Assembly: GCA_002269645.1 (NCBI GenBank)
Contig: NIVC01000240.1
Span: 505,517 to 569,516, forward strand
Length of the DNA stretch: 64,000 bases
Direction: 5' to 3'
Source of the DNA: Macrostomum lignano
Taxonomy: Eukaryota
A model generated the notes under the pieces. The model was not told where the DNA came from. It saw only the letters and a program-made list of their open reading frames with translations, and made no database searches. The translations under genes were made by a program, and so were the position numbers. This document shows, one piece after another, positions 1-64,000 of this stretch; positions within the stretch are counted from its first letter, which is position 1; each line of letters starts with the position of its first letter.

Positions 1-513
1 CATTCTCGCCTCTCATTGGCTGGCGCCCCCAGGAATTCGTAATATCCAATAAGCACCGATATGTACGCGCCCCGCAGGCGCCCCGATATGTACTTATTGA
101 TTTTGTATTCATCGATACGTACGAGTAGTTATTAACAATTAACAAAAAGTAGGCTAGTGAAAACTACTTATAGTAGTCTAAATTGCGTATATTTTCACAT
201 ATTGACGCATATTAAACATAAATATGAGCAGCAAAATAAGCAGCGCGGGCGCCGAGCGCCAATATCGATATGCGTATCCGGTTCCTGGGGGGCACCAGCC
301 AATGGGAGGCGAGGAGGTTTGACACCCACCTCACCTCCAAAATCATGCCAAACGGAAGTCCTTAGTAGTTATGTGCTCAACAGTCAGCGGAATGGGCAGC
401 ATTGCCGTCAGCGCTGGTTGTGGGACGATGTCGCCGAAGGCATAGCGACAGGATTCCCGCAGCCCCTCCATGCCAATAATATTTGTTTTATCCAACCCAT
501 CGCACCTGTACAG

Positions 514-3500
514 GTGGAGCACGAGCTCACGCTGTCTCTGCGCATACTCGGCCAGCTGGTCGACCGGCTTCAGGAGCAGCACCAGCCGCCTAGGCTGCGC
601 TTCGAATGGCCCGACTATCCTGGTCTGGTGCGCCTCCTCGGCCGGGCCTGCTGCCCGTCCGCTCCGGCCCTGGTTGAGCCGGCCTTTGCCGTGATGTGCC
701 GCCTGCCGCGCCTGCTAATGTCGCCCGTCACAGAGCCGCGCGGCGCTGAAAGCGGCTTCGCGTCGCTAACGCTGCAACTGCTGCCCTACCTGCTGCTGCA
801 CTATGACAATTCGCCGCAGCAAGCCAGAGACGCGGCCGCCAGGCTGGGCACCTTCGGCCAGGACAGCTGGCCAGATGCCACCAGCCAGCTTAGCGTGGTG
901 CTGGCGCAGTACAGCAGGAATTCCTTCACCCGCGATGCTGGGCAATGGTGCCGCTGCGTTTGCCGCTATCTGTGCGACGCTTTCCCCGGGCTGGGCCCGG
1001 CTCTGGTGCGCCAGGCTCTCGGTCAGCTGGAGGCCTGGCCAGCCGTGCTGCTGCCGCACTCGCAGGGCGCTCTGCACGCACTGTTGAGCAATGTTGATTT
1101 GACGGAGGAGGTGGCGAGGCCCTTGGTGCACATACTGACTAGGCAGATTGCCCACGGCTGCGGTGACACCATGCGACTGCATGCGGTACGGCTTCTGTGT
1201 GAACCTGCCTTGAGATCCTGACTATCCACTGAGATCTATTTTCCACCCTGAGATTCCCTCCTGTTATCCACTTTGAAATTCCCCTGTTATCTAATCTGGA
1301 ATTTCCCTGTCATCCAATCTCAAATTCCCCTGTTATCCAATTTGAAATTCCCCTGTTATCCAATTTGAAATTCCCCTGTTATCTAATCTCAAATTCCCCT
1401 GTTATCCAATCTCAAATTCCCCTGTTATCCAATCTCAAATTTCCCTGTTATACAACTTGAAATTCCCCTGTTATCCAATTTGAAATTCCCCTGTTATCCA
1501 ATCTCAAATTCCCCTGTTATCCAATCTCAAATTTCCCTGTTATCCAATTTGAAATTCCCCTGTTATCCAATCTCAAATTCCCCTGTTATCCAATTTGAAA
1601 TTCCCCTGTTATCTAATTTAAAATTTCCCTGTTAATCAGCATGAGTTTTAGACTCCAAGAGCCCGTAGAATCGCTCATTAACGATCGCCAAACAACAGTA
1701 GAAATTACCCAACCAGCTAGTATACCATTCCAAAATTCACTAAAAATAATCCACCTACCTGCAACCCAACACGCAGATTCTCAAGCACCTGGTGTTCAAG
1801 TCCAGCAGCGTGCCGCCCGCCTCGCACACGAAGCACCCGCTTGTGCTGCCGCTGGTCCCCCTGCCAGAGGCTGAGCCGCCGCGTCGCGAACTCCCAGGCC
1901 GAACTCTCAACTTCACCTTCGACGTTCGCTCGGAAGATCAAATTGGCGGTGCTGCTCAATCGGCTCAGCAGCAGCAGCAGCAGCATCATCCAGCTGCCGC
2001 AGCTTCCACAGCGTCTATGGCTTCGGCTGTGTCGGCACCGCCAGCCATCGGCGGCGGCGGAGGCGGCTCTCTGTCTTCCTCCGACAGCGGCAGCGGCGGC
2101 TGTGGTGAGAAGCGCTCTCTGGCTAGCGGAGGTGGCGGCGGCGGCGGTGGCAGCAGCAGCGGTGGCGGCGGCGGCACTAGCGGCGGCGATCGGCACCTGC
2201 CGCAGGTGCCCCGAGTTCGAATCCGGCTGGTTGCCCTGTGCGCCGGCTATTTTGGCGCCCGAGCCGGCCTGCCAAAGTCTCCATCGGTGAGTTGGGATTG
2301 CCGCGATTTGGTTTTTGTTTTGCATTCCCAGTTTTGTTTTGCCGATTTTCGCAGTGTGTATTTACTGATATGCTTTTCCTGATTCATTTAATACGAGGGC
2401 ATGGAAACAGGAGCAGGAAGACAGAGTAAGGGAGATAAAAGTGGATTTTTACAGTTTTCCAAGAAAGCAAAGAGTGACAGGCAGCCAGAGAAGAGAGAAA
2501 AACAGAGAGTGACAGACAGCCAGAGAAGAGAGAAAAACAGAGAGTGACAGGCAGCCAAAGAAGAGAGAAAAACAGAGAGTGACAGGCAACTAGAGAAGAG
2601 TGACAGACAGCCAGAGAAGAGTGAAAAACAGAGAGTGACAGACAGCCAGAGAAGAGAGAAAAACAGAGAGTGACAGGCAACTAGAGAAGAGTGACAGACA
2701 GCCAGAGAAGAGTGAAAAGAACAAAGAGTGACAGACAGCCAGAGAAGAGTGAAAAACAGAGAGTGACAGACAGCCAGAGAAGAGTGAAAAACAGAGAGTG
2801 ACAGACAGCCAGAGAAGAGTGAAAAACAGAGAGTGACAGGCACTAAGTTATCAGTGAAGTGCATTGAGTCACATTAATTGGCTGCAAGTGGACTTCAAGT
2901 GGACTTGTACTGCTATTAGTTAGAGCTGCTGCTAAGTTTAATTGGAACTAAAAGCTTATAAAAAGTGCATTTTGACTTGGCATAGGATCCGTTATTTACC
3001 AGCTTGTAAATATATATATATATATATATCTGCATCCTGAGCTGTTGTTAGCTTATGTTTCTACATGTATGTCGTTTCTCTGATGTGTACCAAAGCATAA
3101 TATAATTTTCCTAATGTTGTCCAACCCAAATTAGTTTAGTTTAGTTTAAAATTGATGTGCGCAACTTAATGCTAGTTTCAGTAAAAATACTAGCATATTA
3201 ATTAAAAAAGAAATATTTTGTACCTAGGTATTGCCGCTTGTCTTAGCATGTTTTGTTTAGAAATGCGAAATTATTAATTAATTATCTATAAGCATCTGGC
3301 AACCAACCCGCATGCACTCAACGCAACCAATTGCTGTGCCAATTCCAATTTTTAGGATGCCTACTGGCATAAGGTAAATCAACCATTGCCCGAACAGAAG
3401 ATGGTTGATCAAAACGATTTTCAAACTCCCCCCTCCCCTGCATTCATTTTGTTTCTGTCTGTGTGTGCTGTACGCATAGTGCAGTACAAGCAGTGCTTAT

Positions 3501-6500
3501 TTGTCCTATAGTGTATTTATATCATCGGTGATTACAATATCCGCTTACACCCCACAGTTATTACCCAATTGTACTTCTGTATGTACTACAGGCATGTGGC
3601 TGTTAATCATTTGAAACATCCACCAATCAAATCAGGAATCTAAACAATTAATCTGTCGATCAATAGTCAAAACGATCAATCAATCAGTCAATCAAGAATC
3701 AAAACGATCAATCAATCAGTCAATCAAGAATCAAAACGATCAATCAATCAGTCAATCAAGAATCGAAATGATCAATCAATCAGTCAATCAAGAATCAAAA
3801 CGATCAATCAATCAGTCAATCAAGAATCGAAACGATCAATCAATCAGTCAATCAAGAATCAAAACGATCAATCAATCAGTCAATCAAGAATCAAAACGAT
3901 CAATCAATCAGTCAATCAAGAATCGAAACGATCAATCAATCAGTCAATCAAGAATCAAAACGATCAATCAATCAGTCAATCAAGAATCGAAACGATCAAT
4001 CAATCAATCAGTCAATCAAGAATCGAAACGATCAATCAATCAGTCAATCAAGAATCGAAACGATCAATCAATCAGTCAATCAAGAATCGAAACGATCAAT
4101 CAATCAGTCAATCAAGAATCAAAACGATCAATCAATCAGTCAATCAAGAATCGAAACGATCAATCAATCAGTCAATCAAGAATCGAAACGATCAATGACT
4201 CAATGCATAAAGTTAAACCAATCAATCAATCAGTCAATCAAGAATCGAAACGATCAATGACTCAATGCATAAAGTTAAACCAATCAATCAATCAGTCAAT
4301 CAAGAATCGAAACGATCAATGACTCAATGCATAAAGTTAAACCAATCAATCAATCAGTCAATCAAGAATCGAAACGATCAATGACTCAATGCATAAAGTT
4401 AAACCAATCAATCAATCAGTCAATCAAGAATCGAAACGATCAATGACTCAATGCATAAAGTTAAACCAATCAATCAATCAGTCAATCAAGAATCGAAACG
4501 ATCAATGACTCAATGCATAAAGTTAAACCAATCAATCAATCAGTCAATCAAGAATCGAAACGATCAATCAATCAGTCAATCAAGAATCGAAACGATCGAT
4601 CAATCAGTCAATCAAGAATCAAAACGATCAATCACTCAATTCATAAAGTTAAACCAATCAATCAATCAATCAATCAATCGATCGTTTAAGTTGAATTTTA
4701 ATAAATGTTATTTATGGTACAGCTGTATTTGAAATTGGGGTCCATTCACCCTCGGGCCTTGGTTAAAGACTGGTTAAAGACTATCCTACCCCACATTTGC
4801 TTGCTAATATGCCTCCTAAGTATAGTTTTAAAGCGTGTCGGTTTCTCGATCGCGGCATTCTCACCAGCGTCTATAATATTGTCTAAGTTTAGCAATCCTG
4901 GTTAATAGTTAAGACTGGCCACGGTGGGGGAATTGTGATTTAGACAGGGCCACGGTGGGGGGATGGTGATTCAGACAGGGTCACAGTGGGGGGATGGTGA
5001 TTCAGACAGGGTCACAGTGGGGGATGGTGATTCAGACAGGGCCACGGTGGGGGATGGTGATTCAGACAGGGCCACGGTGGGGGATGGTGATTCAGACAGG
5101 GTCACAGTGGGGGGATGGTGATTCAGACAGGGCCACGGTGGGGGGATGGTGATTCAGACAGGGTCACAGTGGGGGGATGGTGATTCAGACAGGGTCACAG
5201 TGGGGGGATGGTGATTCAGACAGGGTCACAGTGGGGGGATGGTGATTCAGACAGGGCCACGGTGGGGGATGGTGATTCAGACAGGGCCACGGTGGGGGAT
5301 GGTGATTCAGACAGGGTCACAGTGGGGGGATGGTGATTCAGACAGGGCCACAGTGGGGGATGGTGATTCAGACAGGGCCACGGTGGGGGATGGTGATTCA
5401 GACAGGGCCACGGTGGGGGATGGTGATTCAGACAGGGCCACGGTGGGGGATGGTGATTCAGACAGGGCCACGGTGGGGGATGGTGATTCAGACAGGGCCA
5501 CAGTGGGGGATGGTGATTCAGACAGGGTCACGGTGGGGGGATGGTAATTCAGACAGGGTCACGGTGGGGAGATGGTGATTCAGAATTCCAAACCAAAATA
5601 CTCAGTAAAATCACACCTGGCCTGCTAGTTCACAAAGCATGCAATAGTTTTCATAATTTAATATTTTTGCGCTGATTGCAACATCAATTATTTCTGACTC
5701 AAGCTTGATTTGGTGCGCGTCCCTTATCGAAACAATATCAGCTGACTGTAGAATCTGCCTTGGGCTCTGTGCGTGCTTGTGTTTCTTTGCTGCTGAACTC
5801 CAAAATTGCACGCGCTCGATCTGCTTTTTTGTAATTACGGGGAAACTTATCAATATCTAGCATTGTACTCGTACCTACTTGCAGTAGCATAGGCAGGTGT
5901 CCTCACAGATACTAAAATAACTGGATGGGCCACTCAGGCACATATACTTCGTAAAACAGCTTTCTACTTTCAGTTCAGTAGCAAAGAAGAAAACATAAGC
6001 TATTTTATAGAAATAAAGGCAGCTGAAATGACTGATAAGTTTAGAAGCCCAAGCTTGCAGGCGTAAACAGCTTGCTAATTGGTTCAGCAATAATGTACAT
6101 TAGCCAGTCCACTGAAATGTACATGGCAGCTTTAGGCTGGAATTCCGAGGAAGGCAATAAAAATTGGGGCGAGGCTGGGCTAGTGTGGAAAGGTGCGGTT
6201 GGAGGGTTTAAGCTGGGGGGAGAGCCTTGGCTTATAAAACACATTAAAATGCTTCAGTTTAACTTACTACTGAACTAAAAGTAGTTTGCACGCAAATGTG
6301 AGGAGTGGCCCAACTAATTATTCTAGTATCTGTGGATGTCCTTGATTTCTGTTACAGAAAAATCTTTCACTGCTTTATTTTTCCAATGTATTGGCGCCAT
6401 TTTTAGAAGTTTGCCACAACTAGGCGAGCTGGCAGAGTAAGTGGTTTGCTATTCTAAATCATTTATTGACTAATCATTTGACTATTAGTTTGACCATTCA

Positions 6501-9500
6501 GCATTTTTGTGAATTTATGCTTGTCCAGGGCATTCGTGAACTGCTTTATAGACTCGTTTATTTTGTTTATTTGTTTGTTTGTGTTTTTCTGTCTATTGTC
6601 TTCTGTAGGCCTCTCGTTCTGAATTTTCTCTAACCTTTATCTGTTTGTTTAACTGTTTTTGATTAAATCGAAATCATGGAAATTTAAATCACATTCAGAC
6701 ATCTCACCTGCATGCCTCCTTCCTAAATACTAAATTCCCAACGCTTAACAAGCAACTGGTCACAAGCATTACTGCTACTGGCAGCCATCTGAACCTCTTG
6801 GCAACCACCCAAAGCCTTAGCAACCACCCAAAGCCTTAGCAACCACCCAAAGCCTTAGCAACCACCCAAAGCCTTAGCAACTACCCAAAGCCTTAGCAAC
6901 CACCCAAAGCCTTAGCAACCACCCAAAGCCTTAGCAACTACCCAAAGCCTTAGCAACTACCCAAACCCTTAGCAACCACCCAAAGCCTTAGCAACTACCC
7001 AAAGCCTTAGCAACTACCCAAACCTTTAACAACCACCCAGACCCTTAGCAACTACCCAAAGCTTTAGCAACCACTCAAAGCCTTAGCAAACACACAAACC
7101 CTTAGCAACCACCCAAACCCTTAGCAACTACCCAAGGCCTTGGCAACCACCCAAACACTTAGCAACCATCCGAAGCCTTAGCAACTACAGAAAGTTTTTG
7201 GCCAGTTAGAAACCATCGCCTGTTGAGCTGGTATTCAAAAATAATACGGCAGTAATTTGAATAAAAATAACACTTAATTAATGAAGATTTAACCATTGTT
7301 ATGCCAGACTACTACATTGGCTAAAAGTGCATTTGTCTAAGCAGTGTTTCCATGAATGCCGATAAGCATAAATATCAATTAGGCTCTAACTGCTACTCGC
7401 CAGTCTCATACTGCAAGTAGTCAATAAATAACATGTACATAATTTTATGCTTTCAACAGTTAATTTTCGCACCGACAGTATGTTTTGGCTTTCGCTTAGC
7501 GCTGGGAAACGGACTGCCAGTCATAAATATTAAATTAGCTAATCTTCTAATACTAAAGCACAGCTTTGTGCATCACAACCTTTTGCACCATTTATTCTTT
7601 ACAGGTGATATTCAGCCAGTCTACTGAGACCATTGACAGGCAGGGCAGCGTGCACTCTAGCAGTGATACCACCTCTACAAATGAGCAGACTGGTATGTTG
7701 GCATAACTGTGGTAGCTAATTATTTCTAATTGGTCACAGGTGACTCATTTGGTAGCTAATTATCTCTAATTGGTCACAGGTGACTCATTTGGTAGCTAAT
7801 TATCTCTAATTGGTCACAGGTGACTCATTTAGTACTAATTATCTCTAATTGGTCACAGGTGACCCATTTGGTAGCTAGCTAATTATCCCTGATTGGTCAC
7901 AGGTGACCCATTTGGTAGCTAAGTATCTCTGATTGGTCACAGGTGACTCATTTGGTAGCTAATTATCTCTGATTGGTCACAGGTGACTCATTTGGTAGCT
8001 AATTATCCCTGATTGGTCACAGGTGACTCATTTGGTAGCTAATTATCTCTGATTGGTCACAGGTGACTCATTTGGTAGCTAATTATCCCTGATTGGTCAC
8101 AGGTGACTCATTTGGTAGCTAATTATCCCTGATTGGTCACAGGTGACTCATTTGGTAGCTAATTATCCCTGATTGGTCACAGGTGACCCATTTGGTAGCT
8201 AAGTATCTCTGATTGGTCACAGGTGACTCATTTGGTAGCTAATTATCTCTGATTGGTCACAGGTGACTCATTTGGTAGCTAATTATCCCCAATGTGTATC
8301 AATCAAACGCCCGTGTCCTCAGATGACCTCCTGCTCGAGGACTCGAGCAGCTCCGAGCTGCGCTACTACAACATCGTCGGCTTCATCGACGACCAGCTCG
8401 GCTTCCTCAACATCGAGGACCCGGACAGCCCGACTCACCCCGGCCACGTCAAGCTCAACTGGGGTGTCGGCAGTGTCCCCATTTACAGCGACAGCTACGG
8501 CGATGCCGCCTTCGACCGGGACGCCGCCGCCTCGCCTACGACTGGTCGCCGACTCCGCCGGGAGGAGTCTTCTTCTAGTAGCAGCGACGACGAAGAAGAG
8601 GAGCTGGTTGCCGCCCTGCCGCAGCGGGAGCCGGCCACTGGAGCCAGTCTGAGCCCGTCCTCGGCGCCGTCCACCAGCCCGCAGGAGGAGCCGCCCGGAC
8701 CGGGGGAGCTCGAGTGGCAGGTGCGAAACTCAGGCGTTGAAATTTTCTCTAGGATTTAAAATCAAGGTTTCTGGGATTTGAGAGGGATTCTGGGATTCGA
8801 GATGTAGGATTCTGGGATTCGAGATGGATTCTGGGATTTGAGATGTGGGATCTGGGACGATAAATTTGGGATTCTGGGATTCGGGATGTGGGATTTTGGG
8901 ATTTGAGATGTGGGATTTTGGGATTTGAGATGTGGGATTCTGGGATTTGAGATGTGGGTTTCTGGGATTTGAGTTGTGGGATTCTGGGATTCGAGATGCG
9001 GTATTTCGTGAATTAAGATTCTAAAATTCCAGTTTTGGGATCACAGAATCCAGCGCTCGCATGAGTTCCACCCCCCCCCCCCTAATCTGCGCCAGGAGTT
9101 CGCCAGCAAAGCCTCCAGCCTGCCGCCGGACCGCCTAGGCGAACTTTACCAGCTCTGGCCGCCTGTGGTGTCCGAGGCCGGCGACCGGCTTAGCGGCCTC
9201 TGCGCCTCCGTCCGGCCGTGGCTGCCGGCGGCCCTGGCCGATCCGCTGTGCCGCCTGGCTGACAGCCTCCGCGCCATCTCGCTGCCGTTTGTCCACATCA
9301 GCCCGGCCGTGAGTGCCAGCCACGCTGACAGCCAGCGCTACGTCCTGCTGCAGCTGCGCGACCGGTTTGAAACGTTTCGCGCCTCCAGGGATGCCTGCAC
9401 CGAACGGGTGGCCGAGGTGGCGTTCGGACAGTCGGCCAGCGGCCAGTCGGAGGCCAACCAGCTTAAACTGGCCAGAGGGCTCAACCGGTTGTGTCTGCAG

Positions 9501-10845
9501 GTTAGAGTTTTCACCTGCCTATTTCTACTCAATAGTAGTATAGGCTGGCCGCAATTGGGCTCGGGGTTCGGGTCATTTCAACAGTTGAATAGTTGACTGC
9601 ATGAGATGCTCATTCTTCTGAACGGTGGATCATTGCTCTAATGGGTCATTTCTGTTGAATGACGGGTCAATTCTGTTGAATGACGGGTCATTTCTGTTGA
9701 ATGACGGGTTATTTCTGTTGAATGACGGGTTATTTCTGTTAAATGACGGGTCATTTCTGTTGAATGACGGGTTATTTCTGTTGAATGACGGGTTATTTCT
9801 GTTAAATGACGGGTCATTTCTGTTGAATGACGGGTCATTTCTGTTGAATGACGGGTCATTTCTGTTGAACGACGGGTTATTTCTGTAGAATGACGGGTCA
9901 TTTCTGTTAAATGACGGGTCATTTCTGTTGAATGACGGGTTATTTCTGTAGAATGACGGGTCATTTCTGTTAAATGACGGGTCATTTCTGTTGAATGACG
10001 GGTTATTTCTGTTGAATGACGGGTCATTTTTGTTGAATGACGGGTCATTTCTGTTGAATGACGGGTTATTTCTGTTGAATGACGGGTCATTTGTTTTGAA
10101 TTACGGGTCATTTCTGTTAAATGACGGTTTATTCTTTTGAATGACGGGTCATTTGTTTTGAATGAAGGGTCATTTGTTTTGAATGAAGGGTCATTTGTTT
10201 TGAATGAAGGGTCATTTGTTTTGAATGACGGGTCGTTTGTTTTGAATGACGGGTCATTTTTGTTGAATGACGGGTCATTTCTGTTGAATGACGGGTTATT
10301 TGTTTTGAATGACGGGTCATTTGTTTTGAAATTAACTGATTTTATATAAATTATAAAATTGTACAATTATCATGATCAGAGTTCCATATCGAATTCCTAT
10401 AGCCAGTTAACATTTCCAACCGATATGTATCGAAATGAACATTTTCCAGGCTGTAACATTGCACGAAGCGTTCTCAAAAGCGGTGGACCAGTTGCCAATG
10501 TCGCCAGACCAGGAAATTGTCCGCGAGTTGGCCGGCGTCCGCGACAGGCTGAGGCAGGCGAAGTTCAACCTGGGCCCCGGCAGCCTGTCAGCTCCCATTG
10601 CCAGCCAGACTCCGCTGGACTGCCTGCTGCAGGGCCGCTATCAGGACGCTATTAAACTGCTGGACCAGGACCAGCTGCTGCGGCTGTACTGCGAACACCT
10701 GGCCAGAGAGCGCGAGCCGATGCTGTGCCTCCGCCTGCCTGCCGAGGTGGCCTTCGAGGAGCGGGTTCGCTACCTGCGCAATGACCAGCTGCAGGTGGCC
10801 GCCGCGCTGCAGGAGCTGGAGTCTGCCGACAGCGGCAGCCTGTGA
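514..10845 (+). CDS. FRY: Protein furry (FRY/FRYL, MOR2-PAG1 family), 3' part of gene. Exons 514-1185, 1777-2286, 7605-7692, 8323-8720, 9096-9500, 10450-10845 (stop); 5' exons lie outside the window
   Basis: All introns are GT-AG with consistent phases (0,0,1,0,0). The spliced peptide follows the FRY C-terminal motifs as recalled: EHELTLSLRIL, F.WPDYPGL, LLPYLLLHYD, YSRNSFTRDAGQW..VCRYL, ILKHLV, LPGRTLNFTFD, LPKSPS|VIFS, QLKLARGLNRLCLQ. Confidence 0.88.
1250..1635. repeat. Minisatellite, ~23-bp unit AAATTCCCCTGTTATCCAATCTC, in a FRY intron
   Basis: Tandem copies read directly. Confidence 0.9.
2465..2840. repeat. Purine-rich minisatellite (AGAGAGTGACAGACAGCCAGAGAAGAGTGAAAAAC-like, ~35 bp)
   Basis: Tandem copies; the overlapping ORFs are repeat translations. 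Confidence 0.88.
3665..4680. repeat. TCAA-based minisatellite, ~32-bp unit CAATCAATCAGTCAATCAAGAATCAAAACGAT, with a longer variant in the 3' half
   Basis: Tandem copies read directly. Confidence 0.92.
4905..5585. repeat. Minisatellite, 30-31-bp unit GGTGATTCAGACAGGGCCACGGTGGGGGAT
   Basis: About 22 tandem copies. Confidence 0.92.
5904..6334. mobile_element. Non-autonomous TIR element (MITE), copy 1; ~30-bp TIR starting CACAGATACT, 8-bp TSD
   Basis: Ends CACAGATACTAAAATAAC... and ...TTATTCTAGTATCTGTG. Flanks GGTGTCCT (5896-5903) and GATGTCCT (6335-6342) match at 7/8. An inverted second copy lies at 17121-17569. Confidence 0.85.
6800..7190. repeat. Minisatellite, 19-bp unit CAACCACCCAAAGCCTTAG
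   Basis: Tandem copies, degenerating toward the 3' end. Confidence 0.9.
7715..8290. repeat. Minisatellite, 40-bp unit GGTAGCTAATTATCTCTAATTGGTCACAGGTGACTCATTT, filling a FRY intron
   Basis: About 14 tandem copies between exons 7605-7692 and 8323-8720. Confidence 0.92.
8770..8998. repeat. Minisatellite, ~22-bp unit GGGATTCTGGGATTTGAGATGT
   Basis: Tandem copies in a FRY intron. Confidence 0.8.
9640..10330. repeat. Minisatellite, 21-bp unit ATTTCTGTTGAATGACGGGTC
   Basis: About 32 tandem copies in the last FRY intron. Confidence 0.92.
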
Positions 10846-10867
10846 CGCAATCATAAACTCTAAGTAG

Positions 10868-11235
10868 ACTGCGGCGCTAAACTCTAGCCTGCGGCGCTAA
10901 ACTCTAGCCTGCAGCGCTAAACTCTAGCCTGCAGCGCCAAACTCTAGCCTGCAGCGCCAAACTCTAGCCTGCAGCGCTAAACTCTAGCCTGCAACGCTAA
11001 ACTCTAGCCTGCGGCGCTAAACTCTAAGTAGACTGCGGCGCTAAACTCTAGCCTGCGGCGCTAAACTCTAGCCTGCAACGCTAAACTCTAGCCTGCAACG
11101 CTAAACTCCAGCCTGCAACGCTAAACTCTAGCCTGCAACGCTAAACTCTAGCCTGCGGCGCTAAACTCTAGCCTGCAACGCTAAACTCTAGCCTGCGGCG
11201 CTAAAATCTACATAGACTGCAGCGCCAAAGTCTAG
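10868..11235. repeat. Minisatellite, 20-bp unit GCCTGCGGCGCTAAACTCTA, just after the FRY stop
   Basis: Tandem copies read directly. Confidence 0.9.
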
Positions 11236-11468
11236 CTTGTGGCGCTAAATTGGCGCTACGCTCAGTGTAGGACCCTTGGCCCCCTGACAAAAAAAGTTTT
11301 TTGACCATGGTACTAACAACTGAAGGTACTAAAGATTATATTTTATTTATTTATACTTGGTAAAATATTCATTCTACTAATAGTAGTTTCATATTTTAAA
11401 AAAGTTGCTCACTATAAAATCTGCCTTAATCTGCTAACTCCTTAATATTAGATAAAGAGTTCCATATA

Positions 11469-12776
11469 CGAGGGATACTCCAAAAGTTTTGCAATTCAAC
11501 CACTTGCGCAAGTCGCACAATCTTCAAAACCAACTCTCTGTACAATAAACATGTACATAGTCACCACCTCAATTTTCAAGTTAATTCATACATATACGCC
11601 TGCTCAGCCCCCAGTCAAAGTCAGAGACTCCTTAACTGTACAGCTGCAGCCATGGAATTGAATCGTGAGCAGAATCGGCTACTAATTTGGTACTGCCACA
11701 AGCGAAAGCTCACGGCGCTTGAGACTCATGCCGAGCTACTGGCAACATTGGAGGCTCAAGCGCCGTCATATGCTACGGTTACACGCTGGTACCGCGAGTT
11801 CCAGGCCGGCAGGACCAGCTTTTCTGACGACCCCCGGCCCGGGAGACCTCCGACAGCAGTGACGGAGGAAAACATCGTTGCAGTGCAGGAGCTGATTCAT
11901 CAGGATCCGCGAATCACCACGGACATGCTAGCTATGAATGTCGGCATTGGATCGGCAGCGGTCGATACGATTCTACACGATCACCTGAGAGTCAGGAAGC
12001 TTTGTGCCCGATGGATACCCCACATCCTGACAGATGCTCAAAAACAGGCCCGCATGGAGTTCTGTCAGTTTCTCATCGATCGATATGAGCACGGGAGCCA
12101 TCAGCGCCGCTCTGAGGTCATCACTGGTGATGAGACGTTTCTGTATCATTTTGACGTCGAGACAAAGCGCAGCAGTGCAGAGTGGGTGCCGGAAGGTGGT
12201 CAACGACCCCTGAAAGCAAGGCGGTCCCGGTCCCAGGGCAAGCGGATGTTTGCCATCTTCTTCGACTCACAAGGCGTGGTGGCGATGGTGAAGCTGGAGG
12301 GTCAAGCTACAGTCACTGCTCGATGGTACACTGAAGAGTGCTTGCCAGTCGTGATCGACAGCGTGACCCAGAGGGCGCCAAGGACGGGAATGCGAGGGCG
12401 GAAGCTTCACCATGACAACGCCCCCGCCCACACGGCTGCTGCAACTCGAGCGTTCCTGGACCAAGAGGGCATTTCAACGCTACCACACCCGGCCTACTCA
12501 CCAGACCTCGCCCCCTGCGACTTCTGGCTCTTTCCAGAAATCAAAAAGTCGCTTAGGGGGCGCAGGTTTCAGTCCGACGAGGAGCTGGAGCAGGCGGCGA
12601 AGGAGGCGATTGACGGCATCCCAATTGAAGACTTCCAGGGCTTGATGAACAAGTGGCTCGGACGAGCGCACAAGTGTTTGCAGTTCCGGGGAGCCTACTT
12701 TGAAGGATTGTAATAGAAAAGTTTGGCAAAATTAACTTTAAATAGTCGAATTGCAAAACTTTTAGAGTATCCCTCG
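11469..12776 (+). mobile_element. Full-length mariner DNA transposon (1308 bp), probably irritans/Hsmar2-like
   Basis: TA|CGAGGGATACTCCAAAAGTTTTGCAATTC at the left and GAATTGCAAAACTTTAGAGTATCCCTCG|TA at the right: ~30-bp imperfect TIRs with TA TSDs at 11467-68 and 12777-78. Confidence 0.95.
11652..12713 (+). CDS. Mariner transposase, 353 aa, DD34D
   Basis: N-terminal HTH region; WIPHIL (WVPHEL motif); ITGDET; HHDNAPAH; YSPDLAPCD; 34 residues between the 2nd and 3rd Asp; uninterrupted ORF. Confidence 0.96.
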   Translation: MELNREQNRLLIWYCHKRKLTALETHAELLATLEAQAPSYATVTRWYREFQAGRTSFSDDPRPGRPPTAVTEENIVAVQELIHQDPRITTDMLAMNVGIGSAAVDTILHDHLRVRKLCARWIPHILTDAQKQARMEFCQFLIDRYEHGSHQRRSEVITGDETFLYHFDVETKRSSAEWVPEGGQRPLKARRSRSQGKRMFAIFFDSQGVVAMVKLEGQATVTARWYTEECLPVVIDSVTQRAPRTGMRGRKLHHDNAPAHTAAATRAFLDQEGISTLPHPAYSPDLAPCDFWLFPEIKKSLRGRRFQSDEELEQAAKEAIDGIPIEDFQGLMNKWLGRAHKCLQFRGAYFEGL

Positions 12777-13399
12777 TATTGTTAGCTTCGCAAGTGTGCG
12801 CTGATTAATCTGTCTACTAACCGTCGCCTAGTCACCCTGAGGCTGCCGGCCCCCTTATGTAGATAAAGCAATTATGTATTTATGACTCAGTGATTATTGA
12901 TTATTGAAACTATAATGCAGAGAAATACATATATTAATCAAAGTGCGCGATATTGCTCTATATTTATAGCCCAGCTTTTTCTATGCGCATAGTTGTGTAT
13001 ATATATTTATTAAAAATGGTCGCATACGCTTTGATTATCAATCTTCATTTTGATTGACAGTATTTTTGGCAGCCACATATCATTGTTTGCCATTGTACTC
13101 GCCGGCATGTAACTCATAATTCATAAGTCTTGCTTGCCCAGTCCTGTCGAGTGTTTGCCCGCTGGCCCAGCGGAGCACTAAGCTTTACTTGCTTAGCTAT
13201 TAATCTCTGGCTTGTGGGTAGGTGGGGAGCATTGATAGCTATGGCTTTGGCCTATGCCTCCGCTATGGACTACTAGGACTGTGCTGTCTGGTCTGGAAAC
13301 GGCGCCCCCAAAGAAGGCAGGCAAAGTTATTTATATGGAGCCCTTTGTCATTAGCTTCGGCAGCCCTAGCAATAACGCTCCTGGTACTGGCGTCCCTGG

Positions 13400-14215
13400 C
13401 ACTGGCGCCGCTGACATTGACGTCACTGGCATCACTGGCATTAGCCTAGCCGCATTAGCGCCACTGGCATTCATGGCACCAATGGCATTGGCATCACTGG
13501 CATTAGCGCCATTGGCGTCACTGGCATTAGCGCCATTGGCGCCACTGGCATTAGCGCCATTGACATTGGCGTCACTGGCATTGGCATCACTGGCATTGGC
13601 ATCACTGGAATTAGCGTGAATTAGCGCCACTGGCATTCATGGCGCCAATGGCATTGGCGTCACTGGCATTAGCGCCATTGACATTGGCGTCACTGGCATT
13701 GGCATCACTGGCATTGGCATCACTGGAATTAGCGCCACTGGCATTCATGGCGTCACTGGCATTAGCGCCATTGACATTAGCGCCACTGGCATTCATGGCG
13801 TCACTGGCATTAGCGCTATTGGCATTGGCGTCACTGGCATTAGCGCCATTGACATTGGCGTCACTGGCATTGGCATCACTGGCATTGGCATCACTGGAAT
13901 TAGCGCCACTGGCATTCATGGCGTCACTGGCATTAGCGCCATTGACATTAGCGCCACTGGCATTGGCATCACTGGAATTAGCGCCCCTGGCATTCATGGC
14001 GTCACTGGCATTAGCGCCATTGGCATTGGCGTCACTGGCATTAGCGCCATTGACATTAGCGCCACTGGCATTGGCATCACTGGAATTAGCGCCACTGGCA
14101 TTCATGGCGTCACTGGCATTAGCGCCATTGGCATTGGCGTCACTGGCATTAGCGCCATTGACATTAGCGCCACTGGCATTGGCATCACTGGAATTAGCGC
14201 CACTGGCATTAGCGC
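13400..14215. repeat. Compound repeat of 3n-length modules (TGGCAT, TAGCGC, CACTGG, CATTGA)
   Basis: Read directly; translates as (LALAPLASL)n on + or (ANASDA/GANVN)n on -. Confidence 0.85.
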
Positions 14216-14516
14216 TCGGGGTGTTAGCGCGACTAGGCGCCTAGCGTCGGAGCGTCAGTCGCCAGTTGCAACCCCCCCCCCCCAATCCAGATGCTATGTA
14301 CCCACGAGTGCAGATCTCCATGACTCGGGCGAAGAGCCTGGTCTGTTTACCGCTCCGCTGGCCGCTAAGTTTGCTCGCCGGCCAAGGCCAGCTGGCCAGA
14401 TTGGGGCGGACAGCCCAGTTGAACAATGCTTGCCCAGCCAGACCAATATATAAGCAATCTATTATTGGACTTCTCCCGCCGGATGCCCAGCAATTCAGCC
14501 AGGTATTCAATTCTCA

Positions 14517-15089
14517 ATGCCGTTTTACCGAGCCTCTAAAACTGCTGCTGAGGCCCGCAAGCAGCAGCAGCAGACTAGCCGAGCCAGGCGAAAGAGGCAG
14601 GACTCTCAACCACGACAGCCAAAGCTGCCGCCGCCTTGCCGGTACGTGGAACTCGAAACCGAGACGACCTCGTCGGCCAACGCCGCTGTTCAAAACGACA
14701 AAAGCGACCAGCGGAGGCGGTCGACTTGGTCAGTGCCGCAGCCGGCGCAGGCCGCGGTCGACGCCAAGTATTTCCGATCGGAATTTGTGCGCCGGATGCA
14801 CGCTCGGGCCACGGCGGATAGGCGGAGCTGCGGGCGGGACGGCGGCTCGTCCAGCAGCGAGGACGAAGCGGACGCCTGGAGGCGGCTGTCGCTGGCCGAT
14901 CGAATCCGCATGGCCAGGGCAGCGGAGTCTTCGCAGGCAGCGGCAGCGGCGCCATCAAAGGGCCGAGCCCAGGTGGCGAGGGTGTCAGTCGACAGCGGCA
15001 AGGTCAAGGACGGGCAGCAGGCGAGCGAGAGGCCAGCTGGTGGAAGTTTGACAGGCTGGAAATCACATGCTGCTCGCCCTTCTGCATGA
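14517..15089 (+). CDS. Hypothetical protein, 190 aa, low-complexity and basic; may be a terminal exon
   Basis: GC-rich ATG-initiated ORF with Q/S/A runs like neighbouring real exons; no recognisable domain. Confidence 0.4.
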   Translation: MPFYRASKTAAEARKQQQQTSRARRKRQDSQPRQPKLPPPCRYVELETETTSSANAAVQNDKSDQRRRSTWSVPQPAQAAVDAKYFRSEFVRRMHARATADRRSCGRDGGSSSSEDEADAWRRLSLADRIRMARAAESSQAAAAAPSKGRAQVARVSVDSGKVKDGQQASERPAGGSLTGWKSHAARPSA

Positions 15090-15704
15090 ATTTGTAACTT
15101 GATTGAAAACCGCCGCATATCAATTAGGCTCCCATGGCTCCATCCCAAAATCCCAAACAAGTTGACGCGCTTGAACAGTTTTAGATATTTTGGCGCTGAA
15201 CTGATGGCGTTGCGATCCCGTGCGAATATAGCAGTTTATATCTTTTTATTTTTAACTATATGGTAGCAGTTCATAGCAAATGCACAACCGCTAGTCATGT
15301 CTGCTGAAGTAAACTCGCACAGCCCAATAAACCAGTCCAAAATTGAGCTGGAAAATAATTTACAAACAGAAAAAACTTTTACAGAAAATTTGCTAAACAG
15401 AGAAATAAAATCTTGCTACGTATGATATCTGTCGTTCAATGGAAAGCAATAGACACTTCTCTGTAAATATCTATCATTTGAGTTCCTTTCTGTATACCAG
15501 CTTGACAATAAAATTATTGAAAATTAAATATAAGCTACTTGTAGCTTAGTACAAGTTTCAAATGATTAAAAACAAATTGTGCTATGCAAACTGTCTTATT
15601 TCAAGCCACATTAATATAATATACCTACCTGCCTTTTGTTACGGTTGAATAACTAGACGACTGTCTAGATCCACCGCACAAGCGTATCTACAACCGCGCA
15701 TTCA

Positions 15705-16100
15705 CCTCACTCCACTCCCTGCCCCGCTCAGCCAATCGCTGCAAACCACCTCACTCCACTCCCTGCTCCGCTCAGCCAATCGCTGCACCCCACCTAATTC
15801 CACTCCCTGCTACGCTCAGCCAATCGCTGCAAACCACCTCACTCCACTCCCTGCTACGCTCAGCCAATCGCTGCAAACCACCTCACTTCACTCCCTGCTA
15901 CGCTCAGCCAATCGCTGCAAACCACCTCACTCCACTCCCTGCTCCGCTCAGCCAATCGCTGCACCCCACCTAACTCCACTCCCTGCTACGCTCAGCCAAT
16001 CTCTGCAAACCACCTAACTCCACTCTCTGCCCCGCTCAGCCAATCGCTGCAAACCACCTCACTCCACTCTCTGCCCCGCTCATCCAATCACTGAACCCAC
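15705..16100. repeat. Minisatellite, ~42-44-bp unit CACCTCACTCCACTCCCTGCTCCGCTCAGCCAATCGCTGCAAAC
   Basis: Tandem copies; related to the array at 18805-19125. Confidence 0.88.
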
Positions 16101-16169
16101 CTTACGCTACTCTCCGGCCTGACCAGACTGCATGCAGAGACCTTAACAAATTCAAATTAGACAATATTG

Positions 16170-19100
16170 TTAAATTTGAGCCTGCAATAGGTTAGATTTT
16201 GATCTGATGCGATAAAAGCTCCAACTGATAAGCTGTAGGCAGCCAATCACAGCGGGCAGGTAGCAGGCCAGCATGAGCATCATGTTCGATAGAGCTTGCG
16301 GACAAGTCAGCCCGCCGGCGTCAGCTGAACCAAAGGAGTTAGACGCGGCTGACCTATAGGTTTGATAGCCGCGCATGTTTAACAATTGCACCACAACCAG
16401 TGGCGCCAGACTAATAGCCGGCTTTGTGACTAAAGCGTTCAATCCGAATACTGTCGACGAGAGCGGCAGGCGGCGCGAATTGACAAGTCGATCGCGATCG
16501 ACCAGCTCGCTTAGGGGCAGGTCGAACAGGCTGAACGCGGCCGAGTTCAAGCTGCAGCAAGCGACAGAGTAGACTGCGAACATTGTGCGCGACAAGGCCA
16601 GAACTCCGGTGAGGTGGAGCAGCGGGCCGGCCGCCACTTTGAACACCAGACTGAGCAGCACAGCCCGATGGTGGCCGAACCGCCGGATTAGCGGGAGTCC
16701 GCCGACGACGGCCAGCTAAATGAAGAGATTTATATGAGCTGCGGATTAATATGTGATTACTCTGCTGGCCCAGCAGCTGAGGATCTGGGGTGATGGCCTA
16801 GCAACTGAGGAGGCTGGCCCAGCAACTGAGGATCTGGGGTGATGGCCTAGCAACTGAGGAGGCTGGCACAGCAACTGAGGATCTGAGAGGCTGGCTCAGC
16901 AACTGAGGATCTGGGAGGCTGGCCCAGCAACTGAGGCTCTGGGAGGCTGGCCCAGCAACTGAGGATCTGGGAGGCTGGCTCAGCAACTGAGGATCTGGGA
17001 GGCTGGCCCAGCAACTGAGGATCTGGGAGGCTGGCCCAGCAACTGAGGATTTGGGAGGCTGGCTCAGCAACTGAGGATCTGGGAGGCTGGCCCAGCAACT
17101 GAGGATCTGGGAGGCTGGCCCACAGATACTAGAATAACTAGATAAGCCACTCAGCACATTTGCGTGTAAGCTACTTTCAGTTCAGAAGTAAGTTAAACCG
17201 AAGCATTTTAATGTATTTTCAAAGCCAAAGCTCATTTATTGGCTCTCTCCCCCCTTAGCTTAAACCCTCCAACCGCACCTTTCCACACTACCCCCCGCCC
17301 CGCCACCCATTTTTTATTGCCTTCCTCGGAATTCCAGCCTAAAGCTGCCATGTACATTTCAGTGGATTGGCTAATGTACATTATTGCTGAACCAATTAGC
17401 AAGCTGTTAGCGCCTGCAAGCTTGGGCTTCTAAACTTATCAGTCATTTCAGCTGCCTTTATTTTTTAAAATAGCTTATGTATTCTTCTTTGCTACTGAAC
17501 TGAAAATAGAAAGCTGTTTTACTATGTATTTATGCCTGAGTGGCCTATCTAGTTATTCTAGTATCTGTGGGCTGGCCCAGCAACTGAGGATCTGGGAGGC
17601 TGGCCCAGCAACCGAGGATCTGGGAGGCTGGCTCAGCAACTGAGGATCTGGGAGGCTGGCCCAGCAACTGAGGATCTGGGAGGCTGGCCCAACAACTGAG
17701 AATCTGGGAGGTTGGCCCAGCAACTGAGGATCTGGGAGGCTGGCCCAACAACTGAGAATCTGGGAGGTTGGCCCAGCAACTGAGGATCTGGGAGGCTGGC
17801 TCAGCAACTGAGGATCTGGGAGGCTTGTCCAGCAACTGAGGATCTGGGAGGCTGGCCCAGCAACTGAGGATCTGGGAGGCTGGCTCAGCAACTGAGGATC
17901 TGGGAGGCTTGTCCAGCAACTGAGGATCTGGGAGGCTGGCCCAGCAACTGAGGATCTGGGAGGCTGGCCCGGCAACTGAGGATCTGGGAGGCTGGCCCAA
18001 CAACTGAGAATCTGGGAGGCTGGCCCGGCAACTGAGGATCTGGGAGGCTGGCCCAACAACTGAGAATCTGGGAGGTTGGCCCAGCAACTGAGGATCTGGG
18101 AGGCTGGCTCAGCAACTGAGGATCTGGGAGGTTGACCAACAGCTGAGGATCTGGGAGGCTGGCCCAGCAACTGAGGATCTGGGAGGCTGGCTCAGCAACT
18201 GAGAATCTGGGAGGGCGGGGCCCAATGACGTTGAGCCGCAGCGAAACTCACAGCCGGGAGCAGAGAGATCAGCAGGTAGGCTCCGCTTCGCTGCAACGGG
18301 CTGGCCGGGCCCAGCGGCTCCATGAATATTGACAGGAAATTCGCCCACATGCTGGCCTCAAATATCTGCAGAAAATTGGTGACCACAAATGCTAAAAAGT
18401 CGCGCTGTAGCACAATCTGACGCAGTTGAACAGACAGGCTGGCGTCGGCGGTTGATTGACAAGCGGCATCGGCCTCGACGCAGCCAGACTCCGTTCGGTG
18501 ACTGTCCTGATCAAGCTGCGCCTGCTGCTTGTCGTAAACCGATGAGGAATAGCGACCGCCAATGTAGACAAACACAGTTGCCAAGACAGCAAGGACCAAA
18601 CAGCCAAGCTGGAAGCTACGGAAATCGGCCAGATTGTGCGAGATTAAATTTAGAAAGGCTACGGACCAGGACACGGTCAAGCTGCCCATCACCTGGGTAG
18701 GGTAAGGAGACAATTTGCGGAGTTATAAAAATAGCACAAACGAATTCACCTGCTTGCGCTTACCCATCTAACTACACGATACCACTTCATCACCAATCCA
18801 TTACGCACCCACCTCACTCCACTCCCTGCCCCGCTTTATCGCGCATCCACTTCACTCCACTCCCTACCCCACTTAATAGTGCACCCACCTCACTCCACTC
18901 CCTGCCCCGCTCAATCGCGCATCCACCTAACTCCACTCCTTGCCCCGCTCAATCGCGCACCCACCTCACTCCACTCCCTGCCCCGCTCAATCGCGCACCC
19001 AACTCACGCCACTGCCTGCCCCGCTCAGCCAATCGCTGCACCCCACCTCGCTCCACTCCCTGCCCAGCTCAATCGCGCACCCACCTCACTCCACTCCCTG

Positions 19101-19677
19101 CCCCGCTCAATCGCGCACGCATCGCACGCCCGTCTGCCTTGAAAAACCTTGCTATCGCGATCGACTTAATCAACTAATCAATCAATCGTGAATAAACAAA
19201 GCTGCAAAGCATTTGATACTTCTTAGTCTCCAACCGTCGATCGTAGCAGGTGGACATCTCAGCAAAGACTGCGCACTGAGCCAATGCTACAAATGTAAAC
19301 ACCGAATCGTATAGGCAAAGAGCAAAAAACAGCTGGATGCCGACAGAGCGCGTGTCTGGCTGTCCCCATGGTAACCAGGTGATAGCATAGATAATGCCAA
19401 GCAACGGAGCGCCGATTTTGATAGACGAACGCCGGGTTCTGCAACACAAACCGGACTGGCGCTTGTCCAGGAAATAAGCAAACAAAGGATCATTGATGGT
19501 GTTCCACACTAGGAATAGTATCTGAACAGTTTGAAAGTCCGATTCGAGCACACCGAAAACTTCTAGGAAGACTTTCACGTAGAAAAAATTGAACGGCGAA
19601 TTTACCAGGCTAAGGCCGACAGTGATGGATGCAAATGCCAAGGAGCCCCTGTCCAGAGACTTCAGGCTGGATAGCAT
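16170..19677 (-). CDS. MFSD13A: MFS transporter, MFSD13A/TMEM180-like. Exons 19677-19198, 18692-18252, 16715-16170
   Basis: Multi-TM spliced protein with FYVKVF, FLVWNTINDPLFAY, FFALCLYD, ELVDRD, FGLNALVTKPAISLAP motifs. Acceptors CCCAG|GTG and TTTAG|CTG and donor GCT|GTGAGT are clear; the exon-1 donor (TTT|GTTTAT) is weak. Confidence 0.85.
16765..18200. repeat. Minisatellite, 28-bp unit CAGCAACTGAGGATCTGGGAGGCTGGCC, interrupted by a MITE at 17121-17569
   Basis: Tandem copies in intron 2 of the MFS gene. Confidence 0.92.
17121..17569. mobile_element. MITE copy 2 (449 bp), inverted relative to 5904-6334
   Basis: TIRs CACAGATACTAGAATAACTAGATAAGCCACTC and GAGTGGCCTATCTAGTTATTCTAGTATCTGTG; perfect 8-bp TSD GGCTGGCC (17113-20, 17570-77); the interior is the reverse complement of copy 1. 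Confidence 0.9.
18805..19125. repeat. Minisatellite CACCTCACTCCACTCCCTGCCCCGCTCAATCGCGCACC (~38 bp), in intron 1 of the MFS gene
   Basis: Tandem copies; same family as 15705-16100. Confidence 0.85.
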
Positions 19678-19784
19678 TTTCTCACCGGATTAGAAGCGGC
19701 CGTCTTCCAGTCTTTCTTGCTTTTGTTTGACTGCGAGTGCTGTTAGCAGCAATTTGTGATAAGGAAATTGGTTCTGGGAGTTGG

Positions 19785-20075
19785 GGAGGGGCGATTCTGA
19801 GTCGGGGGGCGGGGAGCGGCGATTCCGAGTTGGGGGAGGGGGATTTCGGTTTGGGGGTGTATCTGAGTCGGGGGGCGGGGGCGGCGATTCCGAGTTGGGG
19901 GAGGGGGATTTCGGTTTGGGGGTGTATCTGAGTCGGGGGGCGGGGAGCGGCGATTCCGAGTTGGGGGAGGGGGATTTCGGTTTGGGGGTGTATCTGAGTC
20001 GGGGGGCGGCGATTCCGAGTTGGGGGTGATTTTGACTCGGGCAGGGGCGGTTCTGAGTTGAGTTGGGGGGGGGGA
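19785..20075. repeat. G-rich tandem repeat (~60-bp unit) upstream of the MFS gene
   Basis: GATTCCGAGTTGGGGGAGGGGGATTTCGGTTTGGGGGTGTATCTGAGTCGGGGGGCGG repeated. Confidence 0.8.
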
Positions 20076-20454
20076 CTTTTTGAGTTTGGGGGATTCTTCG
20101 CAATAATACTTTTGCTACATAGGGCTATTTATTAATACAACAAACAATGAGCATAAACATAACGCAATACACTTACTTTACTAAACCAGTGTATTAATCG
20201 AGCAATTAATGAGTGACAGTGCAGTCAAAAATGGAAGGAAGAGCAAGCCTTTTGATCCAATAATGCAAAAGTGCAGCGCAGAGAACACAGGACTAATGTA
20301 ACAAGTTAACAATAATTGACACTGTAATCAAAGCAGTCCATTTGGGAACAAGGTAACAATATTTCACAAAGTACTGATAGGAAGCCGTAGCGAAATAGGT
20401 GGCCCAATAGGTACTAGTTTATCTACAGTGAACTCAATCTCATTCTTGAGTAGG

Positions 20455-20925
20455 CAGACTCAAAATCTCATCTCTAGAGTATAGGAGACTCAAAATCTCA
20501 TCCTTAGAGTATGTGAGACTTAAATTCTCATCCCTAGAGTATTGAAGACTCAAAATCTCATCTCTAGAGTATAGGAGGCTCAAAATCTCACTTCTAGAGT
20601 ATTGAAGACTCAAAATCTCATCCTTAGAGTGTAGGAGACTCAAAACCTCATCCCTAGAGTATAGGAGACTTAAACTCTCATCTCTAGAGTATAGAAGACT
20701 CAAAATCTCATCACTAGAGTATATGAGACTCAAAATCTCATCCCTAAGAGTATAGGACTCAAAATTTCATCTCTAGAGTATAGGAGGCTCAAAATCTCAT
20801 CCTTTGAATATAGGAGACTCAAAATCTCACCTCTAGAGTATTGAAGACTCGAAATCGCATTCCTAGAGTAGGAGACTCAAAATCTCATCCCTAGAGTAGG
20901 AGACTCAAAATCTAACCCCTAGAGT
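20455..20925. repeat. Minisatellite, 30-bp unit GACTCAAAATCTCATCTCTAGAGTATAGGA
   Basis: About 15 tandem copies. Confidence 0.9.
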
Positions 20926-21364
20926 TTGAACTTCTATAGCTGGCAATATGATTAATGCATGCAGTTAGTTGAAAAGAAGAATGCAGAGCAAAATGACAGC
21001 AAACAAATGTGCAATGACAAATTACAGAAATCAATGGACATGCAACTCTTTATTAATGGTATTGATTTAAATAGCAAAAGAAAATTAGGAAAAAACAATT
21101 AATAGAGGATTAAAACGGATTGAATTATATTAGTGTCAGAAAATCTGCGAGAACATTGCAATAGATTACATAAAGCTACGGAAAGTGCATAATTATACAA
21201 AATAGAAACATGAAATTTACAAGCAGATTACTTAGCACAGGTTAAATACCGTTTAGTAAATACTCACTTCCGAATAAATAACCAAGACTTGTACAGTGTC
21301 GCTATTTAAATTTGCGCCAAAAGTGAAACAAACATTTTCCGGATTTTCGGCGCCAATTCAAACT

Positions 21365-23707
21365 TTAGACATCGTCGTTATCGTATTCGTTGTCCTCTTC
21401 GTCGCCGTTGCCGTCCATCACCAGCCCGGCGGCGCCTTCAAGAGCGGCCACGGCGGCCGCCGTCTCTTCGTCCTCCTCATCGCCGTCGCCATTCTCATCG
21501 TCCATGTCTTCGTCGCCGTCTTCTTCGACTTCGCCGAGCACTGCGGCGGCAGCTCCGCCGCCATCTTCGTCGTCGTCGTCGTTGTCGTCATCATCGTCGC
21601 CACCTTCCCGATACTCGCCGTCTTCTTCGTTGTCGTTATCGGCTTCGCCGGCATCGTCTGGGGACGGGACCAGCCGGCAGAGGGCCCTGTGCAGCTCGCT
21701 GGCCACGAACTGCGGCACCCGGCCCGGGTGCGCGGAGCGGCAGTGCGCCAGGACCGGCTCCGGGTCGCAGCTGGCTGCCCCGCCGGAGGTGCAGTAGGCG
21801 CAGGCCAGACTGGGCACGCCCAGATGCTCGGCTACAATGTGCAGCCGAATCTCGGCCGGCCGGGCGGCCATGATGTCCGGGCAGTGCGAGCAAGCGAACA
21901 GATCGTCGTCAACGGACACAACCTGCCAGTGGCCGGAGCGGAGGGCCGCTTCGTGTCTGGCGGAGGCGAGCGACTCCTCGGCGGCACCCGATGAGCCCGC
22001 AGTTGATGAAGCTGGCTGCTGCTGCTGCGGCTGCGGCTGCTGCTGTCTGGGTGGCACGTAGCGAACCGGCAGTTTTTTACGACGCGAAGCGCCGGAGACG
22101 GCAGGGGCGGCGGCCGAAGCGGCGGCGGCAGCGGCTGTTGCGGAGGAGGACGAAGCGTCATTGCTGGCCTCGGCGTCAGCAGTCGGCGTTGGTGGAGTCG
22201 GCGGCAGCAACTGGGACGGCTGTTGGTCATCCTTAGACGACTGCAGAGCCTCCTGACTGTCCGGCACCACCCAGACCCACTCTTCTCGTCGATGCAGCGA
22301 CCAGGGTGCACCCGGCGAGGTCATAAAATCTGGCAGGCGACGACGGACAGTGTCGTTGATGTGAGCGACGGCCTCGGGCAGCTGAGCGATGCCGAACCGG
22401 CGGTTGCAGTCTGAGCAGACCAGCTCGCCTGCAAATGGCAGCGTTCGGACATTTGGGCTAGAGATATATGCTCGAATGCTCTCATGAACTACTGTTCTCA
22501 AGCATCACATAGAGTTCTCAAGCATCACATAGAGTTCTTAAGCATCACATAGAGTTCTCAAGCATCACATAGAGTTCTCAAGCATCACATAGAGTTCTCA
22601 AGCATCACATAGAGTTCTCAAGCATCACATAGAGTTCTCAAGCATCACATAGAGTTCTCAAGCATCACATAGAGTTCTCAAGCATCACATAGAGTTCTCA
22701 AGCATCACATAGAGTTCTCAAGCATCACATAGAGTTCTCAAGCATCACATAGAGTTCTCAAGCATCACATAGAGTTCTCAAGCATCACATATAGTTCTCA
22801 ATAAAGATTTCAAGCATCACATATAGTTCTCAATAGAGATCTCAAGCATCACATATAGTTCTCAATAGAGATCTCAAGCATCACATATAGTTCTCAATAG
22901 AGATCTCATGCATCACATATAGTTCTCAATAGAGATCTCAAGCATCACATAAAGTTCTCAATAGAGATCTCAAGCATCACACAAGTGCTTCGACTCGCAT
23001 GGCACCTACTCCAGCATACCTGTATCACACAGCAGCCTGAGATGCAGCTCAACGCTATCAAAGAGAGCAGACTCTACGCTATCCGTCATCGCGCTCCCTT
23101 CGCCGCCCTCCATCGTTGCCGCAGTTGCCAGCCGCATTCGCTTCATCAGGTCCGCTCGCGACTGCTCAGACAGCTTGCCCAGCCTGGCAAGATCGGAATC
23201 AACCATTGCCGACACCTGATGCCGGGTAGCCGCGTGAAAGGCCGCCTCTAGAGAGCACGGGAAGCTGCAGTGACAGCCGGTACACGTGTACTTTCCCTCG
23301 CCGGCTTTGCACACCAGCCGGCTGGGATTCTCCGCCACACCGGCCGGGTCGGCGTCCCCATCGATGCCGTTCCTGTCGGCACCGTTGACGCTGGCTGGCA
23401 GGGTCAGGCAGACCTCGTTTAACAGCAGCAGTCCGCGCTGATTGCCAGAATCAACAGAGCGACGGTGCGCCAGGGCCGCATGGTCGCGAACAATGTCCAC
23501 GTCGGTGCTGCAGGCGGCGCAGTCTGGACAGACGTACAGCTTGTAGCGGAAACTGTCGACACCGCCGTCGACACCGCCGCCCCTCCGACGGAGATGATCG
23601 GCGATCGCGTGTCGACGAAGCCGGTGCAGCTCGACGGTGGCGAAGGGGCACAGCGGGCAGCTAAGCGCCAGACAGGGCTGACCCTGCTGGCCAAGTGCGA
23701 CAGACAT
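21365..23707 (-). CDS. Multi C2H2-type zinc-finger protein with an acidic C-terminus. Exons 23707-23020 and 22428-21365
   Basis: CPLC..HAIADH, CPDC..HAALAH, CTGC..HAATRH, CSDC..HINDT, CSHC..HIVAEH and CAYC..HCRSAH motifs; phase-1 GT-AG intron (ACAG|GTATGC ... TTGCAG|GC); ATG preceded by CAG|AC. Confidence 0.85.
22495..22980. repeat. Minisatellite, 20-bp unit AGCATCACATAGAGTTCTCA with a 30-bp variant, in the zinc-finger gene intron
   Basis: Near-perfect tandem copies. Confidence 0.93.
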
Positions 23708-23884
23708 GTCTGAGCGGGATTGAGTGTCTGCTCTTCTCAGCTAAGCACTCTGGCGGGTGCGGGCTCGGCTTTGCTGGAATTGGGAGGACATCGGCAAACT
23801 GAATAGTGATTTCTAAACAGTTCCATTAGAGATCATTAAAAATATATCCCTCTGAGGTTCGGTGTCTTTAAATATGGCATACAA

Positions 23885-24570
23885 ATCTTATAGATCTTAT
23901 AGGGTCTTATAGACCCTATAGAGCACATAGATCATATAGATCTCATGGATCATATACATCCCATAGACCCTATAGATCATATAGATTCCATAGATCCAAT
24001 AAATCACATAGATCCTATAGACCCCATAGATGCAATAGATCCTTAAGATCCTATAGATCCATTAGATCCTATAGATCACATAGATCCTATAGATCACATA
24101 GATCCTGTTGAATATAAATCCCATAGATAATATAAATCCCAAATATCCTATAGTTCCCATAGATCCTATAGATCCCATAGATCCTATAGATCCCATAGAT
24201 CCTATAGATCCCATAGATCCTATAGATCCCATAGATCCTGTAGATCCCATAGATCCTATAGACCCCATAGATACTATAAATCCTATAGATCCCATAGATC
24301 CTATAAAACCTATAGATCCCATAGATCCTATAAAACCTATAGATCCCATAGATACTATAAATCCGATAAATCCCATAGATACTATAAATCCGATAAATCC
24401 CATAGATACTATAAATCCGATAAATCCCATAGATCCTATAAATCCTATAGATCCCATAGATCCTTTAAATCCGATAAATCCCATAGATACTATAAATCTT
24501 ATAGATCCTATAGATCCTATAGATCCCATAGATACTATAAATCCTATAAATCCCATAGATCGATCATAGA
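23885..24570. repeat. 9-bp minisatellite ATAGATCC(C/T)
   Basis: Tandem copies; produces the artefactual (IDP)n and (MGSIGF)n ORFs. Confidence 0.9.
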
Positions 24571-24934
24571 TCCCAATTACAACTGAGAATGTCAAGGATA
24601 GTCTCAAAAATTTAACAAGATCGGGCATACCTACAAAAAAGAGCTTAAAAAGTCAACAGAAGCTGGGAACACGAAAATAAGTTTGACAAAACAACTCATA
24701 GCTTTGGCAGTATGTACGCGAATGACAATCACAGTATTGAGCTATTATGTAATTTGTTTACAAAAAAAGGCATTACATGTAGAATATAGCAGGCATTCAA
24801 TGGCAGTTTAGTAAAAACTTAATTTAATTTAAAATTATTTAAAAAGCCTACAAAAAGTGCATGCATTTATTTTACTAAAAAAGTACAACTAACAAGCCGC
24901 CAAAGGCTGTGATAGCCGTCTGCATATTAACACA

Positions 24935-25432
24935 TTAATGTACATGTACCTGACCGAATAATGTTCATGTACCTGACCCATTAATGTACATGCACCTGAC
25001 CCAATAATTTACATGTACCTGACCCAATAATGTACATGTACCTGACCCAATAATGTACATGTACCTGACCCAATAATGTACATGTACCTGACCCAATAAT
25101 GTACATGTACCTGACCCATTAATGTACATGCACCTGACCCAATAATTTACATGTACCTGACCCATTAATGTACATGTACCTGACCCAATAATTTACAGGT
25201 ACCTGACCCAATAGTTTACAGGTACCTGACTGATTAGTTCACAGGTACCTGACTGATTAGTTCACAGGTACCTGACTGATTAGTTCACAGGTACCTGACT
25301 GATTAGTTCACAGGTACCTGACTGATTAGTTCACAGGTACCTGACTGATTAGTTCACAGGTACCTGACTGATTAGTTCACAGGTACCTGACTGATTAGTT
25401 CACAGGTACCTGACTGATTAGTTCACAGGTAC
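24935..25432. repeat. Two adjacent related 23-bp minisatellites (TACATGTACCTGACCCAATAATG, then CAGGTACCTGACTGATTAGTTCA)
   Basis: Tandem copies sharing a GTACCTGAC core. Confidence 0.88.
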
Positions 25433-25492
25433 CACCTGACCGCTGATTCAGCTGCCAAATTTGAAATGCTGCGGACAACATAAGCAGACCTT

Positions 25493-28400
25493 TCAAGACA
25501 GCCTAGCTGATTTCGATTTCGCACATCTAACAGGCATGGAGCAGAGAGAATCGTCACTGCAATCATCATTCTCGTTATCGGCACCATCGGGACAATCACC
25601 GTTGCCATCCGAGTGAGCAAAGCTTAACAACGGTGAACGGCATCGTTTTAAGGCTGAAGCTGGCAAGCCGTGGTCCTGAAGCTGAAAAGCTGATGTTGCT
25701 GATGCTGCGGGAGATGACACTAAAGTGTTGCTGGACAGCCGGGCAACCAGGGCATCCAGACGGGTCTGCACTCGACTTTCGGCATCGCCGAAACCATCAC
25801 CGTCGACGTCGCCAGCAGGCGTGACGAGAGCGCGAGCGGAGCGGGGCCGCAAATAGGTAAGCAGGTCGGCAACTTCGCTCATGGACGGGTGGAAGCTGAA
25901 CAGCACCCGGGCTGTGCGTTCCGAGGGCCATACAACAGTCTGGGTGAAGCCGGCGGTCTGGAAAGATAGATCAAAGAGCCGCAATCTCAATTGAAAATAC
26001 AGATCAAAGAGCCGCAATCTCAATTGAAAATACAGATCAAAGAGCCGCAATCTCAATTGAAAATAGAGATCAAAGAGAGCCGCAATCTCAATTGAAAATA
26101 CAGATCAAAGAGAGCCGCAATCTCAATTGAAAATACAGATCAAAGAGCCGCAATCTCAATTGAAAATAGAGATCAAAGCGAGCCGCTATCTCAATGGAAA
26201 ATAGAGATCAAAGCGAGCCGCTATCTCAATGGAAAATACAGATCAAAGAGAGCCGCAATCTTAATGGAAAATAGAAATCAAAGCGAGCCGCTATCTCAAT
26301 GGAAAATACAGATCAAAGAGAGCCGCTATCTCAATTGAAAATAGAGATCAAAGCGAGCCGCTATCTCAATGGAAATTACAGATCAAAGAGAGCCGCAATC
26401 TCAATGAAAAATAGAGATCAAAGCGAGCCGCAATCTCAATGGAAAATAGAGATCAAAGCGAGCCGCTATCTCAATGGAAAATACAGATCAAAGAGAGCCG
26501 CTATCTCAATGGAAAATACAGATCAAAGAGAGCCGCTATCTCAATGGAAATTACAGATCAAAGAGAGCCGCAATCTAAATGGAAAATAGAGATCAAAGAG
26601 AGCCGCTATCTCAATTGAAAATAGAGATCAAAGAGAGCCGCTATCTCAATGGAAATTACAGATCAAAGAGAGCCGCAATCTCAATGGAAAATAGAGATCA
26701 AAGAGAGCCGCTATCTCAATGGAAAATAGAGATTAAAGAGTGCCGTAATCTCAACAGATCAAAGACAGCTGCAAGCTCAATAAAAAAGCTATCTCACAGT
26801 GAACTCTGATATGTTAAAAAATAGAGCACGTAAAAGCACTTTGTTTACCTTATCAAAGTACATAGTGGACAGACAAATGCGCAACATCTCATTCATGTTG
26901 CAGCCGCAACCATCCAAGTGTACAAAGCAGTCAGCTGAAGTTGTTGAATAAAAATCTAGACTGCTTGCTAGCTGACCATAGTAGCGAAGGCCCAGTTCGC
27001 TGATGTGCACCTGAAAATTACAGTGCAGTGCAGTGCAGTTTTAGACTAAGAATTTAGTACAGATGACGATAATGAAAGGTTTCAAAAAGTTGGGAACCAG
27101 CCAGGGCAACTACTAATGACCGGTGAATCAAATTTAAATCAACTCACCTTCGTGCCAAATGTCTCAGCCAGACTCTGATAAACGTACTCGTACGAGAACC
27201 TAGCCTTAGCAACCAGTACAACACCAGAGTTGGCCCGCTTTACAGACAAATTCTGGTGCCTATCAAGACAGTCGCTGACCAAATCGCAGATTGCCTGCAT
27301 TGATTCTTGGCGAGTTGGCAGCTCACGACAGTGATCAGTGAAGAAGGTTGTGTCCACCACGGCATTATCGATGGGGATCACGCTGCGGGGATAGGTGGTA
27401 GGCAGTAAATATGTAAGTTTATGTGCAATTGAAGCTACTTTCATTTCAGTAATAGTTCTTCTTATTATTACCCACTTACTTCACTGTACTCCCCGCAAAA
27501 TCCGAGTGCCTGTCTCTTTCCCGCCCCGGCCCCGCCATTCTCTACCCCTTATTTTTATTGTCCTGGGGGTTGATCTGCAATGTACATTAGCGGCACGCTG
27601 ATAAATGTACATTTCTTTCCCGCCAAGCCATTCTCTACCCCGTATTTTTATTGCCCTGGGGGTTGATCTGCAATGTACATTAGCGGCACGCTGATAAATG
27701 TACATTTCTTTCCCGCCAAGCCATTCTCTACCCCTTATTTTTATTGTCCTGGGGGTTGATCTGCAATGTACATTAGCGGCACGCTGATAAATGTACATTT
27801 CTTTCCCGCCAAGCCATTCTCTACCCCGTATTTTTATTGCCCTGGGGGTTGATCTGCAATGTACATAAGCGGCCACGCTGATAAATGTACATTTCTTTCC
27901 CGCCATTCTCTACCCCCTATTTTTATTGCCTCTGGGCGTTGATCTGCAATGTACATAAGCGGCCACGCTGATAAATGTACATTTCTTTCTGCCATTCTCT
28001 AACCCCTATTTTTATTGCCCCATGCTCAACCATTATTAAGGGGTTGAAGTGCCAGTGCCACGTACATTAACCGCAATAACAATAACAATAAATTTTCCTG
28101 CCCACATCGTTCACAAGCAACGCCCCTAATTCGTTTGCCAATCCTGGCACACCATCAGGGGGCTGATCTTGTCTTTCAGAACAAAAAATTACTGTCACAT
28201 ACTGCGCTTGCTACTGAATCAAAAGTAGAGGATTAAGTATAAAATAAGTATTTACGAGCGTATTTTAGCAAGTGTTGATGCCAGATAGCATCATTATAAT
28301 GCAAAGTTGCTTATACTGAATAACATTAAAAACCTGCCTACCGGCCTTGGCGGTGAAACGCGCCGACCTCGCGCAGCGCTTCCAAACTAGTCGGTATTCG

Positions 28401-31400
28401 AAAATCGCCAGTGTGCAAAGCAACATAACCATCTGCGGAGTCTTCAAACAAGAACATAACGCTGCCCAGACAGTGACCAGCAGGAACTAGGGTCACTTGG
28501 AGACCCGGCAGCTCAGGCACTGGTTGAGCTGAATTCACCGGTAGCTCTACTAACAGATGGTGAGCATTGGCGAATGCCCGATCTGCTTGGATCAAATGCC
28601 TGATGATGCCCGAGCAGTAGATCTGAGTTCAGAGAGGCGGAGTGCGGCTTCTAGGCATGCTAACTTCATCTCACTCCATCCTTTAGCATTATCTGAGCTG
28701 CCTTCAACTGCCTCCTCACTCTTCCCTCAGTGATTATCTGCTACCTTCAGCGGCCTCCTTGCTAAGCCTTCAGCAAAGCAGAGTTTCCCTTCAACACCAA
28801 ATCCAGGTCGCTCACTAAGCACATTACTGCGTCCTTATTTCCGTTTAGACATAAAAAAAATCTTTATCAATAACAAAAACTGTCGATCATATTTTCCTAT
28901 TCCACTATGATTGCCAGGGCGTGACTAGAACTATTTGTAGCCTAAAGAAAACAACGAGCAAACTAAAAGCAGCTAACGAGCATGGCCCCGTCACTCAGTA
29001 CTGTACTAATTAGCAACAATGATTAGCACTTATTTTAGTCACAGTCAAATTTTCGTATTGATAAGAAACTGTGCCATTATTTTCTAACACACCTAAAGAT
29101 ACTTATTAACAAAAGAAATCTAACCTTGCATTCGTGTTGCACATCTTTAAGTCCAACAACATGATCTAAAACAAGAATATACAATATGGTGTATTAATAA
29201 TTTATAGATTAATATTAGATAATTGTCTGATCTAAATAGCAAAATACTTCAGGTAGAGTTGCATAATGCAAACAGATTTTATAGATGAGGATTTGCTAGA
29301 TAGATAAGGTTGAAGACACAAACAATGCAATATATGGGACCTGTGTTCTATAAAAAATAAACCCATTTTATAGGTGTACTTTTTCTGGAGTTTTCTATCA
29401 ATATTTAGATATTTTCCAGTACATGTACAATTGCCAGCTAACCTAGCCAATCTGGCTGGCATAAATTGTGGCAAGCCCAGTATATAAGTTGCAAAATTGA
29501 TTATTTTTTGACAATTTTGACAAACTTGAGTAGATTTTTTATTTTGTTTACAAAATGTGACAACAAATTAAACATTTTTAAATTGTTATTAGGTAACCAC
29601 AAAACTAAGTTGCATTTTCAGTCTATCTAAACTATTATAGTTAATTTTAATAGTTTATGATTTCAAAAGCTAATGTAATTTCTGAGGTGTAAATGTATAT
29701 AAGCATATCTATTGAAAGTTCTATTTCAATAGTTAAATGGACAATAGTCAATCTGAAAACCCCTAACAATAGCCTTTGCTATAAAATTTTAAGCTGAATG
29801 ATCCTAGTTTTATAGAATCTCTTAGCTATAACTTTGTATCTTTTTTCTGCATGAACAAATGATAATGTAATAGCTACTTATAAATGCTTAGAATCTCAAT
29901 TAGAGCCAACTTTGAAAATTTAAAATGCCTAAGTGCTAAGAGAAAAAGATAATAGATAATTATTTAGGGGAAATGTTATCCTTTTTAATCCCAATACTAA
30001 TTAGATAAGTTTGGTAGCTAATATTTTTTTAAAATAAATGTGTTTTTATAGCTTTTTTTAGTATGTTGCAAACACTGCACAGCCTACACTGAGCTATGCC
30101 ATTATGCTGCACCTGTGCCATCTATACTATATAGATTTTCTAGTATTCATTTGAGAAGGCTTTTGTATATTAGAACTTTCTAAACAAAAAGATATCATCC
30201 TGAGTATGACTATAGAATTGTGTTATAATAAATCATAGCATCAACTTTGTTAATCCTTAGGATCCCACAGTCTATACCAATATTATCAAAGGTTTATAGG
30301 CCAACTACAAGCACAAGTTCTATATAATACATGGTACTACTAATACTCTCTTTGAAACTCACCTTTAGAAATTTATATGTTGATATATTTTTGAAAAAAA
30401 CTATTTGTAAAAATATTCTGTATTAGATATATCATGATTTATGCTAGACCTAATTTAACTCTAAATGTATTTTTGAATTTTGTGAACTTAGTAACACTTA
30501 GCAATCCAAAAAACTACTCCAAAATACAAGTTAATGATTTCTAATTTTATGAAAATTAATTCAATATAGGAAGTTGTTGTTATGCTAACAAATTTAATAT
30601 AGATTTCTTAAATAGCAGTAATAGTTTACTTAAATTAATATTTTAAAAGTATTATTTTATCATATACATACTTTTTGTTAGTGTTCCACCATAAAGGGGC
30701 TCCATGTGCTATAGCCATAGCCATAAGCAAAACTATGGCTTATTCCAATTCTCCATATTCCATAGCCGTAGGGATCCCAATATTACCCCATAGCCATAGC
30801 TATGGTGGAACACTACTTTTTGTCAAAGTCATTTTGGTCATTTTGTAACAAAAACTATAAAAGGCTTTAAGTTTAAATAGAAAGGATTTTGACAAAATGT
30901 CTAACTGGGTGCCATCGAATTTGTCATCATCTAATTCAACAACTCTATTGACAAATTTGGTTTACCTTATCATGCATTATTGATAAATTCAAATACCTAA
31001 CAATATGCTATTGACTAATATACTAATTACATGCTAAAAATTGAAAGACAAGCCTAAGCCTATTGAAAAGATATATATATATATAATAACAAAATAGAAT
31101 GGTTTTTAAATATTAACTTTTATAACCTATTAAAACCCATGGACTTTAAACTTACTAAATATAAATATAATATAAACTTACTTATACATGCCAAGTTTTT
31201 AAAAAATTTGTATTTTAAAAGTAACAATTATAATTAACTTTAAAATGGCTGATTTTGCTAAAAACTAATATTCTTTGTTTTGATTTTGTTTTTCTCGTAA
31301 ATTGTGTTAGGCCTAATACTTTCTATTTTAGTTAACCGTTTATTTTCAGAAGAGCTTTAGTTGATTGATATTTAACTATACAATTACATCAGCCCTAAAC

Positions 31401-32185
31401 TTTTCAATTTCTTGTATGCCAGTTATTTACACTTTATGTTGAACCTGAAAATTCTATACGCCAAGTGTATGCCAAGATTGTCAGCAAGTGCAAAAATATG
31501 CCGGAATTTTCTGGTATAAAGGCTATCTTCCGGACTATATGGTATATATAATAGCATTTAGAAAATGCATTCATAAAGTATGTTGAATTCTTTGGCAATA
31601 TTTTGCATCTTGAATTAAAGAAATTTATGTTATTGCATTAAGAAACAACTTTAGCCTGACTTTATGTAAGTTTGTCTTGTTGTTGACAAATTTATTCAGC
31701 TTGTTTTAATTATTAATAAGTTTAATTTCCTCCAATTTCTTAAACTTTAGGTCTGTTGACAAATTCAGTGTAACCTATCCATCTATTGGAACAAGTAAGA
31801 TCATTATAATAAGGTCTAGCCTAGGCCTCATTCAATGGCTATTGTATTGATACTAAATAACTAATACCAAACTTGTCTAAATTAAATATTTCTAACTATT
31901 AAAAATAAACTACTTTTTGAAACAACAACAAATAAAAAATTATACATAAAATTGTAAAAACTATAAATCAATGCCTTAGGGGTATGCCACAGCAATAAGC
32001 TAATATGGCAATGGCATTAATAAAACTCATAGGCCTATCCTGACATTTATCAACCATGGCTCCTAAGTCCTGGCCTTACCCATATGAAAGTGGGACAAAA
32101 AGTATACTGATGAAACTCCTTTGAAATAATCGACGACAATGTTTTTTCCTGATGGGAATACAATAGTAGATGAATTAGCATTCAT
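25493..32185 (-). CDS. DCLRE1C: Artemis-like metallo-beta-lactamase/beta-CASP nuclease. Exons 32185-32080, 29165-29125, 28622-28342, 27382-27148, 27010-26849, 25957-25493
   Basis: All introns GT-AG with matching phases (1,0,2,0,0). Spliced motifs IVVDYF, YFLSHFHM|DHVVGL (HxHxDH), IYCS, AGHCLGSVMFLF, HTGDFR, VDTTF, KARFSYEYVYQSLAETFGTK|VHI and FSFHPSMSE. AGHC and YEY fit Artemis better than SNM1A/B. Confidence 0.88.
25965..26762. repeat. Minisatellite, ~31-33-bp unit AAATACAGATCAAAGAGCCGCAATCTCAATTGA, in an Artemis intron
   Basis: Tandem copies read directly. Confidence 0.9.
27500..28020. repeat. 93-bp tandem repeat in an Artemis intron
   Basis: CGCTGATAAATG recurs at 27596, 27689 and 27782 (93-bp period). 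Confidence 0.9.
30679..30815. mobile_element. hAT-like MITE, 137 bp
   Basis: Perfect 15-bp TIR TAGTGTTCCACCATA / TATGGTGGAACACTA; perfect 8-bp TSD CTTTTTGT (30671-78, 30816-23). Confidence 0.85.
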
Positions 32186-33408
32186 GGCTATTTTAATATT
32201 TTCAATATGTTATTCTACAATGAAACTACCACTGGTCACTGGTCACAGAAGTTACAGATTGGTTGCTTAATCTTTTAAAATAATCATTGACGCAGGCGGA
32301 ATAATGTGGCGAAACGAGAATTTTAGGTCCACCAGTATTCTCAACCTGCAGAAGGAAAGATGTGATAGGCCTACCACTGCCACGCGCACTGACCGACCTC
32401 AGAGTCTCAGACCTGTACAAAAGTTATATTTCTACGAACCTTTTCGTTTGAAAAGCTGTCAGTCGTTATTATACACTCCGTTATTTTACCGTTACAGTTT
32501 TTAAGTAAAATTTATCTCAACTGTATACAATCTTCAGTTTGTTCGAAAAGGAGATCTAAAGTGTTTTATAAGTCGTCCTTGAGTCCATTTTTGTGTCTAC
32601 TTATTAATCTATATCGGATAAATTGTAAAAAGTTATTGATGCCCAGTGTAAGTTTCACAGGCCTTCTTACTACGAGTGTGCAGCTAGCCAATTGAAAAAA
32701 ATGTGCATTTGCTAGTCAGAAAATGATAAAAGAAAAAAAAAGACTGACTAGAAGACAAAGATAGTCAGTCAAGGTCCGTCAGATGGCTAGCTGTAATGCG
32801 AGCGCGAAGATAAAATTTATAACTGGCATGCTGCATGCAGCAGCCTAGTACTGGATATACATAACATGTATGGACATGGCATGCATGCATGTTTACATAT
32901 AAACTTAGTATTTTGAAAATTTGAAAAGCTGGAGACTTCATATTGCAGCCATTATATGATTGTGCAAAAAATGACAGTCTCATGAGTCTTTTGTTTTGAA
33001 CGTGGAAGTGTTCCAGGTGGTGCCACAGTACTGATGAGCAGTTACTTATACATGTACGTACTTTTCCCTGATGTTTAAGCTGCTTAAGGAAGCATCTACA
33101 TGTACAGTCTTTACATGAATTGCATGTGTCTATCTATACATGTATCCACCTATAGCTGGAGAGTGTACCCAATTTTTTAGCCGACTAATTTTCTGACCGA
33201 TGTTTGCCAAGCCTACCGCTTGCGTCCCAGTCAACATTAGACACTTAGCTAAGCAGCCCAGTATCATGATTCAAAAGTGTCACAAGATTCAAGAGTGTAC
33301 GTGTCAATAAGATTCATAAGTACTACATGTACCTGTTGGATATATTTTTACATATATACATACAGTATATATTCATATATATTATATATATATGAATTCA
33401 TTCATATA

Positions 33409-33597
33409 CAGTGGCGCAACCAGGGGGGGCAGGGGGGGGGGCGGTCGCCCCCCCCCTTAGGCGGGGGACCGAAAAAAATCAAAGGGGGACCAAGCGAATT
33501 TTCGCCAAAAACAGAGCCACCCCTCCGCCGCCCCCTCCCGGGACTTTACCCTCAGAATCCGCCCCCCCCCCTTGAAAAATTTCTGGTTGCGCTACTG
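33409..33597. mobile_element. hAT-like GC-rich MITE, 189 bp
   Basis: TIR CAGTGGCGCAACCAG / CTGGTTGCGCTACTG (14/15); perfect 8-bp TSD TTCATATA (33401-08, 33598-605). Confidence 0.88.
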
Positions 33598-34074
33598 TTC
33601 ATATACATACATCATTCACATCATAACGGACTACAAAAACTGACCTGTCCATAAGTATATATACGCACATATTATACATGCTTATAAACTAATTACATAC
33701 CTAGGCTGTTTCTTAATTTATGAATTTGTTTATGAATTTGTGTAATTGTACTGTTATTAATTAGTACTGAATTGGGATCGATTGATTTTATCATAGTGAC
33801 AATGACAATTAATAATCTCGTATACACGTCGAGTATACACATATACATGTACAGTATACCATTAAATGTCTCAGCTATATCCGAAACAATCTACCACAAG
33901 TATAGAAACGCATAGTGTTCTGTGTACGCATTTGCTGGTTTTTCGGTTTTCTTTTGTCAGCTAGTCAGGATGTTGTGAAGGCTCAGGGCACGTAGCCCAG
34001 TGGTCTTAACGCCCTTGAGGGCCAACCGCCAAGGCACAGTGAAGTGTACATGCCTATAATGATAAATAAAGTTA

Positions 34075-37000
34075 GGGCCGCTGTACACTCGCTGCACCTG
34101 AGAGTCTACTGCACCTTGCGCAGTACTGCGAGTCCCAGAACGCTGAGCTGTGCTTAGGGGGCGACCTCAACGCACACCATAAGCACTGGGGCAGCAAAGA
34201 CACCAATACTAGAGGGGAGGAGCTTCTGGCCCTTATCTCTAATACAAATCTTATGCTCTGCAACCGCGGTAGCACTCCTACCTTTAACAATGGCAGATGA
34301 ACTGAGGTCCTCGATACCACACTCGTTACCCCAAGACTCTGACAGAGTTGAGGAGTGGAGAGTCTGGTCTGAGGTGCCCTCCCTGTCTGACCACTGCTTT
34401 ATCGCCTTTAACATCGCGGACACTAAACACCAGTCCTCGATCACTTGGAGGCGTAACATCCGCAACACTGATTGGGCAGCCTATAAGGCTACCCTTGATC
34501 TGCACCTGCAGGAACTCTTGGACTTACGTTCGATTGAGACCTGCGAGGATGTGGACCATGCGGCTGAGACGCTGACAGGTTGCATTATTGCAGCCTATGA
34601 AGCGGCCCGCCCTGTCCGTGCCTACAAAGGCAAGACCTCGGCGCCGTAGTGGAACCCGGAGCTGGGGAAACTCAGGCGGAAGGCCAAAAGCCTTCAGCGC
34701 CGTGCCATGAAGACCGGAAACCCGGAGGACATGGAGCTTTTCCGACAAGCCTCCCGCAACTTCAAATCTGAAGTGCGCAAGGCCAAGGAATGTAAATGGC
34801 GCCAATTCTGCAATGAGTTGGATCAAGACAGACCTACTTCTAGGCTTGTCAAGGCCCTTACAATGGACAAAATGTCCAAATTAGCCATGATCAGAAAAGA
34901 TGATGGCTCTCTTACTAAAGACCCTGAAGAAGTGCTTCAGCATATGCTCAACACATTCTTCCCGAGGGTACCCACTGCTAGATCGGAACCCTACCATTCG
35001 ATGGATGGAGCCATCCTAGCGGCGGGCATTATCACTGAAGATTTAATCGCTCATGCGGTCAGAACCTTCAAGCCCTTCAAATCTCCTGGACCTGATGGTA
35101 TCTACCCTGTTCTTCTTCGTGAAGCAGCCAAGATACCCTCGTTCTTGAGACTTACCCGCAATCTCATGCGGGCCTCTATCCAGCTGGGATACGTTCCCAA
35201 GTGCTGGACCGAAGCTCGAGTAGTCTTCATTCCCAAACCTGGGAAGGGTGACTACCAGAGCGTCAAGGCCTTTAGGCCAATTAGCTTAACGTCAGCAATG
35301 CTTAAGCTCACTGAGAGGCTTATTCTCTGGCGGCTGCTTTCTTGCGAGCTGACAGCAATGCCCCTCAGCAATAATCAGCACGCCTTCTGTACCGGGAGGT
35401 CGACTGACAGCGCCCTGCATGCGATAGTCGAGAAGATTGAACGGGCGGTACTGGGTGACGGTTACGCCCTGGCTCTTTTTCTCGACATTGTTGGCGCCTT
35501 CGACAACGTTATCTTTGAAGCGTTTCAGAGGGCCCTTCAAAACCGCAAAGCTCACGCTACCCTCATACGGTGGATCATGTACATGATCTCTAACCGTACG
35601 GTCACTGCCCAACTTCTTGGGCAAACTGCCTCCGCCAGAGTCTGTAAGGGTGGACCCCAAGGGGGAGTCCTCACCCCGACGCTCTGGAACCTGGTCATGG
35701 ACGCTCTTCTGGGCGACTCCCGACCTGATCCCGTCTTCAAAGTCGGGTATGCTGACGACACGTCACGGCCATTGTGGCAGGGCCATCCCCCAGCACGCTC
35801 AGGGATCTGATGCAGAGCTTTATCCGCAAAGCAGAATCCTAGGCCAATGACAACCGTCTGGAACTCCCTGAGCCCAAAACTGTTGCCATTATGTTCACCA
35901 GCAGAATACGCTGGAACATACGACCTCTGCAGTTTTACGGCAGAGATATTGCTTTCGCGCACCAGACCAGATGTCTCAGGGTCATACTTGACCACCGGCT
36001 CAACTGGTCCTTTCACGTGAAAGCAAAAGCCAAGCGTGCCTCAGCCATCCTGGCCCAGCTCCGACGAGCACTTGGCACTTCTTGGGGTCTATCCCCAAAG
36101 CGGCTTTGGTGGATCTACACTTCCGTAGTTAGACCTGCCATTACGTACGCCTCGGTTGTCTGGGTTAGCGCTACCCAGGTCAAAAGCTATGCAGATTTGC
36201 TCAACACGATCCAGGGCAGAGCGTGTAGGCTTATCTGCAACGCCACCAGGTCCACACCCTTTGCCGGCATGGGGGCCTTCCTTAATCTACCGCCTCTCGA
36301 CCTCTTCGTCAGGGGTGAGGCGGCTAGAACGACGCGGCGTTTACTTGACGCCGGTGTCAAATTCCTTTACATGAGGGCACCTGCTAAGCGGAACCTTGTC
36401 CCGCATAGCGACCTGTGCCTCAACATTCTCAACGAATGTCAGGCCAATCGCGTCTTCACCGATGGCATTGCCTCAACGCTCAACCTGAGACAACGCTACT
36501 CCGTAGCTATCGACTCGCGCGATACCATCAATGACCACTGGAACCCTGGTGAGCTTCATTGCTACACCGACGGTTCTAAGCAGTCAGCCAACACCGGTTT
36601 TGGTGTTGGAATCTTCCTGAACGGGAGGGTCATCGCAACCCACGCTCAGTACACTAGGGTCAACTCCAGTGTCTTCCAAAATGAAGTTCTCGCCATCAGC
36701 TTCTCGCCACTGGCGTAACCGGCAAGAATATCATTTTCCATTCGGACAGCCAAGCTGCCTTGCACGCCATCAGTGGCTGTAGTACCAATTCTGCTACAGT
36801 CCTCGACTGTATCAAACTCCTCAACATGTTGGGCTCCACCAACAAAATCACCCTTAAGTGGGTTCTGGGGCATATGGGGATCCGAGGAAATTAATTGGCT
36901 GACGCCCTTGCAAAAGTTGGTGCCTCCGGCTCCTCTCTCGGTCCCAAACCCTTTGTCCCGATTCCTGTCATCGACTCGCGCATCAAAGCGTGGATTAGGA

Positions 37001-37538
37001 CCCAGCACCGCTCGACTAAAGCGAACTGCACTACCTGCAGACAATCTAGAGGCGCTGTCCCTCAGCCCTCTCACCAGCTCCGAAAGCTCCTCTTGCGCCT
37101 CTCGCGCAGAGACATCCGGGCTGCCACCATGACCCTCTCAGGTCACGACTGCTTCTCTAGGCACCAGTACCTGCAGGGCAACGCGACCAACGCCATCTGC
37201 AGTTTCTGTAACTCAGGTGACGAAACCGCTGAGCATTTCGTCAGCATCTGTCCCGCCTTTACGCGAGCCAGACTCACTTACCTCGGGCCACACACATCTA
37301 TTACTGAAGCGTGCAAACCCGAAAACTTTAATCAGCTCATGCGCTACCTCCGGGCCACCCGCAGGGCTGAACTCTCCTTTCCAGAGAGCACTATAGCTGC
37401 TGGCGACTCTGGGGGACCTCCCTGGGCGGCGCCAACCCTTCGTCCTTTGCGACGCGTCGGCCGTTCAGGGATTAGCGGGATGGGCGTTCGCGCCTTCCCC
37501 CCCCCGGGACAGCCCTGCTGTAAGTCAAGTAAGTCAAG
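34075..37538 (+). mobile_element. 5'-truncated, degenerate non-LTR retrotransposon (APE-RT-RNase H-CCHC; I group, LOA/R1-like)
   Basis: APE motifs GGDLNAHH..WGS and LSDH; RT motifs KSPGPDGI, FRPISLTS, QHAF, FLDIVGAFDNV, PQGGVLTPTLWN and YADD; RNase H CYTDGSK; C-terminal SGH..CSFC..ETAEHFVSICP; tail TAAGTCAAGTAAGTCAAG. Several stops and frameshifts (e.g. TAG at 34647). Confidence 0.9.
34707..35810 (+). pseudogene. Reverse transcriptase segment of the decayed LINE ORF2
   Basis: 367-aa ORF fragment; the frame is lost just after YADD. Confidence 0.88.
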
Positions 37539-37897
37539 CACACAGCCTCAAAAATTAAAAATTGTGAAGGCTAGCTTTTTTGAGACAGTCCCACAGCCAG
37601 AGGTGTACGAGGATATTTTACTCGTATATTCAGACGAACTGAAAGAGACTCCGAACTGTTTGAGGAAGATTATTTAAGAAAAATATTGTCAATATTGTTA
37701 CAAAGCAGGCAAAATTATACATAGGATCAGAAAATTCAGAGACAATTTAAGGTTTGAAAGCAAAGCTGCGAGGCTTAGGTAATTATTTTTGGTAATGTAT
37801 ATAGAAATATATATATAATAATGTAAAAAAGGACCACACGGAATAACCCCGTAGGCTTAATGTTGTTGTTTTTCACCGGCAGGCGCGTGACGCGAGC

Positions 37898-40721
37898 TCA
37901 AAGTTCCTTGGCAAGTTCTTTGCACGATTCAAAAAACTTCCCACCCGACTCGTAGCCAGTGCTGGTTAAGAAAGCATCCACTTCGTTTTGAAATCCCTGG
38001 TCCAGAATCTTCTTCATCGTGGCCTCGTATTTGGGATCCGAGTCGCCTTCGCTGGAGCCGTCGAGCAGGCTGCTCAACTGCTTCTCCACATTGGAATCCA
38101 ACATCTCAATCAGGGGTCCGAGATGCTTGGTCTCACTCTCCTGGACAGATTTAGATTGCTTTGTCGCCGTGGCCACTGCCTCGTGACTTACGCTGAGCTC
38201 GTCCACCTTCGATGACTGTTTGCTTGTCGTTGCTTTCTCCTGGGTGCTCGCCTTGTTGCTGACAGAATTGTCAACTGAATCTTTGCTGCTGTGACTGCTG
38301 ACAGCTGCTGTGACTGTGCTGTCCAGGTGATTGGTTGACTCGCGTTTACTACTCTTTGTTTTCTTGACGTCTTCAGCCCTCTCCGTGGACTGTTTCTCAA
38401 CCTTCCCTACGGTTTTGGAGTCGCTCGTGTGACTCTTATTTTGGAATTGCTTGCTAGATACTTTTCTGCTCTCATTGTTAGATGCTCTTTCAGCAGCAAC
38501 TGCAATTGCAGTCTTGTGATTTTCAATTTTAGTATCCTTAGTACTGCTGCTTGAGTCCGTGTTCTTCTGCACTTCGCTCTTCTTGACCGAGCTGACGAAT
38601 TTTTCAGCTGAAGATAGCTTTTCAACTGAATTACTCTTTTGAGCAGAGGTTGTCGCCTTATTAGAATTGCCATTCTCAGCTTCTCTGATCTCAGACTTGG
38701 TGGCGACTGCAGCAACAACGGCAGCGCTAGTCTTAGACGCCTTGCTCGACTCCTGCCTTTCCTCGGTAGCTTTTCTATCCGTTCTTCTCGAGTCGCTACT
38801 GCTGCTTTTGTTGACTTTTTCTTCGACCGATACAGCTTTAGCAGCGGCCTTCATCTGCTCGGACTGCTTTTGTGACACCGTTGTGCTTGCTACCTGCTCA
38901 TTCGTTTTGCTGGTAGCCACTGCAGTCGCTGCTGTTGCTTTCGTATCGGCATTTCGATTGTTTGACAGATTCAGCTTCTGCTCCTCCTGAACTTGAATGG
39001 TTTTACTGTTACTTTTAGCTGGTGAATTTGTCTGCCCCTTCTGCTCCGCGGTCGACTTCTGTTGCTGTAGCTGTCTTGACTCCGATTGAACTGTCTCAGC
39101 TATTGCCGCCGTCCTTGTCGACACAGTCGTCTGCTGTCGCTGGAGTCGCGGCTGCGTTGTTGGTGTCTGGTTGGCGGCGTAGCCTTCTGGCACCACCCAG
39201 TTGCCGCGAAGGCGCATCTTCTTCACAGTTGGATTGGTCCGCTTGAAGTCTTCCTCGGCCTGCGTGAATGCATTGTGTTGGATGAAAGGGCCCAGTTACA
39301 TGCCCGATGTCAAGAAAGTAGTGTCGAGGAAATGCACACTCATAATTCACCCCTCTTGTCCCATTATGGCCACAGCATGAGTATACAGTTGTTCAATTTA
39401 AAACCTTCAATCCCCACCACAACCTGATTAGAGGGGTAAGGAGATGAAGAACTGTACACTATGCTTTAGCCAGAGTGGGGTGGAGCTAGAAGAGTAGGAA
39501 TTGAAGAACTGTACATAATAATTTAGCCAGAGTGGGGTGCGGCTAGGGGTAAGAATTGAAGAACTGTACACTATGCTTTAACCAGAGTGGGGTGGGGCTA
39601 GAGGGGTAGTAATTGAAGAACTGTACACTAATGCTTTAGCCAGAGTGGGGTGGGGCTAGAGGGGTAGGGATTGAAGAACTGTACACTATGCTTTAGTCAG
39701 AGTGAAGTGGGGCTAGAGGGGTAGGAGTTGAAGAACTGTACGCTATACTTTAACCAGAGTGGGTTGGGGCTAAAAAGGTTGGAGTTGAAGAACTGTACAC
39801 TATGCTTTAGCCAGAGTGGGATGGGGCTGGGGTAGACCATAGGCGTTGAAAAAAGTGTTACACAAAACCAGCTTAAGCGGAGGCTTTCGGCAGTGCTTTT
39901 TCAGATATTTTAGCAACGCCTAAAATGAAAAAAACAGAAACCAAATGCCTGTTAAAAACCTTAATGTGCAGCCCCTCTTGTAAAATACTTGTACCCGTGA
40001 AACGGAGGCACAAGTGATAAAAAACGTCTAATGATTTTAGCATTAATGCAAAAGCCATTAAATCCGTCTGCACATGAAGCTGAAAAACATGTTATCAACG
40101 GGTGTGACAGGATGGCGAGTGTTTATATAATTTATCCTAAAAAGGTGGAAAAAAATATGCTCTCGCCTTCTTCAGGACTTCAGCGGAAAAGAAACGTAAG
40201 ATTCTAATCGATTCGATCGATTTTAAAGCAGGAAAATTGCAAAAACATTGCATCGACATAAAATTGCAATCCACACGATTGTCACACGCATTGACTAATT
40301 TACACTCGCGAAAATCAGATTTAATCAAATCCAAGTGCTCGCCTTGTCTCTGTTTCAGCACGCCTACGTATGCGAGGACTCAATAAATTTAATCAGATAA
40401 CAGCAGAACGGCCCAGGGGGGGGGGCTTAGCTGTCACCTCTTGACAGTTGTCTGTGTCTTTATAGCTTGCTGTACTTTACGACAAAATAAGGTAACCTGA
40501 ATTTGTAAGCATTGAGACTCTAGTTTGTATTTAGAATGAATATTTTTATAGTTTCATAGTTAAAAAAACATATTTTGTATATTTTCTTAACAAGACAAGA
40601 CAAATTTGATCGATCTAGATGCTTTTATAGGATCCCTCCAAGCAAGCAGGTACGAATGCGCATCCTAGTATACCTTTTTCTGGGCGTCGCGCCGGTGTCC
40701 GATGTAGTCTGCTAGCGACAT
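37898..40721 (-). CDS. Orphan S/T/K/Q-rich, largely disordered protein. Predicted exons 40721-40674 and 39259-37898 (~469 aa)
   Basis: 1.36-kb open exon after acceptor CACGCAG|GCC. A candidate first exon MSLADYIGHRRDAQKK ends AAG|GTATAC in phase 0. The C-terminus looks helical (KYEATMKKILDQGFQNEVDAFL). No family recognised. Confidence 0.65.
39430..39830. repeat. ~61-bp tandem repeat GAAGAACTGTACACTATGCTTTAGCCAGAGTGGGGTGGGGCTAGAGGGGTAGGAATT
   Basis: About 7 diverged copies. Confidence 0.85.
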
Positions 40722-41724
40722 TGCGCCTCCTCCTTCTCTGCTTTTGTCTGCCTTTGTCTGCTTTTGCTGCTGCGACTGCCGAGATCTGCCGAAGCCAGCG
40801 GAGTTGAGATGAACTCGCCTGCCAACTGCCGGCATGTGGGGACGGGGAGTTGCCAGGCAATTTAAAGGTGTCGCCAGGCCAGCGAGTGAGAGAAAGTGGG
40901 AAGAATTTGGGTGGGGAAACACAACTTCTGTCCCAAAATCTGGGTAGCAAATCCTGTGAAGGCCTGAGGAATCTCCCCAGACTCCGGCAGCCTCTTCTCC
41001 CTGCCTTGGCGCCTGAGTCAGGCTGGAAAGGGAAAATGGAAATGGACAGAAAGCCGGTCGTTCCTTCTGGTCTTTTTTATATTCCGAATCGCCAGAAAGT
41101 GGAGTCGCTCGGAGTTCATTTATCACAATTGCGGACTCTGAACTGCGGAGCCGCTGCCCACAGCCGATCTGCTTGGGTTTATAGTCGGTGAGAACTGCCG
41201 GGTTTCAAGGAAATATGGAGCACTTCCGGCATTCTCTGAGCGCCTCTTCTGCTTTTCTCTCACTCTCTCTCTCTCCCGATCAGCCGGCTTCCTTCAGTTT
41301 CAGCCGCAGTCAAGAGCTCTAGAGTGGTACTCTTTTGTCTCAGTGATCAGTCATTGGTTCGCGGTGCATCCCAAGCAGCCCGACGGCAAGCGCCGAAAGC
41401 CGTTCCCCCTCTCGATTTTTCTTCTTTTCTCTTTTTTTCCTCTGAGCAAAGCAAATGTTTGTGCAGTCACGAGCGGTTCCTCAGTTTTTTTGGGAAAAAG
41501 TGGAGTCTGGGAGACTGATCCCCCCGGACAGCGGGAGGGAGGCCAGAAGGGAAGGAAGACAGGGCGAAACAGTGGACGTGTACTCTTGGATCGAAACGGA
41601 CGAAGCAGAGAGAGTTGGAGTCAGACAGACGGTTGGTTTGAATAAAAAATGTTCTGTGAACTGCACTGAGTCAGCACTGTAAACAGAGCGAACCTTCTGA
41701 GGCCGAAGGCTCGAAGTTGCAGGC

Positions 41725-42258
41725 TCCGGGGGAGACTTGGAGGGGGAGACTCGGAGGGGAAACTCGGAGGGGGAGACTCGGAGGGGGAGACTCGTAGGGG
41801 CAGACTCGGAGGGGCCAGACTTGGACGGGGAGACTCGGAGGGGGAGACTCGGAGGGGGAGACTCGAAGGGGGAGACTCGAAGGGGGAGACTCGAAGGGGG
41901 AGACTCGGAAGGGGAGACTCGGAGGGGGAGACTCGGAGGAGGAGACTCGGAGGGGGAGACTCAGAGGGGGCAGACTTGGAGGGGCAGACTCGGAGGGGCA
42001 GACTCGGAGGGGGAGACTCGGGGGGGGGGAAACTCGGAGGGGGAGACTTGGAGGGGGAGCCTCGGAGGGGGAGACTCGGAGGGGGAGACTTGGAGGGGCA
42101 GACTCGGAGGGGGAGGCTCGGAGGGGGAGACTCGGGAGGGGCAGACTCGGAGGGGGAGACTCGGAGGGGGAGACTCGGGAGGGGGAGACTCGGGAGGGGG
42201 AGACTCGGGAGGGGGAGACTCGGAAGGGGGAGACTTGGGAGGGGGAGACTCGGAGGGC
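41725..42258. repeat. G-rich 14-bp minisatellite GGGGGAGACTCGGA
   Basis: Tandem copies read directly. Confidence 0.9.
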
Positions 42259-42954
42259 TGAGAAGTTCATTATCTCAAATAAATAATCTGAGAACACAGC
42301 GAGTCAGGAAGCACAGTTCCAAATCTGAGACCATTTAAAGAATAATCTGTTATTCGCAGAACCGGAAAAATCATTGTTTACTATGCATTATACCAGTCTT
42401 ACTTGCGTTGTTGACAAATGAAAATGGGGAAGAATCTATTACTACTCCGTATAAGGTTTTATCAGTTCTCTATTCTCAACAGTTAAGGGACAAAATGCAA
42501 ACAATATCTGACGAACACAGAAAGCCGTCCTATGCTAGGGGAACTCAGACACCATGCCTAACACCTTGTATATAAAAATTTGAATAATAATGCAAAGTCA
42601 GTTGTGACAGGGTATTGTCAGGCTGCAGAACAGAAAGCTGCATAATCAGTCTATGTGAGGCCGCATGCGCCAAGGCAACAGTCTATTGAATCGATTTTTT
42701 TGAGGCGGAAATGAATTCAGCTCAGCACTCGCTACATCGAAGCGCTGAGCACGCTACACTTCCTGTTTCCTCGGCAGCTGCAGTTCTGTTTGGAAAAAAA
42801 ACTACTACTGTCAGGTTGCAGTCTGGCCTACTTTTCACTCCTAAATTTCCAGCAGAGTAAAGGCTTTGATGAGCAAAGAATTCATCTGTTCAATAATGGT
42901 TAAAGTTTAGAAGGAAACAATCGCATTGAGACAATACATTTTTATGCTTGGAGG

Positions 42955-43312
42955 GGATGGTTGGCGTGCTTTTGGGGTTGGTGCGTGCTTGTAGGGTTGG
43001 TGTGCTTGGTGTGTTGGCGTGCTTGGGGGGTTGGCGTGCTTGGGGGGTTGGCGTGCTTGGGGGTTGGCGTGCTTGGGTGTTAGCGTGCTTGGGGGGTTGG
43101 CGTGCTTGGGGGGTTGGCGTGCTTGGGGGTTGGCGTGCTTGGGGGTTGGCGTGCTTGGGGGGTTGGCGTGCTTGGGGGTTGGCGTGCTTGGGGGTTGGCG
43201 TGCTTGGGGGTTGGCGTGCTTGGGGGGTTGGCGTGCTTGGGGGGTTGGCGTGCTTGGGGGGTTGGCGTGCTTGGGGGGTTGGCGTGCTTGGGGGGTTGGC
43301 GTGCTTGGGGGA
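42955..43312. repeat. G-rich 16-17-bp minisatellite TTGGCGTGCTTGGGGG(G)
   Basis: Tandem copies read directly. Confidence 0.9.
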
Positions 43313-44054
43313 CAAGCGGGACGGCGTATGAGGGGATCAACCTAACAGACACCAGGCACTTGCAAACGTTCTTGCCAGTAAGGATATATAACTCTACCAT
43401 ATACAGCAGCATCTGTCTGCATGCAGTCACAGCTGTGCTACACGGTAACACGGAGCTGCGACGAGGCTGACTGGGTACTCTGGTCTATTGAGTATAGCCC
43501 TACTAGCAGAGAGGAGTGTCTGAATTCTGCACTGTTGCTCAGTCTATACGCAGCTCAACAAGTCCGGGTGAAGATAATGGCAGCGAGAGCACTGGGGCAT
43601 AACAGAGATCCGGGAAGAGGATGTAGGAATGCTGCATGGGTTTCTCAGAGCACACAGCTGTAAAGAGACGATGAAGTTGCTACAAGAAACGCGACTTTAG
43701 AAAGCTACTAGAAGCGACTAATTTCAATTGAGCAGGTGCGAGGCGGATCTTGAGCAAGGGTTGCTGGGGGATTGCAATAGTATGATTTTCTGGTGACAAG
43801 CGAGGGCATAGGACTTATACTCGTAATATAAGCAGATTGACTCGCAAGTAAAAGTACACGGTGTCAGTTGAGTACGGATAATGAGGTAAGAGGCGCATAA
43901 CTAGGAACATAATACGGTGGATACTGCGAATACCGGAGATTACAGGGATGCGCAAGTCTGCACAATTCGAATGCAGCGATTCGATTTACAACAAATATTC
44001 TGACTGAATACGTATGACCGTTCTGTACAACTCAGGTAGCAAAAATACAATTCT

Positions 44055-44527
44055 GTCAGTCAGTCAGTCAGTCAGTCAGTCAGTCAGTCAGTCAGTCAGT
44101 CAGTCAGTCAGTCAGTCAGTCAGTCAGTCAGTCAGTCAGTCAGTCAGTCAGTCAGTCAGTCAGTCAGTCAGTCAGTCAGTCAGTCAGTCAGTCAGTCAGT
44201 CAGTCAGTCAGTCAGTCAGTCAGTCAGTCAGTCAGTCAGTCAGTCAGTCAGTCAGTCAGTCAGTCAGTCAGTCAGTCAGTCAGTCAGTCAGTCAGTCAGT
44301 CAGTCAGTCAGTCAGTCAGTCAGTCAGTCAGTCAGTCAGTCAGTCAGTCAGTCAGTCAGTCAGTCAGTCAGTCAGTCAGTCAGTCAGTCAGTCAGTCAGT
44401 CAGTCAGTCAGTCAGTCAGTCAGTCAGTCAGTCAGTCAGTCAGTCAGTCAGTCAGTCAGTCAGTCAGTCAGTCAGTCAGTCAGTCAGTCAGTCAGTTAGT
44501 CAGTCAGTCAGTCAGTCAGTCAGTCAG

Positions 44528-44530
<3 letters not shown>
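44055..44530. repeat. (CAGT)n microsatellite, ~475 bp
   Basis: Near-perfect tetranucleotide tract. Confidence 0.97.
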
Positions 44531-52679
<8,149 letters not shown>

Positions 52680-53520
52680 GCGTGCTGCGATTAGCTGTCG
52701 CCGAACTGTCTGTCAACAGTTCGAGCCGATTGTTACAAAGAAACTGTTGTTGAATAGGGTCAGTCTTCTGGCGCAACAATTATGTGCAAATGCGGCATGT
52801 GCCGAAGCGGAGGAGTAGAGCAGAGCTCAGATTTGAGTAGTTCGGGGGGGGCTTGCCGGCCTGCCTTTTCTTATAAATCAGATGGTGTTGGAGGTGGCCG
52901 GTCGTCGCAGAAAAATAGGGGGGGGGGGGGGCAGGGAGAGACCGGAGCGAAGGTCTGGGTGCAGATTGTGCTGGCAATGCTGTCAGAGTGTAGGCACAAA
53001 AAGCAGCACCCACCCCAACAAAGCTTGCAGCAGAATTCTCTGTTCTGTGCCCCGAGAAGCAACAGGCGTGTGCAGAGAGGCGAAGCCATTCTAATAAATG
53101 CTTTAACCTGTAGCCCTGCGCTCCGGCAGACTTTTACACTCGCGCCTCCACCACCGACCTACACTGCAGGCCCGTGGCTTGGATTTTGGCAAACTGAGAA
53201 TATATATAATGTGTGTGTGTGTGTTTTGTATGTGACACGTGTGCGTCCGGCAGGCCTGCGAATTGAGCAAAGCAGCTCTCTGAATCCGTATTGTATGAGA
53301 ATGCATAAATAAGCCATTAAGTCACAGCGGCTGCTGAAGGATCAAATAAAAATTTCTTAAAGTCTGTTTAAAGGTAGCTTTTGTAGTGTTTTGCGATCCA
53401 AACTCTGACTGTGGCGTACTGGCCGACTTTCCTATTCACCAGCCGGGGCACATGAAGTTCACACGAAGGGCGTTTTTACGAGCTAACTGCAAAAAATCTG
53501 TGTCAAAACTAGTGCAACCT

Positions 53521-53615
53521 CGGCGGGTGGCTGAGCACTAGAGCGGTAACGAGCCAGACCCTTACACTAAACTGTACCAGACAGAAGCTCCTGGGTTCGA
53601 ATCTGCAGATTACCA
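53521..53615 (+). other. Degenerate tRNA-like / Pol III SINE head
   Basis: GGTGGCTGAGC (A-box-like) and GGGTTCGAATC (B box); a cloverleaf could not be convincingly folded. Confidence 0.3.
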
Positions 53616-54208
53616 CAATTTTTTGGACTCTCCGAGGGTTGCTATTAAGTATATTATCAAGATAAAGGTTGCAGAGACATGGCTATTGTGATCGGGGAAA
53701 ATACTCTCAGTTTAACTCACAGACGAGGACACACAGTGATTTGCGTGAAGCATGCAGCCTGCAACATTTGTCTCCAGCTGTTATTCGATATAGTAGGCAT
53801 GCACCTATAGCTACACTCGCATATTATACCGCCTCCCTGCTGGTTTACAAACCCGATAAAGAATATCTCTGATGACAGAACTGATTAGCCTGACACCATT
53901 GAATATACTACTCGCTTTAAAAAAATCTTTATTAACAGTTACTCTACTTTAAGTAGCTAAGTAGCGCATCGCAAACATTCTCATTTTGCACTATACAATA
54001 GCCGCACATCTACAGCCAGCCCATACAAAAAAACTGAGCGTACAGCACAGCTATGCTATATTGGCTCCATGCCAACAGAGGCCACTCAAAATGAGACTGC
54101 AAGAGACACTCAGTGTTCTATTATATGAGCGAGCACGAAACTCTCTCACAGATGACGCCCAGCCAGAGGGAGCAAAAAACAGAGCCCAGCTGCTGTATTA
54201 TATAGAAA

Positions 54209-54769
54209 ATGACCCTGCAACAGCAGCTGCCGCACGCCGATCCGGATAGCCTGCTGGTCCTGCGCAGCTTCCTAGATCAGTGCGATCAGCGACCTCTTCA
54301 CCATCTGCAGTCAGTGTCCGGCGAGGCGAATTCTATCGCCAAGGAGTTCCAGCAGCGACAGCCAATCGGAGCTAGACTAGCCTGCGAGATCGGAGGTCAC
54401 CGGCCGCATCCCAGCCTCTGCTGCCACTTGGCCAGCGTGCGCGGCCCTCCGGTCATCGCCTTGATGGAAGACGCTGGCGCCGCCAACAACAACAACAGCA
54501 GCAGCAGCAGTGGCTGGAATCTCGCCGAATCTCAGCAGGCCAGCAGTCTGGCGAATGCCAACACGTTGTGGCAGCCGCTGGACACGCTGACCGGACTCGA
54601 GTACGCGGCCGTCATCGCCGCCAGAAGTCGGAGACATCGGCGAAGCGATGACAAAGCCGCCTGCTTCCGGTCGCCGGAAGTGCCGGAAGAAGTGAAAGGA
54701 TTTGCTAGGCAGTTTGCTGTGCTGCAGGACAGCAACAGGGCTGGTGAGAAGTGGTATCCTGCACCGTGA
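54209..54769 (+). CDS. Hypothetical protein, 186 aa
   Basis: ATG-initiated GC-rich ORF with N/S runs like host exons; no recognised domain. Confidence 0.45.
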   Translation: MTLQQQLPHADPDSLLVLRSFLDQCDQRPLHHLQSVSGEANSIAKEFQQRQPIGARLACEIGGHRPHPSLCCHLASVRGPPVIALMEDAGAANNNNSSSSSGWNLAESQQASSLANANTLWQPLDTLTGLEYAAVIAARSRRHRRSDDKAACFRSPEVPEEVKGFARQFAVLQDSNRAGEKWYPAP

Positions 54770-55042
54770 ATATACAGTTGAACTTGGGGGCAGAGTAGTT
54801 CTGTGTTAGCCGCGTCTGACTCCCGTGCGCGGCCACATTCTATTGGGGCTTGTCGTGCGATTCGCACCCACGAAGGTCAGCCCCAAGGCACAGAGAGTGT
54901 GCATGCCTGATGATTAGACAGTCAAGGACCGCTGTACACCCTGTGTGAGCGTGTGTGCCTGCGTACATTACGCGTTCAGGAGTCAGCGGAATGGACAAAG
55001 AAAGAAATACTACATGTTCAAAACACGCTTGACTATAGTACA

Positions 55043-56265
55043 TGTAGTTTAGGACCTAGTACTTAGGACCTAGTTTAGTCACTATAGGTAATTTTTAGCA
55101 GTAGGTATACCAAGCCATTTTTCCGCCCGTCGAACTACCAAAATGGGGGAAACCCCTGACCATTTTTTGCTGCGCCGGAACGGAGCAACGCAGGCACACG
55201 AAATTCAAGAACATGATGTGTTCCTTATTACCAGTCCTCAGCTGTAATCAAGGAACAATCACTTCTAGCTCTGTAGCTAGGCAACCCAGTAATCAAATGA
55301 AGGTATGTATTACCTTGAGTCCTGTCTCTGAGAGCTCTTCCGTGTTCTGTTATTCTCGGACTTCCTTTGAACCTCGAACTTCGTTAGACGTCTATGTTCG
55401 TAACCAGGTCCGCGTTCCTTTACGTCCACTGAAGTCGTTTCCGGCCGGTATCTGTAGTGCGGACCAATGGGAAGCTTCCAAATCAACAATGGGTACCCTG
55501 CGCCAATCTGCGGTTTAATATAAGCCTACTCCTTCTAGCAGTGCCTCCATGCACTCTAGGTATAGCTCCGGAAACCACTGATAGTCTTCTAAGATCTATC
55601 AGGGGCAGTCCTTCTGGAGACTGCAACCAGCAGAGTCTAAACAGACTCAGGAGTCTCAACAGACTCAAATAAACTCAAGTCTCAATAGACTTGAGCGAGA
55701 CGTCTCAACCAACAGGCGCAAATGAGTAAGGCTTACCGCAAGAACTCGTCCACGACGCGAGTTTCTTCAGGAAGGCTTCGCTAGAGCTTCCTCTTCGGAG
55801 CTTCTCTCTCTTGGAGATTTCTTGGCTCCGGGTCCGTTCCGGACCACTTGTATTTATAGGCGTTCAGACCTCTCTCGAGGTCGTACATCACTGTCTTCGC
55901 AAATGTCAAAGGGTCACGATTCGGTGGCTGTCAAGCATGACAGGGTAGAAAGTTGCGCAACTAGTCTACTGTAAAAGCGCATGATTGGTTACCGTAGCTG
56001 GTAGACTTTGATTGGTTCATCCGGGTGCAACCCGAGTGCAAACCAAATGATGACTTGAAGGTGGGGTTTGAATTGACAGTTGTTGGTCGCACGTGATTGG
56101 GTGATTTCTAAAATTAGCATGCTCGAGATTTCTCTCTTTCTATTGGTTAATTCGAATATATGTATGGTTCAGCGCATATCCTTATACATGCTCCTCAAAT
56201 TACTACTATTTAAGTAGTACGTTAACAATTTTAAATAACTTTTCTGGGAGATATAATACTCTACA
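55043..56265 (-). repeat. 3' LTR (~1.2 kb); right boundary firm, left boundary tentative
   Basis: On the - strand it begins TGTAG at 56265, 3 nt after the PPT. A CTACA end fits at 55043; alternatives are ~55272 and ~55453. It contains CCAAT boxes, a TATA box and ATTAAA. Confidence 0.7.
55851..56150 (-). promoter_or_regulatory. U3 promoter of the LTR: TATA box (CCTATAAATA, 55860-55851) plus four CCAAT boxes
   Basis: Plus-strand ATTGG near 55984, 56011, 56096 and 56143, upstream (on -) of TATAAATA. Confidence 0.7.
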
Positions 56266-56268
56266 AAA

Positions 56269-56280
56269 TCTCCCTTTTTT
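56269..56280 (-). other. Polypurine tract AAAAAAGGGAGA
   Basis: Purine run immediately 5' (on -) of the LTR TG. Confidence 0.85.
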
Positions 56281-56476
56281 ACGAAAAAACTCGTCCCGAG
56301 TTTGAATAAAAATATAAATTTACAGAAACGTCTTGAACTTGATATTGTATATATTTATATTGCCGGTATGTTACATTGTATACATTATCAGTAGTTAGTT
56401 TTGTCAGAGTTAATGGAAAGTTATCGTCTGATAAATGCAGATGACACTTGCCCCTGTGTTGATGCCGCTCGGACGA

Positions 56477-57115
56477 TCAGCCGAACCCGATTTTGAGCAC
56501 GGCGGATATCTGCTGCGCTGTTCGCGCAGCCAGACATGCCACCGCCCAGAATGTCGGCTGAAAGCGTGTGAAGCGCGGTTCCTCTGTGCGCTCGAGTATC
56601 ATCAGGTAGGCGTCAATACTCGTGAGTCCTGGGTGCTCGCGAGCCAGGCTCCTGGAAATTCCAAGGACGTGACGCCATGACTCCTGATGCCGGTGCGGCC
56701 ACGGCCACGACCGGACGGCGATGGACAATTGCTCGAAGGTCAAGCTGTCCGGCTCCGCCAACGTCAACTCTGGCACTGGTGTTATTGTCGCCAACATCAG
56801 CGCCGTCGAATGGTTGACAGGAGCTAGACATTCGGTGCAGATCTCTATATCTCTTGCACCGTACCTTCGGAGACAGCTTGCACAGACCCAATGTCGGTTG
56901 GAACACACCTGAACATGGGGCTGTTCGCCGCATACCACACAGGTAGCCCGCGCGCGACGGCAGACCGGGCAGGTAGATAGCATGGTAACATTGCCATCCA
57001 CCTGCTGCGCCATGGCGTCGCAGGAGACACACACGCGGTGTCCCCACTCACACGTCGGGATCATATAGTCCCGCGTCTCGAGACAGCAGGGGCATACGTC
57101 GTTGTTCTCGGCCAT
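56477..57115 (-). CDS. Accessory ORF B, 212 aa: two tandem RING-HC-like domains plus a helical C-terminal domain
   Basis: C-x2-C-x10-C-x3-H-x2-C-x2-C-x16-C-x2-C (CPVCR) and C-x2-C-x8-C-x3-H-x2-C-x2-C-x11-C-x2-C; intact ORF; CAG|ATG start. Confidence 0.85.
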   Translation of the reverse strand: MAENNDVCPCCLETRDYMIPTCEWGHRVCVSCDAMAQQVDGNVTMLSTCPVCRRARATCVVCGEQPHVQVCSNRHWVCASCLRRYGARDIEICTECLAPVNHSTALMLATITPVPELTLAEPDSLTFEQLSIAVRSWPWPHRHQESWRHVLGISRSLAREHPGLTSIDAYLMILERTEEPRFTRFQPTFWAVACLAARTAQQISAVLKIGFG

Positions 57116-57169
57116 CTGCGGGTTTTATGTAATCATCGTAATTAAAGCAGTCAGGGTGAAGTATACAGT

Positions 57170-57838
57170 CTACTGTGTATACCGTAAAAGCCATATGAAA
57201 TAACTACGTGACAAAATTAGTCTTTTTAGCGCGTGGCAATATATGTGCAATGTCCAGTGAAACGCGTGATGGGCATGCAAAAATTGTCGTAGATGTCGTT
57301 CTATATCCAGGGGTAACATATGACGCAATATTCCTTGATTGTTATGTGCGTACAGTAGTAATTCATTGCGTGACCGTCGAGCGAAACGAGGTACTGGCCA
57401 AAACTCTAGCAACTGTTCGATACGTATTGCGGGTAGTGTTCGAATATTATCAACATGTAAGCATCGATTGGCGTCGGGCTTGATGCGACACCACTTCTTG
57501 AAGGTGCTGTCCTTCGGCATACTGTTACACATAGGGCATCCTATGATGCCCCTACTAGCGGTTCGTTTCAAGCATTGCATGCAAATAAAATGACTTTGAT
57601 TACAGTATTGAAAGGTGCGCCACGAATAACAATAGGCGCACTGCGTCAGACTACTCCTACATAGGGGGCAGCTTTGCCAGTGTTGGATATGATGCGCGTC
57701 ACACAAGCAAGTGCCGCATATGCGATGATTATTTATACAAATGGTTGGTGGTTTTTTATGCAGGTCATCTTCCAAACAGACAGGGCATTCATAGAGTTGC
57801 CGTGGCTGGGTCGCCAGTCTAGACTGTGCATTGCCCAT
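57170..57838 (-). CDS. Accessory ORF A, 222 aa from MGNAQS: putative myristoylated double-RING protein
   Basis: First ATG in strong context (ACTATGG). C-x2-C-x12-C-x3-H-x2-C-x2-C-x12-C-x2-C (CPLCR) and C-x2-C-x8-C-x3-H-x2-C-x2-C-x11-C-x2-C. The ORF track extends it to a GTG at 57889. Confidence 0.85.
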   Translation of the reverse strand: MGNAQSRLATQPRQLYECPVCLEDDLHKKPPTICINNHRICGTCLCDAHHIQHWQSCPLCRSSLTQCAYCYSWRTFQYCNQSHFICMQCLKRTASRGIIGCPMCNSMPKDSTFKKWCRIKPDANRCLHVDNIRTLPAIRIEQLLEFWPVPRFARRSRNELLLYAHNNQGILRHMLPLDIERHLRQFLHAHHAFHWTLHIYCHALKRLILSRSYFIWLLRYTQ

Positions 57839-57984
57839 AGTCGTTAGCCAAGCGTCAGTTGCGGTTATGTAGTCAATTGTAGAGTTCACTTGTGGAGTCG
57901 CTCGGATTAGTCGCCTCTTACGACAAGCTTGCGAAGCTGTAGAGCTATTCTGACCCGGTCTCTACACGGGTTTGTTTTCGCAAC

Positions 57985-60900
57985 TTAACGAGGTCGCAGA
58001 TTATAGCCGTGCGGCTGGCTCTCGTTCGTTGTTTGAGTCTCCTCGTGCTTCGTTGCGATGTGGCGGTTTGTCGAACGCGTGCGGTCGGCATTGTCAAGTG
58101 ACGGTAGAAATGTCGCCGTGTCAGTGTTGATCCTTTTCAATCGATGAATGTGCACGTAGAATTGGTGCTGATGAGGATCTTGCACATTGGCCAGGCGTGC
58201 CGTTGTCGGTAACGTTAGTTGGACCACTCGATATGGTCCTTTGTACTTCTGTGCGTGTTTGTGCGTCTGTTGTGGCGGATAGTGCAGGTAGACGATGTCG
58301 CCGGCTGTCAGAGTTGTCGATCTCGTGTCGGTGCCGGTGGTCAGAGCCACCTGATTGTCGATGTTGTGCTTGGCTACTTTCCATGCGAGGTGTAGTTGCG
58401 TGACGAACTTTTGAATGGACGTCGGGACTTCCACATATTGCGATGGTAGTAGTTGCTGTGCCAATAGGTTTGGCGGCTGGAAGTCTCGCCCAAACATTAG
58501 AAAGAATGGCGTATTATCCGTTGATCGATGAATAGCGCTGTTGTAGGCCATTGTTACTGCTTGCAGATAGATGATCCAGTCGTCCGGTTGTTGATGCGCG
58601 AAGTGTGTAATCATCTCGTGTAGGTTGCGGTGAAACCTTTCAACCATGTTCGCCTTCGGATTGTAGGTCGATGTGTAGATCTGCGTGATGTTGAGGATCT
58701 TCACCACTTGCTGAAAGAGTTGAGACGTAAACTGCGATCCATTGTCCGATGTGAGGTTCTTTGGCGTACCGTACTTGCAGATGATGTCGTTGAAGAAACC
58801 CATTGCCACTGTCTGAGCTGTGATGTCCGGTATTGGTATGGCAATAGCAAACTTTGAGAAAATGTCCAAGGCTGTTAGGATGTAGGTGTAGGCTATGCCA
58901 TGGAGACAGCTCGGTGGCAGCGGTCCGGTGATGTCGATGCTGAGACAGTCCATAGTCGTTGACTTCGGTATCGATTGTAGCTGTGGTTTTTGTCGTCGTC
59001 CTGTCTTTGATGCTGCGCATGAGTGGCAGTTATTGCAATACTGCTTGATGTCGCCATGCATGCTTGGCCAAAAGTAGTATTGCTCCACTCTTGCAATGGT
59101 TTTGGCTGCCGACAGGTGTCCAGCGAGTGGGTTGTCGTGCAGCTCGTTGAGAATGGCCTGCCTAAACGAATATGGCATGTAGATTTTAGGTTTGTTGTCA
59201 CTCATCCAGTAGAGTCGTGTCTTGTTGATTGTTAAATGTTGTCGCTGCTTGCGCAGGAATTTTCGTTCCACGGGGCTGAGCTTGATGTCCTTGTCGTTGT
59301 TTTTAACTGCTATGTAGAAGTTGTCGTGTTCAGTCTCATCCACCAATTCCTTGATGTTAGGGATTGGATGAATGGCGTTGACTTCGTAGGTTCTTGACAG
59401 AGCGTCCGCCGCCTTGTTAGTAATTCCTGGTTTGTAGACGAGCTTGTAGTTGTAGTCCTGGATCTTGAGTGTCATCCTGATGAGTCGGTTGTTTGTTTGT
59501 CCTTTTGTAGTTACGACGTAGGTCAGCGGTGCGTGATCTGTGCGTACTATCGTCGGTATTGGAGAACCATAGATGTAGTAATGGAACTGTCGTAGGGCGA
59601 ACAAGACTCCTAGTAGTTCTCGTTCCGTAGCGGACCATTTTGTCTCATTCGGTTTAAGTGCTCGACTGACGTAGGCTATAGGTCGTTCCTTTTTGTCTCC
59701 AGTTTCCTGTAGTAGGACTGCTCCGAGTCCCGTTCCTGAGGCGTCTGTCTCGATGATGAAGGGTTTGTCGAAGTCCGGATGCTGTAGCAGTGCGTCTGAT
59801 GTCAGTTGTCGTTTGATTTCGTCAAAACTTTCTTGTTGCTTTTGTGTCCAATTATCCTGCTTCCATTTGTCGAACTTGAGCAGGTCGTACAGCGGCTTTG
59901 CTGTCTTCGCGAAGTTGGGTAAGAACTTTCGGAAGTATTGCGCTAGTCCAAGAAATGATTGGACCTTCGTTATGCTAGTTGGTGTAGGAAACTTCTTTAC
60001 TTTCTCCACATTGTCTGGGTCCGGTGAGATTCCTTTGGCTGTCACTTGGTGTCCTAGGTAACGTACGTTGTCTCGGAAGAATTTGCATTTCGTCGGTTGT
60101 AGCTTAAGACCTTGGCGTTGAATGAGCGCTAGGGCCTTCTCCGTAGCTTCATAGAGTCGTTGGAAGTCTTCTCCGTAGGCCAAGATGTCGTCGACATAGT
60201 GCAGCAGGTTTGTGCATCCTGCAAGCATGTATGCCGTTAGTCGGCTCATTGTTGCTGGGCTGTTGCTGAGTCCCATTGGCGACCGGTTGTACTCGTAGAC
60301 TTGTCCATTGTAGGTTTTGAAAGCCGTGTACTGTCGTGATTCTTTCTCGATTTCAATTTGCCAAAATCCATGACGTAGGTCGAACACCGTGAACAATTTT
60401 GCTGTGTTGAGCTTTGCTAGTAGCTCGGAGATCTTTGGTAGGCTTTGCTGATCCGTCGGTATGTACTTGTTCAGCAGTCTGAAGTCGCATACAAGTCGTC
60501 TTTCGTTAGTCTCCTTCTTTTGTACCAGTAGGCACGGTGAGGAATAGGCTGAAATTGCTTTGCTGATGATGCCGTGCTTTAGCATTTTATCGATAATTTC
60601 ATCAAAGTGTTGTTGCAGATGTTTGGCAATCGGGTACGGCTTGCATTGAATTGGTTCCGTGTGCGGTAGAAGCTTGATTTCTTGTTTAATGTCTTTAGCG
60701 CGTCCGATGTCGTAATCATGATGGCAGAAGGCTTCGTTGTACTTCCACAACAGTTGTCGAACTTTCTTCTTTTGCTGTTCCGTGATCGGGCTGTCGTCCA
60801 AGTTGATTTTCTTTTGAAATTCTTCTTCTGTTAGTCGTGGAGTCGTGTGCTCAATCAGCATAACTGATGCTTGAGTGTTGAGATGACCGATGCACATTCC

Positions 60901-62907
60901 TTGTCGTAGATGAACCATTTCCGCGTTCGGGTTGAAGATTTGTACTGGCAGCTGCTTATCTTTTGCAACCAGCACTAGTGCCGTAGGCATCATAATTTGG
61001 TGTTTAGCCGTGACTCTTCTGTTTGGGTCGAATATCATTGCTTCCTCCGTTGCGTTAGTTGCCTTTGCCTTTATCCAGCAGGCGCTCTCCGGTTGGATGA
61101 TGACATCTTGTTGCAATGTTACTTTTGGTAGTACTCGGATCTGGTTGATCAATGGTTGTTCTACCGAGTCGATCTTGAACGTTTGCTTATTGAAGTCGAA
61201 GGTCAATGGTAGTCGAAGCTGCTTGAACGTGTCGATGCCAACAATAACGTCCTGGTTTGGGAGTCTGTCGATGACGTACGTTGGAACTGTCAAATGTTTA
61301 TTAGCGATTCTTAAATCAATGTCGGCTTTTCCCAGAATGTTTAGCGAATGTCCTCCTGCTCCTGCAACTGCGATTGTTGCTGGCCGTAGAGCAAGTCGTA
61401 GCTTGTTGCACAGTTGTTTTGATATAACTGTAATGGAGCTGCCGGAGTCCAGTAACGCTCGACATGGTAGATTGTTGATTATAACTTGAGCCATTGCTTT
61501 GCCAATTTCGGCGTGTAGAGTACATACGTAGTTTTCTGGCCATTTTGGGTCTTGCTGTTCTGCTTGATAGTTAGGTGGTTGTATTCTTGGTGCCGTTGGT
61601 GTTGTCGGAATCGATGGATATAGCCGCGTTGCTAGTGTCGGTTGCCCTTGAACCTCACGATGTGCAGTTTCTGTTAGTTCTAAACTGTTGTCGCCTTCCG
61701 TTGTCGTTCTTTGCATTATGGCATTCACTGTCTTCTTAGCTCTTGGACAAGTTTGACTGAAGCACCGTACGATTGACGAAATGATGAAGATTGCCGTGGC
61801 AATCCACACAATGCAAGCACCGTAGAAGATGAATCCTTGATAGAGACTGCCTCTTCCATTGAGCAGCTCCCAGAAGCTGTTTGTCCAAAATGATTTGATG
61901 GCGCTGTCCATTGAAACAAGGACGGGAAATCTTCCTGTCCCGGTTCCTTTGTCCTTTCTTGTGAACAGCTGGTGAATCATCTTGCGTTGGGTGATGAACG
62001 CTTGCAAGAAGTCGTTGATCGTCCATCCTGGTGTTATTTCGTCAAGTTGGATATCGGCGAATGGCGTATACTTTGTTCTGTTGAATCGGATTTTCAAATC
62101 CTCCATGTCGTAGTTTTCGTCGACGATTACTTCCGGTTCTGTGATGTTTGCTGTCGTTCCAGTTGTTTTGATGACGTGTAGTGCATTGTCCAGTTGATAG
62201 TAGTTCGCTGCCGTGGTGCAAGGTCTCGGTATTGCGGTGCCAACGATGATGTTGTGTACCGTGTCCAAGAATCCCTGAATTCGTTTTCCTTCGTAGAACG
62301 CTTCAATCCTTGGCTTGTCGTAGCAGGTTGTTGACGTGTTTGACGGCAAGATGTTGAAGTGCTGTATCGGCGTGCACTTGTATATCAACAGATGCTCGTA
62401 TATTGGAACTGCCAAAACGTTCGTCATTCCGGTGATTTTACGAAAAGTCATCGTAGGGTTGACATAGTAGTTTTGTCTGGCATAATTTAAGTTGATTGCG
62501 TGCATTTTGCAAGTTAGCTGGACCAGTGTTCGATGCAAGTGGTTTAACTGGTTGTGTAGATTGTGATCCAAAGCCGTTATCTTTGCTGACAGTAGTCGGT
62601 TTGACACTAGTTTGGGACGTTCGATGTCTCGTCGTCGTCTGTTCTGTTGTTCCTGCTGTTGATACGTTCCGTTGATGATCGCCAGAAAGGTTTGTTTGTC
62701 GTCTTCTTTTACGTAGACTGGTATCTCTTGTTCCGAGATGAATAGTGTCTTGTCTGTATCCTTGCATTTCAGTTTTTGCTCGACTGGTTTCTTTTGAAAC
62801 GTCAGTGCCAAGTCTCCTGACTTTGCCAAAAACGTATTTGACAGTAGACCTCCTTCAACTGTGTGATACTTTTGAAGCTTGCAGTCAATTTCCGGCTCAA
62901 CTTCCAC
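57985..62907 (-). CDS. 1640-aa open frame: C-terminal part of an env-like glycoprotein, TM helix, aspartic protease, RT, RNase H and integrase
   Basis: RRRR furin site (62629-40); NPT...C motif; TM at ~61836-61768; LDSGS (61441-49); YVDD (60187-98); TDASGTGLGAVL; H-x6-H...C-x2-C zinc finger; D-D-E (SIDITG, SDNG, VERFHR); GPY; terminal YNLRPR. Confidence 0.95.
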   Translation of the reverse strand: MEVEPEIDCKLQKYHTVEGGLLSNTFLAKSGDLALTFQKKPVEQKLKCKDTDKTLFISEQEIPVYVKEDDKQTFLAIINGTYQQQEQQNRRRRDIERPKLVSNRLLSAKITALDHNLHNQLNHLHRTLVQLTCKMHAINLNYARQNYYVNPTMTFRKITGMTNVLAVPIYEHLLIYKCTPIQHFNILPSNTSTTCYDKPRIEAFYEGKRIQGFLDTVHNIIVGTAIPRPCTTAANYYQLDNALHVIKTTGTTANITEPEVIVDENYDMEDLKIRFNRTKYTPFADIQLDEITPGWTINDFLQAFITQRKMIHQLFTRKDKGTGTGRFPVLVSMDSAIKSFWTNSFWELLNGRGSLYQGFIFYGACIVWIATAIFIISSIVRCFSQTCPRAKKTVNAIMQRTTTEGDNSLELTETAHREVQGQPTLATRLYPSIPTTPTAPRIQPPNYQAEQQDPKWPENYVCTLHAEIGKAMAQVIINNLPCRALLDSGSSITVISKQLCNKLRLALRPATIAVAGAGGHSLNILGKADIDLRIANKHLTVPTYVIDRLPNQDVIVGIDTFKQLRLPLTFDFNKQTFKIDSVEQPLINQIRVLPKVTLQQDVIIQPESACWIKAKATNATEEAMIFDPNRRVTAKHQIMMPTALVLVAKDKQLPVQIFNPNAEMVHLRQGMCIGHLNTQASVMLIEHTTPRLTEEEFQKKINLDDSPITEQQKKKVRQLLWKYNEAFCHHDYDIGRAKDIKQEIKLLPHTEPIQCKPYPIAKHLQQHFDEIIDKMLKHGIISKAISAYSSPCLLVQKKETNERRLVCDFRLLNKYIPTDQQSLPKISELLAKLNTAKLFTVFDLRHGFWQIEIEKESRQYTAFKTYNGQVYEYNRSPMGLSNSPATMSRLTAYMLAGCTNLLHYVDDILAYGEDFQRLYEATEKALALIQRQGLKLQPTKCKFFRDNVRYLGHQVTAKGISPDPDNVEKVKKFPTPTSITKVQSFLGLAQYFRKFLPNFAKTAKPLYDLLKFDKWKQDNWTQKQQESFDEIKRQLTSDALLQHPDFDKPFIIETDASGTGLGAVLLQETGDKKERPIAYVSRALKPNETKWSATERELLGVLFALRQFHYYIYGSPIPTIVRTDHAPLTYVVTTKGQTNNRLIRMTLKIQDYNYKLVYKPGITNKAADALSRTYEVNAIHPIPNIKELVDETEHDNFYIAVKNNDKDIKLSPVERKFLRKQRQHLTINKTRLYWMSDNKPKIYMPYSFRQAILNELHDNPLAGHLSAAKTIARVEQYYFWPSMHGDIKQYCNNCHSCAASKTGRRQKPQLQSIPKSTTMDCLSIDITGPLPPSCLHGIAYTYILTALDIFSKFAIAIPIPDITAQTVAMGFFNDIICKYGTPKNLTSDNGSQFTSQLFQQVVKILNITQIYTSTYNPKANMVERFHRNLHEMITHFAHQQPDDWIIYLQAVTMAYNSAIHRSTDNTPFFLMFGRDFQPPNLLAQQLLPSQYVEVPTSIQKFVTQLHLAWKVAKHNIDNQVALTTGTDTRSTTLTAGDIVYLHYPPQQTHKHAQKYKGPYRVVQLTLPTTARLANVQDPHQHQFYVHIHRLKRINTDTATFLPSLDNADRTRSTNRHIATKHEETQTTNESQPHGYNLRPR

Positions 62908-63745
62908 GCGAAGAAGTATTGTCGTGACTTAGATGGTTCTTCATATCGTGAGTCGCCTCTGCGTATAATTTGCCATCGATAGTCTTGATGATATGTTGGA
63001 CTCAACGGTAAGCTGTATAGTTCCTCATTCCGCAGTATCGGCGTTGGACACCATCCTTTGCTGTATCGGCAGTCGCTTAATTGCAGTTGTAGCGACTCCA
63101 TTTTTTCAAAAGGATTGTGGTAGAATGGAATATTCCTGATTAGGTAACTGTTTCGTGTCATGTAGTTAGTCCATGCTTCCGAAAAGTGTACATATCGTCC
63201 GTTTGCTGAGTTCTTCGTTCGGTAAAGTTGTGCCTCCCCCACTTTCTCATCCGGTTCTAGCTGACCATCCTTTGAGAACAGTGTTTGGTTCCATTGTAGA
63301 CATTCAGCGTGCGACACATGTAGTTCGTGTTGCCAAAATCGAATTCTGTTCCACTGTCCTCGCCAAACTTTTTCCACTAGGTGCTTGTCTCTGAAGCACA
63401 CTATTCCGTGTTGTCGATGCTTTTGATGTTAGCCTTGTAGAGGTCGAGTGTAATCTTCTTTGGCTTCGTTTGGTTTGTCTTGAAGTAGCTGCATTTGATG
63501 TCGGTTGGTATCTTGTAGATCATCGGTTGGATATGCGCATCCGTTGGACATATCATTGGTTTCTCCATTGCTGTTGCTTTGGTGACTACTGCCGTCAGTA
63601 GTATTATGATGATCCAGAATATCCAGAATCGCCATTTTCTGAACGTTGCCGTTGTCTTTGCTGGCATTGGCTGCGGCTGCCATTCGTTATCTTCTGCGTC
63701 CGCATCGTATTCTTCCTCTTGTTCCATTGGCGTTTCCGAGCGCAA
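62908..63745 (-). pseudogene. N-terminal half of the env-like glycoprotein (signal sequence and Cys-rich ectodomain), broken by frameshifts
   Basis: FRKWRFWIFWIIIILLTAVVTKATA|MEKPMICP signal-like stretch, ICP...KC, VCF and CRYSKGWCP; frame changes at ~63401 and ~63030-62910. Confidence 0.75.
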
Positions 63746-64000
63746 GGCATCCGATTCGTTCCGCTGCTTGTCGTCTTCATCATTTTCTTCCTTGCTTTCT
63801 TCGATGTTGTAGTTGTGTCACTCCATTGTCGCGGTACCTCACTTCGGCCTTGTAGTCGACGTTTGAATGTAGGCTTCACCATTTCGTTTATATCGGATCT
63901 CGTAGCATTGATCGCTGTCGGAGCTTAGATTTCTTTCTTCCATTCCTTTGTGCCTTCCGTCTTCATGTGCTTTGTCGACGCTTGGTTGTCATCAGCGTCT

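What the first reader, a model, noticed from the sequence alone, without database searches (positions are those of the whole stretch)
55043..64000. Gypsy element organised like a complex retrovirus: [env-PR-RT-RH-IN] - RING-A - RING-B - PPT - LTR
Seen in sequence: a Ty3/Gypsy pol, an env-like membrane glycoprotein, and two intact extra ORFs between integrase and the PPT, all co-oriented inside the LTR boundary. Established: most Metaviridae are gag-pol, and env-bearing ones usually place env after pol. Inference: this may be a potentially infectious invertebrate endogenous retrovirus lineage with accessory genes, a combination I do not recognise as described.
Basis: partly seen in the sequence, partly recalled or inferred. 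Interest (0 to 1): 0.93.

Follow-up and report, generated by a model that had tools for sequence, protein, structure and literature searches.

The report
Flatworm endogenous retrovirus with RING-finger genes
This is the 3' part of a damaged copy of a retrovirus-like Ty3/gypsy element of the flatworm Macrostomum lignano: its gag-env-pol gene order is already published, but the RING-finger (ubiquitin-ligase-like) genes it carries after pol appear to be undescribed.

Summary
On the minus strand the window carries env fused in frame to PR-RT-RH-IN, then two ORFs that each hold two C3HC4 RING fingers, then a polypurine tract and a 3' LTR. The LTR ends at 55214, not 55043.

The host is Macrostomum lignano (96-98% protein identity to deposited polyproteins). 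Env before pol is not new: GAG-ENV-POL elements with gB-type env are published for Platyhelminthes, Nematoda and Bryozoa (eLife 2026).

This copy is defective. Env has two frameshifts and the gag tail is degraded; pol has no breaks.

In relatives, gag, env and pol form one ORF of up to 2447 codons with exactly two membrane spans. The env tail carries PTAP and PPNY late-domain motifs.

RING-A belongs to the lineage:
- It follows pol in all six other M. lignano copies, truncated or decayed there.
- It also follows pol in a relative with 64% integrase identity.
- All 16 zinc ligands are kept, and dN/dS is about 0.06-0.08.

RING-B is absent from all six other copies and is compositionally foreign (GC3 0.69 against about 0.5). 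It is 60-65% identical to a RING-B-like M. lignano protein.

No paper searched describes RING genes in LTR elements. Verdict: a new variant of a known kind, of moderate to high interest.

The parts
63628..64000 (-). 3' end of gag, partial: it runs off the window. It is diverged (about 80% nt identity to L001) and not continuously readable against either reference copy.
   Evidence: tblastn of L001 gag and of the L006 polyprotein. The DNA alignment shows several frameshifting indels and in-frame stops in the alternative frame. The gag of relatives has a CCHC knuckle.
61495..63727 (-). env, from start codon to the end of the cytoplasmic tail. It has a signal-anchor TM1 (63566-63622), an ectodomain, a furin-like RRRR (62629-62640), TM2 (61780-61836) and a tail with PTAP and PPNY (61567-61599). 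It is broken by 2 frameshifts and has 0 in-frame stops. Its 3' part is in frame with pol.
57985..61494 (-). pol: PR 61204-61494, RT 60043-60522, RNase H 59452-59850, IN zinc-binding domain plus core 58657-59175, GPY motif 58225-58242, stop codon at 57985-57987. No frameshifts or stops relative to L001.
   Evidence: Pfam; comparison with L001; coordinates.
57170..57838 (-). RING-A, 222 aa. It starts MGNAQS (an N-myristoylation-type motif), followed by RING1 (57659-57787), RING2 (57527-57640) and a helical tail with a WP motif. It starts 146 nt after the pol stop.
56477..57115 (-). RING-B, 212 aa, a paralogue of RING-A. RING1 is at 56960-57094 and RING2 at 56828-56941. It starts 54 nt after the RING-A stop. 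GC is 0.595 and GC3 is 0.685.
56321..57360 (-). Segment with no counterpart in the six other M. lignano copies. It holds the C-terminal third of RING-A and all of RING-B.
   Evidence: blastn and tblastn against L001-L006.
56269..56280 (-). Polypurine tract (AAAAAAGGGAGA), 3 nt before the LTR.
   Evidence: The flanking ~70 nt are 88-90% identical to the PPT region of L002-L006.
55214..56265 (-). 3' LTR, 1052 nt, TGTAG...ACATCA, with TATAAA at 55858.
   Evidence: Homology to the LTR pairs of L001-L006 ends at 55214 in every copy. Termini are and motifs.

Best explanation
Window 55214-64000 (minus strand) is the 3' 8.8 kb of a defective, recombinant copy of a Macrostomum lignano endogenous retrovirus-like Ty3/gypsy (Metaviridae) element of the GAG-ENV-POL type.

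Shown:
- In related copies gag, env and PR-RT-RH-IN are one reading frame, up to 2447 codons.
- That frame has exactly two membrane spans.
- The stretch between TM2 and protease carries PTAP and PPNY late-domain motifs.
- A conserved extra gene, RING-A, follows pol.

Inferred:
- TM1 acts as an internal signal-anchor and TM2 as a stop-transfer. Gag and Pol then stay in the cytosol while the ~577-residue glycoprotein ectodomain is in the lumen.
- The junctions are cut by signal peptidase, a furin-like protease (RRRR) and the element's own protease.
- Pol is brought to budding sites as a membrane-tethered Env-Pol precursor.

RING-A encodes a double C3HC4 RING protein that keeps the E2-contact residues of active RING ligases. 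Most likely (inferred) it is an element-encoded E3 ubiquitin ligase made from a subgenomic message. It would either ubiquitinate the element's own Gag or Env tail to help ESCRT-dependent budding, or mark a host restriction or silencing factor for degradation, as ICP0-type viral RING proteins do.

RING-B is a second paralogue present only in this copy among seven. Its host-like base composition and its 60-65% identity to a RING-B-like M. lignano protein suggest it arrived by recombination or capture, not as a fixed part of the family.
For: Identity:
- 96-98% protein identity to M. lignano polyproteins ALD16272.1 and PAA64473.1.
- Pfam gives PR-RT-RH-IN.
- LTR pair, PBS-like TGG, PPT and gag CCHC are present in L001.

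Single ORF and topology:
- L006 has an ORF of 2447 aa, L002 has gag+env in 1266 aa, and L003 has 1625 aa.
- P0035/L011, from another sample, has gag and env in frame at 52% identity.
- Two TM spans, 12 Cys, 6 sequons and RRRR; PTAP and PPNY.
- Published GAG-ENV-POL elements with a gB-type env flanked by two TM domains in Platyhelminthes.

RING-A:
- It lies after pol in L001-L006 and in L007, where IN is 64% and RING 41% identical.
- The 16 ligand positions are invariant.
- dN/dS is 0.06-0.08.
- It aligns to the BRCA1 RING, with CPVCL against CPICL and CPLCR against CPLCK.
- The AF2 model has pLDDT 70-92 over residues 15-130.
- Its Foldseek hits are overwhelmingly RING E3 ligases.

RING-B:
- Absent from six copies.
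- GC3 0.685 against 0.45-0.54 in the element and 0.74 in a neighbouring host exon-like ORF.
- 60-65% identity to A0A1I8G201.

Mosaic origin: the RING-A region and U3 are 70-76% identical to other copies, while env-pol is 85-99% identical. dS is above 2 in RING-A and 0.53 in pol.
Against: - No expression, splicing or protein data could be examined.
- Pfam RING hits are all below gathering thresholds, and Foldseek E-values are no better than 0.007.
- The env class was not established here. The Pfam hit is below threshold (23 bits against 27), the AF2 model failed (pLDDT 33), and sequence searches of PDB found nothing.
- In the six other copies RING-A is truncated, carries a stop or a lost ligand, or is largely deleted. 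A full-length RING-A may therefore be dispensable for at least some amplification.
- The MGNAxS start is not kept in the distant homologue P0016.
- Only seven M. lignano copies from one assembly could be fetched.
- The frameshifts in env could be assembly errors.
Confidence: 0.7

Rival explanations
1. The RING ORFs, RING-B above all, are passengers. They would be host or foreign gene fragments picked up by template switching, with no role in the element's life cycle.
For: - RING-B is in one copy of seven.
- Its GC and GC3 are host-like.
- A RING-B-like protein is annotated in M. lignano (A0A1I8G201).
- RING-B-like ORFs in other samples sit on ~1 kb contigs with no pol next to them.
- Other copies carry only truncated RING-A.
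Against: - RING-A keeps its place after pol across 64% IN divergence.
- It keeps all 16 ligands and shows dN/dS of 0.06-0.08.
- The family has no close cellular homologue among 1.84 billion representatives. Only about 6 true relatives were found.
Confidence: 0.2
2. RING-A is a matrix-like budding factor, not an enzyme. It would be a myristoylated small RING protein that bridges the Gag, Env tail and membrane, in the manner of arenavirus Z.
For: - The MGNAQS / MGNALS start is kept in all M. lignano versions, even in the L001 remnant.
- The element buds with an envelope protein and has late-domain motifs.
- Gag itself starts MA..., not MG.
Against: - The G2 motif is absent in P0016, P0017 and the B-type proteins.
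- RING-A and RING-B contain no PTAP, PPxY or YPxL motif.
- There are two RINGs, not one.
- Gag is already tethered to the membrane through TM1 in the polyprotein.
Confidence: 0.12
3. The RING ORFs are zinc-finger RNA-binding regulators of the element's own RNA, controlling export or splicing. That is the role of CERV in Cer1 or Rev in complex retroviruses.
For: [quoted passage not shown] CERV also has an essential Cys-rich loop.
- A Platyhelminthes gB-type element is reported as sister to Cer1.
Against: - CERV's described domains (H, M and a G-protein-like G domain) are not RING fingers. Its Cys loop is described as a possible C4 finger, whereas RING-A is a double C3HC4 RING.
- The fold matches are to E3 ligase RINGs with E2-contact residues kept.
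- If gag-env-pol is one ORF on the unspliced RNA, the need for an export factor is still plausible but untested.
Confidence: 0.08
4. The RING-B segment is an assembly chimera or a nested insertion of an unrelated repeat, not part of the element.
For: - It is unique to this copy and compositionally distinct.
- The window comes from a very repeat-rich genome.
Against: - RING-B is a paralogue of the adjacent RING-A in the same orientation.
- The segment also carries the ancestral C-terminus of RING-A, with the WP motif shared with P0016, P0020 and P0021. The shorter copies are therefore the deleted forms.
- The segment is followed by the conserved PPT region.
- No terminal repeats were detected around the segment.
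Confidence: 0.08

Closest known systems
GAG-ENV-POL 'errantivirus-like' Ty3/gypsy elements with HSV gB-type Env of Platyhelminthes, Nematoda and Bryozoa (Chary & Hayashi, eLife 2026, PMC13524379; nematode elements of Sacco et al. 2022, cited there)
   Same: - Ty3/gypsy pol, with env between gag and pol.
- Ectodomain flanked by two membrane spans, with an optional furin site.
- Flatworm host.
- Multiple near-intact copies with near-identical LTRs (L001: 99.6%).
   Different: - No RING or other accessory ORF is mentioned in that paper (0 occurrences of 'RING' and 'accessory').
- Its text does not mention in-frame fusion of gag-env-pol into one ORF.
- The paper does not name Macrostomum in its main text.
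- The gB fold of this env could not be confirmed here.
Cer1 of Caenorhabditis elegans and its CERV protein (PMC10309623)
   Same: [quoted passage not shown] Its product has a Cys-rich zinc-finger-like loop and serves the element's own cycle. Cer1 is reported as sister to a flatworm gB-type element.
   Different: CERV's described domains (H, M, G) are not RING fingers, it is made from a spliced mRNA that includes upstream sequence, and Cer1 has no env.
Viral RING proteins: herpesvirus ICP0, arenavirus Z, and RING proteins of poxviruses, iridoviruses, baculoviruses and giant viruses
   Same: A virus-encoded C3HC4 RING. ICP0 and many giant-virus RING proteins are among the Foldseek BFVD hits. A Z-like N-terminal myristoylation-type motif is present in RING-A.
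   Different: - None of these is encoded by a retroelement.
- RING-A and RING-B have two adjacent RINGs plus a private C-terminal domain.
- Sequence similarity is limited to the RING signature.
Complex retroviruses (Retroviridae with accessory genes near the 3' end)
   Same: Extra ORFs between pol/env and the 3' LTR, and a highly variable accessory/U3 region reshuffled by recombination.
   Different: - The element is in Metaviridae, not Retroviridae.
- Env lies upstream of pol.
- Retroviral accessory proteins recruit host E3 ligases and do not themselves carry RING domains (established knowledge).
Bdelloid rotifer LTR retrotransposons with captured ORF3s (Rodriguez et al. 2017, PMC5408684)
   Same: Family-specific extra ORFs after pol that are gained, lost and shared between lineages.
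   Different: The ORF3 types there are env-like, GDSL esterase, DEDDy exonuclease, coiled-coil and TM. There is no RING.

Membership tests
Ty3/gypsy (Metaviridae) LTR retroelement | pol domain order PR-RT-RNase H-IN | tested here: met
   Pfam hits in that order, all above gathering score. A GPY motif lies in the IN C-terminus.
Ty3/gypsy (Metaviridae) LTR retroelement | Two LTRs (TG...CA), a PBS after the 5' LTR, a PPT before the 3' LTR, and a target-site duplication | tested here: inconclusive
   The window holds only the 3' LTR (56265-55214, TG...CA) and the PPT. The full-length relative L001 has 1088-nt LTRs at 99.6% identity, TGG 2 nt after the 5' LTR, and a candidate 4-bp duplication. The 5' end of this copy lies outside the window.
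Ty3/gypsy (Metaviridae) LTR retroelement | gag with a CCHC nucleocapsid knuckle | tested here: met
   Met in relatives (L001 gag zf-CCHC; L006; P0035). Only the degraded gag tail is in the window.
GAG-ENV-POL gB-type errantivirus-like elements (PMC13524379) | env ORF located between gag and pol | tested here: met
GAG-ENV-POL gB-type errantivirus-like elements (PMC13524379) | Env ectodomain has the class III (HSV gB-like) five-domain fold | tested here: inconclusive
   - Only a sub-threshold Pfam hit to PF24664 Monjiviricetes_fusion (E 2e-5, 23.1 bits against a cut-off of 27).
- The AF2 single-sequence model was unusable (pLDDT 33).
- PDB sequence and profile searches were empty.
- Indirect support: RRRR is followed by a polar stretch predicted as a long helix, not by a hydrophobic fusion peptide. 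This fits gB-type and not F-type (inference).
GAG-ENV-POL gB-type errantivirus-like elements (PMC13524379) | Ectodomain flanked by signal peptide+TM or by two TM domains | tested here: met
   Exactly two hydrophobic spans flank a 577-aa ectodomain.
RING-type E3 ubiquitin ligases | Eight zinc ligands with C3HC4 spacing | tested here: met
   There are two such sets per protein. All 16 positions are invariant in 7 homologues.
RING-type E3 ubiquitin ligases | Match to curated RING profiles | tested here: not met
   Sina_RING, zf-RING_2 and zf-C3HC4 hits have E 5e-4 to 1e-2, all below gathering scores. The PDB sequence hit to the BRCA1 RING has E about 1e-3.
RING-type E3 ubiquitin ligases | Cross-brace RING fold | tested here: inconclusive
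   The AF2 model has pLDDT 70-92 over residues 15-130. Foldseek hits are overwhelmingly RING E3s, with probability up to 0.99 and rmsd 2-4 A over ~50 residues. E-values are no better than 0.007, as expected for a small domain.
RING-type E3 ubiquitin ligases | E2-contact hydrophobic residue, Pro, and a basic 'linchpin' after the last Cys | tested here: met
   RING1 has CP[VI]C...CPxCR. P58 and R61 are invariant in 7 sequences. The alignment to BRCA1 CPICL...CPLCK is. The role of these residues is established knowledge and was not tested.
RING-type E3 ubiquitin ligases | Ubiquitin-ligase activity | not testable with these tools
   No biochemical data.
Arenavirus Z-like matrix protein | N-terminal G2 myristoylation, a single RING, and C-terminal late domains | tested here: not met
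   The G2 motif is present only in M. lignano RING-A. There are two RINGs, and RING-A and RING-B have no late-domain motif.
Complex retrovirus (Retroviridae) | Retroviridae-type gene order (gag-pol-env), with accessory genes expressed from spliced mRNAs | tested here: not met
   The gene order is gag-env-pol. Pol carries the RT_RNaseH_2 and Integrase_H2C2 domains usual for Ty3/gypsy elements, but no RT phylogeny was built. Splicing is not testable here.

The most novel reading that the evidence does not exclude
A flatworm lineage of enveloped Ty3/gypsy endogenous retroviruses translates Gag, a class III fusogen and Pol as one polytopic membrane polyprotein and carries its own RING E3 ubiquitin-ligase gene(s). 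These would be the first retroelement-encoded RING ligases. They would be used either to feed ubiquitin-dependent ESCRT budding through the PTAP/PPNY motifs in the Env tail, or to destroy a host restriction or silencing factor. In that reading, accessory-gene 'complexity' arose independently outside Retroviridae.
Probability: 0.35. Interest if true: 0.8.

Novelty: new variant of a known kind. Interest (0 to 1): 0.6.

Why it matters
Retroviruses are known to hijack host ubiquitin ligases through adaptor proteins. A retroelement that brings its own RING ligase would be a different solution, one otherwise seen in large DNA viruses and arenaviruses.

Together with the single gag-env-pol reading frame and the late-domain motifs in the Env tail, it gives a concrete, sequence-defined model of how an invertebrate enveloped retroelement could assemble. 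It would also be a second example, after CERV of Cer1, of a lineage-specific accessory gene in Metaviridae.

Macrostomum lignano is a transgenic, regenerating laboratory flatworm with published transposon expression data. Descriptive follow-up on transcripts, small RNAs and copy census is therefore practical.

If the RING ORFs prove to be passengers, the locus is an ordinary defective copy of a published element type.

Tried and rejected
- A second LTR or other copies inside the window: none found.
- Word-indexed homologue search with RING-A: nothing.
- Exact-sequence look-ups of RING-A, RING-B, the short RING-A forms and the long polyproteins: not on record. Further copies of this exact subfamily could therefore not be fetched.
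- AF2 of the env ectodomain of the intact relative without an alignment: unusable, pLDDT 33. It was not sent to fold search.
- PDB sequence and profile searches with env: empty.
- IMG/VR scan with env: no relative.
- Metagenome scan with the IN C-terminus: one weak, uninformative hit, L013.
- SRA accession look-up in papers, to name the organisms behind the Logan contigs: nothing.
- Supplementary tables of the eLife paper: not held. Sacco et al. 2022: not held.
- tRNA scan of the window: none. Heat-shock elements in the LTR: none.
- Hits P0018, P0019 and P0022 of the representative search are repeat-rich fish-type Ig/SRCR proteins. I discarded them as compositional artefacts.
- P0017/L012 is a RING homologue in an AT-rich contig with no pol link. 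I did not count it as an element gene.
The intact relatives were used as they stand.
- The alignment tool prints a majority-consensus line by default. I made no use of those lines.
Full report
**What is in the window.** The element lies on the minus strand and runs off the window at 64000.

- A 1640-codon open frame ending at 57985 contains Asp-protease, RVT_1, RT_RNaseH_2/RT_RNaseH, Integrase_H2C2 and rve domains in Ty3/gypsy order.
- Its first ~375 residues are not pol. They hold an RRRR site, a 19-residue hydrophobic span, and a weak hit to Pfam PF24664 'viral fusion glycoprotein'.
- Two ORFs follow pol, at 57170-57838 (from its ATG) and 56477-57115. They are paralogues (28% identity, E 4e-13).
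- Then come a polypurine tract (56269-56280) and an LTR that begins TGTAG.
- The window holds no second copy of the LTR.

**Host and relatives.** The long ORF is 96% identical to ALD16272.1, 'retrovirus-related polyprotein' of Macrostomum lignano. It is 97.6% identical, over its open part, to PAA64473.1, a 1914-aa uninterrupted env-pol product. I fetched six genomic copies from assembly GCA_002269645.1 (L001-L006).

L001 is full length. It has 1088-nt LTRs at 99.6% identity, TGG two bases after the 5' LTR, a gag ORF with a CCHC knuckle, and the 1914-codon env-pol ORF. In all six copies homology to the window's LTR stops at 55214. A different dispersed repeat starts right after it.

**State of this copy.** Compared with the L001 ORF, env has two frameshifting indels and no in-frame stop. 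Pol has no break. The ~100 gag codons inside the window are about 80% identical to L001 and cannot be read continuously against either reference arrangement. Most of gag, the PBS and the 5' LTR are outside the window. The frameshifts could be assembly errors; I could not test this.

**Gene order and polyprotein.** Env before pol is published. Chary & Hayashi (eLife 2026, PMC13524379; preprint 2023) report that elements of Nematoda, Bryozoa and Platyhelminthes carry HSV gB-type env in the order GAG-ENV-POL. They note that gB-type ectodomains can be flanked by two TM domains with a furin site that is not always kept.

The relatives add something here: the three genes can be one reading frame.

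- L006 has a single 2447-codon ORF spanning gag, env and nearly all of pol. L002 has gag+env in one 1266-codon ORF, and L003 has 1625 codons.
- A 52%-identical relative from another sample (P0035/L011) also has gag and env in frame.
- The L006 product has exactly two hydrophobic spans. They bracket a 577-residue ectodomain with 12 Cys, 6 sequons and RRRR.
- From this I infer the topology: Gag in the cytosol, TM1 as signal-anchor, the ectodomain in the lumen, TM2, then the tail plus PR-RT-RH-IN in the cytosol.
- The ~100-residue tail between TM2 and protease carries PTAP and PPNY seven residues apart, in the window copy as well (61567-61599). These are classical ESCRT-recruiting late-domain motifs (established knowledge) in an unusual place.
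- The eLife main text does not use 'in-frame', 'single ORF' or 'polyprotein'. Sacco et al. 2022 could not be read, so I cannot say whether the fusion is already described.

**Env class.** I could not confirm the gB fold.

- The Pfam hit is below threshold (23.1 bits against 27).
- AF2 without an alignment failed (pLDDT 33).
- PDB sequence searches, an IMG/VR scan and the homologue search gave no usable depth.
- The polar, helix-prone sequence after RRRR argues against an F-type class I protein and fits gB-type. This is an inference.

**The RING genes.** Each ORF contains two adjacent C3HC4 sets. All 16 ligand positions are invariant across the window's two proteins, the L002/L003 versions and four homologues from other samples.

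- RING1 aligns to the BRCA1 RING (E about 1e-3). It keeps the E2-contact pattern CP[VI]C...CPxCR, and the Pro and the basic residue after the last Cys are invariant.
- An AF2 model from a 7-sequence alignment is confident over residues 15-130.
- That model matches overwhelmingly RING E3 ligases in PDB and BFVD: RING1B-BMI1, TRAF6, RNF125, SIAH1, Not4, TRIMs, PML and ICP0. E-values are weak, 0.007 or worse.
- Pfam RING hits stay below gathering scores.
- RING-A starts MGNAQS (MGNALS in other copies), an N-myristoylation-type motif. Distant homologues do not keep it.

**Is RING-A part of the element?** Yes.

- It follows pol in all six other M. lignano copies.
- On contig L007 from another sample, integrase is 64% and the RING protein 41% identical, with similar spacing: 119 nt against 146 nt.
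- Between the window and L002/L004, dN/dS is 0.06-0.08.
- In those six copies the gene is shorter or decayed. L002-L006 share a premature end just before the conserved WP motif and lack what follows. L004 has lost one ligand, L006 has a stop, and L001 keeps only a degenerate 70-codon remnant.
- The WP motif and C-terminal domain are shared with P0016, RING-B, P0020 and P0021. The window's RING-A is therefore the complete form, and the others are deletion derivatives.

**Is RING-B part of the element?** Only in this copy, as far as I could see.

- About 1.04 kb (56321-57360), holding the end of RING-A and all of RING-B, has no counterpart in L001-L006.
- RING-B has GC 0.595 and GC3 0.685. RING-A, pol and the LTR have GC 0.45-0.48 and GC3 0.42-0.54. 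A neighbouring host exon-like ORF has 0.63 and 0.74.
- RING-B is 60-65% identical to repeated units of UniProt A0A1I8G201, a 660-aa M. lignano 'RING-type domain-containing protein'.
- It is 27-28% identical over its full length to ~210-aa proteins on short Logan contigs that show no pol.

I therefore read RING-B as an old paralogue type that reached this copy by recombination or capture.

The whole 3' region is mosaic. The RING-A region and U3 are 70-76% identical to the other copies, while env-pol is 85-99% identical. dS in RING-A exceeds 2, against 0.53 in pol. A second divergent patch (82-84% identity against 97-99% in the neighbouring tiles) lies in the N-terminal part of env.

**Rarity and prior description.** A full HMMER scan of 1.84 billion representative proteins with the double-RING profile gave 15 hits at E<=1e-3. 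About six of them are true relatives: one M. lignano protein and five Logan ORFs. No cellular RING family came close.

The exact RING sequences tested (window, L002 and L003 versions) are absent from the 15-billion-protein collection. Searches of the paper library for RING genes in LTR elements found nothing. That includes the eLife paper, the rotifer ORF3 paper, the plant additional-ORF review and the M. lignano LTR-retrotransposon paper.

**Mechanism.**
- Shown: the gene order, the single frame in relatives, two TM spans, the late-domain motifs, conservation of and selection on RING-A, and the RING signature and fold.
- Inferred: the polyprotein topology and its processing, expression of the RING genes from subgenomic messages, and E3 ligase activity directed at the element's own budding machinery or at a host factor.
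- Rivals: passenger genes; a Z-like matrix role; a CERV/Rev-like RNA regulator; or an assembly or nested-insertion artefact for RING-B. Each is weighed in its own section.

**Verdict.** The architecture as a whole is a new variant of a published kind. The RING accessory gene, and possibly the one-ORF polyprotein with late domains in the Env tail, are the parts worth a specialist's attention.

Noticed in passing
window 61567-61599 (minus strand); L006 polyprotein residues ~1295-1305: PTAP and PPNY late-domain motifs sit seven residues apart in the cytoplasmic stretch between the env TM2 and the protease. In retroviruses such motifs normally lie in Gag.
   Followed up: partly
L006:4775-12118; L002:1544-5344; L003:4388-9265; L011:182-2932: In related copies gag, env and pol (or gag and env) are one continuous reading frame, up to 2447 codons with exactly two membrane spans. 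In L001, by contrast, gag overlaps the env-pol ORF by 124 nt in another frame.
   Followed up: partly
window ~62800-63400 (minus strand): A patch in the N-terminal part of env is only 82-84% identical to L001, while the neighbouring tiles are 97-99% identical. It may be a recombinant segment or a fast-evolving surface region.
   Followed up: partly
P0015 (UniProt A0A1I8G201, M. lignano, 660 aa): An annotated 'RING-type domain-containing protein' is built of repeated RING-B-like units (60-65% identity to RING-B) joined by a recurring acidic linker. It looks like a gene model read through a tandem array. Its genomic locus could not be fetched.
   Followed up: partly
L008, L009, L010 (Logan SRR31628425, SRR31628392, SRR31628394): RING-B-like ORFs of ~210 aa sit on ~1 kb contigs with 95-160 nt upstream that show no RING-A-like or pol coding. 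These could be subgenomic transcripts or free-standing genes. The source organisms are unknown.
   Followed up: partly
window 55154-55212 and 54881-54966: Immediately outside the LTR lie short matches (80-88%) to unrelated places in locus L004. Another dispersed repeat therefore abuts the element's end.
   Followed up: no
window 50646-52679 (minus strand): A 677-codon open frame has EF-hand and Ras/Roc GTPase domains and high GC3 (0.74). It is probably a host gene exon 2.5 kb from the LTR.
   Followed up: partly
window 11652-12713 (+); inverted repeats 5904-6335 / 17120-17569: A mariner/Tc1-type DDE transposase ORF (HTH_48, DDE_3, Transposase_1) lies between ~430-nt inverted repeats (87-96% complementary) that are 11 kb apart.
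   Followed up: no
window 34707-35810 (+): A separate reverse-transcriptase ORF (RVT_1, E 9e-21) belongs to another retroelement.
   Followed up: no
window 157-1221 (+): An open frame has a MOR2-PAG1_C (Furry-type cell morphogenesis) domain. It is probably a host exon.
   Followed up: no
window 1260-50603, e.g. 45087-47831 and 49021-50603: Tandem repeats are very dense: about 30 minisatellite arrays with periods of 13-124 nt, plus a 2.7-kb (TCTG)n and a 0.5-kb (GTCA)n microsatellite. Many long 'ORFs' listed there are repeat artefacts.
   Followed up: no
L012 (Logan SRR31252246): A 130-aa double-RING homologue (P0017) lies in an AT-rich contig with no pol-like neighbour. The double-RING module may also exist outside these elements.
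   Followed up: partly

What the first reader, a model, noticed from the sequence alone, without database searches (positions are those of the whole stretch)
56477..57838. Two paralogous double-RING accessory genes inside the retroelement
Seen: each ORF has two tandem C3HC4-like domains with an unusual C-x3-H spacing. The second RING has identical spacing (x8, x11) in both ORFs. The C-terminal domains share an EQL...WPxP motif (IRIEQLLEFWPVP vs LTFEQLSIAVRSWPWP), so the ORFs arose by tandem duplication and diverged, and both remain open. The first RING of each keeps the CPxCR Arg used by RING E3 ligases. Inference: these could be element-encoded ubiquitin ligases or adaptors that counter host silencing or immunity, analogous to viral RING proteins.
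Basis: partly seen in the sequence, partly recalled or inferred. Interest (0 to 1): 0.85.

Follow-up and report, generated by a model that had tools for sequence, protein, structure and literature searches.

The report
Retrotransposon's disposable double-RING gene cassette
A retrovirus-like jumping gene of a flatworm carries two related, long-conserved zinc-finger genes that likely work as its own ubiquitin-tagging enzymes against host proteins, yet many young copies have spread without them, which suggests the genes act as a shared helper rather than a part every copy needs.

Summary
Two open ORFs (RA 222 aa, RB 212 aa; 28% identical, E 2e-13) lie between pol and the 3' LTR of a gag-env-pol Ty3/gypsy element. 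Each has two C3HC4 motifs and a helical C-terminal domain. RING1 folds like a RING and keeps the linchpin Arg in 40 of 40 full-pattern family members; RING2 never does. C-x3-H is the SIAH-type spacing, also found in host genes. Lineages carry 2 or 3 paralogues; dN/dS is 0.07-0.42, so this is not neutral cargo. The cassette is not needed in cis: 41 copies of two truncated lineages (RB absent in all 9 read in full) outnumber 7 dispersed intact close copies. A conserved pseudoknot RNA precedes RA, and a CAG acceptor precedes RB's ATG. Best reading: trans-acting element E3 ligases aimed at host control proteins; activity and targets are untested. The element type is published, and a planarian retrotransposon with a RING-BIR cargo (Burro1) is a precedent. 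I found this protein family undescribed. The scan noted the same cassette earlier on other DNA (e1-9935182, e1-8573884).

The parts
57170..57838 (-). RA, first accessory ORF, 222 aa: N-terminal MGNAQS (myristoylation-like motif, recalled consensus), RING1, RING2, helical C-terminal domain
   Evidence: (pLDDT 87.7, pTM 0.80)
57656..57787 (-). RA RING1 (C18-R61), SIAH-type C3HC4 with CPxCR linchpin Arg
   Evidence: (aligns to solved RINGs, Z 4-5, rmsd about 2 A over 46-50 residues)
57527..57640 (-). RA RING2 (C67-C104), second C3HC4 motif without linchpin Arg
56477..57115 (-). RB, second accessory ORF, 212 aa, same architecture
   Evidence: (pLDDT 92.0, pTM 0.83)
56957..57094 (-). RB RING1 (C8-R53)
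56828..56941 (-). RB RING2 (C59-C96)
56483..56812 (-). RB all-helical C-terminal domain with invariant W137-P138; no assigned family (the RA equivalent is about 57182-57511)
   Evidence: best Z 5.9, not significant for helical bundles; no usable Atlas hit
57910..57970 (-). Conserved non-coding RNA element between the pol stop and the RA start: predicted H-type pseudoknot plus two hairpins; contains a splice-donor-like GTAAG starting at 57921
   Evidence: two pseudoknot pairs change on both sides; 103 genome matches, 0 control; no Rfam family
57116..57118 (-). CAG splice-acceptor-like site directly before the RB ATG
   Evidence: no spliced contig seen
57985..62505 (-). 3' part of the env-pol frame (env C-terminal part, protease, RT, RNase H, integrase)
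62506..64000 (-). 5' part of env, broken into several frames in this copy (about 62.8-63.7 kb); the contig ends at 64000, so gag and the 5' LTR are missing here
56270..56280 (-). Polypurine tract
55214..56265 (-). 3' LTR, about 1.05 kb, TG...CA

Best explanation
RA and RB are conserved accessory genes of an env-carrying Ty3/gypsy retrotransposon that likely encode RING E3 ubiquitin ligases, which would act in trans on host proteins that limit the element. Steps: (1) shown: they sit between pol and the 3' LTR, travel with the element, occur as 2-3 paralogues per lineage and are under purifying selection. (2) Predicted: RING1 is an ordinary RING with the linchpin Arg and would recruit a host E2~ubiquitin. 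RING2 (no linchpin) and the helical domain would form the scaffold and substrate-binding part, and divergent paralogues would widen the substrate range. (3) Inferred: RA is translated behind the conserved pseudoknot, and RB from a spliced message (cis from the GTAAG in that RNA, or SL trans-spliced) using the CAG before its ATG. (4) Shown: copies lacking RB and part or all of RA have multiplied recently. Inferred: the proteins are a diffusible common good, or are needed only in some phases (fresh invasion, cell-to-cell spread), so truncated copies free-ride. (5) Guess: substrates are silencing, innate-immune or cell-death proteins.
For: Fold and family: the profile's top PDB match is the SIAH1 RING, followed by TRIM21 and RING1B. 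25 of 27 members match Pfam Sina_RING at E<=0.05. Models have pLDDT 92 and 88, and RING1 aligns to solved E3 RINGs. Arg follows the last Cys of RING1 in 40 of 40 full-pattern ORFs and of RING2 in 0 of 40; the role of that residue is from PMC12326332 section 6. Selection: dN/dS 0.07-0.42 in the 32 of 103 pairs with measurable dS, CI below 1 in 31 of 32; RING1, RING2 and the C-terminal domain are each constrained in 10 of 10 pairs. Depth: full-length relatives at 29-41% identity with the same ligand spacing, Arg and WP exist in unnamed Logan contigs; the one tested has no match above 36% identity in G000. Trans action: 25 + 16 copies of two truncated lineages; 9 of 9 read in full lack RB and have LTR pairs 99.2-100% identical. 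Precedent: Burro1 of planarians carries a RING-BIR protein reported to protect stem cells from apoptosis (PMC13465017 passage).
Against: No biochemical, expression or target evidence. RING2 is only weakly matched (best PDB E 0.005) and was not aligned by the fold searches. The C-terminal domain shows no region-wide positive selection (dN/dS 0.09-0.53), which a substrate arms race might give; codon-level tests were not run. The success of truncated copies fits 'common good' but equally fits a function that no longer matters in this host. No splice joint appeared in the contigs of 4 runs, and the donor-like site reads GTAAAA in one major lineage. The pseudoknot is kept in truncated copies too, so it may serve replication rather than RA expression.
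Confidence: 0.5

Rival explanations
1. The proteins serve particle assembly, budding or Env trafficking at membranes (RA myristoylated, as in arenavirus Z, or ubiquitinating Gag/Env to recruit ESCRT). They matter only for the infectious cell-to-cell route, so copies that move inside a cell can drop them.
For: RA begins MGNAQS/MGNALS in the window's subclade (motif recalled, lead from e1-9935182). The element has env. One truncated lineage keeps this N-terminus with both RINGs in 7 of 9 copies examined. Arenavirus Z appears among weak fold matches.
Against: Gly2 is absent from RA in the two other lineages (MAKK/MANT, MDCP) and from all second and third ORFs. No PTAP or PPxY motif is visible in RA or RB. 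Env stays under purifying selection in truncated lineages (dN/dS 0.04-0.11). Sister env-carrying clades have unrelated accessory ORFs instead.
Confidence: 0.2
2. They are non-catalytic zinc-finger scaffolds or decoys that bind host E2s, host RING partners (SIAH, TRIM-like proteins) or nucleic acid and block them.
For: RING2 lacks the linchpin. The two RINGs are only 6 residues apart in a compact model (pTM 0.80-0.83), which could hide a dimer surface. The host has SIAH and a TRIM-like cluster with the same C-x3-H RING.
Against: The RING1 linchpin Arg is invariant in 27 of 27 aligned members down to about 20% identity and in the 5 Logan-only relatives with the tandem pattern. A decoy would not need that.
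Confidence: 0.15
3. They are E3 ligases that benefit the host cell (survival of stem or germ cells, as reported for Burro1 B-IAP), and the element is kept partly as a mutualist.
For: Flatworm precedent. Copies without pol keep both RING ORFs open (3 of 3 read).
Against: No BIR or other apoptosis domain in 27 members. The pol-less copies are too young to show selection (0 synonymous differences from a pol-bearing sister). No domesticated, element-free copy was identified.
Confidence: 0.1
4. They are neutral host fragments hitch-hiking in the 3' region.
For: Many young copies have lost them.
Against: dN/dS far below 1 at synonymous distances up to saturation. Ligands and WP are invariant over paralogues at 20-30% identity. 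No host gene with this architecture was found.
Confidence: 0.03

Closest known systems
GAG-ENV-POL errantiviruses with HSV/gB-type env of Platyhelminthes, Bryozoa and Nematoda (Chary and Hayashi, PMC13524379)
   Same: Gene order; the catalogued flatworm element Mlig_errantivirus_2 has the same 12-nt primer-binding site and the same 864-bp LTR length as lineages here.
   Different: [quoted passage not shown] The accessory cassette, its loss in many copies and the pseudoknot were not seen in what I read.
Burro1/GYPSM1 B-IAP of planarian giant gypsy elements (PMC6431247, PMC13465017)
   Same: A flatworm Ty3/gypsy element with env between gag and pol that carries a RING-containing cargo tied to ubiquitination.
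   Different: B-IAP is BIR + RING and the cargo domains lie in a giant polyprotein. Here there are 2-3 separate paralogous ORFs after pol, each with tandem SIAH-type RINGs and an unassigned helical domain; no BIR.
SINA/SIAH E3 ligases (Pfam PF21362; SIAH1 RING, PDB 9g0l)
   Same: C-x3-H RING and CPxCR; top profile match.
   Different: A second RING and an all-helical domain replace SIAH's zinc fingers and beta-sandwich substrate domain (the SIAH layout is recalled). The donor is unresolved: SIAH and TRIM-like host RINGs score alike (26 vs 29 bits) and the RING-only tree is unresolved.
Viral RING E3 ligases (herpesvirus ICP0, giant-virus RING proteins, adintovirus oncoid) and arenavirus Z
   Same: A parasite-encoded RING; these fill the weak matches.
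   Different: Only the RING1 fold matches (E >= 0.014); no match covers the tandem RING plus helical domain.
Non-env ORF3s of bdelloid rotifer LTR retrotransposons (PMC5408684)
   Same: Family-specific captured ORFs after pol, described there as typically expressed from spliced messages.
   Different: Those are exonuclease, esterase or membrane proteins; 'RING' occurs 0 times in that text.

Membership tests
RING-HC (C3HC4) finger | Eight zinc ligands in C3HC4 order | tested here: met
   Both fingers of both ORFs; 40 of 69 distinct family ORFs carry all 16 ligands at full length, the other 29 being truncated, frameshifted or short of a ligand.
RING-HC (C3HC4) finger | RING fold, first finger | tested here: met
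   The predicted RING1 aligns to many solved RINGs: Z 4-5.5, rmsd 1.8-3 A over 46-55 residues; Foldseek prob up to 1.0 but E>0.001.
RING-HC (C3HC4) finger | RING fold, second finger | tested here: inconclusive
   pLDDT above 90 with a central helix. A RING2-only profile ranks RING proteins first (MAT1 E 0.005, TRIM32 0.0075); 17 of 20 match Sina_RING and 14 of 20 zf-C3HC4 at E<=0.5. It was not folded or searched alone.
Active RING E3 ligase | Cationic linchpin residue after the last Cys | tested here: met
   RING1: Arg in 40 of 40. RING2: Arg/Lys in 0 of 40.
Active RING E3 ligase | E2~Ub binding and ubiquitin transfer | not testable with these tools
   Needs an in vitro assay.
SINA/SIAH family | SIAH-type RING | tested here: met
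   14 element RINGs appear among the 38 Sina_RING matches in G000, 11 over the curated cut-off. The window's two are below it.
SINA/SIAH family | SIAH zinc fingers and TRAF-like beta-sandwich substrate domain | tested here: not met
   The C-terminal half is all-helical in both models; no such Pfam family in 27 members.
RBR (RING-between-RING) ligases | IBR domain between two RINGs | tested here: not met
   The linker is 6 residues in 40 of 40.
IAP / Burro B-IAP | BIR domain | tested here: not met
   No BIR match in 27 members; no room for one in the models.
Arenavirus Z-like matrix protein | N-terminal myristoylation Gly2 across the family | tested here: not met
   Present in 5 of 10 first-position ORFs and 0 of 17 others in the alignment.
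Ty3/gypsy LTR retrotransposon | TG..CA LTRs, short target-site duplication, PBS and PPT, order PR-RT-RH-IN, Gag zinc knuckle | tested here: met
   4-bp duplications in sister copies; zf-CCHC in a sister copy's Gag.
GAG-ENV-POL errantivirus (HSV/gB-type) | Env region between gag and pol | tested here: met
   A region of about 750 aa with Cys residues and two hydrophobic segments lies in frame between Gag and protease in sister copies.
GAG-ENV-POL errantivirus (HSV/gB-type) | Class III (gB-like) fold of env | tested here: inconclusive
   No significant PDB sequence match; not folded. The assignment rests on the published catalogue row.

The most novel reading that the evidence does not exclude
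An animal LTR retrotransposon clade encodes its own expanding, recombining family of tandem-RING ubiquitin ligases as lentivirus-style accessory genes. They are expressed through an undescribed pseudoknot RNA and alternative or trans-splicing, they degrade host silencing or antiviral proteins, and they act as a public good exploited by RING-less cheater copies in the same genome. This would be a natural, RNAi-tractable system for studying transposon counter-defence and cheating.
Probability: 0.3. Interest if true: 0.85.

Novelty: new variant of a known kind. Interest (0 to 1): 0.6.

Why it matters
Element-encoded counter-defence proteins are rarely demonstrated in animal retrotransposons. Here a compact, well-folded, selected gene family with a clear biochemical prediction sits in a tractable model animal. 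Intact, RING-less and pol-less copies coexist, so the questions of what an accessory gene buys a retrotransposon, and whether copies cheat, become testable. Its substrates would point to the host's restriction factors. The conserved pseudoknot is a second undescribed part.

Tried and rejected
Word-indexed homologue searches found nothing for RA alone (38 candidates) or for the alignment (1182 candidates); the full HMMER scan did find relatives. ESM Atlas: only viral RING/SAP clusters under 0.9 for RA and no usable hit for RB's C-terminal part. A SAP domain is therefore not supported. Fold searches gave no assignment for the helical domain (best Z 5.9). Complex prediction RA:RB gave no answer (score 0.00, alignments not used) and is no evidence either way. 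Expression: no RNA holder on record was listed. Contigs of runs only guessed to be RNA cover RA and RB but cannot show transcription; no splice joint or leader was seen. Read-through from pol into RA was rejected: the spacer is 146 nt in the window and the open frames upstream of RA differ between lineages. Rfam had no match to the pseudoknot, and my covariance model found none in the 29 other loci searched, 19 of them fetched for the sister-clade comparison. Host donor: the RING-only tree (44 columns) is unresolved. Troyka was rejected by its termini and TSD (abstract of PMC12440569). Literature searches listed no description of this family. They also missed Burro1, which came from a scan note, so they are not exhaustive. 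Repbase-type annotations and subscription journals were not searchable.

Full report
Observation. The window has two open ORFs on the minus strand, RA (57170-57838, 222 aa) and RB (56477-57115, 212 aa). They are 28% identical over 137 residues, E 2e-13. Each has two C3HC4 motifs 6 residues apart, then a domain with an invariant W-P. The single-RING pattern occurs 4 times in the window's six frames, all here, and the tandem pattern arose in 0 of 20,000 shuffles of either protein. C-x3-H is the SIAH-type spacing: both ORFs match Pfam Sina_RING weakly (E 0.011 and 0.001, below cut-off), and the family profile's best PDB match is the SIAH1 RING (E 3e-5), closely followed by TRIM21 and RING1B.

Context. 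The ORFs lie between pol (protease, RT, RNase H, integrase) and a 1.05-kb TG..CA LTR with a polypurine tract. The window ends at the end of contig G000:C240, so gag and the 5' LTR are missing, and env is broken into several frames in this copy. Sister copies show LTR-gag-env-pol-RA-RB-LTR, about 11.7 kb, with near-identical LTRs and 4-bp target-site duplications. A UniRef record labelled Macrostomum lignano contains a 99.5% copy of a sister RB in a mis-predicted fusion, which names the host as this flatworm. GAG-ENV-POL elements with gB-type env are published for flatworms (PMC13524379: abstract, section 5 part 1, passages and supplement searches seen). One catalogued element has the same PBS and an 864-bp LTR, as in lineages here. 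'RING' occurs 0 times in that paper's text and 7 held supplements and 0 times in a paper on this species' LTR elements (PMC12801592, passages).

Family and selection. Genome searches gave 150 and 151 matches (only 150 candidates scored each). The fetched loci held 69 distinct ORFs of the family, 40 with all 16 ligands at full length. Lineages with integrase 71-100% identical to the window's carry two or three paralogues after pol. First-position ORFs form one clade (100/100), so the first duplication is older than these lineages (25 proteins). Pairwise dN/dS among intact ORFs was 0.07-0.42 in the 32 of 103 pairs with measurable dS; 70 pairs were saturated and 1 had dS 0. The bootstrap interval lay below 1 in 31 of 32; pairs are not independent and were chosen among intact ORFs. 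All three parts are constrained in 10 of 10 pairs, the helical domain least. Between the window's lineage and its closest intact sister, dS is 0.05 in env, 0.3-0.8 in pol and 2.0 in RA, so the cassette is swapped between backbones by recombination. A HMMER scan of 1.84 billion representatives found 188 proteins at E<=0.001, mostly single RINGs. Three full-length relatives at 29-41% identity with the same spacing, Arg and WP come from unnamed Logan contigs; the one tested has no match above 36% identity in G000. Their genomic context is unknown.

Structure. AlphaFold2 models are confident: RB pLDDT 92.0, pTM 0.83; RA 87.7, 0.80. RING1 aligns with solved E3 RINGs (Z 4-5.5, rmsd 1.8-3 A). RING2 is RING-like by profile only (best E 0.005). 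Arg follows the last Cys in 40 of 40 RING1s and no basic residue does so in any RING2. This linchpin positions donor ubiquitin in RING E3s (PMC12326332, abstract and section 6). The C-terminal domain is all-helical and unassigned. No viral protein matches beyond the RING. The host has true SIAH genes and a TRIM-like cluster with the same RING type; neither can be named as donor.

Dispensable in cis. Two truncated lineages were counted by diagnostic motifs: 25 and 16 places, 0 in reversed controls. All 9 read in full lack RB and have LTR pairs 99.2-100% identical; several truncated copies have gag-env-pol frames of 2,370-2,538 open codons. In one lineage RA stops inside RING2 and has lost RING1 ligands (4 of 4 read). 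In the other, RA stops after about 124-144 codons and keeps both RINGs in 7 of 9 copies. Against these stand 7 dispersed close copies with both ORFs whole, two of which share flanks, and one with RB frameshifted. Further RING-bearing, older and often damaged copies are packed on three contigs. The published work on this species calls its assembly redundant, so all counts may be inflated; the ratio is the point. Conversely, a pol-less derivative keeps both ORFs open (3 of 3 read), but it is too young to show selection.

Expression signals. A 61-nt non-coding element (57910-57970) is conserved across lineages whose synonymous sites are saturated. It can form a pseudoknot and two hairpins: 97.7% of cells are paired and two pseudoknot pairs change on both sides. 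The structure was drawn by eye from these sequences, and the changes are few independent events. A pattern for it has 103 matches in G000 and 0 in the control; Rfam has no match. It is also kept in truncated copies. It holds a donor-like GTAAG at 57921. A YAG lies within 3 nt of the chosen Met in 0 of 20 ORFs classed first-position and 21 of 46 others (crude classes that include third-position and damaged ORFs). Second-position ORFs of every intact lineage inspected show it. GTRAG, CAG and operons resolved by SL trans-splicing are reported for this species (PMC8629364, abstract and passages). No junction was seen in contigs of 4 runs, so splicing is inferred, not shown.

Mechanism. Most likely, RING1 recruits a host E2~ubiquitin while RING2 and the helical domain hold a substrate. 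The proteins would act in trans on host factors that limit the element, letting truncated copies free-ride (0.5). Rivals are budding or Env trafficking (0.2), a non-catalytic decoy (0.15), a host-benefit role like Burro1's (0.1) and neutral cargo (0.03). Position, conservation, selection and loss are shown; fold is predicted; activity, expression route and targets are inferred.

Novelty. Accessory ORFs after pol are known (PMC5408684, passages). A RING cargo in a flatworm gypsy element is known too: Burro1 B-IAP (PMC6431247 and PMC13465017, passages; the primary paper was not read). That lead came from scan note e1-9341876 and lowered my novelty call. Sister clades in G000 carry other, unrelated accessory ORFs, one with a DnaJ domain, so cargo capture at this position is common in this genome. 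The tandem-RING paralogue family, its loss pattern and the pseudoknot were not found in searches. The scan reported the same cassette on another piece (e1-9935182, e1-8573884); that is no independent support. Verdict: real, selected, new variant of a known kind; interest 0.6.

Noticed in passing
G000:C87 (about 229-280 kb), C1130 (1-52 kb), C2121 (1-66 kb); also C272, C4009, C1405, C273: Many diverged, same-strand, often damaged copies of this clade are packed together and mostly still carry RING ORFs; they may be nesting hot spots or piRNA-cluster-like loci.
   Followed up: partly
L180:5456-6217, L184:6799-7578, L186:6603-7556, L191:1084-1491: Sister gypsy clades carry other accessory ORFs after pol: a 254-260 aa ORF plus a 105-113 aa ORF, a 309-318 aa ORF (no Pfam family over cut-off), and a DnaJ-domain ORF.
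   Followed up: partly
L147, L150, L151, L164 (G000:C210, C1491, C2920): Host tandem cluster of TRIM-like genes (C-x3-H RING plus a B-box-like motif, read by eye); a candidate immune or anti-retroelement family.
   Followed up: partly
L061, L064, L065 (G000:C301, C525, C1192): A non-autonomous derivative with identical LTRs and one open 1008-aa frame joining Gag, the start of env and the integrase C-terminus, followed by two intact RING ORFs.
   Followed up: partly
L033-L035 (G000:C669): Two copies identical to the window's lie head to tail and share LTRs.
   Followed up: no
L051-L054 (G000:C1063, C1064): Three RING ORFs with the pseudoknot in front but no pol match in the fetched stretches.
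   Followed up: no
window 50646-52679 (-): 677-aa ORF with EF-hand-like, coiled-coil and Rab-GTPase-like motifs (RASEF-like host gene; label recalled, not searched) next to the insertion.
   Followed up: no
window about 44000-47900: Long GACA/TGTC simple-repeat tract giving spurious long ORFs.
   Followed up: no
window 5904-6335 and 17113-17577: Inverted repeat arms, 87-96% complementary and about 11 kb apart; possibly two copies of a small repeat or the ends of a DNA element.
   Followed up: no

What the first reader, a model, noticed from the sequence alone, without database searches (positions are those of the whole stretch)
61567..61623. Three ESCRT late-domain motifs in 19 residues of the Env tail: LYPSI, PTAP, PPNY
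Seen: TRLYPSIPTTPTAPRIQPPNYQ between the TM helix and the protease. Established: P(T/S)AP binds TSG101, PPxY binds Nedd4-family WW ligases and LYPx(n)L binds ALIX; these motifs normally sit in Gag or matrix proteins of budding viruses. Inference: the element may bud from membranes, with late domains carried by the glycoprotein tail/p6-like spacer.
Basis: partly seen in the sequence, partly recalled or inferred. Interest (0 to 1): 0.75.

Follow-up and report, generated by a model that had tools for sequence, protein, structure and literature searches.

The report
Budding motifs in retrotransposon envelope tail
A virus-like jumping gene of a flatworm carries, in the inner tail of its envelope protein instead of its capsid protein, three short motifs that likely recruit the cell's membrane-cutting ESCRT machinery, and the same motifs recur in the tails of distant relatives, pointing to how such elements would bud out of cells.

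Summary
Confirmed. LYPSI, PTAP and PPNY lie at 61567-61623 (minus strand) in the 82-residue tail between the transmembrane helix of a herpes-gB-type Env and the protease of a young Gag-Env-Pol Ty3/gypsy element. That element type, and apparently this family, is published (Chary and Hayashi, eLife). The motifs are not chance. In this genome the YPx(I/L) motif is kept in 6 of 7 lineages and P(T/S)AP in 5 of 7, in swapped order and in tails that diverge far faster than the ectodomain. Among 84 tails of relatives found by ectodomain alone, each class occurs in 11 (shuffles 0.5-1.9), and LYPxL, YPxL and PTAP top an unbiased word ranking. Against: 59 of 84 tails have none, PPxY is the weakest class, and no binding or particle is shown. 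Best reading: the Env tail supplies the late domains that Gag lacks, for ESCRT-assisted budding (0.6); the main rival is ESCRT-driven turnover of surplus Env-Pol (0.2). My ten literature searches found no report of this, but one key paper (Sacco 2022) was unavailable. The scan noted such motifs before on other copies (e1-8580761, e1-8573590). Interest 0.62.

The parts
61609..61623 (-). LYPSI, ALIX-type YPx(L/I) motif
   Evidence: [LIM]YPx[IL] in the tail of 6 of 7 lineages of this genome
61588..61599 (-). PTAP, TSG101-type motif
   Evidence: P(T/S)AP in the tail of 5 of 7 lineages
61567..61578 (-). PPNY, Nedd4/WW-type PPxY motif; x varies N/T/I/G while P, P and Y are fixed
61516..61761 (-). 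82-aa Env tail, inferred cytosolic; ends in an invariant KWPENYVCTL junction, the likely protease cleavage region
   Evidence: topology and cleavage inferred
61762..61836 (-). Env transmembrane anchor
   Evidence: hydropathy 2.4-2.7 in three sister polyproteins; coordinates
61837..63568 (-). gB-type (class III) Env ectodomain with RRRR at 62629-62640; this copy has frame breaks near 62900 and 63420
   Evidence: Pfam PF24664 E 4e-5, below cut-off; model of a sister ectodomain matches HSV-1 gB at Foldseek E 1.5e-18; breaks
63569..63637 (-). internal signal or anchor segment between Gag and Env, preceded by basic residues
   Evidence: role inferred
63638..64000 (-). acidic Gag-Env spacer; Gag itself lies beyond the contig end
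   Evidence: four single-base gaps against a sister copy
57985..61515 (-). Pol: protease, RT, RNase H, integrase, in frame with the Env tail
57170..57838 (-). accessory RING-finger ORF 1, starting MGNAQS
   Evidence: (Sina_RING E 0.009, below cut-off)
56477..57115 (-). accessory RING-finger ORF 2
   Evidence: (Sina_RING E 0.001, below cut-off)
55214..56267 (-). 3' LTR, 1054 bp, 100% identical to the 5' LTR of a sister copy

Best explanation
The 19 residues are three selected short motifs in the tail of the gB-type Env of a Gag-Env-Pol retrotransposon, and they likely act as late domains that recruit host ALIX, TSG101 and a Nedd4-family ligase so that ESCRT would cut the enveloped particle free. 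SHOWN: one reading frame Gag-signal-Env-TM-tail-Pol in sister copies; motifs in the tail, with no P(T/S)AP or YPx(I/L) elsewhere in the polyproteins examined, Gag included; conservation, order swap and family-wide enrichment; host TSG101 and ALIX present. INFERRED: the internal signal threads only the ectodomain into the ER lumen, leaving Gag anchored on one side and tail plus Pol on the other, both cytosolic. Assembly is therefore membrane-bound without a myristoylated matrix domain; Env trimers present several motif copies at the bud neck; the viral protease later cuts near NYVCTL and leaves the motifs on Env. Budding could be at the plasma membrane or into multivesicular bodies; the data do not say which.
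For: Family level: 24 distinct DNA haplotypes of the tail from 86 locus records (many fetched twice). Amino-acid change at 1 of 10 core motif codons (6 of 10 vary synonymously) against 29 of 58 linker codons, Fisher p 0.035, rows related. Genome level: seven lineages (ectodomain 61-63% or about 23% identical to the window's, tails 20-38%) hold [LIM]YPx[IL] in 6 of 7 and P(T/S)AP in 5 of 7. YPxI precedes PTAP in the window family and follows it in four others; two lineages without a tail PPxY carry one in the Gag-Env spacer, the other inferred cytosolic segment. Wider level: a profile of the ectodomain only gave 791 proteins. Of 84 tails scored, P(T/S)AP was in 11 (shuffle mean 0.96), [LIMV]YPx[LI] in 11 (0.52), PPxY in 11 (1.87) and any class in 25 (3.28); 0 of 2000 global and 0 of 1000 local shuffles reached these counts. 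Density is 3.3 per 1000 aa in tails against 0.3 in the rest of the same proteins, and the top three words of an unbiased ranking are LYPxL, YPxL and PTAP. P(T/S)APP is in 6 of 84 (0.12) and 8 tails hold two classes. Without the two motif-rich clades 13 of 68 still carry one (2.75; 0 of 2000). Host: the TSG101 UEV domain keeps Y68, N69, M95, P139 and V141, and ALIX keeps the Phe equivalent to F676 (pocket residues and ALIX numbering recalled). Late domains work independently of position and MLV Gag carries all three classes (PMC8402826 passages).
Against: No binding, particle or release is shown. 59 of 84 tails carry no motif, an 18-row clade has none, and one lineage of this genome (L118) has none, so many relatives manage without or use other signals. 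Motif-bearing rows cluster on the tree (17 changes against 24.6 shuffled, at least 10 forced; quick tree only), so 25 rows are fewer than 25 independent events. PPxY is weakest: in the tail of 1 of 7 local lineages, with decoys PPxL 8, PPxS 7 and PxYP 6 (not normalised for residue frequency). Single copies read PNAP (L071) or PPAP (L085; all 5 fetched copies of the L121 lineage). The host UEV has His at Y63 and Val at F142. Topology rests on hydropathy alone. The same motifs also drive sorting to lysosomes, which sequence cannot separate from budding.
Confidence: 0.6

Rival explanations
1. The motifs do bind ESCRT and Nedd4, but to send surplus Env or Env-Pol into multivesicular bodies for lysosomal destruction. 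A single polyprotein makes Gag, Env and Pol 1:1:1, so the element would need to remove excess fusogen and enzymes.
For: Explains all the conservation and enrichment data equally well. Single open frames of about 2,450-2,500 residues in sister copies. Lysines next to the membrane and RING ORFs in the element fit ubiquitin-dependent sorting. Cellular membrane cargo uses such motifs for this purpose (recalled).
Against: Gag has no late motif of its own in the polyproteins examined, leaving an enveloped particle without another evident scission signal. P(T/S)APP and LYPxL are the forms viruses use. The two roles are not exclusive.
Confidence: 0.2
2. The segment is a displaced Gag p6-like spacer, inherited from an env-less ancestor in which it lay between nucleocapsid and protease, and its function is tied to Pol or Gag processing rather than to Env.
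For: It lies directly before the protease, where HIV p6 lies (recalled), and most motifs fall in the protease-proximal half of the tail.
Against: 0 of 14 env-less families of the same host have any of the motifs in the 115 aa before the protease or in 3,498 aa of open frame upstream (small control, shuffle mean 0.18). The motifs lie on the Env side of the conserved junction, and several motif-bearing frames end shortly after the tail without a protease (some may be cut contigs).
Confidence: 0.1
3. YPSI is an ordinary tyrosine-based YxxPhi endocytosis signal for AP-2, as in many viral glycoprotein tails, and the proline-rich stretch binds SH3 or WW proteins unrelated to ESCRT.
For: YPSI formally fits YxxPhi, and the EIAV-type motif was first linked to clathrin-dependent sorting (PMC3383448 passage).
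Against: YxxPhi without Pro at +1 is not enriched (38 of 84 against 36.4), nor are dileucine (8 against 9.1) or NPxY (0), whereas YPxPhi is (16 against 4.3). Letter permutations of the YPxL pattern score at most 3, apart from the near-identical pattern with the two hydrophobic classes swapped.
Confidence: 0.07
4. Chance matches in a Pro/Thr-rich disordered linker, copied with a young element.
For: Short motifs in a proline-rich tail; single-motif chance is 0.3-8% per local tail; most copies are 97-100% alike.
Against: 0 of 20,000 shuffles for the triple; order swap across lineages; enrichment survives local shuffling and removal of motif-rich clades; no three-class cluster in 51,698 aa of background frames.
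Confidence: 0.03

Closest known systems
GAG-ENV-POL errantiviruses with HSV/gB-type ENV, especially Platyhelminthes_Rhabditophora_Mlig_errantivirus_2 (Chary and Hayashi, eLife 2026, PMC13524379; abstract, passages and supplementary rows seen, figures not)
   Same: Gene order, gB-type Env and multi-copy young family. The 12-nt primer-binding site is identical, and the LTR length of the sister subfamily (862-866 bp) matches the listed 863 bp.
   Different: The paper analyses ectodomains only; 'ESCRT', 'late domain', 'cytoplasmic', 'budding' and 'RING' have 0 occurrences in its main text. The window's subfamily has a 1054-bp LTR and is about 90% identical in DNA to that sister.
Retroviral Gag late domains (HIV-1 p6 PTAP + YPXnL, MLV PSAP/LYPAL/PPPY, EIAV p9 YPxL; PMC8402826 abstract and passages)
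   Same: Same three motif classes, clustered, multiple and position-independent.
   Different: Here they sit in the tail of the fusion glycoprotein, in a Ty3/gypsy element whose Gag has none; activity is untested.
Bluetongue virus NS3 (PMC4452911 abstract; membrane-protein nature and PSAP recalled)
   Same: Late domains carried by a viral membrane protein rather than by capsid or matrix.
   Different: NS3 is a small non-structural egress protein of a non-enveloped reovirus, not a fusogen within a polyprotein.
Drosophila errantiviruses gypsy and ZAM (PMC3383448 passages)
   Same: Env-carrying Ty3/gypsy elements with non-myristoylated Gag; ZAM uses endosomal and exosomal routes.
   Different: F-type Env in a separate 3' ORF; an EIAV-like motif was suggested in Gag; the 2012 review states that ESCRT use is not known.
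Aspergillus PacC YPXL/I motif bound by PalA/ALIX (Vincent et al. 2003; title seen in a reference list only)
   Same: Terminal Ile is an accepted variant for ALIX-family binding according to the title.
   Different: Cellular transcription factor; the paper itself could not be read.

Membership tests
GAG-ENV-POL gB-type errantivirus (Ty3/gypsy) | PR-RT-RH-IN order of Ty3/gypsy Pol | tested here: met
GAG-ENV-POL gB-type errantivirus (Ty3/gypsy) | Env between Gag and Pol | tested here: met
   single 2,460-2,535-aa open frames with CCHC Gag, Env and Pol in sister copies; the window copy lacks Gag because the contig ends
GAG-ENV-POL gB-type errantivirus (Ty3/gypsy) | HSV/gB-type ectodomain between two hydrophobic segments | tested here: met
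   sister ectodomain (63% identical) model, mean pLDDT 62.5, Foldseek top hits all herpes gB, E 1.5e-18, TM-score only 0.24; hydropathy
GAG-ENV-POL gB-type errantivirus (Ty3/gypsy) | LTRs, primer-binding site, several near-identical copies | tested here: met
Viral late (L) domain | Match to P(T/S)AP, YPx(n)L/I or PPxY | tested here: met
   the YP motif ends in Ile
Viral late (L) domain | Conserved or recurrent beyond the flanking linker, position-independent | tested here: met
   weaker for PPxY
Viral late (L) domain | Exposed to the cytosol | tested here: inconclusive
   inferred from two hydrophobic segments and in-frame Pol; no topology predictor or experiment
Viral late (L) domain | Host partners present with their binding pockets | tested here: inconclusive
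   TSG101 UEV and ALIX V found, most pocket residues kept, two UEV residues differ; Nedd4-family ligases not searched
Viral late (L) domain | Direct binding to TSG101, ALIX or a WW domain | not tested
   needs experiment; the complex predictor was not available
Viral late (L) domain | Loss arrests particles at the scission step | not testable with these tools
   needs experiment

The most novel reading that the evidence does not exclude
Gag-Env-Pol retroelements of flatworms, nematodes and other invertebrates are budding viruses of a distinct design: one membrane-threaded polyprotein anchors Gag and Pol on the cytosolic face, and the class III fusogen itself, not Gag or a matrix protein, recruits ESCRT through late domains that are repeatedly gained, swapped and moved between the two cytosolic juxtamembrane segments.
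Probability: 0.5. Interest if true: 0.8.

Novelty: new variant of a known kind. Interest (0 to 1): 0.62.

Why it matters
Whether envelope-carrying Ty3/gypsy elements use ESCRT was stated as unknown in a review (PMC3383448), and the recent catalogue of gB-type elements does not address how they leave the cell (PMC13524379). A recurring late-domain signature in Env tails is sequence evidence that these elements still make, or recently made, membrane-wrapped particles, which bears on cell-to-cell and horizontal spread in invertebrates. It also shows late domains on a fusion protein, an unusual placement, and gives short peptides and named host partners for a direct test in a tractable laboratory flatworm. 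The patchy distribution could separate budding from intracellular lineages.

Tried and rejected
Expression: no RNA holder listed on record; contigs of four runs only guessed to be RNA cover the coding region and show no joint inside it, which is not evidence either way. The word-index homolog searches gave one hit each; the profile search was needed. A first env-less control parsed only 26 rows from 60 loci and was redone (95 of 100 loci, 23 families; 1 env family, 8 with under 60 aa of open frame left out, 14 used). The careful tree did not finish; the quick tree is reported, and two proteins with short ectodomains were left out of it. From: 64 of 152 proteins gave no usable TM and tail, and 4 more were dropped (the two earlier hits P0001 and P0002, and two tails under 30 aa); 'end' tails may be cut contigs and tail borders are automatic. 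Host names: of 20 motif-bearing proteins looked up only 2 name an organism (Macrostomum lignano, Caenorhabditis tropicalis), so host range is largely unknown. The AP-2, dileucine and NPxY readings were rejected. Atlas leads for RING ORF 1 are all under 0.9. Papers not held: Vincent 2003 and Sacco 2022; the latter first described nematode Gag-Env-Pol elements and may mention the motifs. The published Mlig element had no row in the alignment supplement, so its identity with this family rests on PBS, LTR length and layout. Literature searches without a report of late domains in these tails; passages of PMC12801592 and PMC5408684 gave nothing relevant. A West Nile envelope motif paper (PMC3766686) was seen as a listing only.

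Full report
Observation. Window 61567-61623 on the minus strand translates to LYPSIPTTPTAPRIQPPNY, 19 residues. [quoted passage not shown] The first motif ends in Ile, so it fits YPx(L/I); a paper title names that form as an ALIX-family ligand (reference list; paper not held). Shuffles of the tail gave all three classes in 0 of 20,000.

What the element is. The window ends at its contig end, so Gag is missing, and this copy has six single-base gaps against a sister copy, two of them in env near 62900 and 63420; they may be real or assembly errors. The 651-base region matched 40 of 40 scored places at 92-100%. Sister copies have one frame of 2,460-2,535 residues: Gag with a CCHC knuckle, an acidic spacer, a hydrophobic segment, the ectodomain, a second hydrophobic segment, the tail and Pol, flanked by identical or near-identical LTRs. 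A model of a sister ectodomain (63% identical; mean pLDDT 62.5) hits herpesvirus gB at E 1.5e-18 with low TM-scores. The nearest database proteins are named Macrostomum lignano (95% for the polyprotein, 99% for host ALIX). GAG-ENV-POL elements with gB-type Env are published for nematodes, bryozoans and flatworms (PMC13524379, passages). The listed Mlig_errantivirus_2 has the same primer-binding site, and its LTR length matches the sister subfamily. The element is therefore known; the question is the motifs.

Conservation within the family. Twenty-four distinct DNA haplotypes of the tail, from 86 locus records with repeats, show an amino-acid change at 1 of 10 core motif codons, 6 of which vary synonymously, against 29 of 58 linker codons (Fisher p 0.035; rows are related). 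The free position of PPxY takes N, T, I or G, and the residue before YPSI takes L or M.

Conservation across lineages of this genome. Searches with the window protein and with Pfam PF24664 gave seven lineages whose ectodomains are 61-63% (two) or 23-24% (four) identical to the window's, with tails 20-38% identical. [LIM]YPx[IL] is in the tail of 6 of 7 and P(T/S)AP in 5 of 7; neither occurs elsewhere in the frames examined (one is only a 247-aa fragment). YPxI comes first in the window family and second in four others. PPxY is in the tail only in the window family, but two lineages carry PPPY or PPAY in the Gag-Env spacer shortly before the internal signal. One lineage has none of the motifs, one has PPAP, and single copies read PNAP or PPAP.

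Distant relatives. A profile of the ectodomain without the tail found 791 proteins at E 0.001 or better, 150 listed. Of 152 proteins in hand 88 gave a helix and a tail; 84 were scored. P(T/S)AP was in 11 (shuffle mean 0.96), [LIMV]YPx[LI] in 11 (0.52), LYPxL in 7 (0.12), PPxY in 11 (1.87) and any class in 25 (3.28), with 0 of 2000 global and 0 of 1000 local shuffles as high. Density was 3.3 per 1000 aa in tails and 0.3 elsewhere in the same proteins. An unbiased ranking of four- and five-letter words put LYPxL, YPxL and PTAP first. Against this, 59 of 84 tails have none, an 18-row clade has none, and positives cluster on a quick tree (17 changes, at least 10 forced, 24.6 shuffled). With 16 rows of the two richest clades removed, 13 of 68 remain positive (2.75 expected; P(T/S)AP 5, reached by 3 of 2000 shuffles; YPxL 3, 13 of 2000; PPxY 8, 0 of 2000). 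Only 2 of 20 proteins looked up name a host (a flatworm and a nematode).

Controls on rivals. YxxPhi without Pro, dileucine and NPxY signals are not enriched (38 against 36.4, 8 against 9.1, 0), which argues against plain AP-2 endocytosis. None of 14 env-less families of the same host has a motif before its protease, a small control that argues against a displaced Gag p6. PPxY has the highest decoy counts and is the least secure class.

Host partners. The genome holds three copies of a TSG101 UEV exon that keeps Y68, N69, M95, P139 and V141 but has His at 63 and Val at 142 (pocket residues recalled). ALIX aligns over 706 residues to the human structure and keeps the Phe of the YPxL site (F676 numbering recalled). 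Nedd4-family ligases were not searched.

Mechanism. Shown: layout, motif placement, absence of P(T/S)AP and YPx(I/L) from Gag, selection and recurrence, host partners. Inferred: the internal signal and stop-transfer helix put only the ectodomain in the lumen, so Gag and tail-Pol are both membrane-tethered in the cytosol; the tail recruits ALIX, TSG101 and a WW-HECT ligase; ESCRT-III cuts the neck; the viral protease cleaves near the invariant NYVCTL (0 of 11 junction codons change), leaving the motifs on Env. I put ESCRT-type binding at about 0.85 and budding as its main purpose at 0.6; turnover of surplus Env-Pol from a 1:1:1 polyprotein is the main rival at 0.2.

Comparison and novelty. The motif classes, their multiplicity and their position independence are textbook for Gag and matrix proteins (PMC8402826 passages); bluetongue NS3 is a precedent for a non-capsid carrier (PMC4452911 abstract). 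A 2012 review says ESCRT use by errantiviruses is not known, and the eLife catalogue has no mention of ESCRT, late domains, budding or cytoplasmic tails in its main text (figures not seen). Ten full-text searches listed no report of late domains in these Env tails; the library lacks most subscription papers, including Sacco 2022. Two earlier notes of this scan mention such motifs on other copies; I saw them after my tests and they are not independent evidence. Verdict: a real, selected feature, a new variant of a known kind, interest 0.62.

Noticed in passing
window 57170-57838 and 56477-57115 (minus): Two RING-finger ORFs between pol and the 3' LTR. The first starts MGNAQS (sister subfamily MGNALS), an MGxxxS myristoylation-type start not seen in the two 60% lineages; a membrane-bound RING protein beside a PPxY-bearing Env could feed the same ubiquitin/ESCRT route. 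Atlas leads (under 0.9) are RING proteins of large DNA viruses.
   Followed up: partly
L069 residue 590; L074 residue 121 of its long frame; also P0015, P0016, P0062, P0069: PPxY motifs in the Gag-Env spacer shortly before the internal signal, the other inferred cytosolic juxtamembrane segment.
   Followed up: partly
G000:C669:1-22621 (L036-L038): Two copies of the element in tandem sharing one LTR.
   Followed up: no
L118 (G000:C103): The one local lineage without late motifs also has a very short Gag-Env spacer, and its fetched copy ends after the protease.
   Followed up: no
L121 about 3-596 and L124 about 1-765 (minus): Other Gag-Env-Pol lineages carry a different, non-RING ORF 3' of pol.
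   Followed up: no
P0032: A 2741-aa relative with two aspartic-protease domains after Env.
   Followed up: no
window 50646-52712 (minus), 11430-12713 (plus), 34650-35810 (plus), 136-1221 (plus): Host and other mobile genes in the window: an EF-hand plus Rab-type GTPase gene, a mariner transposase, an RT fragment and a Furry/MOR2 C-terminal exon.
   Followed up: no
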